Source of the DNA: an uncultured Planctomycetia bacterium
GTDB taxonomy: Bacteria > Omnitrophota > Gorgyraeia > 2-01-FULL-45-10
Assembly (NCBI GenBank): GCA_964534705.1
Contig: CAZHPY010000001.1
Span: forward strand, 1-57,330
Length of the DNA: 57,330 nt
Direction of reading: 5' to 3'
Shown here: piece after piece, positions 1-57,330 of the stretch
Position numbering within the stretch: the first letter of the stretch is position 1
How the letters are laid out: every line of letters begins with the position of its first letter
Notes under the pieces: model-generated
Database searches by the model: none
Told to the model about the DNA's origin: nothing
The model's input: only the letters and a program-made list of their open reading frames with translations
Translations under genes and position numbers: made by a program

Positions 1-140
1 CTTATATTTATATAAGTCCCGCTATTCAGGATGGATACTGCGTTAAAGAACACAAATAAGAGAAGAAACGCATTAGGCCAGGACCTAAGAAATTTAAAAT
101 CCGGTTTTATGAGCTTACGTCCGATAAAACCAATGGACAT
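1..140 (-). CDS. Partial ORF (first 46 codons, runs off the left edge); hydrophobic, possibly a membrane protein of the same locus
   Basis: My own minus-strand translation from ATG at 140-138 gives MSIGFIGRKLIKPDFKFLRSWPNAFLLLFVFFNAVSILNSGTYINI, open to position 1. It is too short for the supplied track. No Shine-Dalgarno and no family recognised. Confidence 0.25.
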   Translation of the reverse strand, partial: MSIGFIGRKLIKPDFKFLRSWPNAFLLLFVFFNAVSILNSGTYINI

Positions 141-180
141 AAAAACCACAAAAATTTCAATCAGTGAAATAGAAATGGGT

Positions 181-211
181 ATAAAAAATAATACACCGTA
201 TAATGCGTATT
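181..211 (-). terminator. Weak candidate intrinsic terminator downstream of the sugar phosphotransferase gene
   Basis: Minus strand reads AATACGC, an 8-nt loop, then GTGTATT (7-bp stem including one G-U pair), followed by ATTTTTTAT. The stem is short and AT-rich. Confidence 0.2.
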
Positions 212-251
212 CATTGATAAAACTGAATAGATTATATAATTTATCTTTCAA

Positions 252-1655
252 TCAGTACGCACCCTTTCCCTTCAAAACCGCAGGAATGGTCAACAATATA
301 ATTTTTATGTCCAATCCTAATGACCAGTTATCAACATACCAGATATCCCAGCGCATCCAATTATTGAATTTTAGATCCGATCTTCCTTTTACCTGGGCTA
401 AGCCAGTAATTCCTGGCCTGATATTTAACCGCGGAATATGTTTATATTCAACCTTATCGCTTTCTTCAACAGGAAAAGGCCGGGGTCCTACCAGGCTCAT
501 ATCCCCCTTTACGACATTTATTAACTGAGGTAGCTCATCCATGCTATATCTGCGTAAAAATCTCCCAATGCCAGTCACTCGAGGATCGTTCCTGATCTTA
601 AAAATTGGCCCTTCTACCTCAGATTTACTCCTTAAGCTTTCTTTAAAGCTATCCGCATCCTTAATCATGGAACGGAATTTATACAGGTCGAAAACAACCC
701 CTTTCTTCCCGGAACGTTTTGAAACATAAAATACGGAGCCATGGCTTTCCAGCTTGATCAGAAAAGCGATTATTACAAACAAAGGGGAAAACAAGGTCAA
801 GATCAATCCGGCAATCAATATATCTGACAGGCGCTTACTAATGCTATCCGAAGCCTGAGAACCTTTTTCAAAATATGCCATCAAAGGAATGGCGCCAATA
901 TAATTTAACTTTACCTGGCGGTATGGCATATTAAAATGCTCGGCAACTATTCTCACGGTCCTGCCTAGCCTTGCACCTTTTTGGATTACTTCCCCTACGA
1001 TCTTGCGCTCGGAAGGGATAGAAACATAAACTTCATCTATAAAGTATCTATTTACAATTTTATCCATATCTGCGATCTTGCCTAACACCTGGCTACCATT
1101 CACCTTGCCTGTTTTTGTATCATCAAGAAATCCGATAGTTTTTATTCCTAAATAAGGAAAAGCTTTAATTTCTTCCGCGAGGGCCAGGCCCGCGCTTCCC
1201 GCCCCCACTATTAATATATTATAGTTAGCATATCCTTTTTGGATCAGATACCTGACGCAGATCCGCTTTATCGTCCGCCAGATGGAAAGGCTTAGCAATA
1301 AAGAGAGGGTTGATTCAACAAATACTAAACGAGAAAAGACCGTTATTCTCAAGATAAATATAAATAATACAGCTAGGATGGAGGCATATAAAATACATTT
1401 TGCCACCTTCAGCCATTCACCTGAAATGCTCAAATATCTATCGGTATAGTAAAGAAAAGCGTTTTTCAGCAAAAAAAGTAAGGTGACCCCCCAGAAAAAA
1501 TAGACTGCCAAATAAGATTTAAGGCCAGGCGGGTCATACTGAGGAACTAAAGCAGAATTGAATTTATATGGCCAATAAAAAGAGATGGCTATAAACACAA
1601 TATCTATCAAAAAGTAAATGGAATATATCCTGCTTTTCTTATTGAACATGCCCAA
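252..1655 (-). CDS. Polyprenyl-phosphate sugar-1-phosphate transferase (WbaP / EPS polyprenyl glycosylphosphotransferase family), the initiating enzyme
   Basis: 467-aa ORF with N-terminal TM helices, a central Rossmann-like ILIVGAGSAGLALAEEI segment, and the C-terminal bacterial sugar transferase signature DELPQLINVVKGDMSLVGPRPFP. Confidence 0.9.
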   Translation of the reverse strand: MGMFNKKSRIYSIYFLIDIVFIAISFYWPYKFNSALVPQYDPPGLKSYLAVYFFWGVTLLFLLKNAFLYYTDRYLSISGEWLKVAKCILYASILAVLFIFILRITVFSRLVFVESTLSLLLSLSIWRTIKRICVRYLIQKGYANYNILIVGAGSAGLALAEEIKAFPYLGIKTIGFLDDTKTGKVNGSQVLGKIADMDKIVNRYFIDEVYVSIPSERKIVGEVIQKGARLGRTVRIVAEHFNMPYRQVKLNYIGAIPLMAYFEKGSQASDSISKRLSDILIAGLILTLFSPLFVIIAFLIKLESHGSVFYVSKRSGKKGVVFDLYKFRSMIKDADSFKESLRSKSEVEGPIFKIRNDPRVTGIGRFLRRYSMDELPQLINVVKGDMSLVGPRPFPVEESDKVEYKHIPRLNIRPGITGLAQVKGRSDLKFNNWMRWDIWYVDNWSLGLDIKIILLTIPAVLKGKGAY

Positions 1656-1696
1656 TATTATAACATAGTAGCGTTAATTTGATGATGATTTTATGA

Positions 1697-2995
1697 TTAG
1701 CGTATGTCATCTGCCCTGCGATATAAAAAGGAATTACTCTCCTTATCATAATAAAATATCTTACCCCCTACGGACCATTCATTTTCCTTCAATATATCAA
1801 GGATGGAAGCCGCGTATATCCTGTTTCCCAGGGAATTATAATGATTTGACCTGTTTAAAATACCTTTATTCCCAGGATTAAGCCGCGTTGATTCTCTTTT
1901 AAAATAATCCATTATATTGTAATATTTTACGTATTCACTGTTCTCTTGAAAAAATTTAGTGAATTTTAGCGGCATATCGTCGCTGACAACAAAAATTAAA
2001 ACGCTATTATTTCTTTTAGCAACGTCTTTATAATTCTCTAATAGTTTGAGGTTATAATCTTCAGCCGGGTCAGAACCGGCATTTGGCATTTTATCTATGA
2101 CATCACGCGAGGAATGCCTTATTTTGTACTTAATATAAGATGTTTTCAATAATAAACCAAGATTTGAAAAAGACAATAGTTTGCTTGATAAAAACTTGTT
2201 TTTCTTGTAAAAATCGAGCTTATTATAAATATTTTCATTCCTCCACTCCGGGTTAAAAAGATCTTGCAAGGACGAGGCTTCATGAACCAATACACCCTGC
2301 TTAACAGAAGACTTCACCCTGTATAAGTGAGCTTGCCTCAGGTTGCCATTCTCTCCCGCTACGCCTAAAAAGCCATAAATATCATCACGCGGTCCCAACG
2401 ACACATAATTGGAAAATATAATATCAGGGCAGAAACGTAAACCGTCTTTTAAGTAACGCAAATATGACTGGACGAGGCCATATCCGCCGACGCCAAAATT
2501 TAAAACCTCGAGATTCCCAACGCTCTTCTCAAGATAATATTCCCAGGTATCCTCGTTCTTTTCTTCATCGCAATGAACGAAAGAGTCGCCAAAACAAGCT
2601 ATCCTTAAAATACCGTCTTTCGGGACAAGCGTATATTCTTCCTCTGACCTGACCCCTGCGCTATTAGAAATGTAGCCTCCGGCGCGCTTATTCCTTCCAA
2701 TAGTATAACCAAGCTCATCATCTACCCTGTAATAAAAACTACTTTTGTGCTGGCAATAATATACAGCATATATGAGCCTGAATTTATATAGCGTGTCCAG
2801 GATCGTTTGATTTCCGATTAAAAAAAGCCCCTTTCCCAGATAGCATTGATAAACAAAATAGCCATAAACTAAGCATTCTAATATTATAAAGATAAGCAGG
2901 AGTATCGTAAGTAGCGCAAGCAGAGGGCGTCGTGTCTTTTTATAAAAAAAGAAACTGGCAAAAAACGCTATCAACAAAATCAATATAAAAAGCAT
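1697..2995 (-). CDS. Membrane-anchored SGNH/GDSL-family hydrolase or acyltransferase
   Basis: 432-aa ORF with N-terminal TM helices. SGNH block I is ACFGDSFVH and block II is LNFGVGGYG. Confidence 0.6.
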   Translation of the reverse strand: MLFILILLIAFFASFFFYKKTRRPLLALLTILLLIFIILECLVYGYFVYQCYLGKGLFLIGNQTILDTLYKFRLIYAVYYCQHKSSFYYRVDDELGYTIGRNKRAGGYISNSAGVRSEEEYTLVPKDGILRIACFGDSFVHCDEEKNEDTWEYYLEKSVGNLEVLNFGVGGYGLVQSYLRYLKDGLRFCPDIIFSNYVSLGPRDDIYGFLGVAGENGNLRQAHLYRVKSSVKQGVLVHEASSLQDLFNPEWRNENIYNKLDFYKKNKFLSSKLLSFSNLGLLLKTSYIKYKIRHSSRDVIDKMPNAGSDPAEDYNLKLLENYKDVAKRNNSVLIFVVSDDMPLKFTKFFQENSEYVKYYNIMDYFKRESTRLNPGNKGILNRSNHYNSLGNRIYAASILDILKENEWSVGGKIFYYDKESNSFLYRRADDIR

Positions 2996-3011
2996 AATCC
3001 TGCCTCCGTTT

Positions 3012-3782
3012 TCATGGCCTGCCGTTATCCCGCCGGTGTCGTTTGAATAATTCTATCACTACATAATAAATGAACGAGGGAATGTCGATCAGGTATCTGC
3101 GCCACAATCTCCTGGGTTCGGTAACGAGCCGGAAAAGCCACTCAAAGCCGTTATTCCTTATCCAGCGAGGCGCCTGAGGCTTTGCCCCTGCCAGGAAATC
3201 GAAAGCCGCACCTACGCCTACCATAACAGGGGCTTTTATTCTGCTCCTGTGCTCATACATCCACATGTCCTGCTTCGGCGAACCCAATCCGACCCAAATT
3301 ACGTCAGGATTATTGTCATTAATATCTTTCACTATCTTGTCGTCTTCTTCTTTGGTCAAGTTTCGAAAAGGCGGGGAAAATATGCCGGAAATGATCAAGC
3401 CTGGATATTTTTTATTTAGATTCTCTTTCAGTTTATCCAGGACATCCGTTCCTGAACCGTAAAAATAATTCCTATACCCTTTTTCAGCGGAGACCCTACA
3501 GATCTCCTGCATTAATTCCGGGCCATACACCCTTCTTGTATTCTTGTATCCAAACATCCGTCCTGCCCATACCAAAGGCATGCCGTCAGGCGTAGCCAGG
3601 TTCGCAGAATTAACGCTCGCGAACATTCTTTTATTCCGCTTGCATTCCATGACAGTATTAACGGTACATACGCATATATATATCTTTTGTTTTTTTAGTA
3701 TCGCGTTCTCTACAAATGAACGTGCATCGCTCATGTTTATCGCTGAAATATTAACATCTAAAACAGAGAATTTATTTAACAT
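3012..3782 (-). CDS. WecG/TagA/CpsF-family glycosyltransferase (GT26, ManNAc/ManNAcA-type transferase)
   Basis: 256-aa ORF with the family-typical strings NLATPDGMPLVWAGR, VGLGSPKQDMW and GVGAAFDFLAG. Confidence 0.85.
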   Translation of the reverse strand: MLNKFSVLDVNISAINMSDARSFVENAILKKQKIYICVCTVNTVMECKRNKRMFASVNSANLATPDGMPLVWAGRMFGYKNTRRVYGPELMQEICRVSAEKGYRNYFYGSGTDVLDKLKENLNKKYPGLIISGIFSPPFRNLTKEEDDKIVKDINDNNPDVIWVGLGSPKQDMWMYEHRSRIKAPVMVGVGAAFDFLAGAKPQAPRWIRNNGFEWLFRLVTEPRRLWRRYLIDIPSFIYYVVIELFKRHRRDNGRP

Positions 3783-5289
3783 TTCTATCGGGTATCCGTT
3801 CTGAAATATATGTAAGGATGAACGGCAACAAATATATTCCTAAAGCTCTGACCAGAAGAACCGGATAAAAGCTAAGATAGATCCCTTTCATAGCAATTAC
3901 CGCCGGGCTAGAAATATTAAAAACCATCATAATACAAATCAAAAGATACAGCGGTCCGCCTTTAAAAATGGCGGTGAAAAGCGCGGATGGATCTTTTACC
4001 AACATCGTCCATATATTTTTCTGATATGTGTTATTTCCCCAGCCGCTATCTCCAAAATACTGCTTTACGACCTGCAGCGTCAATTCTTTAGGGTTCCCTT
4101 CAAAGGCCAACATCGACAATAACGGCAATGTGCACAATGCCAAAGAAACAATAAGAACCACACCCCTGCCAAAACGATCGCTAGCCCTGTTCAACACTAA
4201 TGCCAAAGGATATACGCATAATGGGGCCGCTGCCGGTATTAAATACCGATAACCATACCATCCCCCCTGAGTCTTCCAGGTTATGACAACATAAAGATTC
4301 ACCAGTAACGGCAACATGCTAAATAGGATCGCCCGACGTAAAGGGTACTTGAAAAACACAGCGCCCAGCAACCCGATCAAGATAAAAGGGGCTGTATAGA
4401 TCAGGCCCCAATCGATACCGGTCAAGATATGCCACAGCCGCTGAAAATAAAAAAGCGGCGCATGGAAGTTCAGAAGCAAATCCTTGATCACGCTATTGTT
4501 GCTGGTATTGTGGTAAACAATATCGGGCAGTACCTGAAAGGCCGCCACCAGGCCTCCTGCAAAAATATATGACAGCAATATCTTTTTCCATGCCCCGGCT
4601 CGGTCCTGCCGGGTAACACGGATAGCGAACAAGAGCACAGGCCACACTACCAACATCGCCACATTATTGAGGCGTATTAAAACAAGAAGCCCTGTGATAG
4701 CGCCGACAACCACAGCGCTTATATATTTCCGGCCCCAGACATGCCATTCCTCTTGAGGCAGCAATAAAAACCACACCAGCGTGCTTATCATGCAAAATTC
4801 AGAGATATGGCTAAAGACAGGCCTGCGAAAAGCGAATAAGGGGATCCCCTGGCATAGGACAATTAAAAATACAGCCAGCACTGTTTCGTATTCCTTAAAA
4901 TGATGCCTAAGCCCGCGGTACAATAAAAAACAACCCAACCAGAGATAAAATACCGAGGATAGCACAAAACCATATACAGACCAGCTTTGGGGTATATTGC
5001 CCGGATCTCGCTGTAACGCTATAGAACTCTCCATAAAACGGTCGAGCCATGAAAAAAGATAAACAAACGGAGACGCCATTAATCCCGGGCCTATGGAATG
5101 CGCCGGGCAATCCCCGTCGTTCATGTAAAATTCTTTCCTATAAGAGGGAAACTGCCCATAACTTATAGACGAGGCATGCGCAAAATAAGAATAGTCATCG
5201 CCGGAATACATCATCCGGCCGGCATCCATCTGATATGGCCTGAAAAGCAGGAAACCGACCAGAAATATCAAAACACTTATTTTCTTCAT
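3772..5289 (-). CDS. Polytopic membrane protein, GT-C-fold-like (possible polyprenyl-P-sugar-dependent glycosyltransferase)
   Basis: 505-aa ORF with more than 10 predicted hydrophobic spans. An acidic motif, SGDDYSYF, follows the first TM, as in ArnT/PMT-type GT-C enzymes. Family assignment is tentative. Confidence 0.5.
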   Translation of the reverse strand: MKKISVLIFLVGFLLFRPYQMDAGRMMYSGDDYSYFAHASSISYGQFPSYRKEFYMNDGDCPAHSIGPGLMASPFVYLFSWLDRFMESSIALQRDPGNIPQSWSVYGFVLSSVFYLWLGCFLLYRGLRHHFKEYETVLAVFLIVLCQGIPLFAFRRPVFSHISEFCMISTLVWFLLLPQEEWHVWGRKYISAVVVGAITGLLVLIRLNNVAMLVVWPVLLFAIRVTRQDRAGAWKKILLSYIFAGGLVAAFQVLPDIVYHNTSNNSVIKDLLLNFHAPLFYFQRLWHILTGIDWGLIYTAPFILIGLLGAVFFKYPLRRAILFSMLPLLVNLYVVITWKTQGGWYGYRYLIPAAAPLCVYPLALVLNRASDRFGRGVVLIVSLALCTLPLLSMLAFEGNPKELTLQVVKQYFGDSGWGNNTYQKNIWTMLVKDPSALFTAIFKGGPLYLLICIMMVFNISSPAVIAMKGIYLSFYPVLLVRALGIYLLPFILTYISERIPDRNVK

Positions 5290-6059
5290 TCGCCCCTGAT
5301 TCCCGCCAATTCCTTGTCCGATGGGTAACTGATCAAGACACCGCGTTTTGGTCCATGAAACACAAAGATACTTCCCGCCGCAACCGCAGAAGCCCTCCCA
5401 TCTTCGATCGCTTCACTGAAATCCTTTAAGGCCCCCGCGCCGCCGCAGGCAATAACGGGGATCTTCACAGAATCGGCGATCTGCTGAATAAGCTCAACAT
5501 CATACCCTTTCATCGAGCCATCCCGGTCGATGGAATTCACTAGCAGCTCTCCGGCGCCAAGTCTCTCCATAGCAACAGCATGCTTGACAGGATCAAGCCC
5601 CGTAGCCTTAACTCCCGAATGTATGTACACTTCGGTATTGCCCCGCGAACTCTTTTTGACGTCAACAGATACCATAATACATTGATTACCAAAAATCCTT
5701 GCCCCCTCTTTTACAACCTCAGGATTTTCAACGGCAACAGAACAAAGGCAGACTTTCTCAGCGCCGGCATTGAGCATTGCACGCATACTATCGACCGTTT
5801 TTAATCCGCCGCCGACGCCGAACGGCATCTGGCATTCATTTGATACCAGCTGGATCAATATGGGGTCAGGAATGCGGTTTTCCCGGGTCGCCGTAATATC
5901 CAGAAAAATTATCTCGTCCGCTTTTTTCATATTAAAGATATGCACGGCATTACTAGGATCTCCGATATAGACATGGTCTTTAAATTGCCTGCCTTTTACA
6001 AGACCTTTGCCGCGCAATAAAAGACAGGGTATTATGCGGGGTAACAGCATGTCAGGCAT
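5286..6059 (-). CDS. HisF-like cyclase subunit of the glycan-cluster type (WbuZ / HisF2-like), copy 1
   Basis: 257-aa ORF. RIIPCLLLRGKGLVKGRQF, VGGGLKTVD and IACGGAG are HisF-fold signatures. It overlaps the HisH-like gene by 8 nt. Confidence 0.85.
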   Translation of the reverse strand: MPDMLLPRIIPCLLLRGKGLVKGRQFKDHVYIGDPSNAVHIFNMKKADEIIFLDITATRENRIPDPILIQLVSNECQMPFGVGGGLKTVDSMRAMLNAGAEKVCLCSVAVENPEVVKEGARIFGNQCIMVSVDVKKSSRGNTEVYIHSGVKATGLDPVKHAVAMERLGAGELLVNSIDRDGSMKGYDVELIQQIADSVKIPVIACGGAGALKDFSEAIEDGRASAVAAGSIFVFHGPKRGVLISYPSDKELAGIRGE

Positions 6060-6687
6060 ACCTCAAAAAATTCTCGATCACAGAGATCCCGTGTGAATGG
6101 CTTTTTTCCGGATGGAATTGAACGCCAAAGATATTCTCTTTTTCGATAGCGGATACAAAATCATAACCATGATCCGTGACTGCCGTTACATCCTTGATGC
6201 GCTCACAGCATATATGATAAGAATGGGAAAAATAAAATCTGCTGCCCGACACTACCCCCCTAAACAGGAGACTATCCTTCTGAAAATTTACCTTGTTCCA
6301 ACCCACATGAGGAATCCGTAATCTCACTAAGGATGCCGCATCTGTCTTATTGCCGGAAAAATCAAAGAGCCGAGTACGCGCTTCTACCCATCCTAACCCA
6401 TCAACATTGCCTTCTTCGCTAAAAGAAGTCATCAATTGCATGCCCAGACAAATGCCTAGGATAGGCGTTCTTTCTTTAAGCACTTTTTTGTTCAGGACAT
6501 CTACCAACCCGCGTGCGCGGATATTGGCCATACCGGAGGCAAACTGACCGACCCCGGGGAAAATGATTTTAGAAGCAGCCTCTATGTCGTCAATACATGA
6601 AGAGACGATAGCTCCATATTTCAGCCGACCAATCTTGCTTAAGATCGAGTGCAAATTCCCCATTCCATAATCAACTATCACTATCAC
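6052..6687 (-). CDS. HisH-like class I glutamine amidotransferase subunit (WbuY / HisH2-like), copy 1
   Basis: 211-aa ORF with IVIVDYGMGNLHS, GICLGMQL (catalytic Cys), HVGWN and GVQFHPEKS. Confidence 0.9.
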   Translation of the reverse strand: MIVIVDYGMGNLHSILSKIGRLKYGAIVSSCIDDIEAASKIIFPGVGQFASGMANIRARGLVDVLNKKVLKERTPILGICLGMQLMTSFSEEGNVDGLGWVEARTRLFDFSGNKTDAASLVRLRIPHVGWNKVNFQKDSLLFRGVVSGSRFYFSHSYHICCERIKDVTAVTDHGYDFVSAIEKENIFGVQFHPEKSHSHGISVIENFLRYA

Positions 6688-7631
6688 CGCGCAACCCCCG
6701 CAACTTCACCGGATCTTTTAAGCGGCATAAGACATCCAACTCCAAAAACAAGTCCGTCACCAAATATCGCAATAAGCCGATGCAATACCAGTGCTATCAT
6801 TAATGGTTCGGGCGCTATCACCGTTGATAAGAGCATAAACAACGCCGCCTCCCTGACACCCAGGCCTCCCGGGGCACCGGGAGTAATGAACCCGCAGGTC
6901 CACGATAATGCCATAGCGCCAATTAAAAATATGCCCTGCAATAGATTGACCGGGACACCAATGATGAAGACCAGTATCATCGCCAGCAATAGTCCTAGCC
7001 ATATAATTACCGCAGAGTTAATAAACAATAGAATACCGATAATCTTTATAAATTGCGCCGAAAAAAAATGCCGGCGGTCGGCCGGACTCATCCGCCTGAC
7101 AAAAATAATGGACACCACAAAGGCTGAAAAAATGCACACGGCCACGACTGTGATTTTCAGCAACCCATGCCCGACAAGCCAGCCTGCCCAGACCTTATTT
7201 AAGGATGATAAGGAAAAAACCGCTGCCACCAGTAGGGATGATAAAATCAAAAAAACAGTTTCCAGGACGCTCCCAAGGGCAATGTCGCCATTGGATATCC
7301 CATATCGATAACCAAGGTAGTTACGTCCAACAAATTCCATGAAATTACCAGGTAAATATTTTAAAATATTGACACGGAAATATATCCCCAACACATCCCG
7401 AAAAGGGACTCCCCTTGCCGGCGCGGAGATAAATCGCAATATCAAAAACCATCCCCAGGCTAAGAGAGCAAAGAAGGCTCCATAGATAATAATAAATACC
7501 GCCGCCGCCCATAACGATCCGGAACGAGACAAATGAACGATGCTGAAATTCAATCGAAGGCAGATACGTATTAGATAAAAAAATGCCAGAGAGGTAATAG
7601 CAAAACCGAGTATTTTTGCAACTTTTTTCAT
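6684..7631 (-). CDS. UPF0104 / lysyl-PG-synthase-TM-like (flippase-like) polytopic membrane protein
   Basis: 315-aa hydrophobic ORF with the family-typical PGAPGGLGVREAAL motif near the C-terminal third. Confidence 0.7.
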   Translation of the reverse strand: MKKVAKILGFAITSLAFFYLIRICLRLNFSIVHLSRSGSLWAAAVFIIIYGAFFALLAWGWFLILRFISAPARGVPFRDVLGIYFRVNILKYLPGNFMEFVGRNYLGYRYGISNGDIALGSVLETVFLILSSLLVAAVFSLSSLNKVWAGWLVGHGLLKITVVAVCIFSAFVVSIIFVRRMSPADRRHFFSAQFIKIIGILLFINSAVIIWLGLLLAMILVFIIGVPVNLLQGIFLIGAMALSWTCGFITPGAPGGLGVREAALFMLLSTVIAPEPLMIALVLHRLIAIFGDGLVFGVGCLMPLKRSGEVAGVAR

Positions 7632-7643
7632 TGATACAAACCT

Positions 7644-8192
7644 TTAAAAGCGTTCTTTGATAACACGTGCCGGGACGCCTGTTACTACCGACCAGGCAGG
7701 CACGTCGCTGACCACAACGGCTCCAGCTCCGACAATGGCGCCCTGTCCGATCTCTCTTACAGAGTCCATGATCACTACGTTGGCCCCGACCCAGGAATCC
7801 CGTCTTATGACTAAAAGCGATCTGGTAATCGCCCATTGTGATTTAGGTGCACGCGTAATAAGATGCGTATGCGTCTCGATCAATACATTTTGACTGATCC
7901 AGACATCGTCCTCAATTATAACACCTCCGGAATAATCTATCTCGACATGATGATTAATAGCGACGTTCTTACCGATAGATAATCGCCCGACTGGTTTCGG
8001 TTCCGATAAGAAATCGGCACGGATAAATCTACAGGAGCTTCCGACAATCATGCCGGGTCCAGTTTTAAAAAGCCATCGATAAACAATATTACGCAATTGA
8101 TAAAAAGGAGGGAGATCAAAAATTCCGCAACCAACAGATAATTGGAAAAAACGCTTAAAGAATTCTGTGAAACAGATCGTTTGCATGGTCAA
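7644..8192 (-). CDS. Hexapeptide-repeat (LbH) acetyltransferase, WcaF/MAT-like
   Basis: 182-aa ORF. The C-terminal LbH repeats WVGANVVIMDSVREIGQGAIVGAGAVVVSDVPAWSVVTGVPARVI are typical of sugar O-acetyltransferases. Confidence 0.85.
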   Translation of the reverse strand: MTMQTICFTEFFKRFFQLSVGCGIFDLPPFYQLRNIVYRWLFKTGPGMIVGSSCRFIRADFLSEPKPVGRLSIGKNVAINHHVEIDYSGGVIIEDDVWISQNVLIETHTHLITRAPKSQWAITRSLLVIRRDSWVGANVVIMDSVREIGQGAIVGAGAVVVSDVPAWSVVTGVPARVIKERF

Positions 8193-9316
8193 TTACAATA
8201 TTTTTCGTAAAGCACCGGGGTAACGAGATCCCAGTCAACCGCTGTCTTAACAAGGCCCTTGAACGACTGAAGAAAAGAATCGCTCGTCTTATAATCACGG
8301 TAACTTTTCACGGGTAAGGCCAGGATCCGGTCAAATTCCTGTGCAGTCAGTTCCAATTTTCGGATGCAATATTCGACAAGATCATCTGGTATGCTAGGCG
8401 ACTGTGACAATATGCATTGCGCCCGGGCTCGAGATATCAATCCTGAACGAACGGGACCCGAAAGATATACCTTCCTCTTGTCGATCCCGAACTTGCGAGG
8501 AAGCAACCAACCAAAAACAAATTTTGAATAGATGCTCTCATAATGGTTCCCCCCATACGGCCGCCATCCGAACTTACTGGTTAATTCCTGCCCGGCTTTT
8601 TCCTTATCATAATCCAGATAATTCAGCAATGGCACCTGCCGTATACCTTTGATAAACATATAGAACAGAATTGTCGGGATCGTCAGGTTTGGGAATGATC
8701 TTAAAGGGGCTGTTCCGAATTCCTTATTGACCGATTGGATATAAAGTCCGTCAAGATATCCCCACTCACGCGGTACAGTTCCTTCTGTAAAGAACGACTG
8801 TCCTCCGATAATATAGCGTATTCCTTCGCGATGGGCGACTCTCATAAGGGCTCCGTGGATACCAACATCGGTCGGAGTCTCAATACAGGGAACAGACGCC
8901 TTTAAGAATGCGACTTGAAGGCTTCGAAACTCCTGCCAATCCATAACATATGTATAAAGGCTTACATCCAGTTTAGCCGTCATATTTTTAATATTAGTAA
9001 CCGCTTCGTCGGTATCCCATCCATTGTCGAAATGTACCGCCAGCGGCCTGAGACCCATATTTTTAGCCATATACAGAGCGTAGGAACTGTCCACGCCGCC
9101 ACTAACTCCGACGATACAATCGTATTCCAGCCTACGTCCTGTCTTCTTAATATTTAGGACAAGCTCATCCACGGCATTGGGTTTACGTATTTTTTGCTGA
9201 TAATAAGAAACCAACATATCGTGACTATGACAATAATTACAGATACCTTCCGCATCAAACCGGATAGAGCGCAATGTCGTATCCAACAAACATCGTTTGC
9301 ATACTTTTACACTCAT
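8189..9316 (-). CDS. N-acetyl sugar amidotransferase (WbpG / WbuX / PseA family, PP-loop ATPase), copy 1
   Basis: 375-aa ORF with an N-terminal Cys cluster (CKRCLLDT...CNYC) and the PP-loop motif GVSGGVDSSY. It sits close to HisH/HisF-like genes. Confidence 0.85.
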   Translation of the reverse strand: MSVKVCKRCLLDTTLRSIRFDAEGICNYCHSHDMLVSYYQQKIRKPNAVDELVLNIKKTGRRLEYDCIVGVSGGVDSSYALYMAKNMGLRPLAVHFDNGWDTDEAVTNIKNMTAKLDVSLYTYVMDWQEFRSLQVAFLKASVPCIETPTDVGIHGALMRVAHREGIRYIIGGQSFFTEGTVPREWGYLDGLYIQSVNKEFGTAPLRSFPNLTIPTILFYMFIKGIRQVPLLNYLDYDKEKAGQELTSKFGWRPYGGNHYESIYSKFVFGWLLPRKFGIDKRKVYLSGPVRSGLISRARAQCILSQSPSIPDDLVEYCIRKLELTAQEFDRILALPVKSYRDYKTSDSFLQSFKGLVKTAVDWDLVTPVLYEKYCN

Positions 9317-10275
9317 CGCTCCCCTTCCTGCATATCAAATAACATGGCAAATAAGAAAAATTGTAACCCACTTATCAGCATCAACGCATCCAAAACCGCC
9401 CGGGTGGCTGTTACGCCATAACCACCGAATAAAATACGATCGGCAACCAGATAAGCTCCGTAGCCAAAACCCGCAAGCAACAACACAAAAGCCAAATAAT
9501 AGAAAAAAGCCAAGGGATGAAAATCCAGAAAAAGATATTTAAAATTCAATCTCCACCAAAAACCGCGCCACAGCATAGGCGAAACCCTTAAAGCATAATT
9601 AAACCCTTTGATCTGGGACTGGCGCGCTCCTTTTAAATAGATGGCGGTTCGGGAGATATCTTTCACCTTGAATGAATAGGCATTAAGGCGTATTAGAAAA
9701 TCCATCGGATATCCATAGCCGGACCAGGCTTTTGACCAATCGATCCCATCGATAGCTTTTTTACTTATCGCCGTATAGCCGTCAACGACATCCATGACCT
9801 TATAATATCCTGAGGCGATCTTTGTTAACGCTGTAATGATCCAATTGCCGACCAAGCGAAGCCGCGGCATCTTTCCCAGCGTATCTTCCAGTTTGCTTAA
9901 CATAAAACGATTGCCTTTGGTATAATCAACCTCGCCATTAATTATAGGATCCAGAAAATGCGTGACTTCATCAAGCGGCATTTGGTAATCCGCACCAACG
10001 ACCAATGCGATATCATAGCCTTCCCGGGACGACTTTAAATATCCAGTAATGATCGCTCCTCCCGGCCCCTTATTACGGTCATGTTTGATCAGCTGTATAC
10101 GAGGATCGAGGGCTGCGCATTCCAGGATCACGACATTTTGATTATCCGTACTCTTATCATCAACTACATAGATGACATCGATAAGAGTCGGTATATTATT
10201 TTCAAGGGTCAACCGTATCAGCTTCTCTTCATTATAAGCCGGGATCACAAGCGCAATTTTCTTATTTTTGTACAT
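9313..10275 (-). CDS. GT2 glycosyltransferase with C-terminal TM helices (GtrB / polyprenyl-phosphate sugar synthase-like)
   Basis: 320-aa ORF with N-terminal ALVIPAYNEE and VVDDKSTD motifs and two C-terminal hydrophobic helices. A GGAGGGG Shine-Dalgarno lies just upstream of the ATG. Confidence 0.8.
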   Translation of the reverse strand: MYKNKKIALVIPAYNEEKLIRLTLENNIPTLIDVIYVVDDKSTDNQNVVILECAALDPRIQLIKHDRNKGPGGAIITGYLKSSREGYDIALVVGADYQMPLDEVTHFLDPIINGEVDYTKGNRFMLSKLEDTLGKMPRLRLVGNWIITALTKIASGYYKVMDVVDGYTAISKKAIDGIDWSKAWSGYGYPMDFLIRLNAYSFKVKDISRTAIYLKGARQSQIKGFNYALRVSPMLWRGFWWRLNFKYLFLDFHPLAFFYYLAFVLLLAGFGYGAYLVADRILFGGYGVTATRAVLDALMLISGLQFFLFAMLFDMQEGER

Positions 10276-10333
10276 GTCCCCTCCGTCACTTCATGGAAAA
10301 TTTTTAACGGTCCCGAAAATGCAGCCGATCATA

Positions 10334-10924
10334 TCAGTAATGAATCTTCCTTAGCTTTCTTGCCGGATTGCCTGCACAAACTGTATGCGACGGAATATCG
10401 CGAGAAACCACAGACCCTCCTCCGACAAGAGCGTTTTCCCCCACAATAACACCAGGCAGCACCGTAACGTTTGCACCAATCTTTGCTTTCGGACCGATGG
10501 TCGGACCTTTCAAGGCTCCTTTAACACCGGGAGCGCATGGGAACTTGGCGTTCGTCAGGACCGCTTGCGGCCCTAGCCAGCAGCCTTTTTTAAGTATCGA
10601 ATATTCGGGAATGAACGCCTGCGAATGTATCCTTACATCGTCCTCAATACAAATATGGTGTTCAATAGCGCTAGACGTACCTATCGAAACATTGTTACCT
10701 ATAGTATTGTTCTCACGAATATTAACATGATGCCCAGTCTTGAAATTTACACCGATACTATTACCGGCGTAAATCACGGTGTGAGAGCGTATATGCGCGT
10801 TGTCGCCGATAACAGTCGGCCGACGACAGTTTTTTATGGGATAACCAATAATACAGTAATCTTCTATAACGGCATTCTTCCCTAACCGGACGCCGGGATG
10901 GATACGGGCAGTTTTAGCTATCAT
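10334..10924 (-). CDS. LbH N-acetyltransferase (WlbB / WbpD-like, acting on a 3-amino sugar)
   Basis: 196-aa ORF built from hexapeptide repeats throughout. It overlaps the upstream Gfo/Idh/MocA oxidoreductase gene by 4 nt, the classical WlbA-WlbB arrangement. Confidence 0.75.
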   Translation of the reverse strand: MIAKTARIHPGVRLGKNAVIEDYCIIGYPIKNCRRPTVIGDNAHIRSHTVIYAGNSIGVNFKTGHHVNIRENNTIGNNVSIGTSSAIEHHICIEDDVRIHSQAFIPEYSILKKGCWLGPQAVLTNAKFPCAPGVKGALKGPTIGPKAKIGANVTVLPGVIVGENALVGGGSVVSRDIPSHTVCAGNPARKLRKIHY

Positions 10925-11991
10925 AGGCCCTCCTTCACAGTATCGCTTATTGGCATGGGCCGCAAATAGACCTCCCCACCCGTTCTTACAGAATCGTATA
11001 TCGCCGAGATTATCTCCAGGCTTTTACGGCCTTCCAGCCCATCGACAAGCGTTTTTTTATTGCTAACGATGCAATCGATAATGTGGTCATACTGGGCTTT
11101 ATGCCCGAATCCGTAGACATCCTTGGGATTTTCATTACTCGTACGTATAATATCAGCGTCCCCTTCGTTCATATCTTCAAAAAGCCATGTCTTCAATTGA
11201 TTAACTGCGAACCCGCCTATCTCGACGGAACCCCGCTCACCGAGAATGGATATCGATCCTTCCAGGTCCCTGGGACGGGTAGCTGTGGTAGCCTCTATCA
11301 CGCCCAAAGCACCGCTACGGAACTTAACCACCGCAATACCGGTATCTTCAGTTTCAATATCCACTAAAGCAGTAATGGTTTTAGCGAAAACTGAATCAAC
11401 ATCCCCCATCATCCACTCTAAAAGATCAATATGATGGCTGGCCTGGTTAGCGAAAACTCCGCCATCCTGTGCCAAGGTTCCCCGCCACGCATCCTGGTCA
11501 TAATAATCCTGCGTCCTGCACCAACGAACCCTTACCGTGCCAAGCACCAATTTCCCGAAGCGCCCTTCATTAATCGCTTCTTTCAGCCGCCGCACCGGAA
11601 GATTGAAACGGTTTTGTTTTACAACAAACAATTTAATATTATTCCGGTCACACGCACTGATCATTGCATCCGCATCGTCCAATTTTAAAGCCATAGGTTT
11701 TTCAATAATAATATGCTTCTTATACTTGACTAAATCGAGGAGATGGCGCGCATGTTGTCCGCTTGGCGTAAGAATAGCAATGACATCGATATCCTTTTCC
11801 TTGTTAAGCATCGTATGGATATCCGTATAACCGGGTATGTCATATTGTTTGGCAAATGCGTCTGCCCGTGAGGCGACCACATCACATACAGCGCTCAAAC
11901 GGGCACCGGCAATCTGCCCTGACCCTAAAAGCCCCGCATGTTTGACAGCGATCCTGCCGCATCCGATTAAAGCAATATTCAGTTTCTTCAT
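10921..11991 (-). CDS. Gfo/Idh/MocA-family NAD-dependent sugar oxidoreductase (WlbA / WbpB-like 3-dehydrogenase)
   Basis: 356-aa ORF with the N-terminal Rossmann motif IALIGCGRIAVKH and an EKPMA motif, in a glycan context with an LbH acetyltransferase. Confidence 0.8.
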   Translation of the reverse strand: MKKLNIALIGCGRIAVKHAGLLGSGQIAGARLSAVCDVVASRADAFAKQYDIPGYTDIHTMLNKEKDIDVIAILTPSGQHARHLLDLVKYKKHIIIEKPMALKLDDADAMISACDRNNIKLFVVKQNRFNLPVRRLKEAINEGRFGKLVLGTVRVRWCRTQDYYDQDAWRGTLAQDGGVFANQASHHIDLLEWMMGDVDSVFAKTITALVDIETEDTGIAVVKFRSGALGVIEATTATRPRDLEGSISILGERGSVEIGGFAVNQLKTWLFEDMNEGDADIIRTSNENPKDVYGFGHKAQYDHIIDCIVSNKKTLVDGLEGRKSLEIISAIYDSVRTGGEVYLRPMPISDTVKEGL

Positions 11992-12058
11992 ATTATGTTA
12001 ACACTATTATGATCGATAGTTATACTACATACGATATATATAATTTAACAGTATTCAT

Positions 12059-12087
12059 AGAATATCACGAAAGAGGCCCCTTTACAA
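12059..12087 (-). promoter_or_regulatory. Candidate internal sigma70-like promoter in the AT-rich 107-bp gap
   Basis: Minus strand reads TTGTAA (12087-12082), 17 nt, then TATTCT (12064-12059), upstream of the ATG at 11991. This is one of only three sizeable intergenic gaps. Confidence 0.25.
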
Positions 12088-12098
12088 TAAAACTCAGG

Positions 12099-13616
12099 TC
12101 AGAATTGAAAGTAAAGGAAAGGGGAATCCTTTACAATAAAACTGACCGCTAAAGCAAATAACGCCCCGGCAGCAACTGAAAGACCAAGGCGGATATTTTT
12201 TCCTATATTCACACGCATATAGGGATAGTCGTTAATATTCGGTAAAAACCACGCTATTATAAATGCCAACGTTATCAGGACCAAAAATGATAATGTTCCC
12301 GTAACTGTGCCTTGCCAAAAGCCTTCAAATATTAAAAAATTTCCAAATGTTATGCCAGGCATCATTCTTTCCAGCCCGAAAGGCAAGGAAATCCCGTTCA
12401 GTCCCAACATACCTTTATAAATGTTTAAGGCCGTGGCCGTGCTGTCCGACCTGAATAGCACCCACGCAAAACATACGCTGAGAAAAGTGATTGCCCTGCC
12501 TGCAATTCTACCAACCGGTCCAAAATCATGCACTTGGCCCGCTAACGCTCGCCAACCGTGATTTATCATAAGAAATAAGCCGTGGAGAGCGCCCCACAGT
12601 ACAAAAGTCCAATTCGCGCCGTGCCATAACCCGCCCAATAACATTGTGACCAACAGATTAAGATAGCGCCTAAATGCGCCTAATCTGTTCCCGCCCAATG
12701 GAATATAAAGATAATCTTTTAAAAATGTAGAAAGTGATATATGCCAACGCCGCCAGAAATCAATAATACTAGTGGCTTTATACGGCGAGTTGAAATTGAT
12801 CGGCAGATGGATACCGAAAAAGAATGACAGCCCGATAGCCATATCTGAGTATCCTGAAAAATCAAAATAGATCTGAAAAGAATACGCCAACACACCGAAC
12901 CAGGACATGAATAACATGGGCATGGAACCGGCGCTGGCATCCTTAAACAGTCCGTCGGCATATACTCCTAACGGATCCGCAAGTAATACCTTCTTGCATA
13001 AACCTACGGTAAAAATAACTATGCTGGCTGCGATTCTATCGTAGTCTGGACGATAGATATCCGCTTTTGCAAACTGCGGCATCATCTGCTTATGATGCAG
13101 GATAGGCCCGGCTATCAGGTGAGGAAAATAGCTGACGAATAATAAATAGTGAACAAAATTACGGTCCCCGACCTTACCCTGCCAGCAATCAACTAAGTAA
13201 GCGATCTGTGTGAATGTAAAAAACGAGATACCTAAAGGCAGCACAACTTCTGGCGGCACAATTTGCTGCAGGTTGAATGTATTTAACGCAACGTTGATGT
13301 TGGAGATAAAGAAATTGACGTATTTGAAATAACCAAGCAAGGCAAGATTACCAATGATCGAGAAGTAAAAAATACCATTTCTTACCAACACATTTTTATT
13401 CTCAAGGGGCGTCAACCTCTTGCCAAATAAATAATTTGCGCATATAGAAATTAACAACAACGGTACTGCCTTGATGCTCCAGTAGCCATAAAAGAATAAT
13501 GAAACAAGCGCAAGCCATCCGGCAGCAAAAGTGTGCTTGTATCTGGCGATAAAGAAGAACCCGATAAAGGCTATGGGAAAAAATAAAAAAATGAAAGCGT
13601 ACGAATTGAAAAGCAT
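12099..13616 (-). CDS. MBOAT-family membrane-bound O-acyltransferase (AlgI / DltB / PatA-like)
   Basis: 505-aa polytopic ORF with the MBOAT signature FWRRWHISLSTFLKDYLYIPLGGNR, including the conserved His. Confidence 0.9.
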   Translation of the reverse strand: MLFNSYAFIFLFFPIAFIGFFFIARYKHTFAAGWLALVSLFFYGYWSIKAVPLLLISICANYLFGKRLTPLENKNVLVRNGIFYFSIIGNLALLGYFKYVNFFISNINVALNTFNLQQIVPPEVVLPLGISFFTFTQIAYLVDCWQGKVGDRNFVHYLLFVSYFPHLIAGPILHHKQMMPQFAKADIYRPDYDRIAASIVIFTVGLCKKVLLADPLGVYADGLFKDASAGSMPMLFMSWFGVLAYSFQIYFDFSGYSDMAIGLSFFFGIHLPINFNSPYKATSIIDFWRRWHISLSTFLKDYLYIPLGGNRLGAFRRYLNLLVTMLLGGLWHGANWTFVLWGALHGLFLMINHGWRALAGQVHDFGPVGRIAGRAITFLSVCFAWVLFRSDSTATALNIYKGMLGLNGISLPFGLERMMPGITFGNFLIFEGFWQGTVTGTLSFLVLITLAFIIAWFLPNINDYPYMRVNIGKNIRLGLSVAAGALFALAVSFIVKDSPFLYFQF

Positions 13617-13625
13617 TATTTCCTT

Positions 13626-14450
13626 TTATTCATAAGACAACCGCTCAATAAGTTCGACCCACTTCAGGGTATACTTTTTCCGGTCCTCTGGAGCGACATG
13701 GTCGATACTGTCGCCTATGTCTTCTTTCGATATGCCAAATGGGGTTAAAGTACAGATCGTGTTCAGTCCGTGAAACTTCGGCAAGCTAGAAAAATAGCTA
13801 TCAGCAACAAATTTGTACCTGTCAAGGATAGGGCCACAGGCAAGATAAGACTTGACCTTTAGCCTTGCACAGATCGCGCCGATTGCAGAAGCGGCATTGG
13901 AGTTGACATCGCTCATCCTATGTAATATAAGCTTGCTCTTAACATTCGCGTCGATCTTATTACCTTGTTTTATATAATCATTGGTGATATCAACTTTATC
14001 GTTTTTTGAAAAATATGACTTAAGCGCCAAATATAACCTGCGCGCGCTTATCAGCTGAGAAGGCACGATATCCCTGTTCAGGGCCAACTTGATATCATTT
14101 GCATTTATAGATCTGGAAAAACTATCTACGGTCTGAACAACAAAAATCGCTTCGGGGGGCGAGTGCCTTTCAAGATACTTCTCTATAATTATCTGGCTTC
14201 CGATCAATCCATAGCCGCCGGTAAGCGCAAAGTTTACCACTTTTTTTTTGGTCATCAAAGAGGCAAATTCGGCGTCAAGAGAATTACCTAAAGAAGAATC
14301 TCCTACGAAAATAATGTCAGCGGACTCATTAAGCTTATTAAGCTGATGGCTCAAAAGGATATCGTCATTTGTAGGAAGGATAAAATTCCCAACGGCTATG
14401 GCCGCCAAAACCAATAAAGCTGTGAGAAAAAATATACGCAGGTCGATCAT
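13626..14450 (-). CDS. SGNH-like periplasmic partner of the MBOAT (AlgJ/AlgX/DltD-like role)
   Basis: 274-aa ORF with an N-terminal signal anchor. Block I-like is IIFVGDSSLGNS and block II-like is NFALTGGYG. It lies immediately downstream of the MBOAT gene. Confidence 0.55.
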   Translation of the reverse strand: MIDLRIFFLTALLVLAAIAVGNFILPTNDDILLSHQLNKLNESADIIFVGDSSLGNSLDAEFASLMTKKKVVNFALTGGYGLIGSQIIIEKYLERHSPPEAIFVVQTVDSFSRSINANDIKLALNRDIVPSQLISARRLYLALKSYFSKNDKVDITNDYIKQGNKIDANVKSKLILHRMSDVNSNAASAIGAICARLKVKSYLACGPILDRYKFVADSYFSSLPKFHGLNTICTLTPFGISKEDIGDSIDHVAPEDRKKYTLKWVELIERLSYE

Positions 14451-15217
14451 AGCCTTCCTTGCATGCCTATCAGTTTATCGTGCTTAGCCAGTATGCGTTT
14501 CAGATAATTTATGAGCGTAAAATACTCATTGATCGTACGGAGAATATTGATCTTGCTTGCCCCTTTTTTCCTGCCGTAATCATAAACGAACGGTATCTCT
14601 GCTATATTTTTTGTCAAAAGCGATAATTTAACAAGAAGCTCGGCATTAGCTACGAACCCCTTGGACTGAATCAGCCCAAACGGTCCAAAATATTCTGATG
14701 CTTTCCTGAGTATGGCTGCACGATAAGCCCGAAAAAAGATCGTGTAGTCGCGAACGGTCCCTACCGGAAAAAAGGTCCTCATCATCCGGTTGGCACAATG
14801 ACTGAATATGAGCCTTGGCAACGGAAAATTAACATAGCCGCCGGCCGGAAGATACCGCGAAGCCACAACGATATCCGCTTTTCCACCCACGATAATATCA
14901 GTCATTGGCAGGACCAGCTCCTGTTCGCTGGTCTGGTCGCTTTCCATAATAACCACTGCATCATCGTCCTTTGCCTCTTTCAATGCTTCATGGATACCGG
15001 CTGAAAAAACAGCGCCAACATTCATATTGATGACCGAACCCGTGATCACCAGATCGTCTCTTTGCAGTGTTTTAAGAAGCTCCATCGACCCGTCGGTAGA
15101 TCCGTCGTTAACCACTACAATACGGTACGGCCTGCCCACCATGGCCTTACGAATACCGGCAATAAGGCCTGGCAGATTTTCCTTTTCGTTGTACATCGGT
15201 AAGATAAAATAGACCAT
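14447..15217 (-). CDS. GT2, soluble DPM1-like polyprenyl-phosphate sugar synthase
   Basis: 256-aa ORF with ILPMYNEKEN and VVNDGSTDGS motifs and no TM segments. It shares a 1-nt overlap with the upstream GT-C-like gene. Confidence 0.75.
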   Translation of the reverse strand: MVYFILPMYNEKENLPGLIAGIRKAMVGRPYRIVVVNDGSTDGSMELLKTLQRDDLVITGSVINMNVGAVFSAGIHEALKEAKDDDAVVIMESDQTSEQELVLPMTDIIVGGKADIVVASRYLPAGGYVNFPLPRLIFSHCANRMMRTFFPVGTVRDYTIFFRAYRAAILRKASEYFGPFGLIQSKGFVANAELLVKLSLLTKNIAEIPFVYDYGRKKGASKINILRTINEYFTLINYLKRILAKHDKLIGMQGRL

Positions 15218-16656
15218 TATTTTTCCTTTCGATAGATCTGCCAGTTCTTACTGTAAAATACCGCACACCATCCCCGGTTCCGGTCAGGGATGTCACTGCC
15301 AAAACGACGGGAGAAGACATAGAACGCTTCTGCGGGCATGTCTTCAGCCAAAGAAGCTATTTTAAAGTCGCTTACATTCAGACCGTAACTTCTGTTCAAA
15401 TGTGCCGGAATTGCACCGGACGGTTCATCTGCGTTCGAGAAAACCATGCGTTGACGGCTTGCGGCTTGAAAATCAGCGTTGTTCCGAACCCATTCCATTA
15501 GATTCCGTGTATCATAATTATACACGGATTCCCTCGCCAATGCGTACTGGCAAACCAGTATATTCAACAATAAACTTCCGATTATAGCTGACACCTGAAT
15601 TAATATGTTTGCTTTATGCAATTCCCTGGTGAGCAATACCGCGGCTGCAAAAGCAAAAAATATCCCAAGTGGCCCTGCATAATAAGATAATGTATTCCAG
15701 GGAAGTAAAATAAACAAAAATGAACAATACAAAAGGACCCCCAGTAATGCTCCGTAGGCCTCCTTATCGGAATATCGACTTGCAAATACCCTCCATGACA
15801 ACTTTCGGATGCTTAGGGCAAAAAGAAACGTTGCCGCCGCGATCCATGGTATATGATTCAGCAGGTCTTTCTTGATCCAGGATTGAAAATTACCGGATAT
15901 TTTTCCGATATCAAAGAAAGAAAAATGAGCAGTATAACTGCCGCGCAAAAGAGTTTTTACGCTTATACCATAACAAAGCGATATTATAAGAATGACAATG
16001 CTCCACTGCCAGATCCTCCGTCCGATCGAAGGTATAAAACGACCCGCGATCAATCCCGCAAGGCCAAGAGCAACTCCACAAGCAATAAATGGCTCTTTAG
16101 CGCCGAATGCGACTATCAGGAAAAACACCCCCAATATTCCATTGCGCCAACTTATAATATTTGATACTGAAGTAAGCATGCTAAAAAATAAATGCAGGCT
16201 GATCCCGCAAAAAATAAGCCCCAGGATCTCCTGTGATGATAAGAAAAAAAACGCATCGTAAAAATAATGAAACGACAGCGCTATGGCGCCAAATAGGAAG
16301 GATGTCAACGGCTTCTCAGTGGCCCGGTAAGCCAATACCCCCCACACCGCAAGCATCGATACTATCTCGACCCATTTGGCAATATAAAACAATTGAGGAG
16401 CATCCTGAAAGATCGTATAAAGAAAAGCCGAGTGAAGCACAAACGTCGGACGAAAGATACCCCATCGGCACAGACCACAAAAATATCCCCAAAAGCCTGT
16501 CAATGGATGTGCCACGCCGCGTAAGATCGTCGCATCATCCATGAGCCCCCAATACCACTTATGCAAAATAAAACTTAATAGGATCATCGCCAACGGCACC
16601 ACAACAGGGAGTGCCCATAATGCAACCTGTAGAATATCTTTTTTTCTACTTTCCAT
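15217..16656 (-). CDS. Polytopic GT-C-fold-like membrane glycosyltransferase (ArnT/PMT-like)
   Basis: 479-aa hydrophobic ORF with an acidic loop motif, GLMDDATIL, after TM1. It is paired with the DPM1-like GT2. Confidence 0.5.
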   Translation of the reverse strand: MESRKKDILQVALWALPVVVPLAMILLSFILHKWYWGLMDDATILRGVAHPLTGFWGYFCGLCRWGIFRPTFVLHSAFLYTIFQDAPQLFYIAKWVEIVSMLAVWGVLAYRATEKPLTSFLFGAIALSFHYFYDAFFFLSSQEILGLIFCGISLHLFFSMLTSVSNIISWRNGILGVFFLIVAFGAKEPFIACGVALGLAGLIAGRFIPSIGRRIWQWSIVILIISLCYGISVKTLLRGSYTAHFSFFDIGKISGNFQSWIKKDLLNHIPWIAAATFLFALSIRKLSWRVFASRYSDKEAYGALLGVLLYCSFLFILLPWNTLSYYAGPLGIFFAFAAAVLLTRELHKANILIQVSAIIGSLLLNILVCQYALARESVYNYDTRNLMEWVRNNADFQAASRQRMVFSNADEPSGAIPAHLNRSYGLNVSDFKIASLAEDMPAEAFYVFSRRFGSDIPDRNRGWCAVFYSKNWQIYRKEK

Positions 16657-16679
16657 CGACTGCCTCTACTCTATTGAAC

Positions 16680-17573
16680 CTAAACTTTACGCGCATATAT
16701 TTCCATAAAATCGCCTAATGCAAAAGTAACATAGCTATTGTTAATGAAAGGTACATTCGATAATAACCGCCCTAATAAACGCCAGATACCCCTCATTGCT
16801 TCCAATTTATAGGCAAGATACCGCACGCTGATCGTATGCCGATAGACACGCATACTCAAAACTTCAAATCCGCACTTATTTAAATAAGCGCGGATCGTTT
16901 GTCTGTCAAAATAATAGATATGCATCTTCATAAGCCATGGCCAGCTTCGCCCCATAATACGGGCAAAGAGGCTTCCGATATCCATCGTTGAAAGCGCAAC
17001 GACCCCGCCTTGCCGAAGCACTTTATGGCAAGTCTTTAACGCGGACATCGGATCGTCCAGGTGCTCTATGACATCCCACATAGTCACAACATCAAAATCT
17101 ATATCCAAATCATTTGCCTGCTCATAAGTCCCATGATCAATAATTATATCAAAAATCTTTTTTGCCTTACCGACACACCACGATGACGGCTCAATCCCGC
17201 GCACATCCCATCCGTCTTTACGGGCAAGATCCGCAAAGAACCCTATTCCGGCGCCGATATCTAGCAGGCGACCCGGAGAACTAATGCGCGACAAAGACCT
17301 TATGTTACGGCTAAATGTCCGCAGCCGTCCATCTAATTCCTTTTCGTAGACCGGATCTTCGGTTTTAGCGTATTCCTGCTCTAATTCACATGCCTCAGGC
17401 CGAGGCGAGCTGTATACAAGCCCGCATTGTTGGCAACGGACAATTCTATAATGATCCCCATGCCCCAGGCTTGTGCATGAGTAAGTATTTACAGTATTCT
17501 CAGAGGAAACAGTTGATGGAAAAACCAATTTACTATCAACTGAACCACAAAAATTGCATGAATGAATTTTCAT
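16680..17573 (-). CDS. Class I SAM-dependent methyltransferase with an N-terminal Cys4 zinc-ribbon
   Basis: Contains CNFCGS...CQQCG and the SAM motif LLDIGAGIGFF. I chose the start at MKIHSCNFCGS (17573) because it forms an ATGA overlap with the upstream stop. The track ORF extends to 17627. Confidence 0.85.
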   Translation of the reverse strand: MKIHSCNFCGSVDSKLVFPSTVSSENTVNTYSCTSLGHGDHYRIVRCQQCGLVYSSPRPEACELEQEYAKTEDPVYEKELDGRLRTFSRNIRSLSRISSPGRLLDIGAGIGFFADLARKDGWDVRGIEPSSWCVGKAKKIFDIIIDHGTYEQANDLDIDFDVVTMWDVIEHLDDPMSALKTCHKVLRQGGVVALSTMDIGSLFARIMGRSWPWLMKMHIYYFDRQTIRAYLNKCGFEVLSMRVYRHTISVRYLAYKLEAMRGIWRLLGRLLSNVPFINNSYVTFALGDFMEIYARKV

Positions 17574-19009
17574 ATGCGGTCCATGGTTTGCCACCGATAG
17601 AAAGCAACAATACCGACACAAACCCAAAAAGGAAAAGCTGTATAAGGAAGCTCCAAAAAAACTGAAAAGTTCGCCACGACCATACCAAAAATTACAGTAG
17701 ACACCAATACCCCCCCCTCAACCGACCGCAAGCGTACAAAATCCCGTATACACAGCACCACAAACCAAAGAAATACCCCTATAGCCGCAAATCCGATAAC
17801 CCCTCCCCGGTAAATTATATGCAGCCAGGAGTTATGCGGAGCGATCCACCCGTCCCGGCGCCAATCATCATGCGCCCACCTTAAGATCTCCACTGAACGC
17901 GACCGCTGAGGGCGTCCGAAACTGAACCCAAAAAAAGCTTTTTTGTGTACCAAATCAGATATCATGTCTCTCCAAATAAAATAACGAAACAATATATTGT
18001 TATATGCAGTAGTTAAAGGGCGTGGCGCGTCGTTCTTTAACTGATCTTCTTTTGGCTGTTCCGCAGACAGCTTAATAGAGCCTATTGTCTTTGGAAGCGG
18101 CGTATCCGGATTATAGGCCCTCGCTTCAATAGGAATAGATATATAGGCATTTTTTTCGCTGTCAATTTTATTTTCATACTTCATATAAAGTTTCTTGACC
18201 TCCGCAATATTAAACAATGAGCGGACTGCGTTCCGGTCCGCAAATGCAAAAATGAGGCTGACCAAAATAACACCTACGGCCATCCCCATCCATTTGTTCT
18301 TACGGATTTTTCTGGATAGGAAAGGAAAGAAAAAAATAGCTGTAAATAAAACCGCCGAAGACAATCCAACGAGGTCAGAGCGGACCTGGCAATAAAAGAC
18401 TCTTCCCTTCAATACAAATGCGATCGCAATCGTTAAAAAAATCCACCTTATCCATAGACTGCCTATATTGGGGAGAAAAATAACAAAGAAGACGACCGCT
18501 ATATAGCCGACATAAACACCTGCTTCCAGGAAAGCAAACGTTAACAGGATAACAAAAAAAACAACTCCAAGTAATTTTTGACGAATAAATTTTTTTTTAT
18601 CTGCGCTGGCTATGGCCTGATCCGTTAAGCTCAGATCTCTAATCGCTAAAAACACTATCATGGAGATGAAAGGATAATAAAAGAGTGCCGCATTCCTAAA
18701 AGCGAACGCCCCACTCTCGAAATATCCAAATACGGATTTCCAAATTATCCATAATATATAAATCGTGACTCCGGCCCTGAGAGGCCTGGGTAAAGAAAGG
18801 TCAAAAAAGAATCTCCAGCCATACAGAAAAAAACAGATGGCCATGACGATCTCTCCGATAAATATTGGAAAGTTCGGGCCGGGAACAAATAAATGGACTT
18901 CGGCAAAAGAAGATTTAAAGATAGAATAGAGCGCGCTAATCCCGCCTATAATAATTAAGACCGAATAAGCCGTCGCACGCCTCATGATAAGACTGAATGC
19001 TTTATTCAT
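17570..19009 (-). CDS. Wzy_C / O-antigen ligase-family polytopic membrane protein (polymerase, ligase or O-oligosaccharyltransferase)
   Basis: 479-aa ORF with many TM spans and a periplasmic loop followed by PHNSWLHIIYRGGVIGF, typical of the Wzy_C domain. Confidence 0.65.
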   Translation of the reverse strand: MNKAFSLIMRRATAYSVLIIIGGISALYSIFKSSFAEVHLFVPGPNFPIFIGEIVMAICFFLYGWRFFFDLSLPRPLRAGVTIYILWIIWKSVFGYFESGAFAFRNAALFYYPFISMIVFLAIRDLSLTDQAIASADKKKFIRQKLLGVVFFVILLTFAFLEAGVYVGYIAVVFFVIFLPNIGSLWIRWIFLTIAIAFVLKGRVFYCQVRSDLVGLSSAVLFTAIFFFPFLSRKIRKNKWMGMAVGVILVSLIFAFADRNAVRSLFNIAEVKKLYMKYENKIDSEKNAYISIPIEARAYNPDTPLPKTIGSIKLSAEQPKEDQLKNDAPRPLTTAYNNILFRYFIWRDMISDLVHKKAFFGFSFGRPQRSRSVEILRWAHDDWRRDGWIAPHNSWLHIIYRGGVIGFAAIGVFLWFVVLCIRDFVRLRSVEGGVLVSTVIFGMVVANFSVFLELPYTAFPFWVCVGIVAFYRWQTMDRI

Positions 19010-20177
19010 ATTTTCCTCGCATTAAGATATCTTCATAAAGGCTTGTAAACTGGATACCGCTCACACAGCTGCTATAATGACTGTTAAAACTACGGCGTCC
19101 ATTCTCGCCCAGCTCCCTGCGAAGATCGGCCGAACTTATAAGTCGCTCTATTTTCTGCCCAAGCTCCTCGGCGTCCGCAGGATCAAAAAGAAGACCGGTT
19201 TTACCGTCCTGCACGATCTCGGATAACGCTCCCAGGCGGCTCGCAATGACCGGCACACCGCAGGCATAAGCCTCTATGATCACACGCGGAAAATTTTCAT
19301 AACATTCTGATGGTACAACAACGCACAACGCCTCTTTCAGAAGAGAAACTACGTCAGCCTGATCTTTCTGCCCGAGCCATTCGACTCCCGGCACATTTAA
19401 TGCCTGCAATTCTTTTTGTAATGGGCCGATCCCCACGATCTTAAGCGGTAGCGGCCACGACCGTGATGTCCACGCATTAAGAAGCGTCCTAACGCCTTTA
19501 TATGGCTGAATCGCTCCAATATAAACAACATGACGCGGTACTCCATCCCTGATTCCGGGGTCTCTTTCAAGAAAATTAGACTTAACAACGATGTGCTTGG
19601 CGTCCCATCCGGCATCAATAAATTTTCTACGGCTGAATTCACTAAGAGCAATGAATTTTGCGATCCTTTTAAGAATATTGCGCTTTTTATACTCACTAAA
19701 AACTCGCATCATCATCCACGTCGAAAAATGTGAGCCGTGCCAACAACCATGTAGAATGCCGCGAAGATTTCCACCGGAAAGGCATTGTTCGCAGACTTGC
19801 CCATCACGATAAAAGGTCGCGGCAGCACACAGAAAACGATAATTATGCAGTGTTTGCACAACGGGAATGCCCGCATCAAAACAGGCTTCGTACGCCGCTG
19901 GGCCTATTACAAAAAAACTATTATGAAAATGTGCAACATCCGGTTTTCTTCGGGCAATCAATGCGCCAACTTCTTCATACACGCGGCGAGAAAAATAAAT
20001 ATCGTGCAGATAAAAGCGGATCTTTTCTAAGCGCCGAAGATCGGACAACTCGCGATTTGACCGGAGATATTCCGCAATATCGTGCCCCAGAGAACGCAGC
20101 AGTACAGCCTCTGATGCTACGACAGCGTCTTCTCCTCCCGGAAAAAGATACGAATTATGAACCTGAAGTATCTTCAT
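19002..20177 (-). CDS. GT4 (GT-B) glycosyltransferase
   Basis: 391-aa ORF with the C-terminal motif SECYENFPRVIIEAYACGVPVIASRLGALSEIV (E-x7-E region). Confidence 0.9.
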   Translation of the reverse strand: MKILQVHNSYLFPGGEDAVVASEAVLLRSLGHDIAEYLRSNRELSDLRRLEKIRFYLHDIYFSRRVYEEVGALIARRKPDVAHFHNSFFVIGPAAYEACFDAGIPVVQTLHNYRFLCAAATFYRDGQVCEQCLSGGNLRGILHGCWHGSHFSTWMMMRVFSEYKKRNILKRIAKFIALSEFSRRKFIDAGWDAKHIVVKSNFLERDPGIRDGVPRHVVYIGAIQPYKGVRTLLNAWTSRSWPLPLKIVGIGPLQKELQALNVPGVEWLGQKDQADVVSLLKEALCVVVPSECYENFPRVIIEAYACGVPVIASRLGALSEIVQDGKTGLLFDPADAEELGQKIERLISSADLRRELGENGRRSFNSHYSSCVSGIQFTSLYEDILMRGKYE

Positions 20178-21112
20178 GACAAAACCTTCAATAAGTACTG
20201 CCGGCGGTAATTTTTCATAAGATTGAGTACCGCCGGAGGAAAGATGGCCAATATGAACAATCCCATGCTCTCCCAGGAAAACTTACACCGAAGACTTTCT
20301 GAAAGCCCGCGGCGGGCATCACGGTAATTTCCTAGAGACAAATGGCGCACTGCAAAACGGCGCAGCATATTTCGTTCGACAACATAAGAATCAAGCGTGG
20401 GATCCTCCTCTAAGATACGTTTATAAAGTTTTCGTTCATACTCTTCCTCACGGCTGAAACTTTTTGCGGTGATCGTATCTCCATGAAGACGATAATCGGT
20501 CAAAAGCTCCCGCATGGAATAAATACTGAACCGCCTGGAAATGCGTAGCCACATATCCAGATCCTCGAGGCTGCGCATGGTTGGGTCGAAATTCCCTACC
20601 GAATCAACCACGTCCCTGCGAAACATTACAGCAGACGGGGCTGTTATCCCATTGCCGTGAAAAACAAAAGACCGATACATTCCACCGTTGGCGGATTTAA
20701 TCCTTACGCCGATCGCAACTCCATTCGAGTTAATAAGCCTCACTCCGGTAAACACCATGCCTGTCTTCGGGTCAGTACTATTAACAAAGAATTTTAGCTG
20801 AGCCTCGAGTTTGCCCGGCAGCCATCGGTCATCATCATCGAGAAGCGCAATATATTCGCCTTTAGCAAGCTCAATACCAGTCATGCGCGCGGCCGACAGT
20901 CCACCATTATCCCGTCTAGTCAGCCGGACACGCTCATCTTTTAAAATATCGGAACATCCGACCTCTATATCGTCATCCGAGCCATCATCCACAATTATAA
21001 GCTCAAAATTTGCATATGTTTGCGCCAGCACGCTGGCAAGCGCCTCGCGTAAATACCCGCGCTTCAGACCATTATATGTAGGAACTATAACGCTTACTAA
21101 AGGCGTGGTCAT
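20174..21112 (-). CDS. GT2 (GT-A) glycosyltransferase
   Basis: 312-aa ORF with VSVIVPTYNG, IIVDDGSDDD and LDDDD (DxD) motifs. Confidence 0.9.
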   Translation of the reverse strand: MTTPLVSVIVPTYNGLKRGYLREALASVLAQTYANFELIIVDDGSDDDIEVGCSDILKDERVRLTRRDNGGLSAARMTGIELAKGEYIALLDDDDRWLPGKLEAQLKFFVNSTDPKTGMVFTGVRLINSNGVAIGVRIKSANGGMYRSFVFHGNGITAPSAVMFRRDVVDSVGNFDPTMRSLEDLDMWLRISRRFSIYSMRELLTDYRLHGDTITAKSFSREEEYERKLYKRILEEDPTLDSYVVERNMLRRFAVRHLSLGNYRDARRGLSESLRCKFSWESMGLFILAIFPPAVLNLMKNYRRQYLLKVLS

Positions 21113-22206
21113 TTTCTTAACACCTCTTCAAATATCTTCCGGTGACGCTCAATCCAGGCGACATTATCAAAATACAAAACAGCTCTCCGCCGAGCCGATG
21201 CGGAATATAGTTTTAATTGTCCTGCGGCTTTTTTTACCGCATTAGCTACAGCATCCGCCGATGGGGTATGCAATGACTCCAGATCCTGCGGTACCGGTAT
21301 AAGCACACCGCCGTCGTTCTCGATAAGTTCCGGAACCCCTCCGCTATCTGAAGCGACCACAGGAAGACCGCAAGCCATCGCCTCAATCACAACAGATGGG
21401 CATGGATCCGCATATTTAAGATGCAGCAGGATATCCGCAGAACGATAGATCTCAGGCGCTTCCGCCTGGCTATATGATCCGCGCAACTCAACAAGATCGT
21501 CAATATCTGAGCTTTTAACAGCGGCACGGACCTCGTTCAGCGCTCCGGGCCATACCAGACGCCCGGCAATCGTAAGCCGTACGGCCAGACCATCTTTTTT
21601 AAGTAAGGCCACTGCTGCCAGGGCAGCCATCACGCGTTCCGGACTTTCATGGCTACCCATGACAAGAAGCCGAAGCGGTCCTGACTCCGTCCGCACAGAC
21701 GCTTCAACAGGGGCAAAAACGGTCGTATCGACCGCGTTATACATCACTGTCGAAGGCCCCATAAACTCTCCGAGAAAATGATCCGCGGCCTTCTTGCAGA
21801 ACTGGCTTTGATATATAACAAAAGCTGCGCTGTGCATGCATCGCGACATCTTGGAGTTTAGCCGCCGATGATCCTTCGGAGACCATGCAGGGTATGCTAC
21901 ACCGTTCTGATTCCAAATAAGCCGGATGCCGCGCTGGACACAAATATCAGCCCATGCTTCTGCGCGAACAGAAATCCCGCTGCTTATCAAGTAAAGCAGA
22001 TTAAGCTCTCCTGTTTGTTCAGGAAAAACACCGCAGAGGGCCGCAAGCTTGACATTACCGCCGTAATAAGGCAATTTATTGCCTGAGCATAATCCTGCAT
22101 AAGAAAGTAATGGTTTTTTAGTTCTGGCGAGCAATGGTCCAGGAAAAACAAAAACCGACTTCCATGCTGTTCTGTATGCCGCCGTAATAATTTCTTTGGC
22201 TATCAT
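21109..22206 (-). CDS. GT4 (GT-B) glycosyltransferase
   Basis: 365-aa ORF with DPCPSVVIEAMACGLPVVASDSGGVPELI. Confidence 0.85.
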   Translation of the reverse strand: MIAKEIITAAYRTAWKSVFVFPGPLLARTKKPLLSYAGLCSGNKLPYYGGNVKLAALCGVFPEQTGELNLLYLISSGISVRAEAWADICVQRGIRLIWNQNGVAYPAWSPKDHRRLNSKMSRCMHSAAFVIYQSQFCKKAADHFLGEFMGPSTVMYNAVDTTVFAPVEASVRTESGPLRLLVMGSHESPERVMAALAAVALLKKDGLAVRLTIAGRLVWPGALNEVRAAVKSSDIDDLVELRGSYSQAEAPEIYRSADILLHLKYADPCPSVVIEAMACGLPVVASDSGGVPELIENDGGVLIPVPQDLESLHTPSADAVANAVKKAAGQLKLYSASARRRAVLYFDNVAWIERHRKIFEEVLRK

Positions 22207-22225
22207 ATGCCATCCATATAGAATA

Positions 22226-23698
22226 TCAAATACGCTTCAAACGGTTAAATAACTTTCTCAAAAAAACAACCAATCTTAGATCGTATAAATGCTCATACCA
22301 GCCGTATTTAAACCGTAGCTTTATGAGAAAAAACAGCGGAGACAATACAATACGCTTTAAAAAGTTCATCTTCTGGAAACTCTTGCTATAAATAGCTGTT
22401 AAAAGATACGCGTTCTGTGTAAGGAACAGATAGCGTCGATCGATCCATGGATAATTAAAATTTTTGCTAAAAACCATACCCCCTTCTTCCGGCCTATATT
22501 TAATCGCCCACTCTTCAAAGGATGATGGTTCATAATACCGATATTTTTCTTTTATGCTCTCGTACAGCTCGCCTCCGGGATAAACACGGAAGAATTGAGG
22601 GCCGATGATCCGCGCGCGAGGGGTCTGCTCTATAGCATATTTGGCGAGATCTAAAGTCTTGCGATACGACTCTATGGTCTCCCCCGGAACGCCTATAATA
22701 AATGAATAGTTTGGATAAACCTGGGGAACATTCCTGAACTCACTGATAAGCGAGCGGACATTTTCCACCTTTATACCCTTTTTTAAACTATCCAATATTG
22801 TTTGCGAACCGCTTTCGAGCCCGAATTTGAGCCATTCACAGTTTACGCTTGCCAACTTTTTCAAGAAAGCACGATCTAAATAGCCGGAACGATAGCAATT
22901 AGCATGGCATGAGGAGGTCCATTTAAAACTGAATTTATTCTCTTTGTATGCGGCAATAAACTCTTCGACTCTTTTTGAGGATAGGAAAAAATTGTCATCG
23001 CGGAAATATATATGGCGGGGATCATGCTTATGAACAATATGCTTTATTTCATTTAGAAATTCCTCCATGGGACGCGGGCGCCATTTTTGACCGCATACAG
23101 CGTTAAAGCAGAATGTGCATCGATAAGAACACCCCCTCCCTGAAAGTATCTGGATAGACCTGGAAAAGTTATCCTGAGTTGAGGCCGATAACAATTTGTA
23201 ATTAATATCATAAAAAGCGACTGGTTCCGGAGAGTGTGTCCTGATAACGTTTCCGTTCTTTTTATATACCAATCCCGGGACATTATCATAGCCCATTCTT
23301 CCGGAAACAACCTCTTCGAATAAACGCCAGATAGTTTCTTCCCCTTCACTGAATGCGACAAAATCGATATTTTTGTATGCACATGTTTGTTCCGGTTGCA
23401 AGATGGCATGCGGACCGCCAACTATAATAGGTTTATCGGGGTAAGTTTCTTTTATACGATCTACCACCTCTTTCATAGAAGTAACGTCAGTGGTCATCAT
23501 GCTAACACCGACAAGCTTTGCATTACTGATCAGATCGTTTAAGATCGTAAAGAAATCTGTTTTAGGATGTTCGCTTGCGTCCAGGATCTTTACATCCAGG
23601 CCGCGCACATTCGTTAAGTAACTTCCTATCGCCAGCGCCCCCCAGGGATAATTGATGAACCTGCTTCCTGTATCAGGGGTGATCAACAAAACATCCAT
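22226..23698 (-). CDS. B12-binding-domain radical SAM enzyme (class B, probable methyltransferase), copy A
   Basis: 490-aa ORF. The N-terminal Rossmann-like cobalamin-binding domain contains DVLLITPD...IIVGGPH. The radical SAM cluster motif is SGRGCSYRCTFC. Confidence 0.85.
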   Translation of the reverse strand: MDVLLITPDTGSRFINYPWGALAIGSYLTNVRGLDVKILDASEHPKTDFFTILNDLISNAKLVGVSMMTTDVTSMKEVVDRIKETYPDKPIIVGGPHAILQPEQTCAYKNIDFVAFSEGEETIWRLFEEVVSGRMGYDNVPGLVYKKNGNVIRTHSPEPVAFYDINYKLLSASTQDNFSRSIQILSGRGCSYRCTFCFNAVCGQKWRPRPMEEFLNEIKHIVHKHDPRHIYFRDDNFFLSSKRVEEFIAAYKENKFSFKWTSSCHANCYRSGYLDRAFLKKLASVNCEWLKFGLESGSQTILDSLKKGIKVENVRSLISEFRNVPQVYPNYSFIIGVPGETIESYRKTLDLAKYAIEQTPRARIIGPQFFRVYPGGELYESIKEKYRYYEPSSFEEWAIKYRPEEGGMVFSKNFNYPWIDRRYLFLTQNAYLLTAIYSKSFQKMNFLKRIVLSPLFFLIKLRFKYGWYEHLYDLRLVVFLRKLFNRLKRI

Positions 23699-23708
23699 GC
23701 CGCTCCCA

Positions 23709-24377
23709 TTAAGGTTTCTTTTGTGCCCTGCAGACTATCTCTCCTTCGGCGTTAAAACCCATCGTTTCCACGCAATAGCCGGCGCGCACTAACTCGTCTT
23801 TCAGCATAGCGCGTGTGTACTCGCGAAAATGGGTTGTGTCACTTAAATATGGCAAACCCAGGTAGATCAATAGCTGCGTCCGCCAGTTCTCCTGGCTAGG
23901 AACACAAATGAGAAGACGCGAAGCATTAATTCGCTTAAGAAAAGCGACGGGGTCCTCGATATGCTCGAGAAGATGAGAAAGGATGCATACGTTATAGCCT
24001 GCTTCCCTAAAAAAACCGGTAAAGTCAAATTTCCTCAGGTCCGCCTGTACGAACTTTACATTCCCATCGCGCTGGGACATTTTCCAATGCCGCACAAGCT
24101 TCGGGTCAGAGTCAATGCCATATCCTTCTTTGATATATGAAGCGATCTTATTCAGAATAAGTCCGGTACCACAACCTATATCAATAACAACATCTTCCGG
24201 AGAAACATTCTCGGCAAAAAATTCGTAGCGATAGTTAAAAATGTTCTTTGGGTGGATCCCCTTGAAAAATCGTATCAGGAACCGTTCGAAGAGCCGCCTT
24301 TCCACCCAATTTCTTGTTTGACTATACAGCCTGATTATTCCGCGCATCATTTTACTCTTTCCCGCTTCCGCCATCAT
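23709..24377 (-). CDS. Class I SAM-dependent methyltransferase
   Basis: 222-aa ORF with SAM-binding motif I VVIDIGCGTGLI and the downstream ILSHLLEHIEDP. Confidence 0.85.
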   Translation of the reverse strand: MMAEAGKSKMMRGIIRLYSQTRNWVERRLFERFLIRFFKGIHPKNIFNYRYEFFAENVSPEDVVIDIGCGTGLILNKIASYIKEGYGIDSDPKLVRHWKMSQRDGNVKFVQADLRKFDFTGFFREAGYNVCILSHLLEHIEDPVAFLKRINASRLLICVPSQENWRTQLLIYLGLPYLSDTTHFREYTRAMLKDELVRAGYCVETMGFNAEGEIVCRAQKKP

Positions 24378-24386
24378 CGCTCCCTT

Positions 24387-25187
24387 TTAGTCTTTTTTAA
24401 ACACCAGAAGAATCGAGTGTCCGGCGAAAGCCGAAAATAAATAATAATTCATCATTCTGATCAACCGCGCCCACAAACGCTTGGATTTATACACGTTTGA
24501 TAAAAAAGGGTGAAGCAAGGATATCTCCTCCATCAGCCCCTTGCTCGGGTCAAATGCCTTCTTTGACAGCAGCTTAAACCCGAACGGCATTACCTTATTA
24601 ACCACAAAGTCTGCGCACAAAATAAACTGATAAAACGCCTGATCATCTTTTTTATTTTCTTCAAAAGAGTAGAGGCCGCATGTTTTTTTTAACCGCCGTA
24701 ACGGATTAAGGTTCGGGAAACTTAAGAACAAGCAGCCCCCTGGCTTCAGTACTCTTGCCGCTTCTGCAATAATCCCGTCAAAACCTTCCTGAAAGTGCTC
24801 GATAACCCCCAGCGACCAGTATCCATCAAAAAAAGAATCTGGAAAATTTAAGGCCCTGACGTCCTGAATAGACAGCTTTAATCCTGGAAACGCCTTCTTT
24901 GATCTTTCAATCGTGTTTTCCTCGAAATCCACTCCGTAAGCATCGAAGCCCCAAGATGAAAGGCCGAAGACTATGTTGCCGGCGCCACAACCCGCATCAA
25001 TGACTTTTCCTCCGGGCTTGATATATCTGCGCGCGCAAGCCCTGATAAACCAGTTGTTCTTCCCGTCTTCAACAAATGAATGCAGGTCCTGCGATCCCCA
25101 CAATAAGTTCCAGAACGCTTTTCCAGAAACTTTCTGAAGCTCGACTAATCTGTCATTTTTTGTGTCATAATATCTGCATCTATCCAT
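24387..25187 (-). CDS. Class I SAM-dependent methyltransferase
   Basis: 266-aa ORF with VIDAGCGAGNI, a YGVDF acidic loop and LKPGGCLFLSF. Confidence 0.85.
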   Translation of the reverse strand: MDRCRYYDTKNDRLVELQKVSGKAFWNLLWGSQDLHSFVEDGKNNWFIRACARRYIKPGGKVIDAGCGAGNIVFGLSSWGFDAYGVDFEENTIERSKKAFPGLKLSIQDVRALNFPDSFFDGYWSLGVIEHFQEGFDGIIAEAARVLKPGGCLFLSFPNLNPLRRLKKTCGLYSFEENKKDDQAFYQFILCADFVVNKVMPFGFKLLSKKAFDPSKGLMEEISLLHPFLSNVYKSKRLWARLIRMMNYYLFSAFAGHSILLVFKKD

Positions 25188-25218
25188 ACCTTACCTGCGC
25201 CGCCTGCCAACATTACGC

Positions 25219-27135
25219 CTATATCAACACCTTTTCACCCATTATTGTCTTAAAGAAATCGGTCAGTCTCAAGGTAGCATTACCATCTAACGGCCCAACG
25301 TGTTCCTGCACATGCTTAAGGCCACGCGCGATCTGGGCCAGACGGAAATCATTGTCATAAATAAGCTTTTCAAATACAGGAGCGGCGTTCTCATCCGGAG
25401 AGATATGAACAACTCCCTTGTTTTCCAAGTAATCGAACCCCTGCCCTTCGAATCTTTCCAGTAATCCCTTGTACTGAATACTTACAACGGGGGTTCTTGC
25501 CAACATAGCTTGCCATATCGCAGTCGTTATAGGAACAGATACTATATCGGCCGCTGAACATAGAGAGAAAAGATTGTAATTATCGACTACCCGCCCCTTG
25601 CATCCCCACAACTTAATCCATTTTTTCACATCTTTTGTGGCCTGAAGAGGATGCGTTTTGACTATTAATTGTGCACCCTTAATGGCATTAACAGCCTGAC
25701 CTGTATTCTTAAAAAGTGCTTCGACGTCTCTTATTGTAAACGGACTGGCAGCGAAAAAAGAAATTAAAAGCACTATCGGTTTTTCAAACGACAACCCAAG
25801 ATCAGAACAAACTTTGCGCCTCGCTTCTTCCTTCGAGCTTATGACGGCCCTGTCAACGAGCGTATCTCCCACAGCGCATATGCGCTCTTTCCCATACTGT
25901 CCCAAGAAACTATTATAAAAAACATCTCCGGAAACGGCCATCCACTCCTGAGAACGCACAACCACGTTATTGTAAGCGTTCGAGGAAAGCGCATAATACG
26001 CCACTGTTGGTATCTTACGCTGACGGCAGATCAAGGTAACAGCCCTGGGCAGTTCCCAATCCTCAAAACAAACGACCATGTCGGGCTGACATCGTTCAAC
26101 CGCTCGTTTTGCAACTTCCACATAATAAGCAGAAAACCGGCCTCCTTCCAAACAGGAGTTTCTCAAGATAGGCTCGGCGTAAGGAAATATCGGTACGCCA
26201 TACCAACTATGTCCTAAGCGTAATGGAGCGTGCTTCTTTAATTGATCCCATCCGCGGCGAGCCGCGCCCTCCACGCTTCGTGTCAACTTAACTCCCTCTC
26301 TTGTATTTATCCACTCGTGGCTATAACTACATTTTACCCCGGCTCGTCTTAAATTTTCCGTTAAGGAAACCCTTTTTTCGGCGAGGAGATATATATCTGC
26401 ATCCAAATTTTGACGCAATGAAGGTAACGCCGCAACGAGCCTCTCCACCGAACGGTCGATCCATCCAATAAATAGAATGCGAGGGCGCGTCTTCTTCTCT
26501 GAAAAAATACCGCCCTCTACTTTAGACGGCAGTCGCTTAGCAAAAGAACGGATTAATAATCGATAATCCGGGATGCCTCTCCTGTAAGCCGTTAAACCAA
26601 AGAGAGACGTGAAGAGCCCGTGTCTCTGATCAAGAAGCGGCCCTTCTTTTGCCGCGACCGCTTTAACAATGCCAGCAACCGGTCCTCGGCCAATGGTCCG
26701 GACCGTATCAGGGGACTCTTTTTCGATCACGCCCTTGATAGTGTTAACATAGATCAAGTTATTAAAAAATAATGGGAGAAGCCATCGGAGCTCTATCGTA
26801 CTCAATAGCGGGATATCGCGATGCACTAAACCATATTCCATGCCTAATTCTTTAGACTGGGAATAAAGCGCGTCCGCGAAAGAATGGAGCGAGGAAAAAT
26901 CAACGCTGTTCCATGCGGCAACATTTTCTATTCCATAATTGTATCGCCGCAATCCTTCGTCCTTAACTTTTTCCAGGAAAAGAGCGCTACTGCAGATACC
27001 CCCCACCCCGTCAAGCCCGGAACGTTTTGATAAAAAAGCTAAATAAGAAAGCGCGATATCCTTTGCCTTGAAACGTAAGCCGCAGTGGTTACTATTGGCG
27101 AAAAAATCATCTGTGAAGAGAATTATTTTTTTCAT
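25219..27135 (-). CDS. Large orphan cytoplasmic protein whose C-terminal half is GT-B-like with an HP motif; candidate CMP-ulosonate (NulO)-dependent transferase
   Basis: 638-aa ORF with no TM segments. IVKTHPL (His codon at 25651-25653) is followed about 35 aa later by DIVSVPITTAIWQAMLARTPVVS. This resembles the HP/nucleotide-binding region of capsule-synthesis (KpsS/KpsC-like) and bacterial sialyltransferase GT-B enzymes. Recognised by eye only. Confidence 0.4.
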   Translation of the reverse strand: MKKIILFTDDFFANSNHCGLRFKAKDIALSYLAFLSKRSGLDGVGGICSSALFLEKVKDEGLRRYNYGIENVAAWNSVDFSSLHSFADALYSQSKELGMEYGLVHRDIPLLSTIELRWLLPLFFNNLIYVNTIKGVIEKESPDTVRTIGRGPVAGIVKAVAAKEGPLLDQRHGLFTSLFGLTAYRRGIPDYRLLIRSFAKRLPSKVEGGIFSEKKTRPRILFIGWIDRSVERLVAALPSLRQNLDADIYLLAEKRVSLTENLRRAGVKCSYSHEWINTREGVKLTRSVEGAARRGWDQLKKHAPLRLGHSWYGVPIFPYAEPILRNSCLEGGRFSAYYVEVAKRAVERCQPDMVVCFEDWELPRAVTLICRQRKIPTVAYYALSSNAYNNVVVRSQEWMAVSGDVFYNSFLGQYGKERICAVGDTLVDRAVISSKEEARRKVCSDLGLSFEKPIVLLISFFAASPFTIRDVEALFKNTGQAVNAIKGAQLIVKTHPLQATKDVKKWIKLWGCKGRVVDNYNLFSLCSAADIVSVPITTAIWQAMLARTPVVSIQYKGLLERFEGQGFDYLENKGVVHISPDENAAPVFEKLIYDNDFRLAQIARGLKHVQEHVGPLDGNATLRLTDFFKTIMGEKVLI

Positions 27136-27142
27136 TTTAAGC

Positions 27143-27784
27143 TCATTTTATGGCCACTGCTATCAGTTTGTGAGAGAAACACATAGCTGGAAAGAGTTTA
27201 AATAATATTCCACCTGTCGGAATGACCTCAATATGACCGAAACATTTTTCTAGCAGATCCTTAAGTTGCCCCGCGTCATAGAAGGTTACATGTGTAGGAT
27301 CGTCGCGTAGCATGCGCAAATTACGGTATACCACCGCGTTAATTATATCGTAAAAGCGCTTGATCGGATAATTAGGCGTCATTACTACTAATTTTCCGCC
27401 GGTTCTTAAAACTCGGTGCAATTCACTGATACACGCTGCCGATTTATGGGATAAGATATGCTCGATTACCTGATCGCTGATGACGAGATCGAAGCTTGAA
27501 TCCGGATAAGGCAACGGCCTGTTCTCATCAATAAGTAGCGCCCGCTCCCAGCCGATTTCCCGACACCTCTTTATGCGAAGTGATGAAATATCACAACCGA
27601 AAATATTATCGGCTCCATATCGATCGGATAAAAAGGAGAAATACTTACCATCTCCGCAGCCATGGTCCAAAACTGTCATGGGTTTACTGGGCACATGTTT
27701 ATCAAGAACGCGGACAAAACCATCCGCGACCATTCCTTTCATGGAACGTTCTATTGCGTATTTCTCAAAGTCTTGATGGCCCAT
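27143..27784 (-). CDS. Class I SAM-dependent methyltransferase
   Basis: 213-aa ORF with VLDHGCGDGKY, FDLVISDQVIEHI and LRTGGKLVV. Confidence 0.85.
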   Translation of the reverse strand: MGHQDFEKYAIERSMKGMVADGFVRVLDKHVPSKPMTVLDHGCGDGKYFSFLSDRYGADNIFGCDISSLRIKRCREIGWERALLIDENRPLPYPDSSFDLVISDQVIEHILSHKSAACISELHRVLRTGGKLVVMTPNYPIKRFYDIINAVVYRNLRMLRDDPTHVTFYDAGQLKDLLEKCFGHIEVIPTGGILFKLFPAMCFSHKLIAVAIK

Positions 27785-27796
27785 ATTATCCCTTAT

Positions 27797-28933
27797 TTAA
27801 AAATGTATATCGCAAAACTTCTTCTGGATAGACGTCTTCCAAAAAGAAGGCGACGAAAGCATCTTCATGAACATATTGGCGCTGTTACCGCGTCCAAACG
27901 AAAAATCCACCGAGCGGCGGACTATGCATTTATTCAAAGCAGCTGCGATCTCTTTTTCATCTTCTTTAACATTAAGAACCGAGTCATTCTCTATGCGCGA
28001 CGATTGCCTGGTGCCAATATTGATGCAGGGCACCCCGAATACCGCGGCTTCACGGATACCGGAACTCGAGTTCCCGATAATAAGATTGGCGTGCTTTAGA
28101 AGACTTATATAGTACTCAAAACGCAGAGAACAGAAAACACGAAAATTAGAGTTGTTCCTCAAAGGACCTAACGCGTTATAAACGACTTCCGACCCCTTAT
28201 CATTATTAGGCTCAATAACAACGAATTTCTTTTTAGAATGGAGCAAGGCGGAGACTACTGTTTTAATATTATCCGGGAGCATCGCGATCTCTGTCGTTAC
28301 TGGGTGATAACAAAAAATACCGTACTCCTCGAACGGAATATCATAACGTTTCTTTACTTTCTGTAAAGAAGGCAATAACCGTGACTTCATGATATCAACT
28401 TCCGGAGAACCTATTACGTGGATCGAATCCTGCGACTCCCCCAACTGAATAAGGCGTTTCCGGGAATTTTGATTAGCCACGCAATGAACATGAGATAGTT
28501 TCGACACAGAGTGCCGGATCAAGTCATCGACCGTACCGGAAAGCTCCCCTCCTTCTATATGGGCTACTAAGATATTATTCAGGACGCCTACGATCGCCCC
28601 GGCCAGCGCCTCAGCCCTGTCACCGTGGACGACTATCAAATCCGGACGAAAAACACGGACGTAGTTAGAAAGCCCCTGGATCGTATTGGCTACTATGAGG
28701 TCCATATCGGAGCTGGAGCTTTCCGTTTGGTTCATAAAAAGAAATACGTTCTTAAAATCTGTTTTCAGTATTTCTTCGTATGTCATCCCATGCCGTAAAA
28801 GGACGTGCATGCCAGTCGCAAATATCTTGCATTCGAACTTGCTCGAACGTTCCACTGTCTGCATTAGCGCCTTCAGTTTTCCAAAATCTGCCCTCGTTCC
28901 TGTTATAAAAAGGATATTTTTCTTTTTAGACAT
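27797..28933 (-). CDS. neuC: Hydrolysing UDP-sugar 2-epimerase (NeuC / LegG family)
   Basis: 378-aa ORF with ILFITGTRADFGKL, VHGDRAEALAGA and VAHIEGGELSGTVDD, typical of the hydrolysing 2-epimerase subfamily. Confidence 0.9.
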   Translation of the reverse strand: MSKKKNILFITGTRADFGKLKALMQTVERSSKFECKIFATGMHVLLRHGMTYEEILKTDFKNVFLFMNQTESSSSDMDLIVANTIQGLSNYVRVFRPDLIVVHGDRAEALAGAIVGVLNNILVAHIEGGELSGTVDDLIRHSVSKLSHVHCVANQNSRKRLIQLGESQDSIHVIGSPEVDIMKSRLLPSLQKVKKRYDIPFEEYGIFCYHPVTTEIAMLPDNIKTVVSALLHSKKKFVVIEPNNDKGSEVVYNALGPLRNNSNFRVFCSLRFEYYISLLKHANLIIGNSSSGIREAAVFGVPCINIGTRQSSRIENDSVLNVKEDEKEIAAALNKCIVRRSVDFSFGRGNSANMFMKMLSSPSFWKTSIQKKFCDIHF

Positions 28934-28962
28934 AATACCTCACATTAAAATTAAAAAATGCT

Positions 28963-30006
28963 CTATTTGATATCCTGCCAGGACAATTGAGTATTGACCG
29001 GGAGATCCCTATTGAACGCCTTCCCAAGGACATTCTCGAAATCCCGGGCTTTGATCGAACCGTTACCCGGCCTTTTGCACCAAATATTCTCAGGGCTCAG
29101 GACTTCACCCTTTTTCACATCTTTTATAGTAACAACACAGGCATAAGCAAAATTTATTGTTGGCTGCTCTTCCTTTAAAATGTCTTTTGACCCGCCTAAA
29201 GCAGCAAAGACCGCCCGTGAGCCATCAATGAGATCTTTAAGCTTTACTGGATCGATAGATAACGAGATATCTGGCCCGGGCCAGCTTTTATCTGACGTAA
29301 AATGCTTTTCCAATACCTTCGCACCCAGGGCAACCGCCGCAAAACATGTATAATTACCCGTCGAATGGTCGCTCAATCCCAAGATGGCGTCAGGAAAAGC
29401 CAAGGAAAGCTCTGATATCGCCCCTAGTCTCACCTTGTTATATGGCGTGGGATAGACAGAAGTACAATGCATCAGCACAAATGGGATACGGGCCATCCTG
29501 AGGATCTCCACGGCAGGCCGCACAGTCTCCACGCTATTCATTCCAGTGCTCAAGATTACAGGTTTTTTATACAAAGCAATGTGTTTTATCAACGGATAAT
29601 TATTGCACTCACCCGATCCGATCTTATATGCACAAACATCCATCTTCTCAAGACGTACTGCTGCCGCACGCGAAAAAGGCGTGGAGAGAAATATCATCCC
29701 CTTGGATTCCACGTATTTTTTTATCTTACGTTCCTCGACTTCGGTCAAAGCACACCTAGACATAATATTCCAGATGCTCTCTTTTGCATTACCAGGGATC
29801 ACATTATTAGGGATCATTTCATCCTCGATTACATGCGACTGGAATTTAACGCATTCGCACCCTGCCATATGAGCATCATCAACCATGCGGACAGCCTTTG
29901 CAAAACTGCCATTGTGATTGATCCCTATCTCAGCTATGATCAAAGGAGAATGGCCATTCCCTATGGTGCGGCCTCCGATAACCATCTCTTTTTTTATACC
30001 TGCCAT
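28963..30006 (-). CDS. neuB: Nonulosonic acid synthase (NeuB / LegI / PseI family) with a C-terminal SAF domain
   Basis: 347-aa ORF with PLIIAEIGINHNGS, GLSDHS, and a C-terminal SAF-like segment, VVTIKDVKKGEVLSPENIWCKRPGNG. Confidence 0.9.
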   Translation of the reverse strand: MAGIKKEMVIGGRTIGNGHSPLIIAEIGINHNGSFAKAVRMVDDAHMAGCECVKFQSHVIEDEMIPNNVIPGNAKESIWNIMSRCALTEVEERKIKKYVESKGMIFLSTPFSRAAAVRLEKMDVCAYKIGSGECNNYPLIKHIALYKKPVILSTGMNSVETVRPAVEILRMARIPFVLMHCTSVYPTPYNKVRLGAISELSLAFPDAILGLSDHSTGNYTCFAAVALGAKVLEKHFTSDKSWPGPDISLSIDPVKLKDLIDGSRAVFAALGGSKDILKEEQPTINFAYACVVTIKDVKKGEVLSPENIWCKRPGNGSIKARDFENVLGKAFNRDLPVNTQLSWQDIK

Positions 30007-30027
30007 GATCCTACCCTTAGCCGCCCT

Positions 30028-30672
30028 TCATTTAACCAATTCGACAAAATTATTCAATATCTGCAATCCTACCATAGCACTCTTTTCAGGATGGAACTGG
30101 CAACCGTAAATATTATTTTTATGAACAGCGGAACAAAATGCATTTCCGCCATAATCAGTAGTACTTAATATGTCACCGGCATCATACGGCTGCGCCGTAA
30201 AACTATGCACAAAATAAACATTGCTCTGATCTTGCATGTTATTAAATATAGTCCCGAGCCACCTATCTTTCTTTGGCTCATTTATTCTGTTCCATCCAAC
30301 ATGCGGTATCCTATCATTACAGCCTTTTTTCAGAGATAATCTCACTACCTTTCCATTTAGCAGACCCAAACCTTTTGTCAGGCCGAATTCCTCCCCCTCA
30401 CCCATTAACATCTGCATGCCCAGACAAATCCCCAAAAACGGCTTCCCGGTCTCAACGAACCGATAGATCGTATCAATAAGGCTGTATTTCTTTAAATTAT
30501 CCATCCCTGCCTTAAACGCCCCTACGCCCGGCAAGACCGCAGCGTCATACGAGAAGATATCTTTATTATCCCTGCTTAATGTCGGATCTGCCCCTACTTT
30601 TTTAAGCCCCATCAGTATACTTTTTACGTTTCCTATATCATAATCGATAACAAAGATGCGTTTTCTTTTCAA
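30028..30672 (-). CDS. HisH-like glutamine amidotransferase subunit, copy 2 (in the NulO cassette)
   Basis: 214-aa ORF with IFVIDYDIGNVKS, GICLGMQML, HVGWN and GCQFHPEKS. It is clearly divergent from copy 1. Confidence 0.9.
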   Translation of the reverse strand: MKRKRIFVIDYDIGNVKSILMGLKKVGADPTLSRDNKDIFSYDAAVLPGVGAFKAGMDNLKKYSLIDTIYRFVETGKPFLGICLGMQMLMGEGEEFGLTKGLGLLNGKVVRLSLKKGCNDRIPHVGWNRINEPKKDRWLGTIFNNMQDQSNVYFVHSFTAQPYDAGDILSTTDYGGNAFCSAVHKNNIYGCQFHPEKSAMVGLQILNNFVELVK

Positions 30673-31427
30673 ATTCTCACCTCTACGCTATTTCTACATA
30701 AACGATCCTTGATCTCGACGATCGAGGAAACATCATAATGCAGCATCGAAGCTACTGCTACGGCGTTAACCCCCGTGTTCAGTATCAGATCGCTGATCTG
30801 TTCCGGCGTGCCGGCGCCTCCGCTGGCAATAACCGGTATCGATACGCGTTCCGTCACCTTCTTTATGAGATCAACATCAAATCCTTTTTTCGTACCTTCC
30901 TGGTCAACGGAGGTCAAGAGTATCTCTCCGACGCCAAGGTCTTCAAGCCTCTTTACCCACTCTAAAACATCTACGCCGGTGCACTCTCTACCGCTGTCAA
31001 TATACGCTTCCCAGGAGTTCCCCTTCCTTTTGGCTTCGACTGAACCGACAATGCACTGGGAACCAAATATCCTTGAGGCTTCCTTTACAAAATCCGGCGT
31101 CTTTATAGCCTGTGTATTTATAGCCGTTTTATCCGCTCCGGCCCTTAAGGCTTTTTCGATATCGCCTATAGTCCTTAATCCTCCGCCTATCGTCAATGGC
31201 ACAAAAATCTCCTCGCAGGCTTTTTCAATCAAATGAAAGAGACCGTTCCTGTTGTATAGGCTCGCAACTACATCCATATATATTAATTCGTCAGCGCCAC
31301 CAGTATAATATTTGCGAGCAAAGTCTTCCGGCTTGCCTAAAACCCTGACCCCTTCCAGATGGATCCCTTTTACAAGATTAGGGCCTTTAATATCGAGCCG
31401 GGGGATTATCCTGATCTTCCTGTTCAT
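30669..31427 (-). CDS. HisF-like cyclase subunit, copy 2 (in the NulO cassette)
   Basis: 252-aa ORF with IIPRLDIKGPNLVKG, IGGGLRTIGD and IASGGAG. It has 4-nt overlaps with both neighbours. Confidence 0.9.
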   Translation of the reverse strand: MNRKIRIIPRLDIKGPNLVKGIHLEGVRVLGKPEDFARKYYTGGADELIYMDVVASLYNRNGLFHLIEKACEEIFVPLTIGGGLRTIGDIEKALRAGADKTAINTQAIKTPDFVKEASRIFGSQCIVGSVEAKRKGNSWEAYIDSGRECTGVDVLEWVKRLEDLGVGEILLTSVDQEGTKKGFDVDLIKKVTERVSIPVIASGGAGTPEQISDLILNTGVNAVAVASMLHYDVSSIVEIKDRLCRNSVEVRI

Positions 31428-32845
31428 TTTATATAGTGCCTCGCGCCCCTGAAACTACTATTGTCTCCGAAGTAGAGCTCTCTAAAATCGTTTATCATGG
31501 ATTCTGCTCTTGCCATATCTTTTGACGTATGCATATAGTGATCCGTTATAAGTTCTTTATTGGCGTCAAAAAGAAGGTTGTAAAATTTATCTTCGGGTAT
31601 GTCGGTAAAATTGACAGTGACAAGATCAGAGTTTTTAAAAAGAGTGAAGAAATCTTCGGCTCCGGAAATATATTTTTTCTTTATGGCTTCGTAATAAAGA
31701 TCGCAGCCCGGATAAGGCGTAACAGGCCTTACGGTTCGGAGCTGGTCATAAGTATTATACTTCTTTATAAGCTCCACATTGCTCCTGAGGGACTCTTCAG
31801 TGTCTCCTATATTGCCCCACAGGAAGTTAAGGCCAAGTCCTATGCCGATCCTTCCGGCAATTTCTGCGGCCCGTATATTCTGTCCGACAGTTGTCCTTTT
31901 TTTCATAAGGTCTAACACTGTCTGGTCAGAGGATTCCATTCCAAAATTGAGGAACTGGCAACCGCAATCTTTCAGGGCAACTGCAAGTTCTTCGTCAAAA
32001 AGATCTACCCTGGCATTGCAGGAAAATTTGATCTCCAAGCCCTTATCTTTTAAGGCGTCCCTGAATTCGTATAACCTTTTTTTTGAGAATATGAAAAGCT
32101 CGTCAAGCATAGTGAAATAGTTAACGCCGTAATTTCTTTTCAAAAAATCTATCTCTTTGATTACATTTTCCACGCTCCTGACTCGTATGCCATCCTCCAT
32201 CCTATAACAGAAATTACATCTATTTATACATCCCCTGCTCGATATCATGCCAAGCACAATATCTTTACTATCAGCGCGGAAAGGCTTAAGGCAGGATGTG
32301 TATTTATCCATCGGAAAAAGCGACCACTCCGGAAACGGAATAAGGTCAAGATTTTTTATGGGCTTACGCCTTTCATTCAAAACGGGTCGGCCATCTTGCA
32401 CATAAGCTATGCCTTTCACTTTTGCAAGATCGCCCCGGTTTTCCTTACATCGCACCAGTTCCGTGATCGTCTCCTCAGCTTCTCCTATTACAATGATATC
32501 TGCCTTTGTTTTCTTTAAAATATAATCATGGACAGGTGATGGCCCTGGCCCGCCGAGAATAAGCCATGCGTTTTTCTTGTGAAGACCTACCATCTCGCAG
32601 AGCGGCACTATCGTCTCAATGAACCGCGATGCCAGAAAGCCTATTCCTATCATGTCGAAGTCATTATTATCCAGAAAAACGGCAAGCTCATCATTTGTAT
32701 AATGAAATACGTCCTGGCAGTACACTTCAACATCTATACCGTTATTCCTGAGTATGCCAGAGAGATAGGCCGGTCCCAGAGGAAAATGATTATCATCCTG
32801 ATAAAGGTCGTGTATTATAAAAAGAACTTTTGGTCGCCTATTCAT
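31424..32845 (-). CDS. B12-binding-domain radical SAM enzyme (class B), copy B, embedded in the NulO cassette
   Basis: 473-aa ORF. The N-terminal cobalamin-binding-like domain contains KVLFIIHD...LILGGPGP. The radical SAM motif is SSRGCINRCNFC. Confidence 0.85.
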   Translation of the reverse strand: MNRRPKVLFIIHDLYQDDNHFPLGPAYLSGILRNNGIDVEVYCQDVFHYTNDELAVFLDNNDFDMIGIGFLASRFIETIVPLCEMVGLHKKNAWLILGGPGPSPVHDYILKKTKADIIVIGEAEETITELVRCKENRGDLAKVKGIAYVQDGRPVLNERRKPIKNLDLIPFPEWSLFPMDKYTSCLKPFRADSKDIVLGMISSRGCINRCNFCYRMEDGIRVRSVENVIKEIDFLKRNYGVNYFTMLDELFIFSKKRLYEFRDALKDKGLEIKFSCNARVDLFDEELAVALKDCGCQFLNFGMESSDQTVLDLMKKRTTVGQNIRAAEIAGRIGIGLGLNFLWGNIGDTEESLRSNVELIKKYNTYDQLRTVRPVTPYPGCDLYYEAIKKKYISGAEDFFTLFKNSDLVTVNFTDIPEDKFYNLLFDANKELITDHYMHTSKDMARAESMINDFRELYFGDNSSFRGARHYIK

Positions 32846-33542
32846 ATTGCGCCTTAAGCAGTAATTCTGCCAGTTTCATATCAAGCTCGCTGTCTATGTC
32901 AATAGACCTGCCGGCCGGCATTATATATGCGAATGTTCTTCTGCCAAAAAACCCTTTAACCTTTTTAAGATAATCTATATACGAGGCGTAGATGACACCG
33001 TTTAAGCGATAAGACGCAGGGAATTCCTGCCTGTTCTTATTTTTCATTTTCTGACTCATGAAATCCTTCATGCACCCATCAGGCGGAAGCAGGTTTACCC
33101 ATGAAGGGGGATAACCCGTATCGCATACCGAGATAATAGCCTGCGCATCCTTAACAAACATTTCCTCTATTGAATTATCGATATCCTCGACGGCCCTAAG
33201 GGGTGACGTAGGTTGTAAAAGCACTATTATATCGAACAGCTCATGCTTCTTCCTGAAAAAATCGGTCGTATGCAATATAACATCTACCATGGGAGTTTTA
33301 TCTCCGGCTAATTCTACTGGCCTGACAAATGGAACGAGTGCGCCATATTTAAGCGAGATGCTTGCTATCTCCTCATCATCCGTAGAAACTACAGTCTTAT
33401 CAAGATACTTGCTTTGGAGCGCGCTTTCTATGGTCCACGCAATAACTGGTTTGCCACAAATTTCCCGGATATTTTTTCTCGGAACGCCCTTAGACCCGCC
33501 TCTCGCAGGAATAATACCCAATATCTTCTTGCCCTTATACAT
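32838..33542 (-). CDS. neuA: CMP-nonulosonic acid synthetase (acylneuraminate cytidylyltransferase, NeuA/LegF family)
   Basis: 234-aa ORF with the N-terminal motif LGIIPARGGSKGVPRKNIREICGKPVIAWTI and the later LLQPTSPLR. Confidence 0.9.
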   Translation of the reverse strand: MYKGKKILGIIPARGGSKGVPRKNIREICGKPVIAWTIESALQSKYLDKTVVSTDDEEIASISLKYGALVPFVRPVELAGDKTPMVDVILHTTDFFRKKHELFDIIVLLQPTSPLRAVEDIDNSIEEMFVKDAQAIISVCDTGYPPSWVNLLPPDGCMKDFMSQKMKNKNRQEFPASYRLNGVIYASYIDYLKKVKGFFGRRTFAYIMPAGRSIDIDSELDMKLAELLLKAQYE

Positions 33543-33559
33543 TTATAAGCCTCCCGGCA

Positions 33560-34774
33560 CTATTCAACCTGATGCTTAAGGCACCACTCCCCGTTCGTGC
33601 CCTTGCGCCACAGATGCTCTGAGCGCGCGTTGTCAATAACCTGCCAGAACTCTTCTTCGGATATACCTATGTATGACAGGAACTCTTTAAAATATCTTTT
33701 TGGGAATTCCCCATCGTATTTCTTGACGAGTGCCACACCTTCTTCACGCGTTATATGGCCACGTCTTATTTCCTGTGAGGCGTCATAGGAAGCCCTACCT
33801 ATCCCGAATTTTATAAATGATGTAAAATAATGAAAACCATCTATCTTATCATCGAGGCTGGAATACTTAGAATAAGTCCCTTCAGTCCGTTCCGGATTTA
33901 CCTGAAAACCGCAATTCTCCGACGCATAGTAGAAATTTGACTGAGAATCCCATTTTACATAATAACTGAGGTAATGAACCTCGGTCTTATTTTTCATGAC
34001 TTCATCCATATCTACGGGAAGGTAGAGATTCAGTTCGGAGCGCGGTATTCCGTGTTCGGTCAGCTCGTCAATAGGTAATCCTGACAATTTTATATCAAAG
34101 ATCTTTTCTTTTTCAACGGCAAAATACCTTGATTCCATTAGCGGGGAGTTATTATTGGCTACGGTCGAGTTAATTTCGGCTGGGTTTTCACCATAAATTA
34201 TAAGAGGTATCTTCTTTTCGACCGATAATCGCGGGGATACATTCTTCTGGCCTATTATGAAAGGCTGAAATGGATGAACCAGGTTTTTAAAGGCCAGCTG
34301 CGTCAGTTTTTTGTGAATTTTACCGTTAGGGGTAACCAGTATGTTGTCAAAGCCGGTATGGATCAGATTCTGAAAGTTTCGCCACCCTATATCGGTATAG
34401 ATGTGCGGCGCCCAAGTAACGGTCAGCGGGTTCATTCCATATTTGTACTTCAAAAGATGGGCAGCAAAACAGCTGTCTTTCCCTCCGCTGCTGGCCACTA
34501 TAACATCATAGTATCCGTCATTCCTACGATGCTTGCCAAGAAGCTCTTTTAACAGATTCTCTCTTGCCGTCCAATCGGTCCTGTCTTTTATCTCACCGAA
34601 TCGGCATGCATGGCATACGTCATCTTCATCAAAAGTCAAAGTCGGTTTCCTGTCCGATCTTTGATGCCTTGTCTCTACGACCGCCGAAGGCACCTGATTT
34701 GACATAACGCATTTCTTGCAAAATTTAACTTCTGGCGGGAGACCCCACTTGACTTTAGTTTGGTTAGTTGCCAT
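33560..34774 (-). CDS. N-acetyl sugar amidotransferase (PseA / WbuX / WbpG family), copy 2
   Basis: Contains PPEVKFCKKCVMSNQ...CHAC and the PP-loop VASSGGKDS. I set the start at MATNQTK (34774), which avoids a 61-nt overlap with the upstream gene. The track ORF extends to 34864. Confidence 0.85.
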   Translation of the reverse strand: MATNQTKVKWGLPPEVKFCKKCVMSNQVPSAVVETRHQRSDRKPTLTFDEDDVCHACRFGEIKDRTDWTARENLLKELLGKHRRNDGYYDVIVASSGGKDSCFAAHLLKYKYGMNPLTVTWAPHIYTDIGWRNFQNLIHTGFDNILVTPNGKIHKKLTQLAFKNLVHPFQPFIIGQKNVSPRLSVEKKIPLIIYGENPAEINSTVANNNSPLMESRYFAVEKEKIFDIKLSGLPIDELTEHGIPRSELNLYLPVDMDEVMKNKTEVHYLSYYVKWDSQSNFYYASENCGFQVNPERTEGTYSKYSSLDDKIDGFHYFTSFIKFGIGRASYDASQEIRRGHITREEGVALVKKYDGEFPKRYFKEFLSYIGISEEEFWQVIDNARSEHLWRKGTNGEWCLKHQVE

Positions 34775-34803
34775 GTCTGCTTCTTCTGCCTTGTTTTTCA
34801 AAA

Positions 34804-35784
34804 TTAACTTCTCTTTTTTCCAACAAATATAAACTGTTCCGGAGTAGTAAAACCGGATGAACATAAAAATCTATCTACCATGTTGATCCACTTCGCAACT
34901 TTATGCTCCATGTCTACTGATTCCATCCTTAAGCCTCCTATTATCCTGTCAAAAAAAGAAAAAGTATTCTTGAATTCCAGCTCTTCAAAATTAGCCTTGA
35001 GGGCAGGATACATATCGGAAAAAGCCGCCTCATTGTCCAGCGGCGACTGAACATTCTTCCCGGAAGAATCCTTATAATCAAACTCATTCTTTATCCCTTC
35101 CAATAGTCTTTTTAGCTCCTCCTCATCTTCAGGTAGCTTGACAGGTTGATAGTAATTATTTCCCAGCGCCAATAACATCCTGATAGAATGTATTATTGCG
35201 GCATCCGCATCCCTTAACCTTATCCTTGTCGGTTCGGAAACAAAAATAATGCCTCTCGCAGTAAGTAACGATGATACCTTGCGCAGCACCGCATCCTGAT
35301 CTCCGAAATGGTGAAGGGACGAAGAAAATACGGCCATATCGAATTCATGTTTGCTATTGAACTCATGAATATTCGAACAGATATACTCAAGTCTGCCCCT
35401 GTGTTCCTTATAAGGGTCTTTTCCCGCCACATCTCGCGCTATTTCCACACATTTTTTTGAAATGTCTATGCCTGTCACATTATATCCATAACGGGCAAGT
35501 TCCAATGAAATGTGGCCCGGACCGCACGCAACCTCCAGAACGTTAACATCGCTGGGTTCAGTTTTTAAATAATTACTGATAATCTTTCTTATATAGCTAA
35601 CTACTTCTCCAAACAGCATTTGAGCGTAAGCTGCGTCGCGCCATGGATTATTATAAAACCATTCACACCTACCTGCCGTCCTCAGGTCCGGAACGTGCCC
35701 ATGGCTTACCCTCTCTTCTATCTGGCTGTCAAAAGACCTGGATTCTATCTTCAGTTTTTCCGAATAGTTATTATCATCTTTCAT
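34804..35784 (-). CDS. Class I SAM-dependent methyltransferase
   Basis: 326-aa ORF with VLEVACGPGHISLEL, a TGIDIS acidic loop and LTARGIIFVSE. Its start overlaps the upstream radical SAM stop by 1 nt. Confidence 0.85.
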   Translation of the reverse strand: MKDDNNYSEKLKIESRSFDSQIEERVSHGHVPDLRTAGRCEWFYNNPWRDAAYAQMLFGEVVSYIRKIISNYLKTEPSDVNVLEVACGPGHISLELARYGYNVTGIDISKKCVEIARDVAGKDPYKEHRGRLEYICSNIHEFNSKHEFDMAVFSSSLHHFGDQDAVLRKVSSLLTARGIIFVSEPTRIRLRDADAAIIHSIRMLLALGNNYYQPVKLPEDEEELKRLLEGIKNEFDYKDSSGKNVQSPLDNEAAFSDMYPALKANFEELEFKNTFSFFDRIIGGLRMESVDMEHKVAKWINMVDRFLCSSGFTTPEQFIFVGKKRS

Positions 35785-36785
35785 TAGATCCCCCTCGCTG
35801 CCGTTAATTCATTTTCAATAAAAAAGGTCTTTTTATCTTTTTTAAATACGTTTGCAAATTCGATCCAGCCATTGCAGGACTTGCATAATTTAAGCTCATT
35901 CCACCTGGAATGCAGATGTTTATCTATCATATCTTTTCTTAATTCCGATCCTGTCCATATATCTGATAGAGATTGTTGACTTAAATTACCAAACTTGTTT
36001 TCGTCAAAAAAATCCGCAAAGCAGGAACATACGTTTCCCTTATGGCTTATATTCGGATATAGCCATAAATAAAGGCATGGATACCGCTCTATGCTGACCT
36101 TTTCTATAAAATCAAACTTATCGCCCCAATTGTGCAGAGTTTGACTGTAGGTAAAGACATTGTAATCATTCCAGAATCTTTCAAACTCATCATAATAAGG
36201 CTTGTTCTCTGCGGTATTCAAGAATTGGACACCTATCATGACATCTATATTATTTCTATCCCTCAGTTTTATAGCTTGTATGACATTATTCAGGATCTTC
36301 GAAAAATCCTGATAATTAGTCAACTTTGTGTAAAGGTCTGGATTTATCGTCTGCAACGAAAAAATAAGCTGGTCTACACCGCTCCTTAGAACTTTTAAAG
36401 CCAGGTCTTCGCTGAGTATAAGGCCGTTCGTGTTCAAGGTTATATAATGCAGCCTGTTGTTCTCTTTGATACCGGCAATGATATTAAAGAAATCCGGGTG
36501 TAGAATATTTTCGCCTCTTGTCCCAAACTGAAAATATGTAGGCACATCTTTAGCATCGTTTAACAAGCGCTTTATGATATCCATATCTATAAATTCTTTC
36601 GGAACATTTACAGTGCTCTGCGGGCAGTAACTGCATCGAAATGTACAGTGCCCGCAAAGGTTAAGTGCAAAACCATGCGGCTGGCTTATCTGATATTTTA
36701 TGTTCTCAATCAAATCCGGTTTTATAATACCGTTCAATATAAGTTTCTCACGCTTCTTGTCTAAAGAGCTCTGTTTTTTATTCAA
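35784..36785 (-). CDS. Radical SAM enzyme with a C-terminal twitch/SPASM-like Cys-rich domain
   Basis: 333-aa ORF with the CxxxCxxC motif LCGHCTFRCSYCPQ. The C-terminal GNVCSC...GNLSQQSLSDIW...CKSCNGW resembles an auxiliary-cluster domain. Confidence 0.8.
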   Translation of the reverse strand: MNKKQSSLDKKREKLILNGIIKPDLIENIKYQISQPHGFALNLCGHCTFRCSYCPQSTVNVPKEFIDMDIIKRLLNDAKDVPTYFQFGTRGENILHPDFFNIIAGIKENNRLHYITLNTNGLILSEDLALKVLRSGVDQLIFSLQTINPDLYTKLTNYQDFSKILNNVIQAIKLRDRNNIDVMIGVQFLNTAENKPYYDEFERFWNDYNVFTYSQTLHNWGDKFDFIEKVSIERYPCLYLWLYPNISHKGNVCSCFADFFDENKFGNLSQQSLSDIWTGSELRKDMIDKHLHSRWNELKLCKSCNGWIEFANVFKKDKKTFFIENELTAARGI

Positions 36786-36809
36786 TATGCACGCTCCCTT
36801 TATTCCATT

Positions 36810-38177
36810 TTAATCAGTATGTTTCATAACATCTATACTTAAACCCATCTTATCCCTGCGGTCATCATATCTAATATCATCTGAAACGATAGCATCCTTA
36901 AAATATAGCTTTGCCAGAATCTCTTTTCTTTCTACGCCGAAATCGGTTAAAGTGAATTTTTGATGTGATGCTTTGTATTTTATAAGAAATTCTGCAACAT
37001 CATTGGAAACGGTTGTAGTATTGGCCCAACGTATGTTAACAAGATAGAACCCTTGCTCTTTTCTGAACCGCAGCCTTTCAGGAACGTAAAATCTCTTTCC
37101 CGTCTCTAACTCCTTATAAAAATTTGGGTCGTGTACAAGCTTATAAGGCCTGATGAAACTATTTTTCTCCTGCATCAGCTGGTCGGCCTCATTCAAATAC
37201 CCGTGGTAAGCGCGTGCGGACATCCGGCAACCGGTCTGGCATATGTCAACGTAATCGCAGCCTTCACAGCCTTTATATCTATAGCTTTCGTCATGCCACT
37301 TGATCATATTCTCGTATGTCTTGAAGATTCCTATCTTGAATACGTTGCCATAGCTCTCGGCTTCATGGACACAAGCATGGGCTTCACCATTTGCATTGAT
37401 ACCTATAACGTGTCCGGACTGCGCAGGACATCCTCTCCCAACAAAATCGCTGTATCTTTCCAGATCGCCCAACAGACAAAGAGGATAACTGACAAGCGTC
37501 CCTATCATCATACCTGTATCATTCTTTATCTTGACCAGCTGGTCAAGAACATAGATGGCGTCTTCCTTTAGCATCTCAAATTCTGTTTTAAAAGCATTGG
37601 TTATATTTACAGACGGGACTGTACGAGTCCCGAATATCTTCTGGCATCCCAGGTCATGGCATAGCTTACCGGTGCCGTAAACCTGGTCCCTGTTCATTTT
37701 TGAGACTATCATATTAACGCTTATCCTGAACCTGTTCCGGACCGCAAGTTGGATGGCATTTATTATTCTTTCAAAAGCCCCATCCTGTCTGACGAGATAA
37801 TCGTTCGTTTTCGGATCAAAAGAATTAAGGCTTGTAAGAAAATGGTCTAACCCCGCATCGGACAATCTTTTAATCCTGTCTTCAGTCGCAAGCATCAGGT
37901 TAGAGTTACAGCTCACCGATATATTATTTTTCGTCAACTTTTTTATGGCGTATTCCAGCAGATCGAATCTGGACATTGGCTCACCGCCGCTTAAAACCAC
38001 ATGAAAGATACCGGCCTCAACAAACATCTCAACGAGCCTGTCGACCATCTCGTTTGTCATCGAAAGTGTCTTAGACCCTTCTTCCCGCCAAAAATTGTAA
38101 CAATGCCTGCATTTAAGGTTACAAGCATCGGTTATCTCAAGATTTATAGCTGAAGGAGCTTTAAATATATATTTCAT
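36810..38177 (-). CDS. Radical SAM / SPASM-domain enzyme with a roughly 110-aa C-terminal extension
   Basis: 455-aa ORF with LEITDACNLKCRHCYN at the N-terminus. The SPASM-type Cys pattern is CPAQSG...ACVHE...CEGCDYVDICQTGC. A non-Cys tail follows, encoded at about 36810-37145. Confidence 0.85.
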   Translation of the reverse strand: MKYIFKAPSAINLEITDACNLKCRHCYNFWREEGSKTLSMTNEMVDRLVEMFVEAGIFHVVLSGGEPMSRFDLLEYAIKKLTKNNISVSCNSNLMLATEDRIKRLSDAGLDHFLTSLNSFDPKTNDYLVRQDGAFERIINAIQLAVRNRFRISVNMIVSKMNRDQVYGTGKLCHDLGCQKIFGTRTVPSVNITNAFKTEFEMLKEDAIYVLDQLVKIKNDTGMMIGTLVSYPLCLLGDLERYSDFVGRGCPAQSGHVIGINANGEAHACVHEAESYGNVFKIGIFKTYENMIKWHDESYRYKGCEGCDYVDICQTGCRMSARAYHGYLNEADQLMQEKNSFIRPYKLVHDPNFYKELETGKRFYVPERLRFRKEQGFYLVNIRWANTTTVSNDVAEFLIKYKASHQKFTLTDFGVERKEILAKLYFKDAIVSDDIRYDDRRDKMGLSIDVMKHTD

Positions 38178-38203
38178 TTTTAGGTCCTATGTCCGCATAG
38201 CGG

Positions 38204-40321
38204 CTATGTGATCATAAAACGCACTAGTTCCAGGTATTTTTCTGCAATCGCAGAAATCGAAGGCACGCGAACCAGGTTTTTGAACAATTCATAATTACAT
38301 ACGAGGCAGTCTAGTCTTGATAGAAGCTCTTCCTTGTCCGAAAAAGGTATCCCCCCATAACCAACATTTTCCTTATGGCCTCCGCTATCCAGATACAGGG
38401 CCGGAAGGCCGCATGCCAGCGCTTCTATAAGAGCATTTGAACAGGGGTCATTCTGGCTGGCTGTTATATAGATATCGTGTTCCCTCAGAATCTTTCCCAG
38501 ATGACGTGAGTGGACAGGTTTTATATGTTTGATCTTTGAAAATTTTTCCGAGGAATTACCGACAAAAGTGTATTCAAAGCGTCCCCAATCCAGGTTATCC
38601 TCTATCCACTTATACACAGGCCCGCCCTTTCGAGTGTTATGCGACCAGCTCGTAGAAATAAGCCGTATTTTTCTATCGGTAGAGAATTTAATTCTGCCGT
38701 TAGAGTGAAAATATTCGGGATCAACCGAATTACCTATAACTACCGGCTCAACAGGCCTGTATCCCATTTCAATCAGGTTTTTCATGGTCCACACTGATTG
38801 CAGGACTGTAGCAGACGCAAATCTTGCGTTAAGGTCAAATATTTTGTCGTCCATCTCCCTATCTGTGCCTCGATAAAGAGCGACCGGCCCATCAATACGA
38901 TGTATCATCTTTATCGGGAATCTGCGTGAATACTCATAAAATTTTTTCACGTCGAACCATGCTGAATTACATATATACACATCTATATCCCGGCCTAAAC
39001 GGTTATCGACTACATTTATCCCTTTACTTTCAAAAGCCTTGCGAAGAGCAAGCATAAATTGGTTCCCGCCACCGTACGGAGGCCTGTGATATTCATGCCA
39101 AAATCCAACCCGCACTTTGCGACCGAAAAAATAAGACTTTTTAACAGCCGTTGGCATACGGCGCAATATCTTGTTTACCAGGCTATCTTTGCGTAACAAT
39201 GCCTTATCTAACATGGAGCATGAGACTGATTTTTTTGGTTGATATATCGGGACCTTGGAAATATCCTTATAGATCTGGAGAAACCGCAAGACATTAGCCT
39301 CAGGAGTAAAGTTTTTCAATAAACGCTCGTAATGAATACCTACTGTGTTTTTAAGGAATGGGGCACGGATCTCTCTCTCAATCGATGCAACCGCCTGTTC
39401 TACATTATCAAATATGCATTCCGGCTCAAGTATATCCGGCGAAAGCCCCACTCTTGAAGATATTACTTTGCAATGCGTTGCCACCGCTTCAAGCGTTGAA
39501 AACGGTCCGCCCTCCCATCGGCTAGTGACAGCATATAGATCCAGCATATGAAATGCCTCATTAAGCATTCCATGGTCTACGGTATTGATATGTATATCGT
39601 CCCGCTTCGTGGTGGTGCCCAGAAAAGTATAAGGTATGCCGCGCATATCCAATTCTCCCCTTAACCAATGACGGCGCGGACCTATTAACAAAATATGAAT
39701 AGGCAACCCTTTTTTATGTAGAATTTCTGCTATGCTAAGGAATAGATCCGGACCTTTTTGCAACTTTGGCAATAGCGCCCCCCCTGAAAAACTAGCACCT
39801 TCAGTATCGCGCATGAAATTACCGATGATAAATTTCCCTTTGGGCAGGTTATATTTGGATTTCATTGAATCTATCACCTCTTCTGCTATGGGACGCGGAG
39901 TAAAAGTGGTCGGCAGGATAGTATTGGGCATATATTGAGCATGCTTACCGATCTTGTTTAACCAATAAAAGCTGAGCTGGTTTGGAGCCAACCATAAACC
40001 CACCCTTTCAAAAGCCTTGAGCATGCCGGGAGATTTCAAAAGCTGAAATACATCATTGTCCAGATTACATATAATGCGCTTGCCTGTAATTTTTTGGCTT
40101 TGTAAATCAGCCAAATAGTCAGTAGAAACTGAATGGATCACATCGGAATCTTCCAGTCCGGTAAATCTCATTAAGCCCTGGAAATTTTGCAATGAATGCT
40201 TAGTCTGGTTCAGCAGGTCATCTAATGCCCATCCGAAACCATCCCCTCCACAAAGAAAGACTCGGCTTGGCAGGGTTAGACCAGTATCTGAATTGGCTGT
40301 AATAATATCTGCTTTATCCAT
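38204..40321 (-). CDS. Fused two-module GT-B (GT4-like) glycosyltransferase
   Basis: 705-aa ORF with two separate GT-B C-terminal-lobe motifs: TSRWEGGPFSTLEAVATHCKVISSRVG (N-terminal half) and ASQNDPCSNALIEALACGLPALYLDSGG (C-terminal half). Confidence 0.75.
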   Translation of the reverse strand: MDKADIITANSDTGLTLPSRVFLCGGDGFGWALDDLLNQTKHSLQNFQGLMRFTGLEDSDVIHSVSTDYLADLQSQKITGKRIICNLDNDVFQLLKSPGMLKAFERVGLWLAPNQLSFYWLNKIGKHAQYMPNTILPTTFTPRPIAEEVIDSMKSKYNLPKGKFIIGNFMRDTEGASFSGGALLPKLQKGPDLFLSIAEILHKKGLPIHILLIGPRRHWLRGELDMRGIPYTFLGTTTKRDDIHINTVDHGMLNEAFHMLDLYAVTSRWEGGPFSTLEAVATHCKVISSRVGLSPDILEPECIFDNVEQAVASIEREIRAPFLKNTVGIHYERLLKNFTPEANVLRFLQIYKDISKVPIYQPKKSVSCSMLDKALLRKDSLVNKILRRMPTAVKKSYFFGRKVRVGFWHEYHRPPYGGGNQFMLALRKAFESKGINVVDNRLGRDIDVYICNSAWFDVKKFYEYSRRFPIKMIHRIDGPVALYRGTDREMDDKIFDLNARFASATVLQSVWTMKNLIEMGYRPVEPVVIGNSVDPEYFHSNGRIKFSTDRKIRLISTSWSHNTRKGGPVYKWIEDNLDWGRFEYTFVGNSSEKFSKIKHIKPVHSRHLGKILREHDIYITASQNDPCSNALIEALACGLPALYLDSGGHKENVGYGGIPFSDKEELLSRLDCLVCNYELFKNLVRVPSISAIAEKYLELVRFMIT

Positions 40322-40327
40322 TTTTCA

Positions 40328-40969
40328 TTACCCTATTTTAGTAGCTCTGATCAAATAACCCGTGGTCAGCTCTTCTTTATACCTTGTCCAACGGTCAAAA
40401 AACAGTATAGTAGGCGCAATCGAAATAAAAATAACCCGGAATAACTTCATCCCAAAAGACAATTTCCGTGCATCATTATAATAGTTCAAAAGATCCAATA
40501 CCACGGCCACGATCCCGCCGCGAGGAGCGATCTCCTGCACTGTAAATCCAGCTTCTTTGAACTCTTTATGTATTTTGGCCGGCGTCCAACGATGAAAATC
40601 AGCTGGATCCGCGTGAACCGGGTATAGGAATGGCATGGAAGCAACGATATGCCCGGACGGTTTAAGCAAACGCACGCATTCCTTTAAAACGCAGCCAGGA
40701 TTTTCAACATGCTCGAGAACGTCGGTCATAACAATCCAATCATAAGAAGCATCTGCCACTGGCACGGATTCAGCACTGCAAAGAAAATCGGGTTGTGTAG
40801 CCGGATCTGAATTTACATATTCCCAGGAGTAGGTCCTGTCTAACGGCGGACAAAAAGAACCGCGCTTATTGTGCTTTTTCCCTCCAACGTCAAGAACACG
40901 CCCGGAAAAAGGAATTCGGCCCAAAAAATGGTCTAAGTAATACCTTGTCGCGCTGATAAAGCGAGCCAC
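40328..40969 (-). CDS. Class I SAM-dependent methyltransferase (Methyltransf_11-like)
   Basis: 213-aa ORF with VLDVGG, DWIVMTDVLEHVENP and LKPSGHIV. Confidence 0.8.
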   Translation of the reverse strand: MARFISATRYYLDHFLGRIPFSGRVLDVGGKKHNKRGSFCPPLDRTYSWEYVNSDPATQPDFLCSAESVPVADASYDWIVMTDVLEHVENPGCVLKECVRLLKPSGHIVASMPFLYPVHADPADFHRWTPAKIHKEFKEAGFTVQEIAPRGGIVAVVLDLLNYYNDARKLSFGMKLFRVIFISIAPTILFFDRWTRYKEELTTGYLIRATKIG

Positions 40970-41001
40970 CCCTTACCTCCTCGTGCTAAATAAAAAAATA
41001 A

Positions 41002-42807
41002 TCACACCTTTGTATATATGCCTATACCTGCCATGTCCCGGAATTCGGGACATTTATTAAGCAGGTCTTCGTAATTCCCTGAAGCGATTAACCGGCCATT
41101 TTTCAGGAAGAAGATCACATCGCATGCCCTTACGGTCGTAAGCCTGTGCGCAATGATTAATATAGTCTTTGAGCCTGACAAATTGGCCAGAGATTCCATA
41201 AAAGCCTTCTCTATTTCATTGTCGAGCGCCGCGGTCGCTTCGTCCATGACCAGAACCTGCGGATTATTATATAGGGCCCTGGCAATTCCCACCCTTTGTC
41301 TTTGCCCGCCGGACAAGCGGACACCTCTTTCACCTATCTCTGTATTTATCCCGTCGGAAAGCTCTAATATGAACTTATCCAGCTGAGCTAAGCGCAATGC
41401 AACCCACACCCTCGTCTCATCTATATCAGCCGGCTCTACCCCAAAAGCTACATTGTGCTTAATGGAATCATTGCAAAGATATATAGCCTGGGGAATATAC
41501 CCTATTTGATCCTGCCATCCTCTGAGGTTTCCATAAATATCGAAACCATCGACCAAAACACGCCCTTGCGAAGGCTTTAAAAGCCCTGTTATAATATCGA
41601 TCGCGGTCGTCTTCCCTGCGCCCGAAGAACCTACAAAACCTACCGTAGCGTTTTTCGGGATCGCAAGGCTCACGTGATCCAGTGCCAATCTGGAACAACC
41701 TTCATATGAGAACAAAATATTTTCCAACCTAATATCCTTTTGAATGGTTACGGCTCTATCTTCTTTATGCAGTTTTTTAATCCCATCCACCTGTTTAGAG
41801 GCAATCAGGTCATCATAAATTTCATCGAAATAAGCAGAACAAAGCCTTGCGCTGCCCCATCCGGAACTGATACGGTTCAGGCTGGGCATAAGCCTCACGG
41901 CTACGACCGCAAATAACGATATGGTAACAAATATCTTTTCAGGCGCGTTACCGGCCATAAAAGAAAAGATCACAACCGACATGACAAGCCCGACTATCAG
42001 GGCTTCGATCAACAGCCTCGGGGTCCTGCTCAATAACTCCCCCTTGGTCTCCTGCCATGAATACCGATTAGAATGGTATAGATAGCGATCCGCAAAGAAG
42101 TTCTCTTTTCCAAAAATCTTGACTTCCTTGATACTACCTAACCCCTGGTTAACCTGTTGGAGCGCAAACGCTCTGTGTTCAACGGCTACCTTACCCCACT
42201 TATTCAGCTTCTCTTTGCTGAAATAAAAGAAAATAAAAAATATCCCGCCTAAGAATAATGTGGTCGCCAGCGTGAGAATGGGGTTCGCCCACACCAATAA
42301 TAAGAAAAGACACGCTACCAGTACGATCTCGGTAAGAACATAGAAGAGCTGAAGTACTATATTATTCATTATAGACTCAACCAAGTCCAGATTACGCTGC
42401 ATACGCGAAAGATCGCCTTTCAGATGATAAGCGTAAGAACTTGTTAAATACGCGCGAAATAAACGGGATTTGAGATATATTTTTTTCTCAAAAACAAAAT
42501 TTGCCTGCCAGAAAAAAATGATCAACAGCATCATGCTCTTAATAATAAAAACGACTATGACCCCCGTAGCTATTATTATCATAAATTGATGATACGATTG
42601 AAAATTAAAGAAGTCATATACCCTGCGGACCATCTCATTTGTCTTCACAAGATCCGGCTTACCAAGTAAAGCGGTAAAAGGAACCAGCAGCCCGATCCCC
42701 AGTATCTCAAGCAGTGAATTAAATAGGATGGCTATCCCAAAAAGAATAAAATGAAAAGAATCTTTTTTTTCGAAAATATGAGTAAGCCGAACTAATAATC
42801 TAAACAT
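41002..42807 (-). CDS. Fused TMD-NBD ABC exporter (MsbA / PglK type); candidate lipid-linked glycan flippase
   Basis: 601-aa ORF with a six-helix N-terminal TMD, Walker A GSSGAGKTT, signature LSGGQRQRVGIARAL and Walker B VLVMDEATAALD. Confidence 0.9.
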   Translation of the reverse strand: MFRLLVRLTHIFEKKDSFHFILFGIAILFNSLLEILGIGLLVPFTALLGKPDLVKTNEMVRRVYDFFNFQSYHQFMIIIATGVIVVFIIKSMMLLIIFFWQANFVFEKKIYLKSRLFRAYLTSSYAYHLKGDLSRMQRNLDLVESIMNNIVLQLFYVLTEIVLVACLFLLLVWANPILTLATTLFLGGIFFIFFYFSKEKLNKWGKVAVEHRAFALQQVNQGLGSIKEVKIFGKENFFADRYLYHSNRYSWQETKGELLSRTPRLLIEALIVGLVMSVVIFSFMAGNAPEKIFVTISLFAVVAVRLMPSLNRISSGWGSARLCSAYFDEIYDDLIASKQVDGIKKLHKEDRAVTIQKDIRLENILFSYEGCSRLALDHVSLAIPKNATVGFVGSSGAGKTTAIDIITGLLKPSQGRVLVDGFDIYGNLRGWQDQIGYIPQAIYLCNDSIKHNVAFGVEPADIDETRVWVALRLAQLDKFILELSDGINTEIGERGVRLSGGQRQRVGIARALYNNPQVLVMDEATAALDNEIEKAFMESLANLSGSKTILIIAHRLTTVRACDVIFFLKNGRLIASGNYEDLLNKCPEFRDMAGIGIYTKV

Positions 42808-43786
42808 TTTGGACTTTCTGGGCGCTTTTTTCTACCTGCGCATTGATCCATTTGTAAGTAATCCTCAGGCCATCTTCAAGTTTCATGCTTGGCGACCAGC
42901 CTAGCTTCTCGCGAATGAGACTGTTATCTGAATTCCTACCCCTGACTCCGGTAGGCCCTTCCACATTTTTGATCTTTAAATTCTTGCCGGATATCCTGAT
43001 AATCATCTCTGCGAGATAGTTTATAGTAACCATCTCTTCCGAACCAATGTTAACAGGGCCTGAAAAATCAGAACGCATTAACCTCAAAACACCTTCTATA
43101 CATTCATCAATATATAAAAACGAGCGAGTCTGCTTACCATCTCCCCATATCTTTATTTCGCCACAATCTTCCGCTTTGGAGACCTTACGACAAATGGCGG
43201 CGGGGGCTTTTTCTCTGCCGTTATTCCAGGCGCCTTCCGGGCCGAAGATATTATGAAAACGAGCTATACAAACATTTAGTCTATAATTTCTACGATAAGC
43301 CAGATAAAGCCGTTCGCTGAATAATTTTTCCCATCCATATTCACTATCAGGCGCAGCAGGATAAGCCGAATCCTCTGAGCATTTCGGATCATTGGGGTCC
43401 TGCTGATTATATTCCGGGTACATACACGCGGAGGAAGAATAAAATATCTTCTTTACACCTGCGATCCTGCAGCGCTCTAACATATTAAGATTAATTGCTG
43501 CTGAATTATGCATAACATCTGCATCGTGTTCACCGGTGAATATGTAGCCTGCCCCGCCCATATCGGCCGCCAGCTGATACACCTCATCAAATGGCATATC
43601 GACCACGTCCTTAACAATTTGTTGATCGCGCAAATCACCTATTATGAAGTTGTCGGCGGTTGTTTTACCGAATTCAGGATATTTTAAATCCACTCCCTGT
43701 ACCCAGTCGCCATCCATCTTCAACCTTTTAACAAGATGGCTGCCTATAAACCCCCCTGCCCCCGCAACTAATATTTTCTTTCTCAT
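42800..43786 (-). CDS. gme: GDP-mannose 3,5-epimerase homologue (extended SDR)
   Basis: Contains GAGGFIGSH, LAADMGGAGYI, SSACMYPE, RFHNIFGPEGAWNNGREKAPAAICRK, WGDGKQTRSFLYIDECIEGVLRLMRSDF and GVRGRNSDNSLIREKLGW. From memory, these track plant/bacterial GME almost block for block. I set the start at MRKKILVAGAGG (43786), which forms ATGA with the regulator stop. The track ORF extends to 43816. Confidence 0.85.
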   Translation of the reverse strand: MRKKILVAGAGGFIGSHLVKRLKMDGDWVQGVDLKYPEFGKTTADNFIIGDLRDQQIVKDVVDMPFDEVYQLAADMGGAGYIFTGEHDADVMHNSAAINLNMLERCRIAGVKKIFYSSSACMYPEYNQQDPNDPKCSEDSAYPAAPDSEYGWEKLFSERLYLAYRRNYRLNVCIARFHNIFGPEGAWNNGREKAPAAICRKVSKAEDCGEIKIWGDGKQTRSFLYIDECIEGVLRLMRSDFSGPVNIGSEEMVTINYLAEMIIRISGKNLKIKNVEGPTGVRGRNSDNSLIREKLGWSPSMKLEDGLRITYKWINAQVEKSAQKVQNV

Positions 43787-44112
43787 CTCATTTGTATTCC
43801 TTTGGATTTTTCCCATTCCTCCTTCAAGATACTATACTCCTTCTCTTTCTTCATTAAAAAATACCGGGTAAGACGCATCTTCTCTTTAACCCCTTTAGGG
43901 GTAAGGAGATAGCTTGCCTTCTTCAATTTTCCAGGATTATTAGAAAAGGACTCTCCCTTAAGCCAACCCTTTGCAATGAGTTCTTTTAGAAGGTAATTAG
44001 TCTTTCCTAAGGATATACCTAGCTTCTTAGAAACGACACGTTGCGTGGCGGCAGGATTTGATTCCACCTCTTTTATTACAGACAGGGTTTCTTCTTGAGC
44101 TCGTTCAGTCAT
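43783..44112 (-). CDS. Small winged-helix MarR-family EPS-associated transcriptional regulator
   Basis: 109-aa ORF. The HTH-like segment ATQRVVSKKLGISLGKTNYLLKELIAKGWL and overall size match the EPS-locus MarR subgroup. Confidence 0.75.
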   Translation of the reverse strand: MTERAQEETLSVIKEVESNPAATQRVVSKKLGISLGKTNYLLKELIAKGWLKGESFSNNPGKLKKASYLLTPKGVKEKMRLTRYFLMKKEKEYSILKEEWEKSKGIQMR

Positions 44113-44180
44113 TGAACATATTCTATCAGACAGCAGAGAAAAGTCAATTAATTATATGATATTATTAGCATATAATATTA
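44113..44180 (-). promoter_or_regulatory. AT-rich gap with an inverted repeat and TATAAT-like boxes upstream of the regulator gene; candidate promoter/operator
   Basis: ATATTAT (44159-44165), 6 nt, ATAATAT (44172-44178) form a perfect 7-bp inverted repeat. The minus strand also shows TATAAT and TAGAAT hexamers before the ATG at 44112. Confidence 0.3.
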
Positions 44181-45350
44181 GGGCAGATAGAGCTTAGAAT
44201 ATGTTATGAGGGAATTCAGGCCGCAAAGAAGAAGAAATGTAACATAATAGGCATTTGACACAAAATAAAGCCATCTATTTACCTTAAGATAGGTGATCCC
44301 CTTTATGATAAAATAAAGCACAAATGGCGCATAAAAAAGGGTTATCCTGCCCCCTGTGAACGGGTACTTCTTAAGGATCCCTAAGATAAACAGCTCGATA
44401 AAGATGACCAACCCTATGGAATCTATGTCCCAAACCTTGAATTTACTTCTCTTCAAGGCTTTAATTCCGCCTATAAACAGCGGTAATACAAATAAAGGTA
44501 TCAGGACAGAAGCAAATCTTATGAATATCTTCCCTTTGCCGAACCACAATGTCGTAAGTTTGCGCACACCTTCGCTTATAGAACTGATGAATGAGCCAAA
44601 AGAGCTTGTGCTTATGAAATAGTCGTCCCAATATGAGAACAGGGGTCCGGTAGAAAGCGTATGCCGCATATCAAAATAATAAACAAATGTCAAAAACACC
44701 AAAGATAATAACGTATATAGGCATAAGACCCCGGTTAACCTTGCATCCCTGCTTGAAATGAGGAAAAAATTATATATTACGATCCAGAAAAGAAAAAAAC
44801 TGCTGTAGGACACCAAAATAGTGAACGGTAAAACAAGGGTAAAAAAAATAAAACCCTTTGAGGGCGCCCTTGCCGTGAGCTCCCGCTGGTTTATAAAATA
44901 CAGGCAAAAAATACCTGCCACCAAAAGGTCCATGGAATAGTGTTTCAGCTCCGCTGCGTAATAACTGAAAGAATAGCTGCAGGCGATCGAAAGGACAGCA
45001 AGTAGCGCTCCCCACTTGTCCGCGATCTCTATGCTATACACCTTTAACCACACGAAAAACGCGAGGAACATGCTCAATAAAGGAAAAAGCCTTAGCGCAA
45101 GAGGGTCGTAAATGAATTGCTCCGCGAACTTGCTGATCGCCATGAGATACATACGAGGAAAGACCTGGCTATTACTGAGAGGGCCCAGGATCTCCGGGAC
45201 CTTAAGACCCTTTATATTCTCAAGAATAAAATTTTCATCGAGCCATAAAGGCCGGCAAGAAAAATAGTGCAAAAAACATAATGACAGGAAAAATACGGTA
45301 CAAAGGATAAGCAGGTATCTAGAACATCTCATGAATGACTCTCCATCCAT
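44178..45350 (-). CDS. Polytopic GT-C-fold-like membrane glycosyltransferase (PMT_2/ArnT-like)
   Basis: 390-aa hydrophobic ORF with an acidic first-loop motif, PLWLDENFILE. It is the tandem partner of the next gene. Confidence 0.5.
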   Translation of the reverse strand: MDGESFMRCSRYLLILCTVFFLSLCFLHYFSCRPLWLDENFILENIKGLKVPEILGPLSNSQVFPRMYLMAISKFAEQFIYDPLALRLFPLLSMFLAFFVWLKVYSIEIADKWGALLAVLSIACSYSFSYYAAELKHYSMDLLVAGIFCLYFINQRELTARAPSKGFIFFTLVLPFTILVSYSSFFLFWIVIYNFFLISSRDARLTGVLCLYTLLSLVFLTFVYYFDMRHTLSTGPLFSYWDDYFISTSSFGSFISSISEGVRKLTTLWFGKGKIFIRFASVLIPLFVLPLFIGGIKALKRSKFKVWDIDSIGLVIFIELFILGILKKYPFTGGRITLFYAPFVLYFIIKGITYLKVNRWLYFVSNAYYVTFLLLCGLNSLITYSKLYLP

Positions 45351-46479
45351 ATGCTGAAATTATCGCTATGAAAGGCATCATGGGAACGCGCAGCCTTTCC
45401 CCTACGCCCCACATCAGGGCGCCGATAGAGGTGATTATAAAATATACCGCTACTAACAGCATGAACCACAGATATATATTACGCTTTATCCTGAAGGCAC
45501 CCATCAGGAATCCAGACAACCAGAAGACCATCCATGGGTAGGAAAAAATAAAGCTGCCTACCTTAAGGCCTTCTGATTGGAAATATTTAAAATTGCCCGG
45601 CCTGGTCATAAGGGACATTAAACATCTGAACGACACATTAACATAATAAGGAAACGGTGCCATGTTTTTGGTATAAGAGTCCTTATTCCTTGCGTAACTT
45701 TTGAATAGGCCCTGAGTTGATAAATTATGCCTTCCCGCAGAAGAAAAAGCCGTGTCATTGTATTTGAAATAATTCCTGGCCTGCCATGCGCCAAGAAGCG
45801 AATATACAACAACCCCAAAGACCATTGCGTGAATAATGTATTTCTTAAGTTCGCCTTTTTTGCTCATACATAAAATAAATAAGATAAGCGCGAGCCCCAG
45901 ATAATAGCTTACCGGCCTTACATATGTTGCTGCAGCCGCCAGTAATGCTGAAAATATAATATATTTGATCCTCCTATGCTTCAAATATAACGTAAAGCTG
46001 AGCATAAAAAGAGATATTAAAAGAAGGAAGAGCGTTTCCGTTAAAATTGTTAATGAAAATATGGTGATCGGGGGATCGAACAGTATTATGACAACGCTTA
46101 ATAATGCTATCCCCCGGTCTATTTCCAAAGCGGTCCTGTATACAATAAAGGCAGTTAAAATGGTCATTATTATCTGGAGGAATACGATGCCGTCGAGAGG
46201 GATCTTTAATATTTCTTTAAAAAATGCAAGGAATAACGGATAGCCGGGAGTCCTTAATATTTCATATGACAGTGCGCCACTCTTATCCTGCGTAGCGAAT
46301 GCGGCTTTAGATGCCAGCACGGACGCCGTCTTTAAATAAGTTTCGGAATCTGGCAGCATCTTGCCTTGCGGGGCGTGTATCGATACAAAAACGAACAGGG
46401 AGAGTTTGATTAATATGGCAAGGATAATTAAAGATACAATATATCCGGATCTTTTAGGGGCCCTATCGCAGGCTTTCAT
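45319..46479 (-). CDS. Polytopic GT-C-fold-like membrane glycosyltransferase (PMT_2/ArnT-like)
   Basis: 386-aa hydrophobic ORF with the first-loop motif LPDSETYLKTA and RTPGYPLFL, reminiscent of the ArnT/PMT_2 family. Confidence 0.55.
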   Translation of the reverse strand: MKACDRAPKRSGYIVSLIILAILIKLSLFVFVSIHAPQGKMLPDSETYLKTASVLASKAAFATQDKSGALSYEILRTPGYPLFLAFFKEILKIPLDGIVFLQIIMTILTAFIVYRTALEIDRGIALLSVVIILFDPPITIFSLTILTETLFLLLISLFMLSFTLYLKHRRIKYIIFSALLAAAATYVRPVSYYLGLALILFILCMSKKGELKKYIIHAMVFGVVVYSLLGAWQARNYFKYNDTAFSSAGRHNLSTQGLFKSYARNKDSYTKNMAPFPYYVNVSFRCLMSLMTRPGNFKYFQSEGLKVGSFIFSYPWMVFWLSGFLMGAFRIKRNIYLWFMLLVAVYFIITSIGALMWGVGERLRVPMMPFIAIISAYGWRVIHEMF

Positions 46480-47569
46480 TAATCTTTTCGACTATGAATT
46501 TTTGCTCCTCTGCGCCTAGCTCCGGATATAGCGGGATAGAGAAAGTCTGGGAAGCGGCTAATTCGGATACTTTAAGTTCGCCTTTCTTATATCCCAGGCC
46601 TTTATAACATTCCTGTAGGTGCAGCGGTACAGGATAATAGGTCCTGGCCTCGATACCCGCTTCATTCAGGGACCTTGAAAGCTTTTCCGGCCCCGGCTTG
46701 ACCCTCAGGGTATAAAGGTGATAGGTATGTGTATTATAAGAAGGCGCGGCCGGTATCGCCAGCGCCTTGTTATCCTGCAGATTATCATTATAGTACTGGC
46801 CGATCCTGCGCCGGCTTTCCAGCCACTTATCCAGATATTTTAGCTTAACCCTAAGCACAGCTGCCTGCAGAGCGTCAAGACGGGAATTCGTGCCTATCTC
46901 TGAGTGGATATACCTTATAGTACTACCGTGAACGCGCAGTGATCTTATTTTTTCTGCGATATCTTTATTATTTGTTATGACCATGCCCCCGTCACCAAAC
47001 CCGCCTAAATTCTTGCTCGGGAAAAAGCTCAAGCAGCCTGCTTCGCTCATGGAACCTGCCCGCCTACCCTTGTATGTGGCACCCATCGCCTGGGCGGCGT
47101 CTTCTATAACTTTAAGATTATTTATTTTTGCTATTTCCGATATACGATCCATGTCCGCGCACTGGCCGAACAAATGGACCGGTATGATCGCCTTTGTATT
47201 TTTGGTTATCTTATCCTCTATCAATTCCGGTTCCATGCAATATGTCTGTGGATCGATATCCACAAATACCGGCTTTGCGCCTACTATAGAAACGGCTTCT
47301 GCTGTCGCAAAAAATGTAAAGGGTGTGGTTATGACCTCATCCCCTTCTCCTATACCAAGAGCTTTTAGCGAGAGTATCAGCGCATCTGTGCCTGACGCAA
47401 CCCCGACGGCGTATTTTGTGCCGCAATATCCGGCAACTTCATTCTCAAGACTCTCGACTTCCGGGCCTAGTATAAAATGCTGGCTTTCAACAACCTTTTT
47501 GATCGCTGCGTCGATCTCTTTTTTGATACTTTTATACTGCGCGGTCAGGTCTAAAATAGGTATTTTCAT
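46463..47569 (-). CDS. DegT/DnrJ/EryC1/StrS-family PLP-dependent sugar aminotransferase (WbpE/WlbC- or ArnB-like)
   Basis: 368-aa ORF with IPILDLTAQYKSIKKEID, GTDAL and SFFPSKNLGGFGDGG (the PLP-Lys region). Confidence 0.9.
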   Translation of the reverse strand: MKIPILDLTAQYKSIKKEIDAAIKKVVESQHFILGPEVESLENEVAGYCGTKYAVGVASGTDALILSLKALGIGEGDEVITTPFTFFATAEAVSIVGAKPVFVDIDPQTYCMEPELIEDKITKNTKAIIPVHLFGQCADMDRISEIAKINNLKVIEDAAQAMGATYKGRRAGSMSEAGCLSFFPSKNLGGFGDGGMVITNNKDIAEKIRSLRVHGSTIRYIHSEIGTNSRLDALQAAVLRVKLKYLDKWLESRRRIGQYYNDNLQDNKALAIPAAPSYNTHTYHLYTLRVKPGPEKLSRSLNEAGIEARTYYPVPLHLQECYKGLGYKKGELKVSELAASQTFSIPLYPELGAEEQKFIVEKINESLR

Positions 47570-47575
47570 TTAAAT

Positions 47576-48508
47576 TCAAGCTCCTTCAAAATAATTTATG
47601 GTCCTGGCAAGGCCTTCTTCCAACCCTACCTTTGGCTGCCATTTTAAAAGCTTTTTAGCCTTCGTTATATCGGGCCGGCGGACTTTCGGATCATCGATGG
47701 GAAGCGGCTTAAATACTATCCTTCTCCCGCTCCCTGTCAATTTGATAATTGTCCTGGCAAGCGCCAATAAAGTCATTTCATTGGGATTGCCTATATTCAC
47801 GGGGCCATGCTCCCGGGACATTAACAATCTGTATATGCCATCAGCAAGGTCTGAAACATAACAGAAACTGCGCGTTTGGGATCCATTACCATATACCGTG
47901 ATCGGCCGGTCATATAAAGCCTGGTTTATAAAGTTAGGGATCGCCCTGCCATCCTCTTTTCTCATCCTCTCGCCGTATGTATTGAATATACGCACTATCT
48001 TCGTATCTACATTATGGAACCGATGATACGCCATAGTAATGGCTTCCGCGAATCTTTTCGCCTCATCATATACACCGCGCGGGCCTATGGGATTTACGTT
48101 ACCCCAATAGCTTTCCGGCTGGGGGTTTATAAGCGGATCGCCGTAAACTTCGCTGGTAGACGCTAACAGGAATTTTGCCTTTTTGGCCTTTGCTACGCCT
48201 AAAGCATTATGAGTACCGAGCGAACCTACTTTCAAGGTCTGTATGGGGTATTTTAAGTAATCTATGGGGCTGGCGGGTGACGCAAAGTGCAGAACATAAT
48301 GGACCGATCCTTTAACGTCTATATACTTTGAAACATTGTGCCTTGTAAACTTGAAATCTTTCTCTTTTAACAAATGGGAAATATTGGACATCTTTCCCGT
48401 TATCAGATTATCCAGACAAATAACTTTATAACCTTTTGCGAGAAACAATTCGCATAGATGAGAACCGATAAATCCCGCACCGCCTGTGATCAATACAGTT
48501 TTTCTCAT
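47576..48508 (-). CDS. uxs: UDP-glucuronate decarboxylase (UDP-xylose synthase type SDR)
   Basis: 310-aa ORF with [46 protein letters not shown] and [14 protein letters not shown]. Confidence 0.85.
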
Positions 48509-49437
48509 TTATTCTTGAACCAATCTATAGTGTACTTGAGCCCTTCTTCAAAGCCGACGATTTTCGTTAAGCCCAGGATATTTTTCATCTTACTTATATC
48601 GGCATAGCTCTTTCTGACGTCGCCGGGCCTTTTTGGGCCATATACCGGCTTAAGTTTTAACCCTAATATCTTATTTGTTTCCCTTATTATGTCCAATATG
48701 GAAGTTGTCGATCCGCATGCAATATTAAATGTCTCTCCCGATATTTTTGGAACAATGCATGCCCTCAGGTTCGCCTCTACCACATTGGCAACATAGGTAA
48801 AGTCCCTAGACTGTTTCCCGTCCCACTCCGCTATAGGAGGTTCGTTTTTGAGCATCCTGACAAGGATAGCGGGGATCGCTGCCGAATATTTGCTTTCAGG
48901 ATTTTGCCTGGGCCCGAACACATTAAAATACCTAAGGCTTACCGTTTCAAGGCCGAATGTCTTCGCGAATGTTATGCAATAATGCTCTGCTGCTAATTTC
49001 GCGACGCCGTAGGGTGAGATCGGCACCGGAAGATCCGTTTCTTTCTGGGGGAATTTTTTAGCATTGCCATAAGCCGAGCTTGAGGACGCATATACCAACC
49101 TTTTGACTCCGGCTTCTTTTGCGGCTACCAGAAGATTCAATGTACCAAAAACATTTGTATCATTTGTCGCCAACGGGTCCTCTACCGATTTTGCCACTGA
49201 ACGAAGGGCTGCCTGGTGTATAACAAAATCTACTCCCTTCACAGCCTTGGCAATAGCGTTCTTATCTCTTATATCGCCCTCTATCAGGCTGATCTTATTC
49301 TTAAAAGGTATCAAATTTTCGCGCTTACCAGTAATAAAATTATCCAGGACACGCACCTTTTTACCGCGCTTTACAAGCTCTTCCACGATATTGGACCCTA
49401 TAAAACCTGCCCCGCCTGTTACAAGATATATAGCCAT
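48505..49437 (-). CDS. NAD-dependent UDP-HexNAc(A) 4-epimerase (WbpP / TviC-like)
   Basis: 310-aa ORF with [46 protein letters not shown] and [13 protein letters not shown], which parallel WbpP-family blocks. Confidence 0.8.
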
Positions 49438-49438
49438 T

Positions 49439-50743
49439 TTATATCCTCACAATATTTGACCTGCTCTTGACATCTTTCAACGCATTTCTGGTATCGATGA
49501 CTGATTTTGAATGTTCCGCCAGAAAGCCGTAATCCACGCTAGAGTGGTCTGTTACAACCACCGCACAATCAAAAGTTTTAAGCACGTTCCGGTTGAATTT
49601 CACGCATTTCAAGTTTATACCGTCTATTCTAAAGTAAGAAAAATAGGGGTCATAATACGCTACCTTTGCCCTGTAATGTTTTAATATATCAATTATCTCG
49701 AATACGGGCGATTCCCGCAGGTCCCTTACATCTTTTTTGTAGGCAATTCCACATATTAATATTTTCGCCCCATTCAACGCCTTACCGTTATTATTAAGAT
49801 TGTCTGCTATCTTTTCTACTACATAATGAGGCATCTTCCCGTTAACCTCTGAAGCTAAATTGATAAACCGGGTCTCAAAACCTTTTTCACGCGCCTTCCA
49901 TGACAGGTAAAGAGGGTCTATCGGTATGCAGTGCCCGCCAACGCCGGGGCCCGGGTAGAAAGGCATGAAGCCGTAAGGCTTCGTCTTTGCCGCTTCTATT
50001 ATTTCCCATATGTTCATTCCAAGCTTATCGCACATCAGGGTCAGCTCGTTTATAAGGCCCAGATTGACTATCCTGAAGGTATTTTCAAGCAGTTTTGTCA
50101 TTTCCGCCGCTTTGGGCGAAGAGACGGTCATGACCTTGTCTATTATTTCCCTGTATAACAACGCTGCTATTTCTGTGGATTTTCCGGTCACCCCTCCCAC
50201 AACCTTCGGTATGTTCGTGACAAAATATTTAGCATTACCGGGATCGATCCTTTCCGGTGAAAAAGCAAGATAAAAATCTTTTCCTTCCTTAAAACCCGTT
50301 GATTCAAGTATCGGCAGCATGATCTCTTCGGTAGTACCCGGATAAGTAGTCGATTCAAGCACGATAACCTGGCCTGTCTTCATGTGTTGTTTTATCATTT
50401 CCGTGGCAGATACTATAAACGATACGTCAGGCTCCTTTGTCTTTAAAAGCGGCGTGGGAACGCATACGATAAAAGCGTCCAATTTTTTTATTTTACTTAT
50501 ATCCGTAGTGACAACAAGGGAATTATTATCCTGTAAAGCCACTATCTCGGCGGGTTTCAGGTCCAGGATATACGATTGGCCTTTTTTCAGTCTTGCGACA
50601 CGGTTCTTATCTACATCTATGCCCCATACCTTAAATCCTTTTTTCGCAAACGCAATGGCAAGAGGTAATCCTACGTACCCTAAACCTATGACTCCTATCC
50701 TGGCCTTCTTATTTAAGATCTTATTCTTCAAGCTATCGAACAT
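49439..50743 (-). CDS. UDP-N-acetyl-hexosamine 6-dehydrogenase (WbpO / TviB / WbpA / WecC family)
   Basis: Contains RIGVIGLGYVGLPLAIAFAKKG and GVGGHCIPIDP. I set the start at MFDSLKNK (50743), just downstream of the rfbD stop. The track ORF extends to 50794. Confidence 0.85.
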   Translation of the reverse strand: MFDSLKNKILNKKARIGVIGLGYVGLPLAIAFAKKGFKVWGIDVDKNRVARLKKGQSYILDLKPAEIVALQDNNSLVVTTDISKIKKLDAFIVCVPTPLLKTKEPDVSFIVSATEMIKQHMKTGQVIVLESTTYPGTTEEIMLPILESTGFKEGKDFYLAFSPERIDPGNAKYFVTNIPKVVGGVTGKSTEIAALLYREIIDKVMTVSSPKAAEMTKLLENTFRIVNLGLINELTLMCDKLGMNIWEIIEAAKTKPYGFMPFYPGPGVGGHCIPIDPLYLSWKAREKGFETRFINLASEVNGKMPHYVVEKIADNLNNNGKALNGAKILICGIAYKKDVRDLRESPVFEIIDILKHYRAKVAYYDPYFSYFRIDGINLKCVKFNRNVLKTFDCAVVVTDHSSVDYGFLAEHSKSVIDTRNALKDVKSRSNIVRI

Positions 50744-51677
50744 AACTTTTAAGCGCCCCCTTCCAATTACACATCCTATAACCTGTAAATTCAATAAATT
50801 TGGAATTATCCAAAACTGACATTGCAGGCCGTTCTGCCGGCCTGTTTAATTCCTTGCTTGAAATAGGAAAGACCCTCGTCTTTATATCGGCTAACTTTAA
50901 TATTTCCTTCGCATAAGCAAACCACGAAACGGCTCCAGAATTCGTTACATGATATATTCCGTACTGCGCGTCCTTGCATTTTCCTGCTTTTGACACTTTG
51001 ACGCTTTGACACTTTGACACTCTATCTATTAACACATGGATCGCCTTTGCCAGATCCTTCGTATACGTCGGAGAGCCGATCTGGTCATCTACTACTCTCA
51101 ACGTATTTCCTTCCCTGCCTTTCGCGATGATCGTATCTACAAAATTCTTTCCGTATTTTCCATAAAGCCAGCTTGTGCGAAGGATAAAATAATTCTTAAG
51201 GATGTTTTTTACCGCCTCTTCCCCTTTTAACTTTGAATCTCCATATACGCTAAGAGGCGCCGGCTTACCATTTTCTCTGTACGGCTTTCTCTTTTTTCCG
51301 TTAAAAACAAAATCAGTGCTTATATAGACCAATAAAGCTGCTGCTTTCCTGCAAGCCAATGCTACGTTCCTTGTACCGTTACTATTTACCTTGTATGCTT
51401 TCTTCGGATCACGCTCACAGCCGTCAACATCGGTATATGCCGCCGTGTGTATCACAACATCCGGTTTTATTTTGCTAATAACGTCGATAGTATCTTTCCT
51501 GTCCGTAATATCAACCTTATAGGATCTGTTGACTGTGGACCGTTGACCGTGGACTAAATCCGCCCCTATCACGTCATATTTCCCGCGCAATTCCTGCCAA
51601 AGATCAATGCCAAGCATGCCGCTTGACCCAATAATCAGTATTTTATCTCGTTTTGGCATTTGGCTAATTTCTGCCAC
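50733..51677 (-). CDS. rfbD: dTDP-4-dehydrorhamnose reductase (RmlD / SpsK-like)
   Basis: 314-aa ORF with ILIIGSSGMLG, HTAAYTDVDGCE, YGDSKLKGE and GSPTYTKDLA. It contains an extra loop encoded by an 8-bp tandem repeat. Confidence 0.9.
   Translation of the reverse strand: MAEISQMPKRDKILIIGSSGMLGIDLWQELRGKYDVIGADLVHGQRSTVNRSYKVDITDRKDTIDVISKIKPDVVIHTAAYTDVDGCERDPKKAYKVNSNGTRNVALACRKAAALLVYISTDFVFNGKKRKPYRENGKPAPLSVYGDSKLKGEEAVKNILKNYFILRTSWLYGKYGKNFVDTIIAKGREGNTLRVVDDQIGSPTYTKDLAKAIHVLIDRVSKCQSVKVSKAGKCKDAQYGIYHVTNSGAVSWFAYAKEILKLADIKTRVFPISSKELNRPAERPAMSVLDNSKFIEFTGYRMCNWKGALKSYVR
50992..51023. repeat. Four tandem 8-bp units GACACTTT / GACGCTTT / GACACTTT / GACACTCT inside rfbD
   Basis: Read directly from the plus strand. 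On the coding strand it encodes RVSKCQSVKVSK within a loop of the reductase. Confidence 0.9.
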
Positions 51678-52633
51678 CAGGCATTATTATTTTTGTACCA
51701 TTCTATGGTAAGTTCAAGGGCATATTTAAAATCATGCCTTAGGCGCCATCCTAATCCTTTAAGCTTTGCAATATCAAGCGCGTATCTTTTATCGTGGCCC
51801 GGCCTGTCCTTCACATACTCTATCATGCTGTCATCTTTACCCAGAAGGGCCAGTATAGCTTTTGTAAGATCGATGTTCTTTGTTTCGCATCCGGCGCCTA
51901 TATTATAGATCTCTCCCGGCTCACCTTTATGGATAACAAGATCTATCGCCTCGCAATTATCAACAACGTATAACCAGTCCCGCATGTTCATCCCGTCTGC
52001 GTAAACAGGGACCTTTTTATCCTGTAAAAGATTTGTTATAAATAGCGGTATGACCTTCTCAGGGTACTGGTAAGGCCCGAAATTATTTGAACTTCTTGTG
52101 ATGATAACCGGGACTTTATATGTGATAAAATAAGACCTGGCCAGCAGGTCGCCGCTCGCCTTACTGGCCGAATAAGGGCTGTTAGGCATTAGCGGATCGC
52201 CTTCTTTGGAATAGCCTTGCGGGACACTGCCATAAACTTCATCCGTACTTATCTGGATATATAATTTTGTCCCAAACTTTTTTGCCGCTTCTAGCAATGT
52301 ATAAGTGCCGAAGACGTTTGTTTTTACGAATATCGACGGGTCCTTTATGGACCTGTCAACGTGTGTCTCCGCGGCAAAGTTGACTATGACATCGCAATCT
52401 TTAACTATCTTCTCAACTGTTTTTGCGTCTGTAATATCGCCTTTTATGAACTTATACCGCTTGTTCTTCTCAATGTCGGCCAGATTCCCCAGGTTCCCGC
52501 AATAGGTGAGGCTGTCCAGATTGATGATATGATAATCTTCGTATTTAGTAAGGATATGCCTGATAAAATTAGAACCTATAAAACCGGCTCCACCGGTAAC
52601 CAGCATCTTCAGGCCTTTATTTATTATCTGCAT
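51635..52633 (-). CDS. rfbB: dTDP-glucose 4,6-dehydratase (RmlB / SpsJ-like)
   Basis: 332-aa ORF with [21 protein letters not shown] and SPYSASKASGDLL. Confidence 0.92.
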   Translation of the reverse strand: MQIINKGLKMLVTGGAGFIGSNFIRHILTKYEDYHIINLDSLTYCGNLGNLADIEKNKRYKFIKGDITDAKTVEKIVKDCDVIVNFAAETHVDRSIKDPSIFVKTNVFGTYTLLEAAKKFGTKLYIQISTDEVYGSVPQGYSKEGDPLMPNSPYSASKASGDLLARSYFITYKVPVIITRSSNNFGPYQYPEKVIPLFITNLLQDKKVPVYADGMNMRDWLYVVDNCEAIDLVIHKGEPGEIYNIGAGCETKNIDLTKAILALLGKDDSMIEYVKDRPGHDKRYALDIAKLKGLGWRLRHDFKYALELTIEWYKNNNAWWQKLAKCQNEIKY

Positions 52634-53382
52634 ATCTTTTCCTTGATCTTTAGGTTGCCTCTTTCCCTCCTGGCTACAAGAAGGTTTGCCCTCAACAGAG
52701 AATCAAATGTGCCTGAATCCGTCCACCAGCCGTCTAAGATCCCGTATGAAAGCTCTCCGCGCTTCAAATAGACGTTGTTTACGTCTGTGATCTCAAGCTC
52801 TCCCCTTTTTGACGGTTTAAGCTTCTTCGCGATATTGAATACGTCTGGATCATACATATAGACGCCCGTTACGGCATAATCGGACTTTGGCTTTTTAGGC
52901 TTCTCTTCGATCGATACTATCCTGTCTCCTTTAAGCTCAGCTACTCCGAACCGCTCGGGATCCTCGACCTTCTTTATGAGGACCTTTGCCCCCTTCTGCT
53001 GTTTCCTGAAATCATCCACTACGCCTTTGATGCTCTTCTCGATTATATTATCGCCCAGAATTACGACGGTCTTATCGCCGGCTGCGAAATCTTCTGCCAG
53101 CCTTAATGCCTCTGCTATGCCGCCTTCCCCTTCCTGGTAAGTATAATGGATATGTTTTAATCCGAATTCTTTTCCGTTCCCCAAAAGGCGCAAAAATTCC
53201 CCGGCGTGATTTCCTCCCGTAACAAGAAGTATCTCGCTTATTCCGCATTCAACAAGCGTTTGAAGCGGATAATATATCATCGGCTTGTTATATATGGGCA
53301 ATAAATGCTTGTTCGTTATTTTGGTCAGGGGGTTGAGCCGTTTACCAAGGCCTCCGGCAAGTATAACGCCTTTTAGTTCCAT
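52624..53382 (-). CDS. rfbA: Glucose-1-phosphate thymidylyltransferase, short SpsI-like form
   Basis: 252-aa ORF with GVILAGGLGKRLNPLTKITNKHLLPIYNKPMIYYPL and VILGDNI. Confidence 0.85.
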   Translation of the reverse strand: MELKGVILAGGLGKRLNPLTKITNKHLLPIYNKPMIYYPLQTLVECGISEILLVTGGNHAGEFLRLLGNGKEFGLKHIHYTYQEGEGGIAEALRLAEDFAAGDKTVVILGDNIIEKSIKGVVDDFRKQQKGAKVLIKKVEDPERFGVAELKGDRIVSIEEKPKKPKSDYAVTGVYMYDPDVFNIAKKLKPSKRGELEITDVNNVYLKRGELSYGILDGWWTDSGTFDSLLRANLLVARRERGNLKIKEKICR

Positions 53383-53385
53383 ATC

Positions 53386-53832
53386 TTACTTCCTCCAATC
53401 ATAGTCGATATCATTATCATATGCATCCAGCCTGAACTCATCAGGTTTTTTGTAATTATAAGGGAGTGTGGGCGTATTAATGACTATAGATTCATGGCCA
53501 GCGATACCTTTGAACCCGTGATACACCTTTTTAGGTATCGTGACCAGTATAGGGTCGTCGGTAGAAAGCATAAATTCGTTGACCTCTTTATAAGTCGGGG
53601 ATTTTACCCTGGGATCATACAACGCGAGCCTGATCTTGCCGCTGACGCACGTAAAATTATCATCCTGCTTTTCATGATAATGCCATGCCTTAACTACGCC
53701 CGGATAGGCAGTGGTCATATATACCTGGCCGAACTTTTTAAATACTTCGTCGTCGCAGCGCAGTATCTCCATAAGGTGGCCGCGTTTATCCGGTATTATC
53801 TTAAGCTTTTTAACTTTGACCCCTTTTATCAT
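53386..53832 (-). CDS. rfbC: dTDP-4-dehydrorhamnose 3,5-epimerase-like cupin (short SpsL-like form)
   Basis: MIKGVKVKKL...PDKRGHLMEI...PGVVKAWHYHEKQDDNF closely parallels Bacillus SpsL as I recall it. I set the start at the M that avoids overlap with ugd. The track ORF extends to 53856. Confidence 0.8.
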   Translation of the reverse strand: MIKGVKVKKLKIIPDKRGHLMEILRCDDEVFKKFGQVYMTTAYPGVVKAWHYHEKQDDNFTCVSGKIRLALYDPRVKSPTYKEVNEFMLSTDDPILVTIPKKVYHGFKGIAGHESIVINTPTLPYNYKKPDEFRLDAYDNDIDYDWRK

Positions 53833-53833
53833 C

Positions 53834-55129
53834 TTAAGCTCTCCCCATCCCCACATACCTGAACCCGAGCTTTTTCATCTCAAGCGGATCATATATATTT
53901 CTTCCATCAACAACGACAGCCTGCCTCATAAGTTTTTTGATCTTTTTAAAGTCCAGCTCCTTGAACTCATTCCATTCCGTTGCCACAACAAGGCAATCGC
54001 TGTCCTTTGCCGCCTCGTAAGCGTCTTTGCAGAACCTGACGTTTCCTTTCAGGTGCTCCCTGGCCTTGCCCATTGAAACGGGGTCATACACTTTAACACG
54101 TACCCCTTCCTTAAGAAGGGTATCTATTATTTCCAGCGAGGGGGCCTCTCTAAGATCATCTGTCCCGGGTTTAAACGACAGGCCCAATATACCCACTGTC
54201 TTTTTGGGTAGATTCCAGAGCAACCCTTCTATCTTTTTTATAGCCAGCTTTTTCTGTTCTTTATTGACATTAAAAACTTCTTTTAACAATCCGAAATCGT
54301 AGCCTACCTTCTCAGCTATATGGATGAATGCTGCCAGGTCCTTCGGAAAACATGATCCTCCAAAACCTATCCCTGCATTAAGAAAATCCTTGGATATCCT
54401 CCTGTCCAGGCCCATGCCGCGCGCGACATCGACGATATCCGCGCCTACCTTATCGCATATATTTGCTACGGCATTTATAAAAGATATTTTTGTGGCAAGA
54501 AATGAATTTGAGGCATGCTTGATAAGTTCTGCCGATTTTATGTCCGTAACCACGATCTGCGCCTTAAGAGGTTTATATAGCTCCCTGAGTATATCGGCCG
54601 CTTTTTTGGACCTTACCCCTACTACGATCCTGTCCGGGTTCATAAAATCATCTATTGCGGAACCTTCCTTCAGGAATTCGGGATTAGACGCAACGTCGAA
54701 TTTTATCTTCCGCTTATTAAAGACATTTATGGTGTGTTCTACCCATTCCCCTGTATTTACGGGAACGGTGGATTTTTCTACTATAAGCCTATAGGAAGGC
54801 ATAGCCAGGGCTATCTCTCTTGCAACATTTTCCACATAGGTCAGGTCGGCATCGCCATTATCTTTGGATGGGGTCCCAACTGAGATAAAAATAACCTCGG
54901 ACCTCTTTACGCCTTCCCTGAGCTTACTGCTGAATGAGAGCCTGCCTTCTTTTACGTTACGCTTTACCAATTCATCGAGGCCGGGCTCATAAATCGGCAT
55001 TATTCCATTTTTTAGCTTTACGATCTTACTTTTGTTATTATCAACACACATAACATTGTTGCCAAGATCGGCAAAGCAAGCACCTGTAACAAGGCCAACA
55101 TATCCGGAACCAACGATGCATATATTCAT
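53834..55129 (-). CDS. ugd: UDP-glucose 6-dehydrogenase
   Basis: 431-aa ORF with MNICIVGSGYVGLVTGACFADLGN and GFGGSCFPKD. A GGAGG Shine-Dalgarno lies 7 nt upstream. Confidence 0.92.
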   Translation of the reverse strand: MNICIVGSGYVGLVTGACFADLGNNVMCVDNNKSKIVKLKNGIMPIYEPGLDELVKRNVKEGRLSFSSKLREGVKRSEVIFISVGTPSKDNGDADLTYVENVAREIALAMPSYRLIVEKSTVPVNTGEWVEHTINVFNKRKIKFDVASNPEFLKEGSAIDDFMNPDRIVVGVRSKKAADILRELYKPLKAQIVVTDIKSAELIKHASNSFLATKISFINAVANICDKVGADIVDVARGMGLDRRISKDFLNAGIGFGGSCFPKDLAAFIHIAEKVGYDFGLLKEVFNVNKEQKKLAIKKIEGLLWNLPKKTVGILGLSFKPGTDDLREAPSLEIIDTLLKEGVRVKVYDPVSMGKAREHLKGNVRFCKDAYEAAKDSDCLVVATEWNEFKELDFKKIKKLMRQAVVVDGRNIYDPLEMKKLGFRYVGMGRA

Positions 55130-55154
55130 ATTATGCCTCCATTTAAAGGTAAAT

Positions 55155-55183
55155 ATTATAGCAGGAAAGGATTGGAAGGTCTA
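55155..55183 (-). promoter_or_regulatory. Candidate sigma70-like promoter for ugd and downstream genes
   Basis: Minus strand reads TAGACC (55183-55178), 17 nt, then TATAAT (55160-55155), in the 68-bp gap between lptD and ugd. Confidence 0.35.
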
Positions 55184-55197
55184 TAATAAAATATAGG

Positions 55198-57330
55198 CTA
55201 CCGGGAAAGGCCTACGGACGAGCTTTCCCTGTACGCAAGGTCTCCGGGTTCGCCTGCCCTGGTCCTTGAATATGATCTCCTGAGCCCAAGAGGCGTCTGC
55301 GGGAATGCCTTGAGCCTAAAAGCTATCCAGAAGGTCTGGCTTACTATGGAGCCATTATCCTCAGAGGGCCTGATGTCATAAGTGAACTCAACTGTCCAAC
55401 AGTGCAGATCCCTGTAGATAGTATATTCGTGCTCATCAAAAGACCATTTATCCATGTTCATACGCCAGTAGCCTCTTATCTTCCATAGCTCATTTATCTT
55501 ATATATAGCATCTGCGGTCAGGTAATTAAGCTTCTCTGTGTTTGAATCCGGATTACGGTCATTTTCATATCTATAGCCAAACGCAAGGGACCTGTCCTCC
55601 TCTTTTCCTCCTACAAAGTCTATGCTGGCTGTTTGCGGTAGCGCTCTCTTGGTATCCATGCCCATCTTGCAGAGTGTATATAACCATGGATACGGCGTTA
55701 ATTCAAGCTGCATATCAACCGTCCTGAATATCTGATCCTTGAAGGCGCGATTATTATTCTTCAACCTGTATACAAAGTCAGTACTGATTATAAAATCGAC
55801 CAGATCGACCGAAACTAATTTATCCCCAACATGTCTTTTTGTCTGAATTTTATTCTCAAGGGCAAGGATGAATTCGTCGTTTGTTTTGATCGCGTCCACC
55901 GCGTCAAACTGATGGAGGCTGTCCGCGTCGACTGTAGGCTGGGGCGTATATAAATACTGTACCGTCGGAGTGATTATGTGCCTTACTTTATTGATGTCCA
56001 GGTCCAGTACATTCGTATTTATATCATATACCTTATAAAATTTTGTGGAAACGTCAACGCCTGCATCGAAAACCCCTCTTATGAAATTAGTGTGCCCGTA
56101 TTTATTCCGCGAATAATATGTCTGACGTGTCGCAGCAAAGGGGGTAAAATTCAACGAATTAAGGACCCTTATGGGATAAGAAACCTTATTATAGGTATCT
56201 AGCCGTATAACGTCTATGTCCTTTTGTCCGCTGACGCTGGTATTGGGGAATGTATGGTTCAGATATACAGGCGTAAAATCAGCGTCGTAATAAAACGGCG
56301 TGTTCGGGATCTTCCATTTTGATATGTTTATGTTGTATTCCGGAAGCCTCTCAACGACATCGAAATATTTATCCATGCGCTTCCTCATTAAAAATGTAGT
56401 AGTATAATTTTCTTTTGTCGTAACAAATGTTACATAATTATCGGGTTGCCTCTGTTCTTCCTGTTCCTTAAGGAAATAATACTTCATGAAGTTGTCGTCG
56501 CGGACCTTGTTAAGTTCAACGGTCGCCAAGGTATCATCGTTAACTTGCCATTCATGCCGCACTTGCAAGCGGTATTTTGATTCTGACCTGGTTTCAGGCT
56601 CATACGAAAGGCTGTCGTTTTCATGCGTGTAATAGAATTTGACTACGCCTTTGCCTGCGCCTTCCAGTTCATATTCGTTATCAAAGCCTACGGCCAAACC
56701 GTTCGCCGTCCTGTAGTCCAGCCTGTATCTGCCATGAAAATACCGGTTATAATCATATTTCATCGAAGCAAGGGCATAATACCCCCAATCCCTGTCATGG
56801 CCCGGCTGGACCGTCACATGCGCAGACTGTTCTTTTACCGGTTGGACGTAATAAGGAAGGTACATGATGGGACAATTGCCGACGTAAAAAGTTATATCCC
56901 TCGCAATGACTTTATCGTCAAAATATATCTTTATCTGTTTGGCCGCAACTCGATAATGGGGGTTTTCGAGATCGCAGGTGGTAATATAACCTTTCCGGAT
57001 CTCCGCCTGGTCTTCGCCCTGCTTTTCAACGTCCTGGGACCTGCCATAGAAAGGGACATAATTTACATAGGCATTTATAGCTTTACCGGTCCTGGCGTCA
57101 AAGTTGTAATTTATCTTTTCGCCTGTAAAATAAGCGTCTTTTTGGGTTATCTTGACATTGCCTTCGGCTACGGCTTCGCGCGTATCCAGATAGACCGTGA
57201 CCTTATCGCACGTAAGCCTGACATCTTCGTAATCTATCGATATATTATTCGTGCCAACGACTTTTTTCTGCTCATGGAAATATTCTACCTTGTCACCGTT
57301 GACGATGATGGGCGCCTTCTGCTTCATCTC
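55198..57330 (-). CDS. lptD: LPS-assembly outer-membrane protein LptD (OstA family); the 5-prime end probably lies beyond the window
   Basis: 709-aa ORF. The OstA_N-like beta-jellyroll segment is VNGDKVEYF...VRLTCDKVTVYLDTREAVAEGNVKITQKDAYFTGEKINYNF. A long Tyr/Asn/Asp-rich beta-barrel-like C-terminus follows. No signal peptide is seen at the first Met, so the gene is likely truncated at the edge. Confidence 0.8.
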   Translation of the reverse strand, partial: EMKQKAPIIVNGDKVEYFHEQKKVVGTNNISIDYEDVRLTCDKVTVYLDTREAVAEGNVKITQKDAYFTGEKINYNFDARTGKAINAYVNYVPFYGRSQDVEKQGEDQAEIRKGYITTCDLENPHYRVAAKQIKIYFDDKVIARDITFYVGNCPIMYLPYYVQPVKEQSAHVTVQPGHDRDWGYYALASMKYDYNRYFHGRYRLDYRTANGLAVGFDNEYELEGAGKGVVKFYYTHENDSLSYEPETRSESKYRLQVRHEWQVNDDTLATVELNKVRDDNFMKYYFLKEQEEQRQPDNYVTFVTTKENYTTTFLMRKRMDKYFDVVERLPEYNINISKWKIPNTPFYYDADFTPVYLNHTFPNTSVSGQKDIDVIRLDTYNKVSYPIRVLNSLNFTPFAATRQTYYSRNKYGHTNFIRGVFDAGVDVSTKFYKVYDINTNVLDLDINKVRHIITPTVQYLYTPQPTVDADSLHQFDAVDAIKTNDEFILALENKIQTKRHVGDKLVSVDLVDFIISTDFVYRLKNNNRAFKDQIFRTVDMQLELTPYPWLYTLCKMGMDTKRALPQTASIDFVGGKEEDRSLAFGYRYENDRNPDSNTEKLNYLTADAIYKINELWKIRGYWRMNMDKWSFDEHEYTIYRDLHCWTVEFTYDIRPSEDNGSIVSQTFWIAFRLKAFPQTPLGLRRSYSRTRAGEPGDLAYRESSSVGLSR

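Follow-up and report, generated by a model that had tools for sequence, protein, structure and literature searches.

The enzymes that synthesize legionaminic, pseudaminic, and related nine-carbon acids (nonulosonates [NulOs]) are well known, whereas the transferases that install these sugars are poorly known. To our knowledge, only a handful of NulO transferases have been characterized, and new transferase families are still being defined, with GT118 described in 2024 and GT140 in 2026. KpsC/KpsS, WbbB, KpsS1, and KrkA all use CMP-ulosonate donors, and WbbB is a beta-Kdo capping enzyme.

The retaining ulosonate transferases of families GT99, GT107, GT118, and GT140 adopt a strongly modified GT-B fold, in which the N-domain is reduced and displaced and an alpha-helical sub-domain is present (PMC12887879). 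In Tannerella forsythia, genetically supported Pse/Leg transferases are GT-B/TagB-like proteins that carry D/E-D/E-G and HP motifs, and their genes lie just downstream of the CMP-NulO genes, with only a methyltransferase gene between them in one strain (PMC5420450). According to Freiberger 2007, as cited in PMC5420450, these two motifs are conserved and functionally important in bacterial sialyltransferases.

Here, we examine a 638-aa protein encoded on a 57,330-nucleotide stretch of DNA from an uncultured Planctomycetia bacterium (GCA_964534705.1 CAZHPY010000001.1:1-57330; the whole stretch is referred to as the window). We consider it probable, though some way short of certain, that this protein is a CMP-NulO glycosyltransferase of an undescribed family.

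Organization of the locus

The initial annotation described a 638-aa protein, three methyltransferases, and a second B12-dependent radical SAM enzyme immediately downstream of neuC, and an ORF listing returned all five genes at exactly the coordinates given there, each on the minus strand (Table 1). The gaps between them measure 7 to 31 nt and are therefore consistent with a single operon. All three smaller ORFs have Pfam methyltransferase domains above the 21.2-bit cut-off and are thus class I methyltransferases as proposed; the 266-aa and 213-aa proteins share 33% identity. The 490-aa protein is likewise a B12-domain radical SAM enzyme, with the CxxxCxxC sequence CSYRCTFC at residues 190 to 197. 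It scores under the cut-off of each named NCBIfam radical SAM subfamily and, at 25% identity to the first such enzyme of the window, is a distinct paralogue. No close orthologue of the 213-aa methyltransferase adjoins members of the 638-aa family elsewhere, save for one 101-bit match 11 genes away. The three methyltransferase genes and the gene for the 490-aa enzyme are variable, putative tailoring genes, not conserved partners of the family.

Table 1. Coordinates of the 638-aa protein gene, its domains and motifs, and neighboring genes in the window
Feature	Coordinates	Strand	Remarks
Second B12-binding radical SAM enzyme, 490 aa	22226-23698	-	B12-binding PF02310 61 bits; Radical_SAM PF04055 69 bits
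Class I SAM methyltransferase, 222 aa	23709-24377	-	Methyltransf_23 49 bits; Methyltransf_11 45 bits
Class I SAM methyltransferase, 266 aa	24387-25187	-	Methyltransf_11 66 bits
638-aa protein, candidate CMP-nonulosonate glycosyltransferase	25219-27135	-	Unnamed ~640-aa GT-B family
GT-B C-terminal half (nucleotide side), residues 426-638	25219-25860	-	K493-x-H495-P496, T537-T538, Q542
K-x-H-P codons (K493-T494-H495-P496)	25648-25659	-	H and P in 70/70; K in >90%
GT-B N-terminal half (acceptor side), residues 217-425	25861-26487	-	Epimerase_2-like
E358-D359 acidic pair codons	26059-26064	-	Candidate general base; aligned with 'GD' of 2-epimerases
N-terminal alpha/beta (Rossmann-like) domain, residues 1-216	26488-27135	-	Predicted secondary structure; poorly conserved
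Class I SAM methyltransferase, 213 aa	27143-27784	-	Methyltransf_11 64 bits vs 21.2-bit cut-off; between neuC and the 638-aa gene
Donor-making genes (context)	27797-33542	-	NeuC, NeuB-type synthase, HisH/HisF-like pair, first B12-radical SAM enzyme, CMP-transferase
NeuC	27797-28933	-	TIGR03568 402 bits; directly upstream of the 213-aa methyltransferase gene
NeuB-type synthase	28963-30006	-	TIGR03569 360 bits, below its cut-off of 399.65
First B12-radical SAM enzyme	31424-32845	-	
CMP-transferase	32838-33542	-	CTP_transf_3
Double-GT4 protein (context)	38204-40321	-	
Methyltransferase (context)	40328-40969	-	
Fused ABC exporter (context)	41002-42807	-	

Among the closest relatives of the 638-aa protein, the trio formed by the double-GT4 protein, the adjacent methyltransferase, and the ABC exporter is seen again (loci L001/L002, L004, L084, and L085 and the P0009 contig). 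Besides an ABC exporter, the loci of these relatives consistently encode a WbdA-like double-GT4 polymerase and as many as ten methyltransferases, and in one of them the exporter ATPase is 425 aa long, which would leave space for a cap-binding module. Use of a Wzx flippase, as in most related loci, is ruled out for the window, which contains no Wzx of that type.

An unannotated family that accompanies nonulosonate genes

The 638-aa protein had been regarded as an orphan, a status that does not hold: 471 representative clusters (50% identity) match it at E ≤ 1e-3. Members are mostly 600 to 670 aa long, all named ones are labeled "hypothetical," and the 638-aa protein itself matched no Pfam or NCBIfam model. 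Its description as soluble agrees with the sequence, which is net basic and lacks any hydrophobic segment of the kind that spans membranes. The family is present in about one-sixth of the sampled genomes of the presumed phylum and in at least one Verrucomicrobiota genome; Methylacidiphilales is a further taxon name among members of the homologue clusters. A separate homologous-protein search with the family profile returned six close relatives only. The genome also has a second NulO cluster, and a 626-aa protein encoded there was considered as a paralogue and rejected, as it shows only weak C-terminal likeness and lacks the HP motif.

The link between the family and nonulosonate genes is much stronger than expected by chance. 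NeuB is found in 61 of the 63 genomes with a strong family member (the exceptions being G061 and G168), compared with 175 of 338 others (odds ratio, 28; Fisher p = 1.3e-13). Using whole-genome searches, we then counted genes within 10 kb of the family member at 39 loci, each from a different genome. NeuB was present at 29 of these loci and a CMP-transferase at 30; 35 had one or the other, and four had no NulO gene within that distance. A Wzx flippase lay within 10 kb at 27 loci and was the direct neighbor at 15. Independent metagenome loci repeat this neighborhood pattern. Because the family almost always adjoins NulO genes, the attachment of the NulO to a surface glycan, a step for which an enzyme is missing, is probably carried out by the 638-aa protein.

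Sequence divergence sets the family apart from the pathway enzymes that it accompanies. Its median pairwise identity is 24%, compared with 27% for Wzx, 37% for NeuB, and 36% for DegT; it therefore diverges as fast as the flippase, unlike the biosynthetic enzymes.

A GT-B-like fold with a family-specific signature

The GT-B-like fold suggested in the initial annotation is borne out by the AlphaFold (AF2) model of the protein, which has a pLDDT of 94.1 and a pTM of 0.93. A Foldseek comparison of the model with the PDB gave 347 matches at E ≤ 1e-3, and the top ones listed are GT-B proteins. These results place the protein in the GT-B superfamily, which is characterized by two Rossmann-like domains that face a cleft and a C-terminal helix that crosses back. 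The canonical core spans residues ~217 to 638 of the model and is preceded by an extra Rossmann-like domain (residues 1 to 216). The first 300 or so residues had been described as matching nothing recognizable; this holds for about 216 of them, while residues ~217 to 425 form the GT-B N-terminal half. By column counts, that half contains invariant R228 and R232, an F357-E358-D359 motif, and a V-G423-D424 hinge. The isolated N-terminal domain gave no Foldseek match at E ≤ 1e-3, and E115 and W118 are its sole invariant residues. Residues 87 to 168 align with residues 296 to 377 in hhalign (P = 1e-4; probability, 56%), so this domain may have arisen as a degenerate copy of the GT-B N-half.

The two sequence elements originally highlighted are present, with IVKTHPL beginning at residue 491 (H495 and P496 numbered correctly) and DIVSVPITTAIWQAMLARTPVVS at residue 530. 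In a set of 70 diverse members, the invariant positions are G423, H495, and P496 alone, and K493 is conserved in more than 90%. Since the HP dipeptide is retained in every one of these 70 homologues, it is no chance occurrence. In the 27 closest members, positions 537 and 538 are always S or T, and an acidic pair is also maintained: E358 is found in all 27 and is followed by D in 21 members and by E in 6. Next to the pair comes W in 15 members and G in just 3.

The HP and Ser/Thr elements thus define the family, and they resemble, weakly but consistently, the motifs of the CMP-Kdo-dependent enzyme KpsC. In five KpsC sequences from the PDB, VKVHP and V(S/T)SQ are the counterparts of the K-x-H-P motif and the S/T pair of the nucleotide-binding half (E = 0.014 to 0.17), a similarity that by itself does not reach statistical significance. 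As the HP histidine also occurs in 2-epimerases, the motif is no proof of a CMP donor; the same histidine is found in TagF-type enzymes.

These features also bear on a rival reading, in which the protein is a GT-B glycosyltransferase of the glycan pathway in question but has an ordinary NDP-sugar as its donor and adds, for example, a sugar on or beside the NulO. The presence of NulO in its acceptor would then account for its co-occurrence with NulO genes, and association alone cannot separate donor from acceptor, that is, a protein that transfers NulO from one whose substrate glycan contains it. The protein resembles UDP-utilizing GT-B proteins in its fold and has its closest relatives among them, sub-threshold matches to Glyco_trans_1_4 and, in residues 217 to 425, to Glyco_transf_4 point the same way, and fast evolution would suit any acceptor-specific transferase. 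We nonetheless regard this possibility as rather unlikely. The invariant K-x-H-P and S/T-S/T signature differs from the E-x7-E signature of GT4, and the close subfamily has Q542 in a column for which the consensus of the broader family is Glu and which we take to correspond to the GT4 Glu that binds ribose. The locus already encodes several standard GT2 and GT4 enzymes. Finally, model searches of the genome, which is 92% complete and makes CMP-NulO, revealed no other candidate NulO transferase: they found no Maf/MptE-like or Glyphos_transf protein, no Capsule_synth protein at E ≤ 0.01 (the positive control was matched), no match to TIGR04396 ("surface carbohydrate biosynthesis protein") at E ≤ 10, and, for NF046086 at E ≤ 10, only an unrelated spot on contig C23.

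Relationship to UDP-sugar 2-epimerases

The structures and profiles closest to the 638-aa protein are those of UDP-sugar 2-epimerases (WecB, NeuC, and WbpI type; PF02350), which provided the best Foldseek matches (E = 4e-11; TM to target, ~0.7). At the sequence level, a profile built from 70 sequences was the only one to reach 2-epimerases among PDB sequences (E = 2.4e-8); searches of the same sequences with the single protein and with a 10-sequence profile gave no match. The proposal of a NulO transferase therefore stands as regards its GT-B fold, its family motifs, and its association with NulO genes, but its presumed kinship does not, because the nearest detectable relatives are 2-epimerases and not sialyl- or Kdo-transferases.

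Three elements are common to both groups: an Asp after strand 4, the V-G-D hinge, and the HP histidine. Catalysis by 2-epimerases depends on three acids, an Asp in 'HGD' and one Glu each in 'HVEAG' and 'PEE' (D95, E117, and E131 in Escherichia coli). The 638-aa protein keeps the equivalent of the Asp (D359), but the two glutamates are replaced, at Y380/Y381 and in the R393/R394 region. Two residues before the HP histidine, it has Lys where 2-epimerases have Pro, and it differs from them further in its additional 216-residue domain and its fast evolution. The family seems to share its ancestry with the UDP-sugar 2-epimerases without retaining their elimination chemistry.

A clear assignment as a UDP-sugar epimerase had been named at the outset as evidence that would speak against a transferase. 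The kinship comes close to this, and Pfam Epimerase_2 is touched by 30 of the 70 family members, but the assignment is not a clear one: within residues 217 to 425, the 638-aa protein scores 12.3 bits against a gathering threshold of 30.6 bits (E = 0.073). A corresponding role would be that of a NulO biosynthetic enzyme from NeuC/WecB stock, either a divergent NDP-sugar hydrolase/2-epimerase acting at the LegG/PseG step or a nucleotide-sugar modifier. It would fit this role that a separate PseG or NeuC lies within 10 kb at only 19 of the 39 loci. However, a bona fide NeuC is encoded beside the family member in the window and in seven related loci, and a PseG-like gene is present in 15. Two of the three epimerase acids are lost, and the family evolves much faster than true pathway enzymes. 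Moreover, family members occur in only 61 of the 236 NeuB-positive genomes and hence do not provide a core pathway step. A biosynthetic role is accordingly improbable, and the separate PseG/NeuC genes, the missing catalytic glutamates, and the rapid divergence led us to reject the protein as a PseG/LegG replacement.

Comparison with ulosonate, sialic acid, and CDP-polyol transferases

Membership of Capsule_synth/GT107 or of a TagF-like family, both raised in the initial annotation, is not upheld by any model match. The 638-aa protein has no Capsule_synth (PF05159), polyST, or GT52 match at E ≤ 10 and no NF046086 match at E ≤ 0.01; TIGR04396 does not match it either. The polyST model is touched by five of the 70 family members. 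Among the best 50 of the 347 Foldseek matches, there is no sialyltransferase, TagF, or KpsS1 structure, nor any other member of GT99, GT107, GT118, or GT140 (WbbB, KpsC/KpsS, or KrkA). These retaining enzymes have the reduced N-domain described above, whereas the model of the 638-aa protein has a canonical GT-B core with a full-size N-half, like that of 2-epimerases. WbbB and the closest relatives of the 638-aa protein are alike in belonging to ABC-transporter glycan loci. The sialyltransferases of GT38 (polyST), GT52, and GT80 share the HP motif with the 638-aa protein, whose acidic pair may correspond in position to their D/E-D/E-G motif, although without the Gly, but the polyST and GT52 models show no significant similarity to it.

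The T. forsythia transferases Tanf_01245/TFUB4_00887 (NF046086) resemble the 638-aa protein in their HP motif, acidic pair, and placement near CMP-NulO genes. They are ~445 aa long, however, and lack its extra N-terminal domain, and the third position of their D/E-D/E-G motif, which is Gly as in sialyltransferases, is Trp in the 638-aa protein.

TagF/TarL CDP-polyol phosphotransferases (PF04464) share the GT-B-like scaffold, but genes for CDP-glycerol or CDP-ribitol are missing from the window locus. The least probable alternative, and a very unlikely one, is a phosphotransferase of the TagF/TagB type that would draw on a CDP-activated donor to attach polyol-phosphate or sugar-phosphate to the glycan: Glyphos_transf is matched by 19 of the 70 diverse members (best, 4e-18) and 2 of the 27 closest (1e-6), the PDB profile search gave a weak match to TarL (E = 0.31), and a CDP-alcohol phosphatidyltransferase-like gene recurs in six related loci, but the 638-aa protein itself has no Glyphos_transf match, the annotated ORFs of the window include no TagD- or TarI-type cytidylyltransferase (the sole CMP-forming enzyme is NeuA-like), the main association is with NeuB and CTP_transf_3, and the T. 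forsythia enzymes show that TagB-like folds can be NulO transferases (PMC5420450).

Proposed role and significance

As a CMP-NulO glycosyltransferase, a reading also favored by the empty model searches of the genome for other known NulO transferases, the 638-aa protein would be a cytoplasmic, peripherally acting GT-B enzyme that takes CMP-NulO, after tailoring, from the adjacent NeuC/NeuB/CMP-transferase pathway and moves the NulO onto a lipid-linked glycan ahead of export. The C-terminal Rossmann half would bind the CMP moiety, with H495 and T537/T538 contacting the phosphate leaving group and Q542 the ribose. At the cleft end of the N-half, E358/D359 may activate the acceptor hydroxyl or, if the enzyme is retaining, serve as the nucleophile. 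Recognition of the acceptor or of the membrane surface could be provided by the fast-evolving N-half together with the domain formed by residues 1 to 216. The methyltransferases and the second B12-radical SAM enzyme, as variable partners, would tailor the same glycan by O-, N-, or C-methylation.

A bolder version of this model, possible but doubtful, is that the ~640-aa family represents a new CAZy-level group of three-domain CMP-NulO transferases built on a 2-epimerase-like GT-B scaffold. The subfamily found in the window would cap an ABC-exported, heavily methylated polysaccharide and so be the NulO counterpart of WbbB.

The family offers a concrete, unannotated candidate for NulO transfer, with the donor pathway encoded next door and signature residues (E358/D359, K493, H495, and T537/T538) that can be mutated. 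If the proposed activity is correct, hundreds of "hypothetical" genes would gain an annotation, chemoenzymatic synthesis of NulO glycans would gain an additional tool, and the 2-epimerase branch of GT-B proteins would have given rise to a transferase.

The genes downstream of NeuC and the surrounding glycan locus

The 57-kb window is a single minus-strand glycan locus. Downstream of NeuC, the initial annotation had described five genes next to the nonulosonic acid (NulO) cassette, and we found all five exactly at the positions tabulated below, all on the minus strand. Each of the three class I methyltransferases clears the Pfam cut-offs for that class, and the second B12-radical SAM enzyme contains both expected domains and the cysteine motif read in it. 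The peptides quoted from the 638-amino-acid (aa) protein, IVKTHPL from residue 491 and DIVSVPITTAIWQAMLARTPVVS from residue 530, are likewise present, and the H495/P496 numbering is right. Because the genes of the segment are spaced only 7 to 31 nt apart, the five are very probably cotranscribed with the NulO cassette.

Features of the window, of the second NulO cluster on contig C5, and of the 638-aa protein
Feature	Location	Strand	Remarks
Initiating phosphoglycosyl transferase	252-1655	-	
WecG/TagA-family ManNAc(A) transferase	3012-3782	-	
Wzy_C-like protein	17570-19009	-	
Second B12-radical SAM enzyme (490 aa)	22226-23698	-	B12-binding and Radical_SAM domains; CSYRCTFC at residue 190
Class I methyltransferase	23709-24377	-	Above Pfam cut-off
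Class I methyltransferase	24387-25187	-	Above Pfam cut-off
638-aa ORF	25219-27135	-	Directly downstream of NeuC
Class I methyltransferase	27143-27784	-	Above Pfam cut-off
NeuC	27797-28933	-	TIGR03568, 402 bits
Fused ABC exporter	41002-42807	-	Beside a methyltransferase and a 705-aa double-GT4 protein
dTDP-rhamnose genes	50733-53856	-	
NeuB	Contig C5, 4303-5424		
CTP_transf_3	Contig C5, 8728-9468		
Unlabelled 626-aa protein	Contig C5, 12377-14257		
Extra N-terminal domain	638-aa protein, residues 1-216		Model
GT-B N-half	638-aa protein, residues ~217-425		Model and weak Pfam anchors
GT-B C-half with terminal crossing helix	638-aa protein, residues ~426-638		Model

Pairwise identity among the three methyltransferases does not exceed 33%, and they have no conserved orthologs beside the 638-aa family (the ~640-aa homologs of the 638-aa protein); the most plausible view is that they are variable tailoring enzymes, which may methylate the NulO, another sugar, or a chain terminus. 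With just 25% identity to the first B12-radical SAM enzyme, the second falls below the cut-off of every named NCBIfam subfamily and has no close ortholog beside family members elsewhere (best, 144 bits). As a class, B12-radical SAM enzymes are present in roughly half the related loci.

The window also encodes two acetamidino triads, an MBOAT, GT2 and GT4 enzymes, two UDP-sugar dehydrogenases, and GT-C proteins; a Wzx of the type found in most related loci is absent from it. Its NeuB-type synthase (28963-30006) scores 360 bits against TIGR03569 (NeuB; cut-off, 399.65) and 228 bits against PseI (cut-off, 340); its product may be Neu, Leg, or another NulO. For ORFs 3772-5289, 13626-14450, 15217-16656, and 44178-45350 (505, 274, 479, and 390 aa), Pfam gave no match at E <= 0.01.

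A family of hypothetical proteins with a predicted GT-B core

Described initially as an orphan, the 638-aa protein has many relatives: when 1.84 billion representatives were searched exhaustively with HMMER, 471 homologous clusters were identified at E <= 1e-3, 30 of them at E <= 1e-30. One homolog, P0005, shares 48% identity with it. Members are nearly all 600 to 670 aa long. Every named member, whether from an Omnitrophota MAG or a Methylacidiphilales MAG (one of each), is labelled "hypothetical protein." No Pfam or NCBIfam model matched the 638-aa protein at E <= 0.01, and its sub-threshold Pfam traces comprise Glyco_trans_1_4, Glyco_transf_4, and Epimerase_2 only. Invariant residues in an alignment of 70 sequences are limited to G423, H495, and P496, with K493 conserved in more than 90%. 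Among the 27 closest members, W118, R228, R232, F357, E358, G423, D424, K493, H495, P496, P549, Q601, and G614 are invariant; an acidic residue (D or E) always occupies position 359, and S or T always occupies 537 and 538.

An AlphaFold2 model built from this 70-sequence alignment (pLDDT, 94.1; pTM, 0.93) comprises three alpha/beta units, whose borders we set by model secondary structure and weak Pfam anchors. Foldseek returned 347 PDB matches at E <= 1e-3 for the model, in agreement with the GT-B-like fold proposed initially. The nearest structures, however, are not CMP-sugar enzymes but UDP-sugar 2-epimerases of the WecB, NeuC, and WbpI type (E, 4e-11; TM to target, ~0.7; 13% identity), followed by the generic GT-B transferases CalG1, MshA, MurG, and PglA. 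As for the N-terminal part, noted initially as matching nothing recognized, the unexplained stretch is ~216 residues rather than ~300. Modelled alone (pLDDT, 78.5), residues 1 to 216 gave no significant structural match by Foldseek. Since residues 87 to 168 align with residues 296 to 377 of the GT-B N-half in a profile-profile comparison (P = 1e-4; probability, 56%), this domain may have arisen by duplication of the acceptor-side domain and then degenerated, losing the E-D motif.

Relationship to known GT-B families

Against PDB sequences, the 70-sequence profile matched a GT28 glucosyltransferase (2.5e-9) and UDP-sugar 2-epimerases (2.4e-8). In the latter alignment, the epimerase Y-G-D pairs with F-E-D of the 638-aa family, the hinge V-G-D with V-G-D, and F-P-V-H-P with V-K-x-H-P. 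The catalytic acids of 2-epimerases include the "HVEAG" and "PEE" glutamates, and where these stand the 638-aa family has instead Y380/Y381 and the R393/R394 region. A profile of the C-terminal half reached five distinct sequences of KpsC (GT107, CMP-Kdo dependent) at weak E values (0.014 to 0.17); the alignment is weak but consistent, with VKVHP on the family's VVKaHP and V(S/T)SQ on its S/T pair. Searched individually, 70 diverse members touched Epimerase_2 (30/70), Capsule_synth (25), Glycos_transf_1 (22), Glyphos_transf (19), LpxB (9), polyST (5), and GT52 (1), and the 27 closest members touched the same models only faintly. On this sequence evidence of many families touched, and by the closest members only faintly, the 638-aa family is a separate lineage among HP-bearing GT-B families.

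The Pse/Leg-derivative transferases of T. forsythia, which are backed by knock-outs, are GT-B/TagB-like with D/E-D/E-G and HP motifs, and their genes lie just downstream of CMP-NulO genes, with only a methyltransferase between in one strain (PMC5420450). The window's genome (92% complete, with two NulO clusters) contains no protein matching their model, NF046086, or TIGR04396; neither matched at the 638-aa gene even at E <= 10. Pfam searches of this genome, in which positive controls matched, likewise found no Maf/MptE-like, Capsule_synth, or Glyphos_transf protein. GT118 (KpsS1) and GT140 (KrkA, 2026) are newly defined ulosonate-transferase families with a strongly modified GT-B fold (PMC12887879), whereas a canonical GT-B core is predicted for the 638-aa protein.

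The second NulO cluster (contig C5, 287-18922, outside the window) has its own Wzx, two DegT genes, and a B12-radical SAM enzyme. The C-terminal ~70 residues of its 626-aa protein weakly resemble the nucleotide-binding region of the 638-aa family (hhalign P = 1e-4), but K-P-S stands in place of the family's K-x-H-P, and this protein may be a transferase of another kind.

Association with nonulosonate genes

Across 401 genomes from the window's phylum, we counted as strong any family member at E <= 1e-27, a threshold chosen afterwards that separates ~600-aa ORFs from ~380-aa WecB/LpxB-like matches. Strong members occur in 63 genomes and NeuB (PF03102) in 236. NeuB is present in 61 of the 63 genomes with a strong member versus 175 of the 338 others (odds ratio, 28; p = 1.3e-13).

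We then labelled ORFs in 20-kb neighborhoods from 40 genomes by comparison with Pfam- and NCBIfam-assigned proteins. Within 10 kb of the 39 full-length members lie NeuB (29 loci), a CTP_transf_3 CMP-transferase (30), or at least one of the two (35); by a naive estimate of ours, NeuB would fall this close to a random gene in ~1.8-Mb genomes about 2% of the time. A Wzx-type flippase (Polysacc_synt_3) is found in 27 loci, as the next gene in 15, and a PseG-like hydrolase (15) or NeuC (7) in 19. In independent metagenome loci, the homolog follows NeuB and a formyltransferase (the Omnitrophota MAG), follows NeuB/CTP_transf_3 and a Wzm/Wzt pair, or lies 10 kb downstream of NeuB with an ABC exporter gene immediately adjacent.

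Two genomes, G061 (locus L056) and G168 (locus L069), carry a full-length member without detectable NeuB; GT9 heptosyltransferase-like genes are among the neighbors in L056. The donor for these members may be a different CMP-ulosonate, for instance CMP-Kdo.

Three further observations concern the related loci. A ~617-aa protein family without Pfam or NCBIfam match, showing no relation to the 638-aa family by hhalign, occurs in 9 of the 39 neighborhoods (L078, 17895-19748, and eight others). L086 encodes a BNR_2 (sialidase-like) protein (3233-4351) with a CTP_transf_3 gene on one side and three GFO/IDH/MocA oxidoreductases on the other; it lies 6 kb upstream of a distant member of the 638-aa family. 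The 425-aa Wzt-like ABC-transporter ATPase of L004 (7330-8607) is long enough for a C-terminal carbohydrate-binding module recognizing O-antigen terminal caps.

An ABC exporter, methyltransferase(s), and a double GT4 are common to the loci of the 638-aa protein's closest relatives, in some cases with eight to ten class I methyltransferases; this combination resembles a recurring module for an ABC-exported polysaccharide with heavy methylation. The shared module would allow a WbbB-like chain-terminating role. In loci L084 (4312-18545), L085 (2092-14281), and L003 and on the contig of homolog P0009, a fused ABC exporter and a double-GT4 protein of ~680 aa accompany six to ten class I methyltransferases.

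Transferase or pathway enzyme

Compared over the same locus pairs, the proteins have median pairwise identities of 24% for the 638-aa family, 27% for Wzx, 32% for the CMP-transferase, 36% for DegT, and 37% for NeuB. With a median this low and near that of Wzx, the family evolves like a glycan-structure-specific component. Since a member is found in only about one in four NeuB-positive genomes, the family is one option among several and not a core step of biosynthesis. A LegG/PseG-type role is disfavored because the glutamates are lost and a bona fide NeuC or PseG-like protein coexists with the family in many loci, the window included. The TagF-like assignment named initially as an alternative is disfavored by the lack of a Glyphos_transf protein in the genome and of a TagD- or TarI-type cytidylyltransferase in the window.

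Taken together, the GT-B fold and the association with NulO genes partly support the initial proposal of a NulO transferase, although the protein lies outside all named sialyl-, Kdo-, and TagF-type families and, within the GT-B fold, appears to descend from the 2-epimerase branch. Our preferred reading, held with moderate confidence, is that the 638-aa protein is a CMP-nonulosonate glycosyltransferase and that its family is moderately widespread and undescribed: a sound, testable lead rather than a surprise.

Follow-up and report, generated by a model that had tools for sequence, protein, structure and literature searches.

An unnamed radical SAM enzyme clade linked to nonulosonic acid genes across phyla, with a putative role in sialic acid modification

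A seven-gene nonulosonic acid (NulO) cassette within the window (the whole 57,330-nucleotide stretch of DNA analysed) encodes a putative cobalamin-type (class B) radical SAM protein (hereafter rSAM), whose clade is linked to CMP-ulosonic acid genes across phyla. As rSAM adjoins NulO genes in many lineages, the cassette probably makes a modified, most likely carbon-methylated, sialic acid, for which an enzyme has never been described. No paper connecting radical SAM enzymes with nonulosonic acids was identified in the searched literature, in agreement with the earlier remark that none of the NulO pathways characterised so far is known to involve a B12-radical SAM enzyme. The cassette comprises the following genes, in the direction of transcription:

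33560..34774, minus strand: WbuX/PseA/PtmG-type N-acetyl-sugar amidotransferase (PP-loop enzyme of the acetamidino triad; TIGR03573)
32838..33542, minus strand: CMP-nonulosonate synthetase, NeuA-like cytidylyltransferase (PF02348 CTP_transf_3)
31424..32845, minus strand: class B rSAM of an unnamed NulO-cluster clade, putative C-methyltransferase acting on a CMP-ulosonic acid (PF02310+PF04055)
30669..31427, minus strand: HisF-like (WbuZ/AglZ-type) cyclase-fold subunit of the amidotransferase triad (PF00977 His_biosynth)
30028..30672, minus strand: HisH-like glutaminase subunit of the triad (PF00117, TIGR01855)
28963..30006, minus strand: NeuB-type nonulosonate synthase, Neu5Ac-synthase clade (PF03102 NeuB and SAF)
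27797..28933, minus strand: NeuC-type hydrolysing UDP-HexNAc 2-epimerase (TIGR03568)

The original prediction had proposed these seven genes, their coordinates (27797-34774) and families, and overlaps of 8 and 4 nt on either side of rSAM, all of which held when open reading frames, domain searches and junctions were inspected. With E-values of 1e-19 to 1e-120, the family matches are not due to chance. Direct reading of the junctions confirmed an 8-nt overlap of the NeuA stop with the rSAM start (ATGAATAG) and a 4-nt overlap (ATGA) of the rSAM stop with the HisF start; the overlapping frames show translational coupling of rSAM with both neighbours. The HisF and HisH frames likewise overlap by 4 nt. 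For WbuX, the ATG at 34774, 29 nt past the TAA of the upstream methyltransferase, is likely a better start than that of the longest open reading frame (34864). The cassette is part of a 57-kb single-strand glycan locus and not a self-standing island; the window also contains three other radical SAM genes and many methyltransferases.

The rSAM protein and its orthologues form a tight clade that has no name (52-70% identity) and sits on a long stem apart from the window's other B12-radical SAM protein; none of the more than 120 full-length homologues (62-69% identity) carries an informative name. Of the 32 loci flanked by 10 kb or more of sequence, 27 contain a NeuA or NeuB homologue within 10 kb of rSAM, and these extend over CPR bacteria, Omnitrophota, Nitrospirae, methanogens and DPANN archaea. 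The most common immediate neighbour is NeuA (nine loci), followed by WbuX or HisF (eight loci). CTP_transf_3, NeuB or Epimerase_2 domains also occur within 7 kb in all six independent metagenome contexts, and a sister-subclade protein from Brocadiaceae is encoded inside a CTP_transf_3/NeuB cluster. The whole cassette recurs in Omnitrophota (L001), Methanosarcinales (L015) and Nanoarchaeota (L021). The association of the rSAM clade with CMP-ulosonic acid genes is shown to hold across phyla. The clade accompanies Neu-type, Leg-type and short-NeuB/phosphatase pathways alike, and its target is therefore inferred to be common to CMP-ulosonic acids.

It could be argued that rSAM acts on another sugar or on the assembled glycan, and that its linkage to NulO genes reflects nothing more than shared surface-glycan loci. 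The abundance of methyltransferases in the glycan locus and its three other radical SAM genes are consistent with this view, as are the unrelated B12-radical SAM paralogues present in many loci. However, the immediate neighbours of rSAM are NeuA, WbuX/HisF and NeuB, often with overlapping or abutting frames; this adjacency is kept in different phyla and in both domains despite variation in the remaining locus, and glycosyltransferases are not preferred neighbours. We consider this explanation very unlikely. The central inference of the original prediction, that rSAM is integral to a NulO pathway, held by virtue of the conserved linkage, while the methylase chemistry is plausible but not established. 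Neither outcome that could have refuted it in silico, a NeuB-like protein outside the NulO synthases or a lack of rSAM-NulO linkage in other genomes, was obtained.

The domain composition of rSAM, with PF02310 B12-binding (44.3 bits, above cutoff) and PF04055 Radical_SAM (69 bits) as predicted, likely represents a class B architecture; cobalamin use is inferred, since binding cannot be read from sequence. The CxxxCxxC motif (C206/C210/C213) is invariant. No NCBIfam cutoff was reached by rSAM, the top matches being BchE (136 bits versus a cutoff of 481) and HpnJ, neither of which is a methylase. Foldseek searches with the AF2 model (pLDDT 87.7) retrieved TsrM, MgmA, OxsB, CysS and TokK at E-values of 1e-16 to 1e-21, and AprD4 was the top match by both sequence (76 bits) and fold (E 2.6e-21, TMq 0.73). 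AprD4 dehydrates sugar 1,2-diols, and its B12-like domain does not bind cobalamin. Its model and chain align with only the radical SAM core of rSAM (residues ~193-404), whereas the alignments of genuine cobalamin enzymes include the N-terminal domain, with the BchE, PhpK, BzaD and MgmA models aligning from about residue 20.

C-methylation is the favoured chemistry for rSAM, but the question is unresolved; methyl transfer is inferred and the activity is untested. Fom3, a class B radical SAM enzyme, C-methylates a CMP-activated substrate (PMC8158854), and sugar C-methylation has been described for GenK, GenD1, Fms7 and MoeK5 (PMC9204698). Alternatively, with cassette and linkage unchanged, rSAM might act on the NulO, or on a precursor of it, by different radical chemistry, such as AprD4-like dehydration or deoxygenation, OxsB/HpnJ-like rearrangement or ring contraction, epimerisation or oxidation. 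This is supported by the top rank of AprD4, which acts on an amino sugar, by the cyclase BchE and by HpnJ, which contracts the ring of a glucosamine-derived moiety, by the presence of OxsB among the Foldseek matches, and by the rearrangements known from this enzyme class besides methylations (PMC9204698). Against it stand the restriction of the AprD4 alignment to the radical SAM core and the prevalence of methylation among characterised class B members (PMC9204698). Furthermore, no reductase or aminotransferase partner adjoining rSAM is conserved across the loci, which counts for methylation since a dehydratase would need one. Dehydration is additionally disfavoured by the mostly Leg-type contexts of the clade, as a completed Leg sugar offers no vicinal diol. 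On balance, a non-methylating rSAM is the less likely reading, though a serious alternative.

The NeuB-like protein was placed inside the NulO synthases, where it clusters with the Neisseria meningitidis Neu5Ac synthase 1xuu (56.5% identity over 340 residues, 429 bits) in a tree without a characterised LegI, and it matches PseI 8h2c at only 153 bits. Its TIGR03569 score (360 bits) misses the cutoff of 399.65, and the PseI model scores 228 bits. This supports the earlier argument against a Pse-type product, as does the absence of PseG-type and PseH-type domains from all window ORFs of at least 150 aa; the proposed Neu/Leg configuration also held and can be narrowed towards Neu. NeuA (PF02348, 86 bits) has the CMP-Neu5Ac synthetase 6ifd as its best PDB match (144 bits). 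NeuC (TIGR03568, 402 bits versus a cutoff of 235.9) is equidistant from human GNE (4zht) and Acinetobacter baumannii LegG (5zlr), at 197 bits each. Leg-type dehydratase, aminotransferase and acetyltransferase genes are lacking inside the L001, L015 and L021 cassettes. Because NeuB clusters with 1xuu and the conserved cassette lacks Leg-type genes, the product is more likely to be of Neu type, resembling 5-acetamidino-neuraminic acid, than of Leg type. Clade membership is no proof of a ManNAc substrate, as the nearest environmental NeuB relatives (70-72%) are encoded in another kind of cluster, itself uncharacterised, alongside a TPP enzyme and an NTP_transferase.

A Leg-type product, for instance a derivative of Leg5Am7Ac like that of Legionella pneumophila, would require a diacetamido-trideoxyhexose precursor, supplied by DegT, SDR and acetyltransferase genes from other parts of the 57-kb locus. 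Such genes are present (DegT, 46463-47569; SDRs, 47576-49437; hexapeptide acetyltransferases, 7644-8192 and 10334-10924), and a Leg-type precursor is thus not excluded. The equal NeuC scores to LegG and GNE and the mostly Leg-type contexts of rSAM elsewhere also favour this option. The Legionella Leg cluster itself unites neuA/B/C-like genes with an amidotransferase and HisH/HisF. However, the window NeuB shares only 29-37% identity with NeuBs beside NeuC, DegT, SDR and Hexapep genes, and the window DegT and SDRs miss the LegB, LegC, PseB and PseC cutoffs, those of LegC and LegB widely (DegT, 233 versus 420 for LegC; SDRs, 187 versus 475 for LegB). They are also located 12-20 kb away beside PMT_2 and other sugar genes, and the three syntenic cassettes lack such genes, making a Leg-type product unlikely.

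The WbuX protein scores 354.9 bits to TIGR03573 (cutoff 203.2), as predicted, and has orthologues in L001 (71% identity) and in L015 and L021 (56-57%). The HisH-like subunit exceeds the TIGR01855 cutoff (214 versus 105 bits). The HisF-like subunit matches PF00977 (216 bits) and falls just under the cutoffs of both TIGR03572 WbuZ (278.2 versus 299.7), which had been expected to match, and TIGR00735 hisF (279.1 versus 294.55). As the window contains two amidotransferase triads, the earlier description of the cassette as having its own acetamidino triad is apt; the second (5286-9316) likely serves a hexose-derived sugar.

The gapless flanks of the cassette contain further tailoring genes with orthologues in related cassettes, and the module likely spans 27143-38177:

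36810..38177, minus strand: radical SAM protein (NirJ/AhbD-like; PF04055, 90 bits), probably an accessory tailoring enzyme
35784..36785, minus strand: radical SAM/SPASM protein (PF04055+PF13186), probably an accessory tailoring enzyme
34804..35784, minus strand: class I SAM methyltransferase (Pfam Methyltransf_31/11/25), probable tailoring enzyme of the same module and candidate for N- or O-methylation
27143..27784, minus strand: class I SAM methyltransferase directly downstream of NeuC (Pfam Methyltransf_11/23/25), possible O-methyltransferase of the module

In the L001 cassette, a 67% orthologue of the NirJ/AhbD-like protein lies between NeuC and WbuX; in L031, a 39% orthologue adjoins NeuA/NeuB. 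The SPASM family recurs in 12 of the 38 rSAM loci included in that count. A 41% orthologue of the upstream methyltransferase directly follows WbuX in L021, and homologues of the downstream one (29-34% identity) occur near NeuA/NeuB in L002, L008 and L020.

We hypothesize that the cassette produces a CMP-activated Neu-type NulO in which the 5-N-acetyl group is converted to acetamidino before modification by the class B rSAM, a proposal that could as readily fail as hold. While the gene identities and the Neu-clade position of NeuB are shown, the order of steps, the CMP-sugar as substrate, cobalamin use and methyl transfer are inferred. NeuC would convert UDP-GlcNAc to ManNAc by hydrolysis and epimerisation, NeuB would condense ManNAc with PEP, and NeuA would form the CMP-sugar. 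WbuX would then activate the acetamido carbonyl with ATP, and ammonia from HisH, delivered via the HisF-like barrel, would displace the oxygen to give the amidine. The 5'-deoxyadenosyl radical of rSAM would abstract hydrogen from an unactivated carbon in the sugar part common to all 3-deoxy-2-ulosonic acids, and methylcobalamin would donate a methyl group, yielding a C-methylated NulO with at least 10 carbons. The flanking class I methyltransferases and two additional radical SAM proteins may add further decorations. Mass spectrometry has revealed keto acids linked to CMP whose backbone is extended to C10, for which no gene is assigned, and a putative Neu5Am (10.64898/2026.04.20.719630; PMC8157484). 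A connection between the unexplained C10 compounds and the cassette is possible but only a lead, as an orthologue in M. gryphiswaldense has not been searched for.

The sialic acid pathways of N. meningitidis (SiaA/SiaC/SiaB) and Escherichia coli K1 share with the cassette a hydrolysing 2-epimerase, a SAF-domain PEP-condensing synthase and a CMP-synthetase in one operon, to which the cassette adds the amidotransferase triad, the class B rSAM, further radical SAM proteins and methyltransferases; NeuD/NeuO-type O-acetyltransferases and polysialyltransferases are lacking in the cassette, and its NeuC resembles GNE/LegG and not SiaA (40.7 bits). The Leg5Am7Ac clusters of L. pneumophila and Campylobacter jejuni (PtmG amidotransferase, PtmH N-methyltransferase) likewise combine a NulO core with a WbuX/PtmG-type amidotransferase adjoined by a class I methyltransferase, and that of Legionella also contains HisH/HisF-like genes. 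In contrast to these clusters, the cassette lacks the LegB, LegC and LegH set, its NeuB falls in the Neu clade apart from those of Leg-type gene sets, and it contains a B12-radical SAM gene, which known Leg clusters lack.

WbpG/HisH2/HisF2, WbuX/WbuY/WbuZ and the archaeal AglX/AglY/AglZ consist of the same three components as the window triad but act on hexuronic or 6-deoxy amino sugars, whereas its presumed substrate is a nonulosonate and its HisF-like subunit lies just below the WbuZ cutoff. AprD4 of apramycin biosynthesis, the best PDB match of rSAM, also acts on an amino sugar but needs the reductase AprD3, of which no equivalent is conserved beside rSAM, and the N-terminal domain of rSAM scores as a genuine B12-binding domain. 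Fom3 of fosfomycin biosynthesis shares the architecture of rSAM and is functionally paired with a cytidylyltransferase, acting on the CMP-bearing cytidylyl-2-hydroxyethylphosphonate (PMC8158854); however, close sequence kinship is undemonstrated and its substrate is a phosphonate rather than a sugar acid. GenK, GenD1, Fms7 and MoeK5 use cobalamin-type radical SAM chemistry to methylate unactivated carbons of sugars, as proposed for rSAM, but their substrates are aminoglycoside or moenomycin intermediates of actinomycete secondary metabolism and not nucleotide-activated ulosonic acids, whereas the rSAM clade is found in surface-glycan loci of CPR, DPANN, methanogens and Omnitrophota.

The entire 57-kb window is a single minus-strand glycan locus, which encodes a nonulosonic acid (NulO) cassette. 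The original prediction, made from sequence alone, had described this cassette as seven consecutive minus-strand ORFs, and ORF and domain scans (Pfam and NCBIfam profiles) upheld their presence and positions, listed here in transcription order:

33560-34774 (longest ORF to 34864), minus strand, WbuX-type PP-loop amidotransferase (TIGR03573, 354.9 bits, cutoff 203.2)
32838-33542, minus strand, CMP-NulO synthetase NeuA, CTP_transf_3 (PF02348, 86 bits, cutoff 22.6)
31424-32845, minus strand, B12-binding radical SAM protein, hereafter rSAM (PF02310, 44.3 bits, cutoff 32.1; PF04055, Radical_SAM, 69 bits)
30669-31427, minus strand, HisF-like barrel (PF00977, 216 bits; WbuZ model TIGR03572, 278.2 bits vs cutoff 299.7; hisF model, 279 bits, slightly below cutoff)
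30028-30672, minus strand, HisH glutaminase (TIGR01855, 214 bits, above cutoff)
28963-30006, minus strand, NeuB synthase of the PEP-condensing family with a C-terminal SAF domain (PF03102, 241 bits; PF08666, 39 bits)
27797-28933, minus strand, NeuC, hydrolysing UDP-HexNAc 2-epimerase (TIGR03568, 402 bits, cutoff 235.9)

Of the models that had been named as checks, TIGR03573 was passed, TIGR03572 was narrowly missed, and PF02310 and PF04055 both matched rSAM. By family membership, the NulO core of NeuC, NeuB and NeuA is complete. NeuA has its best match (144 bits) in the CMP-Neu5Ac synthetase 6ifd, and NeuB scores 360 bits with its equivalog model TIGR03569, below the cutoff of 399.65. The acetamidino triad (WbuX, HisH and HisF-like protein) is likewise complete by family; that the sugar becomes amidinated is inferred from gene content. 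Direct reading of the junctions also upheld the predicted overlaps of rSAM with its neighbours, which are 8 nt with neuA (ATGAATAG) and 4 nt with the HisF-like gene (ATGA), and favoured the ATG at 34774 as the start of WbuX.

More than 2000 homologues of rSAM were found at E < 1e-20, and the best 120 are all full length, share 62-69% identity and carry no informative name. When the locus scan was limited to a single genome for each species, 31 loci were recovered; the best reference-genome match (70% identity) belongs to Omnitrophota, and no identical locus was found. Bacterial loci derive from Omnitrophota, Saccharibacteria and several other CPR phyla, Dehalococcoidales and Nitrospirae, and archaeal loci from Methanoregulaceae, Methanomicrobiales, Methanosarcinales, Woese-, Pace- and Nanoarchaeota and Thermoplasmata. 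More distant loci were present in Planctomycetota, Desulfuromonadales, Nitrosopumilales and Selenomonadaceae. Neighbouring genes were assessed both by mapping the window proteins onto the loci and by label-free clustering of all neighbourhood ORFs, and the two approaches agreed. After rSAM itself, the most common neighbours across 38 loci were NeuB (25), NeuA (21) and DegT (17), followed by NeuC and SDR (15 each), WbuX (13) and a SPASM radical SAM protein (12). Of the 32 loci flanked by 10 kb or more of sequence, 27 encode NeuA or NeuB within 10 kb of rSAM, and the immediate neighbour is most often NeuA (9 loci), then WbuX or HisF (8 loci). The triad is retained beside rSAM in 11-13 loci. Furthermore, NulO genes occur within 7 kb in all six independent metagenomic contigs (precomputed Pfam annotations), and the same holds for a sister-subclade member from Brocadiaceae, which lies in a CMP-ulosonic cluster. 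A lack of conserved linkage between rSAM and NulO genes in other genomes would have refuted the original prediction; this is clearly not the case, and the linkage claim held.

A conserved unknown partner beside rSAM was considered and rejected, as the ORFs of ~450-490 aa at this position are heterogeneous (flippase, Capsule_synth, class III aminotransferase and unknowns). All genes of the cassette (NeuA, rSAM, NeuB, NeuC, HisF/HisH and WbuX) are shared by the window and archaeal metagenome-assembled genomes, namely the Methanosarcinales locus L015 (9331-17222) and the Nanoarchaeota locus L021 (244-9488). Protein identities between the window and these loci are 38-63% (NeuA 38-41%, other genes 52-63%), which implies inter-domain transfer of the module. 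Some rSAM contexts (L035 and L036) contain Leg-type genes and a formyltransferase, with a PIG-L deacetylase in L035 only; a Ca. Kuenenia NulO cluster of this architecture makes formylated and free-amine NulOs according to the SugarBase preprint.

The cassette is flanked by additional putative tailoring genes:

27143-27784, minus strand, methyltransferase, abutting the cassette without a gap
34804-35784, minus strand, methyltransferase, abutting the cassette, with a 41% orthologue directly after WbuX in L021
35784-36785, minus strand, SPASM radical SAM protein, abutting the cassette, of the family seen in 12 of 38 loci
36810-38177, minus strand, NirJ/AhbD-like radical SAM protein, likewise abutting the cassette, with a 67% orthologue within the cassette of the Omnitrophota locus L001 (5910-7334)

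Because three of these flanking tailoring genes have counterparts in related cassettes, the functional module likely spans 27143-38177 and is thus larger than the cassette originally predicted. The SPASM and NirJ/AhbD-like proteins have no assigned function; the latter also has a 39% orthologue in locus L031 (4823-6175). GC content drops to 0.37-0.39 at 1-3000 and 35000-37000, compared with ~0.44 elsewhere in the window, and these dips lie at the locus 3' end and over the SPASM/radical SAM gene pair, respectively.

The remainder of the locus contains Rml genes and UDP-sugar dehydrogenases near its start and, further along, glycosyltransferases, a Wzy-like protein, an MBOAT protein and WecG, and it terminates with a Bac_transf initiating transferase. 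It also encodes:

55198-57327, minus strand, weak LptD/OstA-like gene near the locus start
41002-42807, minus strand, ABC exporter upstream of the cassette
22226-23698, minus strand, second, unrelated B12-rSAM (22-25% identity to the first)
8189-9316, minus strand, WbuX2 of a second triad (TIGR03573, 241.6 bits)
6052-6687, minus strand, HisH2 of the second triad
5286-6059, minus strand, HisF2 of the second triad

The LptD/OstA-like gene and the similarity to L001 hint at a diderm host, possibly from Omnitrophota, which remains unproven. Between the genes of the second, complete triad (5286-9316) lie those for a hexapeptide acetyltransferase (7644-8192) and an LPG_synthase_TM protein (6684-7631), and the nearby region 10334-11991 encodes a GFO/WbpB-like oxidoreductase and another acetyltransferase. 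This triad likely amidinates some other sugar, such as a diacetamido-uronic acid. The second B12-rSAM has HpnJ and PhpK as top NCBIfam matches, both far under their cutoffs, and is flanked by two class I methyltransferases and several glycosyltransferases (region 22226-25187). At least four radical SAM enzymes are encoded in the locus.

The original prediction had further excluded pseudaminic acid (Pse) and proposed a Neu/Leg configuration. The first part held: NeuB scored 228 bits with the PseI model TIGR03586 (cutoff 340), less than with the NeuB model, no Glyco_tran_28_C (PseG) or GNAT (PseH) domain was detected in any window ORF of at least 150 aa, and the epimerase is NeuC-type. The second part also held and can be narrowed towards Neu. 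NeuB is 56.5% identical to Neisseria meningitidis NeuB (1xuu) across 340 residues, with 429 bits to this enzyme vs 153 bits to PseI (8h2c). In a tree of 26 NeuB-like proteins from the loci, which included meningococcal NeuB but no biochemically characterised LegI, the window protein grouped with L001, L015, L021 and the meningococcal enzyme. NeuBs encoded beside NeuC, DegT, SDR and Hexapep, the canonical Leg gene set, formed a separate clade (29-37% identity to the window NeuB), and a third clade comprised short NeuBs without the SAF domain. LegB/LegC/LegH-type dehydratase, aminotransferase and N-acetyltransferase genes are lacking within 27143-38177, and the set is also absent from the cassettes of L001, L015 and L021, all three of which are fully syntenic. 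The distant DegT of the window reached 232.8 vs the LegC cutoff of 420 and its SDRs at most 186.6 vs the LegB cutoff of 475, and these genes also fell under the PseB and PseC cutoffs.

NeuC was uninformative as a Neu-vs-Leg discriminator, as it scored equally with GNE and LegG. NeuB was dropped as proof of Neu5Ac because its closest environmental relatives (70-72% identity; loci L038-L041, around 4000-15000 each) belong to another, uncharacterised cluster with a TPP enzyme and an NTP_transferase. These loci share the order SDR, ~605-aa TPP-dependent enzyme, CBS-domain NTP_transferase, NeuB and a divergent Epimerase_2 (~30% identical to the window NeuC), followed by rSAM and/or methyltransferases, GT2 and LPG_synthase_TM; no CTP_transf_3 was found in this cluster, which likely represents an uncharacterised pathway. 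Based on the NeuB clade, the missing Leg set in syntenic cassettes, the sub-cutoff DegT and SDR scores and the lack of PseG/PseH, we cautiously favour a Neu-type over a Leg-type skeleton, with the caveats that NeuC is equidistant, a LegI reference is missing and the nearest NeuB relatives occur elsewhere. Together with the triad, the expected core product would be 5-acetamidino-neuraminic acid (Neu5Am); the amidination is inferred and the product has not been observed. Neu5Am itself has so far been reported only tentatively, as "putative Neu5Am" in Campylobacter jejuni CMP-sugar pools (10.64898/2026.04.20.719630).

By motif, domain and fold, rSAM is a class B radical SAM protein, while cobalamin binding and methyl transfer are inferred. 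The [4Fe-4S]/SAM motif CxxxCxxC (C206, C210, C213) of the TIM-barrel domain is invariant in 33 orthologues, a Rossmann-type B12-binding domain lies at the N-terminus, and the AF2 model (pLDDT 87.7, pTM 0.88) matched AprD4, TsrM, MgmA, OxsB, CysS and TokK in Foldseek (E 1e-16 to 1e-21). The fold search confirmed the class, without support for a particular reaction. Among the NCBIfam B12-rSAM families compared (BchE, HpnJ, PhpK, MgmA, BzaD, HpnR, KedN5, TIGR04295 and others), no cutoff was approached, with BchE as best match (136.5 vs 481) and all 20 matches far short; the clade is thus unnamed. C-methylation by rSAM is the favoured reading, at about even odds, and this activity is inferred. Alternatively, and with lower probability, it might perform other radical chemistry, since its top sequence and fold match AprD4, which has the same fold without cobalamin, is a dehydratase, and its top HMM matches BchE and HpnJ are not methylases. 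However, AprD4 aligns with the core only, whereas models of true cobalamin enzymes align through the N-terminal domain, and no dehydratase-type reductase partner is conserved beside rSAM in the 38 loci. Furthermore, methylation is the most common class B activity, with GenK, GenD1, Fms7 and MoeK5 as precedents on sugars (PMC9204698). Several giant proteins of 1500-2300 aa (including P0138 and P0141) contain four or five separate B12-rSAM-like stretches and look like several class B radical SAM units fused into one polypeptide.

The putative substrate can be approached from the rSAM tree. The orthologues form a tight clade on a long stem, apart from the second B12-rSAM of the window, in which Neu-type, Leg-like and short-NeuB contexts are intermixed, ruling out that rSAM tracks the NulO class. 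The short-NeuB loci contain CTP_transf_3 and aminotransferases, and a HAD phosphatase adjoins the synthase:

L008 7513-8959, short NeuB/HAD pair
L009 15535-17069, short NeuB/HAD pair
L033 4207-5632, short NeuB/HAD pair
L042 2057-3419, short NeuB/HAD pair

Gene content suggests that they represent a third type of ulosonic-acid pathway via a 9-phosphate route. Their synthases (277-300 aa, no SAF) are accompanied by class III or DegT aminotransferases and occur in CPR as well as in one locus each of Methanoregula (L009) and Brocadiaceae (L042), where the rSAM clade is present too. As rSAM does not follow the sugar class, its target should be a feature common to CMP-activated 3-deoxy-2-ulosonic acids, and the preferred adjacency to NeuA suggests that modification would occur at the CMP-sugar stage. 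As a precedent, the class B enzyme Fom3 methylates a cytidylylated substrate from a partner cytidylyltransferase (PMC8158854).

A NulO-dedicated C-methylating rSAM would explain two observations from MS studies (10.64898/2026.04.20.719630; PMC8157484), namely C10-backbone CMP-linked alpha-keto acids in Magnetospirillum gryphiswaldense, for which the gene is unassigned, and CMP-NulOs with a +14.01 Da shift in Ca. Kuenenia, an anammox bacterium. A Brocadiaceae relative is found in a CMP-ulosonic cluster. The connection is only a lead: orthologue evidence from M. gryphiswaldense or Kuenenia is lacking, and no Magnetospirillum was among the homologues listed in a search seeded with the proteobacterial relative L027. 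A bolder reading, which we rate slightly below even odds, is that the clade is the missing enzyme that acts on CMP-activated nine-carbon sugars of the sialic-acid type and yields C-methylated ulosonic acids with ten carbons or a branched chain; it would explain the unassigned C10 CMP-keto acids and define a new family of surface sugars. If so, this family would be widespread in CPR, DPANN, methanogens, Omnitrophota and anammox relatives, and the substrate in the window would be the barely documented Neu5Am. In a rarer variant of this reading, the enzyme would rearrange the NulO skeleton, comparable to the action of OxsB and HpnJ on their substrates.

Nonulosonic acids cap cell surfaces and flagella, and they control recognition by the immune system, binding by phages and the charge of the surface. 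To our knowledge, their tailoring does not extend beyond polar chemistry (N-acyl exchange, amidination, O-/N-methylation). A radical cobalamin-type enzyme in bacterial and archaeal NulO operons would bring carbon-carbon bond chemistry to sialic acids, offer a candidate gene for unexplained higher-carbon keto acids detected by MS and anchor the function of one clade in the vast, mostly uncharacterised class B superfamily, for which 44,196 cluster representatives were counted at E ≤ 0.001. It would also suggest that ultra-small CPR and DPANN cells spend cobalamin on surface-glycan decoration. At seven to eleven genes, the cassette is small enough to be expressed directly in a heterologous host.

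The full-text literature searched contained nothing joining radical SAM enzymes to nonulosonic, legionaminic or pseudaminic biosynthesis (the last judged by titles and abstracts), and the only such mentions in a paper on C. jejuni HS:19 concern a radical SAM protein of the capsule locus and a sulfatase maturase. This is consistent with the original claim that no characterised NulO pathway uses a B12-rSAM. Overall, the original observation was confirmed and its interpretation supported, with the qualifications that the chemistry of rSAM is unproven and that it serves several NulO classes. As kinds of system, NulO cores and amidino triads were already known; new here are the dedicated Neu-type cassette with amidino genes and a class B rSAM clade that is dedicated to NulO loci and conserved across domains, for which the linkage is shown and the function inferred.

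Follow-up and report, generated by a model that had tools for sequence, protein, structure and literature searches.

Radical SAM and methyltransferase genes in nonulosonic acid clusters point to an undescribed modification of sialic-acid-like sugars

What would two radical SAM enzymes and a methyltransferase do among the sugar genes of a surface-polysaccharide locus? The question is raised by a minus-strand cassette at positions 34804-38177 of the window, i.e., the whole 57,330-nt stretch of DNA that was analyzed. The cassette encodes rSAM-A, rSAM-B, and a class I methyltransferase. Its surroundings form a surface-polysaccharide locus that exceeds 57 kb, in which it is flanked by a glycosyltransferase gene and, on the other side, by genes for a legionaminic-type nonulosonate (NulO) (Table 1). 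Nonulosonic acids are sialic-acid-like nine-carbon sugars that terminate the surface glycans and flagellins of bacteria and archaea, where they influence the charge of the cell surface and its recognition by phages and by the immune system. To our knowledge, all described routes to these sugars rely on conventional two-electron enzymes, and no known sugar-acting radical SAM enzyme works on nonulosonic acids or cell-surface glycans; the literature searched likewise contained no report of such an enzyme. We propose that the products of the segment probably tailor a nonulosonic acid of the legionaminic type in its CMP-activated form, and that rSAM-A and the methyltransferase form a conserved, uncharacterized module that may act through a radical mechanism.

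All three open reading frames were found on the minus strand where a first-pass annotation, made from the sequence alone, had placed them. Its description of a cassette wedged between glycosyltransferase and NulO genes, with sugar enzymes as its only neighbors, agrees with the gene content and with the Pfam and NCBIfam matches of the flanking genes. The gaps, given as 24–29 nt, measure 26 nt (glycosyltransferase/rSAM-A), 24 nt (rSAM-A/rSAM-B), and 29 nt between the methyltransferase stop (34804) and the likely WbuX start ATG (34774). The spacing between rSAM-B and the methyltransferase is -1 nt, since the methyltransferase ATG and the stop codon of rSAM-B have 1 nt in common, as had been noted. 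No excess of terminator-like sites was seen. The NeuB-type synthase, NeuC-type epimerase, and cytidylyltransferase occur together at 27797-33542, which identifies a nonulosonate locus of the Leg/Neu type. The NeuB product, at 360 bits, falls slightly short of the cut-off for NeuB_NnaB but far exceeds its score for PseI, and assignment to an exact NulO type is accordingly provisional. The first-pass annotation missed a pair of B12-binding radical SAM genes (31424-32845 and 22226-23698), which are 25% identical to each other and, beside rSAM-A and rSAM-B, bring the radical SAM genes of the locus to four.

Table 1. Features of the cassette and its surroundings (window coordinates).
Feature	Coordinates	Strand	Description and evidence
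rSAM-A	36810..38177	-	455-aa radical SAM/SPASM enzyme; signature gene of the conserved NulO-cluster module
rSAM-A CX3CX2C motif (C19, C23, C26)	38100..38123	-	Predicted SAM-cleaving [4Fe-4S] ligands; invariant in 29 homologues
rSAM-A SPASM region	37227..37478	-	Seven invariant Cys (alignment), sufficient to bind two auxiliary clusters; alignable to the SPASM domain of PqqE
rSAM-A C-terminal domain	36813..37160	-	~115 aa; RLRFRKE..FYLVNIRWAN; conserved in all homologues
rSAM-B	35784..36785	-	333-aa twitch radical SAM enzyme resembling BtrN; an accessory seldom present with the module
rSAM-B CX3CX2C motif (C47, C51, C54)	36624..36647	-	Invariant in 12 homologues
rSAM-B twitch region	35874..36077	-	Four invariant Cys (C237, C255, C301, C304; alignment); one predicted auxiliary cluster
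Class I SAM-dependent methyltransferase	34804..35784	-	326 aa; Pfam Methyltransf_31/11/25/23
Protein with two GT4-type glycosyltransferase domains	38204..40321	-	705 aa, directly upstream; Pfam Glyco_trans_1_4 and Glycos_transf_1 each match two segments
WbuX-type N-acetyl sugar amidotransferase	33560..34774	-	Makes acetamidino groups; TIGR03573 355 bits (cut-off 203)
CMP-nonulosonate cytidylyltransferase (PseF/NeuA-like)	32838..33542	-	Pfam CTP_transf_3 3e-24; TIGR03584 165 bits, below cut-off
B12-binding radical SAM enzyme, class B, probable C-methyltransferase	31424..32845	-	Pfam B12-binding and Radical_SAM
HisF-like (WbuZ) and HisH-like glutamine amidotransferase pair	30028..31427	-	WbuX partners; TIGR03572 278 bits, TIGR01855 214 bits
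NeuB-type nonulosonate synthase	28963-30006	-	Pfam NeuB 1.5e-71
NeuC-type hydrolysing UDP-sugar 2-epimerase	27797-28933	-	TIGR03568 402 bits, above cut-off
Second B12-binding radical SAM enzyme	22226..23698	-	Pfam B12-binding and Radical_SAM

The rSAM-A sequence includes DACNLKCRHC and CEGCDYVDICQTGC, and matches Pfam Radical_SAM (PF04055) with 90.1 bits (E value 2.4e-25; cut-off 29.5), which places it in the radical SAM superfamily. The auxiliary residues invariant in 29 homologues are C234, C250-x13-G-x4-C269, and C304-x2-C307-x5-C313-x3-C317; the CNLKCRHC motif and SPASM Cys pattern read by eye are thus both present, although the usual 8th SPASM Cys is missing. The Pfam SPASM model (PF13186) stays below threshold on this copy, yet matches many of its homologues. 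The family comprises 434 homologues with a full-length identity of 50–68%. An AF2 model (pLDDT 88) has as its nearest folds SuiB, SkfB, PqqE, and anSME (TM about 0.5–0.6), maturases which share the core and the SPASM Cys signature. However, rSAM-A is 15–20% identical to these enzymes, has neither the 8th Cys nor an N-terminal RRE, and carries a C-terminal domain unique to it, which has no Pfam or PDB-sequence match and for which the model predicts three strands and three helices. Some homologues bear the automatic labels "heme synthase" or "PqqE". Both labels were rejected on score and gene context, the best scores against the NirJ, AhbD, and PqqE equivalog models being 79–95 bits with cut-offs of 381–515, and no heme or PQQ genes being found among the window genes or in the homologous rSAM-A loci. 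The match to anSME is weak (E value about 5e-6), and the recurrent neighbors include no sulfatase.

These structural relatives raise the question of whether rSAM-A, rSAM-B, or both might be peptide or protein maturases (of RiPPs, anSME-like, or modifying a glycan-pathway protein or flagellin) that are merely co-located with sugar genes. The nearest solved structures to rSAM-A are indeed those of peptide-modifying SPASM enzymes and, together with the RRE-reminiscent topology of the modelled C-terminal domain, they would weigh against a sugar substrate; in one locus (L008), moreover, a Maf-type flagellin glycosyltransferase is close by. Against this, comparison of the C-terminal domain with an approximate PqqD sequence gave an hhalign probability of just 1.5%, and the NCBIfam maturase models all score far under their cut-offs. 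Unlike SPASM peptide and cofactor maturases, rSAM-A sits in sugar clusters that lack a peptide gene or sulfatase. Around 60 homologous loci were searched in six frames for small ORFs of 18–100 aa, for the most part in sequence not covered by large ORFs; none proved conserved, the sole recurrent gene encoding a helix-turn-helix protein of 78–96 aa (4 loci), accompanied by rRNA-operon artefacts. Nor did the recurrent neighbor families of rSAM-A loci include a sulfatase or any further protein that might serve as substrate. The earlier statement that no RiPP precursor accompanies the cassette, drawn from its narrow gaps, extends to the homologous loci, and neither a conserved precursor ORF nor a recurrently linked sulfatase, either of which would have spoken against the sugar reading, appeared there. 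Classification as a RiPP maturase, which calls for a precursor gene, was rejected, and we regard a maturase role of any kind as highly improbable.

In rSAM-B, which begins with a TTG codon at a start identical to that of the public protein P0121, the motif CGHCTFRCSYC is found. It is a superfamily member by its match to Pfam Radical_SAM (61.4 bits, E value 1.5e-16; cut-off 29.5), and it also matches Pfam SPASM (42.5 bits, E value 7.9e-11). Since exactly four auxiliary Cys are invariant, the pattern is that of a single-cluster twitch enzyme, in keeping with the auxiliary-cluster-like C-terminal region described previously. The 22% identity of rSAM-A and rSAM-B is confined to the core, and recent duplication was rejected as their origin; domain fusions among rSAM-B relatives, considered as functional hints, were just tandem radical SAM/SPASM duplications, and the source names of these relatives offered no clue. 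The best PDB match by both profile (E value 2e-20) and Foldseek is BtrN (PDB: 4m7t), the 2-deoxy-scyllo-inosamine dehydrogenase of the butirosin pathway, followed by BlsE and DesII, all of which act on sugars. The twitch domain aligns with that of BtrN residue by residue, both Cys pairs included, and the two proteins have in common the CX3CX2C cluster and one auxiliary cluster with the pattern C...C...CX2C. They differ in that identity is about 18%, rSAM-B exceeds BtrN by ~80 aa and has a helical extension at its N terminus, and BtrN belongs to an aminoglycoside cluster whereas rSAM-B lies in a nonulosonate/polysaccharide locus. The BtrN substrate is a carbohydrate-like carbinol. BtrN-type dehydrogenases are defined by the two-electron oxidation of a secondary alcohol on a carbohydrate, and rSAM-B may be one of them. 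Only 13 close homologues were found; the contigs of independently found orthologues also hold rSAM-A, methyltransferase, NeuB, and B12-radical SAM genes.

Ulosonic-acid gene clusters that carry the rSAM-A/methyltransferase module are spread over many phyla. Markers were recorded within 10 kb of rSAM-A in 57 loci from species-representative genomes, mostly MAGs and single-cell genomes, of at least 14 phylum-level lineages. A NeuB-type synthase was present in 44 and a CMP-NulO cytidylyltransferase in 45, whereas among 45 control loci of distant radical SAM/SPASM (rSAM-B-like) relatives each occurred once and rSAM-A not at all. One or the other was present in 49 of the 57. Constant flanking by NeuB/NeuA and amidotransferase genes had been posed as a check in the first-pass annotation; for the first two, linkage is usual and not universal. 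Unbiased clustering of neighbors returned sugar-pathway families only: short NeuB, CBS-NeuB fusion, SDR, NeuC, DegT, WbuX, KpsC/S-like Capsule_synth, and HAD phosphatase. The B12-radical SAM family typified by 31424-32845 accompanies rSAM-A in 15/57 loci. In Maridesulfovibrio hydrothermalis, an rSAM-A/TylF pair lies near kdsA/kdsC/lptC with neither NeuB nor NulO cytidylyltransferase within 10 kb; the enzymes may therefore act on ulosonic acids at large, or on a different kind of substrate. This species and Azospirillum tabaci W712 are two cultured carriers, and SAR11 and Prochlorococcus single-cell genomes are also represented. Beyond the 57 species-level genomes, the module extends to hundreds of metagenomic protein clusters and to abundant marine lineages; no rSAM-A homologue was present in the plasmid and phage collections searched. 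The best genome match is an Omnitrophica MAG (67% identity). This linkage of the rSAM-A family to genes for sialic-acid-like sugars points to an undescribed modification of these sugars.

The same survey bears on the stage at which the enzymes would act. If they worked on a nucleotide-hexosamine precursor, ahead of the step that yields nine carbons, or on another repeat-unit sugar, this would call for a DesII/AprD4-like deaminase or dehydratase or for a dehydrogenase feeding an aminotransferase. The structural neighbors do include DesII and BlsE; DegT aminotransferases (13 loci) and SDRs (17 loci) are available in some clusters, and the divergent short NeuB without a SAF domain seen in many loci might take an unusual aldose. 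However, linkage is tightest with the cytidylyltransferase and NeuB, not with dehydratases or aminotransferases, and the smallest loci consist of NeuB, cytidylyltransferase, rSAM-A, and methyltransferase, with nothing more. We judge a precursor-stage reaction to be quite unlikely.

The cassette methyltransferase matches several class I models (E value down to 2e-18). Homologues of this 326-aa class are directly beside rSAM-A in L020, L028, L030, L032, L038, L040, L041, and L047, and either this class or a TylF-type enzyme is present in 41/57 loci, often less than 100 bp from rSAM-A. A third methyltransferase class serves further loci, including a Prochlorococcus locus without any other marker. 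In the loci closest to the present one (L009, L066, L021, L048, and L058), a TylF gene between rSAM-A and WbuX occupies the place held here by rSAM-B and the 326-aa methyltransferase. A general association of the 326-aa class with WbuX, as for N-methyl-acetamidino synthesis, was unsupported, WbuX being absent from most loci of this class. The recurrent unit is accordingly rSAM-A with a neighboring methyltransferase, which belongs to any of three classes unrelated to one another; rSAM-B joins this unit only rarely. Of the earlier proposal that the trio edits a nucleotide sugar or nonulosonate, the sugar role is favored by the linkage values and by the likeness to BtrN; the trio as a unit does not hold.

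The chemistry is best read as a radical-based oxidation at a sugar carbinol, to which a methylation step would be coupled. Each radical SAM enzyme would cleave SAM reductively at its CX3CX2C cluster, and the 5'-deoxyadenosyl radical would take a hydrogen from a carbinol carbon of the sugar. The electron would then pass to the auxiliary cluster(s), as in BtrN and anSME, to give a keto-sugar, which the methyltransferase could fix or elaborate by hemiketal/enol O-methylation, by C-methylation beside the carbonyl, or by N-methylation after transamination. The neighboring B12-radical SAM enzyme might C-methylate the sugar at a carbon that is not activated. From gene content and distant homology, we infer the substrate (free or CMP-linked NulO as opposed to a hexosamine precursor), the position attacked, and the type of reaction. 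The relatives from which this chemistry is drawn share 15–20% identity, and simple dehydrogenation does not by itself entail a link to methylation; both points count against the proposal, as does the origin of most loci from MAGs and single-cell genomes. The genomic evidence would equally suit radical epimerases of the NeoN, HygY, or AviX12 type, which would invert one nonulosonate stereocentre, e.g., to 4-epi or 8-epi forms, methylation being an independent decoration. Sugar epimerases of both twitch and SPASM type exist, and epimeric legionaminic acids of unknown origin occur naturally. NeoN and HygY, however, depend on a Cys residue, and every invariant Cys of rSAM-A and rSAM-B can be assigned as a cluster ligand, which leaves none to spare for H-atom return and makes a dehydrogenase the better fit; nor would epimerization explain the consistent methyltransferase adjacency. 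We consider epimerization unlikely. The rSAM-A/methyltransferase pair may perform a radical-initiated reaction that would be new to glycobiology, in which a nonulosonic acid activated with CMP, or a related ulosonic acid, is oxidized or rearranged and then trapped by methylation; we make this suggestion tentatively, as possible rather than probable.

Elements of the locus recall known systems. DesII, BlsE, NeoN, HygY, AprD4, and SpeY share the logic of a radical SAM enzyme tailoring a sugar or nucleotide-sugar, and DesII, BlsE, and SpeY are among the matches of the cassette proteins; in contrast to the NulO context here, they serve antibiotic pathways with hexose or aminocyclitol scaffolds. 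As in Ptm legionaminic acid tailoring of Campylobacter jejuni (acetamidino formation and N-methylation), a WbuX/PseA-type amidotransferase and a methyltransferase accompany NeuB, NeuC, and a cytidylyltransferase. We know of no radical SAM enzyme in the described Ptm pathway, and the literature searched gave nothing to the contrary, whereas up to four are present here. The two B12-radical SAM genes have the architecture of the class B sugar C-methyltransferases GenK and GenD1, but differ from them in scoring far below every curated family cut-off and in their NulO context. No curated NCBIfam model reaches its cut-off on the radical SAM proteins of the cassette, and the literature searched contained no glycan pathway with such an arrangement, consistent with the first-pass annotation.

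Methylated and "higher-carbon" CMP-ulosonic acids have lately been detected by mass spectrometry (bioRxiv 10.64898/2026.04.20.719630). A gene link to these compounds, including the "higher-carbon" ones of Magnetospirillum gryphiswaldense, was not established; Magnetospirillum sp. 64-120 has rSAM-A, but the nearest relatives of its copy are MAG proteins, none of them from M. gryphiswaldense. A conserved radical SAM and methyltransferase module in NulO clusters implies a modification for which present NulO catalogues and pathway predictors do not account. If the proposed chemistry is true, then together with C-methylation by the B12-radical SAM enzymes it would mean that keto-, methyl-ketal-, or C-branched "sialic-acid-like" surface sugars are hidden in more than 14 phyla. 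Radical SAM enzymology would thereby gain a new substrate class, and glycobiology would gain candidate genes for unexplained NulO masses.

All sizeable ORFs of the window (1–57330) are encoded on the minus strand, and the wider window makes up a locus for surface polysaccharide that exceeds 57 kb and includes rmlABCD-type genes, two UDP-glucose-dehydrogenase-type genes, an ABC exporter, several glycosyltransferases, a Wzy-like protein and an MBOAT. The two SPASM/twitch radical SAM genes and the methyltransferase that the first-pass annotation placed at 34804–38177 are present with their quoted motifs, and encode rSAM-A (radical SAM/SPASM), rSAM-B (twitch-type) and a 326-aa class I methyltransferase. 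However, the locus actually holds four radical SAM genes, the two B12-binding ones (25% identity to each other) having gone unnoted; one of these is placed between the cytidylyltransferase and HisF genes. Read in the direction of transcription, the genes around the trio follow one another from the double GT4 glycosyltransferase to the NeuC-type epimerase. The glycosyltransferase, rSAM-A, rSAM-B, methyltransferase and WbuX genes are separated by 26, 24, -1 and 29 nt, and no excess of terminator-like sites was found. The presence of at least six scattered class I methyltransferase genes suggests that the glycan made by this locus is heavily methylated.

Genes and ORFs of the window considered in the analysis
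Feature	Position	Strand	Remark
705-aa double GT4 glycosyltransferase	38204-40321	minus	family assignment
rSAM-A, 455 aa	36810-38177	minus	
rSAM-B, 333 aa	35784-36785	minus	
Class I methyltransferase, 326 aa	34804-35784	minus	
WbuX-type N-acetyl-sugar amidotransferase	33560-34774	minus	
CMP-nonulosonate cytidylyltransferase	32838-33542	minus	
B12-binding radical SAM enzyme	31424-32845	minus	
HisF-like + HisH-like amidotransferase subunits	30028-31427	minus	
NeuB-type synthase	28963-30006	minus	
NeuC-type hydrolysing 2-epimerase	27797-28933	minus	
Second B12-binding radical SAM enzyme	22226-23698	minus	
Other class I methyltransferases	40328-40969, 27143-27784, 24387-25187, 23709-24377, 16680-17627	minus	
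Second HisF/HisH-like pair	5286-6687	minus	
505-aa ORF	3772-5289	minus	no Pfam match
Large glycan-locus ORFs	25219-27135, 55198-57327, 15217-16656, 44178-45350, 8189-9316, 13626-14450	minus	no Pfam match at thresholds used

As implied by the family assignments, the NeuC/NeuB/cytidylyltransferase route would make a CMP-activated nonulosonic acid (NulO) of the legionaminic/neuraminic type, and WbuX, together with HisH/HisF, would turn an N-acetyl into an acetamidino group. The tailoring functions would be supplied by rSAM-A, rSAM-B, the methyltransferase and the B12-radical SAM genes. The second HisF/HisH-like pair has 39% and 36% identity to the first, and the window has no second WbuX gene to go with it; next to this pair, the 505-aa ORF is not WbuX-like and has the look of a membrane protein. 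A 638-aa window ORF lacking a Pfam match shows no resemblance to the PFTS_polysacc protein encoded at a homologous locus (L007).

The rSAM-A family comprises 434 clusters, typically with 50–68% identity over the full length, and its members are named in the databases only as 'radical SAM/SPASM domain-containing protein' or by obviously automatic labels. A scan of species-representative genomes found 57 rSAM-A loci in at least 14 phylum-level lineages, as named in the genome records. The carriers include Omnitrophica, Campylobacterales, Desulfobacterota, Chloroflexi, Nitrospinota, Krumholzibacteriota, Latescibacterota and Planctomycetota, Alpha-, Beta- and Gammaproteobacteria (e.g., Magnetospirillum sp., Azospirillum tabaci, and many Pelagibacteraceae single-cell genomes), as well as Prochlorococcus and a Thermoplasmata archaeon. 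One public homologue (P0057; 55% identity) is listed in a eukaryotic protein set under the name of Anaeramoeba flamelloides, a eukaryote, and probably derives from a bacterial symbiont or contaminant.

The window proteins were compared by tblastn with each rSAM-A locus, 10 kb on either side. A NeuB-type synthase was found in 44/57 loci, a CMP-NulO cytidylyltransferase in 45/57, and one or the other in 49/57. TylF-type methyltransferases occur in 31 loci and homologues of the 326-aa methyltransferase in 10 (either class, 41/57), while B12-radical SAM genes, up to three per locus, are found in 15, NeuC in 14 and WbuX in 11. The exceptional loci lacking the expected neighbours are mostly short or truncated contigs. 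Unbiased all-against-all clustering of the neighbouring ORFs recovered the same families. It also brought up methyltransferases of a third class in 7 loci, one of them a Prochlorococcus locus without any other marker, the two unusual NeuB forms described below, KpsC/KpsS-like Capsule_synth transferases in 11 loci, an SDR and a KdsC-like phosphatase. In about 25 loci a methyltransferase gene lies less than 100 bp from rSAM-A. Four loci encode a conserved helix-turn-helix protein of 78–96 aa that may act as a regulator of the locus (L032, 5050–5301; L044, 9768–10004; L063, 9753–9989; L022, 1823–2113). Its gene lies directly upstream of rSAM-A in the three that are from Pelagibacteraceae, and some 50 bp upstream in the fourth, from an Azospirillaceae genome.

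In the closest loci (L009, L066, L021, L048, L058) the gene order is rSAM-A, TylF, WbuX, and in the window the TylF slot is taken by rSAM-B and the 326-aa methyltransferase, which behave as an exchangeable tailoring cassette. The trio of the first-pass annotation is adjacent in the window, but the unit that recurs elsewhere, and the functional one, is rSAM-A with a methyltransferase; rSAM-B and the B12-radical SAM enzymes are accessories. Flanking by NeuB/NeuA genes, which had been raised as a possible constant of these orthologues, is the usual state but not a universal one. In Maridesulfovibrio hydrothermalis (L002; FO203522.1, 2352503–2373858) neither NeuB nor the cytidylyltransferase is found within 10 kb of rSAM-A. 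Here the rSAM-A/TylF pair adjoins a ferredoxin-thioredoxin-reductase-like gene and an ArnA/ArnD-like formyltransferase and deacetylase, and is 5–9 kb from kdsA, kdsC and lptC. Kdo could be the substrate here, and the enzymes may accordingly act on 3-deoxy-2-ulosonic acids as a class. Elsewhere, short NeuB forms (~280–296 aa) without the SAF domain account for 20/37 (L013, L035, L053, L065 and others), and a CBS-NeuB-TIM-barrel fusion of ~750 aa is encoded in 9 loci (L022, L023, L025, L027, L033, L039, L042, L056, L062). Both forms score under the curated cut-offs for NeuB and PseI, so the sugars made may differ from classical Neu, Leg and Pse.

rSAM-A matches Pfam Radical_SAM (E value 2.4e-25). 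Alignment of 29 homologues reveals ten invariant cysteines, i.e., the SAM cluster motif C19, C23 and C26, and a seven-cysteine SPASM pattern, C234 / C250-x13-G-x4-C269 / C304-x2-C307-x5-C313-x3-C317, from which the usual eighth cysteine is absent. Sequence-profile searches rank PqqE first (1.4e-19), then the cytosylglucuronate decarboxylase BlsE (2e-17). The solved structures nearest to the confident AlphaFold model (pLDDT 88, pTM 0.89) are the SPASM enzymes SuiB, SkfB, PqqE and anSME (15–20% identity, TM about 0.5–0.6). A C-terminal domain of ~115 residues (RLRFRKE..FYLVNIRWAN) is kept throughout the family; in the model, three strands lead into three helices. The domain has no match in Pfam or PDB sequences, and no resemblance to PqqD could be detected. 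A peptide or protein maturase would fit the SPASM enzymes among the fold relatives and the RRE-like topology modelled for this domain. We regard this as very improbable, as there is no precursor gene, no sulfatase occurs among the recurrent neighbours, and the scores are far under the cut-offs. The short intergenic gaps bear out the earlier statement that no RiPP precursor is encoded, and a six-frame search of about 60 loci found nothing precursor-like among the conserved small ORFs.

rSAM-B has only 22% identity with rSAM-A, over the core. It matches Pfam Radical_SAM and Pfam SPASM; no NCBIfam model comes near its own cut-off for either protein. Its invariant auxiliary cysteines number only four (C237, C255, C301, C304), a single-cluster, twitch-type arrangement. 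Three [4Fe-4S] clusters would be expected in rSAM-A and two in rSAM-B. BtrN is the top solved-structure match in profile searches (E value 2e-20), and the two twitch domains can be aligned position for position, with both Cys pairs matched. Foldseek with the confident predicted model (pLDDT 86) likewise places BtrN first, followed by BlsE and DesII. The substrates of these three enzymes are sugars or sugar-like compounds.

The rSAM-B family is rare, with 13 close homologues; three representative clusters score above 370 bits, within a large superfamily of ~330-aa proteins. Contigs long enough to judge also hold rSAM-A, methyltransferase, B12-radical SAM and NeuB/cytidylyltransferase genes. As a control, a metagenome scan collected mostly distant rSAM-B relatives (23–29% identity), and among their 45 loci of at least 8 kb NeuB and the cytidylyltransferase were each found in 1/45, and rSAM-A and TylF in none. 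The NulO linkage is thus specific to the rSAM-A and rSAM-B orthologue groups, rather than to radical SAM/SPASM proteins generally. This supports the initial proposal of sugar/nonulosonate tailoring over peptide maturation, and rSAM-A and rSAM-B are very probably sugar or ulosonate tailoring enzymes. B12-binding radical SAM proteins are encoded, without NulO genes, in 15–16 of the 45 control loci (L074–L146), a pairing that is a separate multi-radical-SAM association.

We propose that rSAM-A and rSAM-B, neither of which is B12-binding, would work like BtrN and anSME: a 5'-deoxyadenosyl radical would take hydrogen from a carbinol carbon of the sugar, and the auxiliary cluster(s) would accept the electron, yielding a keto-sugar. 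Dehydrogenation is a tentative assignment by analogy, favoured over epimerisation because the nearest relative of rSAM-B is a dehydrogenase and because in both families every invariant cysteine is a cluster ligand, whereas sugar epimerases such as NeoN and HygY depend on a further cysteine as hydrogen donor. An epimerase role, which would moreover leave the coupling to a methyltransferase unexplained, is unlikely. Action on a hexosamine precursor, or a DesII/AprD4-type deamination/dehydration, seems slightly more doubtful still, given that NeuB and the cytidylyltransferase are the most tightly linked genes. The constant pairing of rSAM-A with methyltransferases of three unrelated classes suggests that methylation either acts on a group made by rSAM-A or supplies the group on which rSAM-A acts. 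Speculatively, the outcome might be O-methylation of a hemiketal or enol, C-methylation beside the new carbonyl, or N-methylation after transamination. Overall, we consider a NulO-tailoring cassette in which radical oxidation is coupled to methylation the reasonably probable explanation.

Established sugar-tailoring radical SAM enzymes include BtrN, DesII, BlsE, SpeY, NeoN, HygY, AprD4, and the B12-dependent GenK. To our knowledge, all belong to antibiotic pathways and have hexoses or aminocyclitols as their scaffolds, and we know of no radical SAM enzyme in the described legionaminic/pseudaminic acid pathways, including the acetamidino/N-methyl tailoring by Campylobacter Ptm. In agreement with the first-pass annotation, which knew of no glycan pathway with such an arrangement, a full-text search, with most subscription journals outside its coverage, found no paper on radical SAM enzymes acting in nonulosonic, legionaminic, pseudaminic or NeuB settings. 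Uncharacterised radical SAM ORFs are listed in the LPS locus of Legionella pneumophila (one; PMC3766260) and, as two phase-variable ORFs among methyltransferase, ATP-grasp, SDR and formyltransferase genes, in Campylobacter fetus subsp. testudinum (PMC6321876). A 2026 preprint (bioRxiv 10.64898/2026.04.20.719630) describes CMP-ulosonic acids of methylated and 'higher-carbon' kinds, with genes unassigned, from Magnetospirillum gryphiswaldense, a species that could not be tied to the rSAM-A family. The advance would be the extension of radical SAM sugar tailoring to a new substrate class, with a conserved, uncurated enzyme family as its marker.
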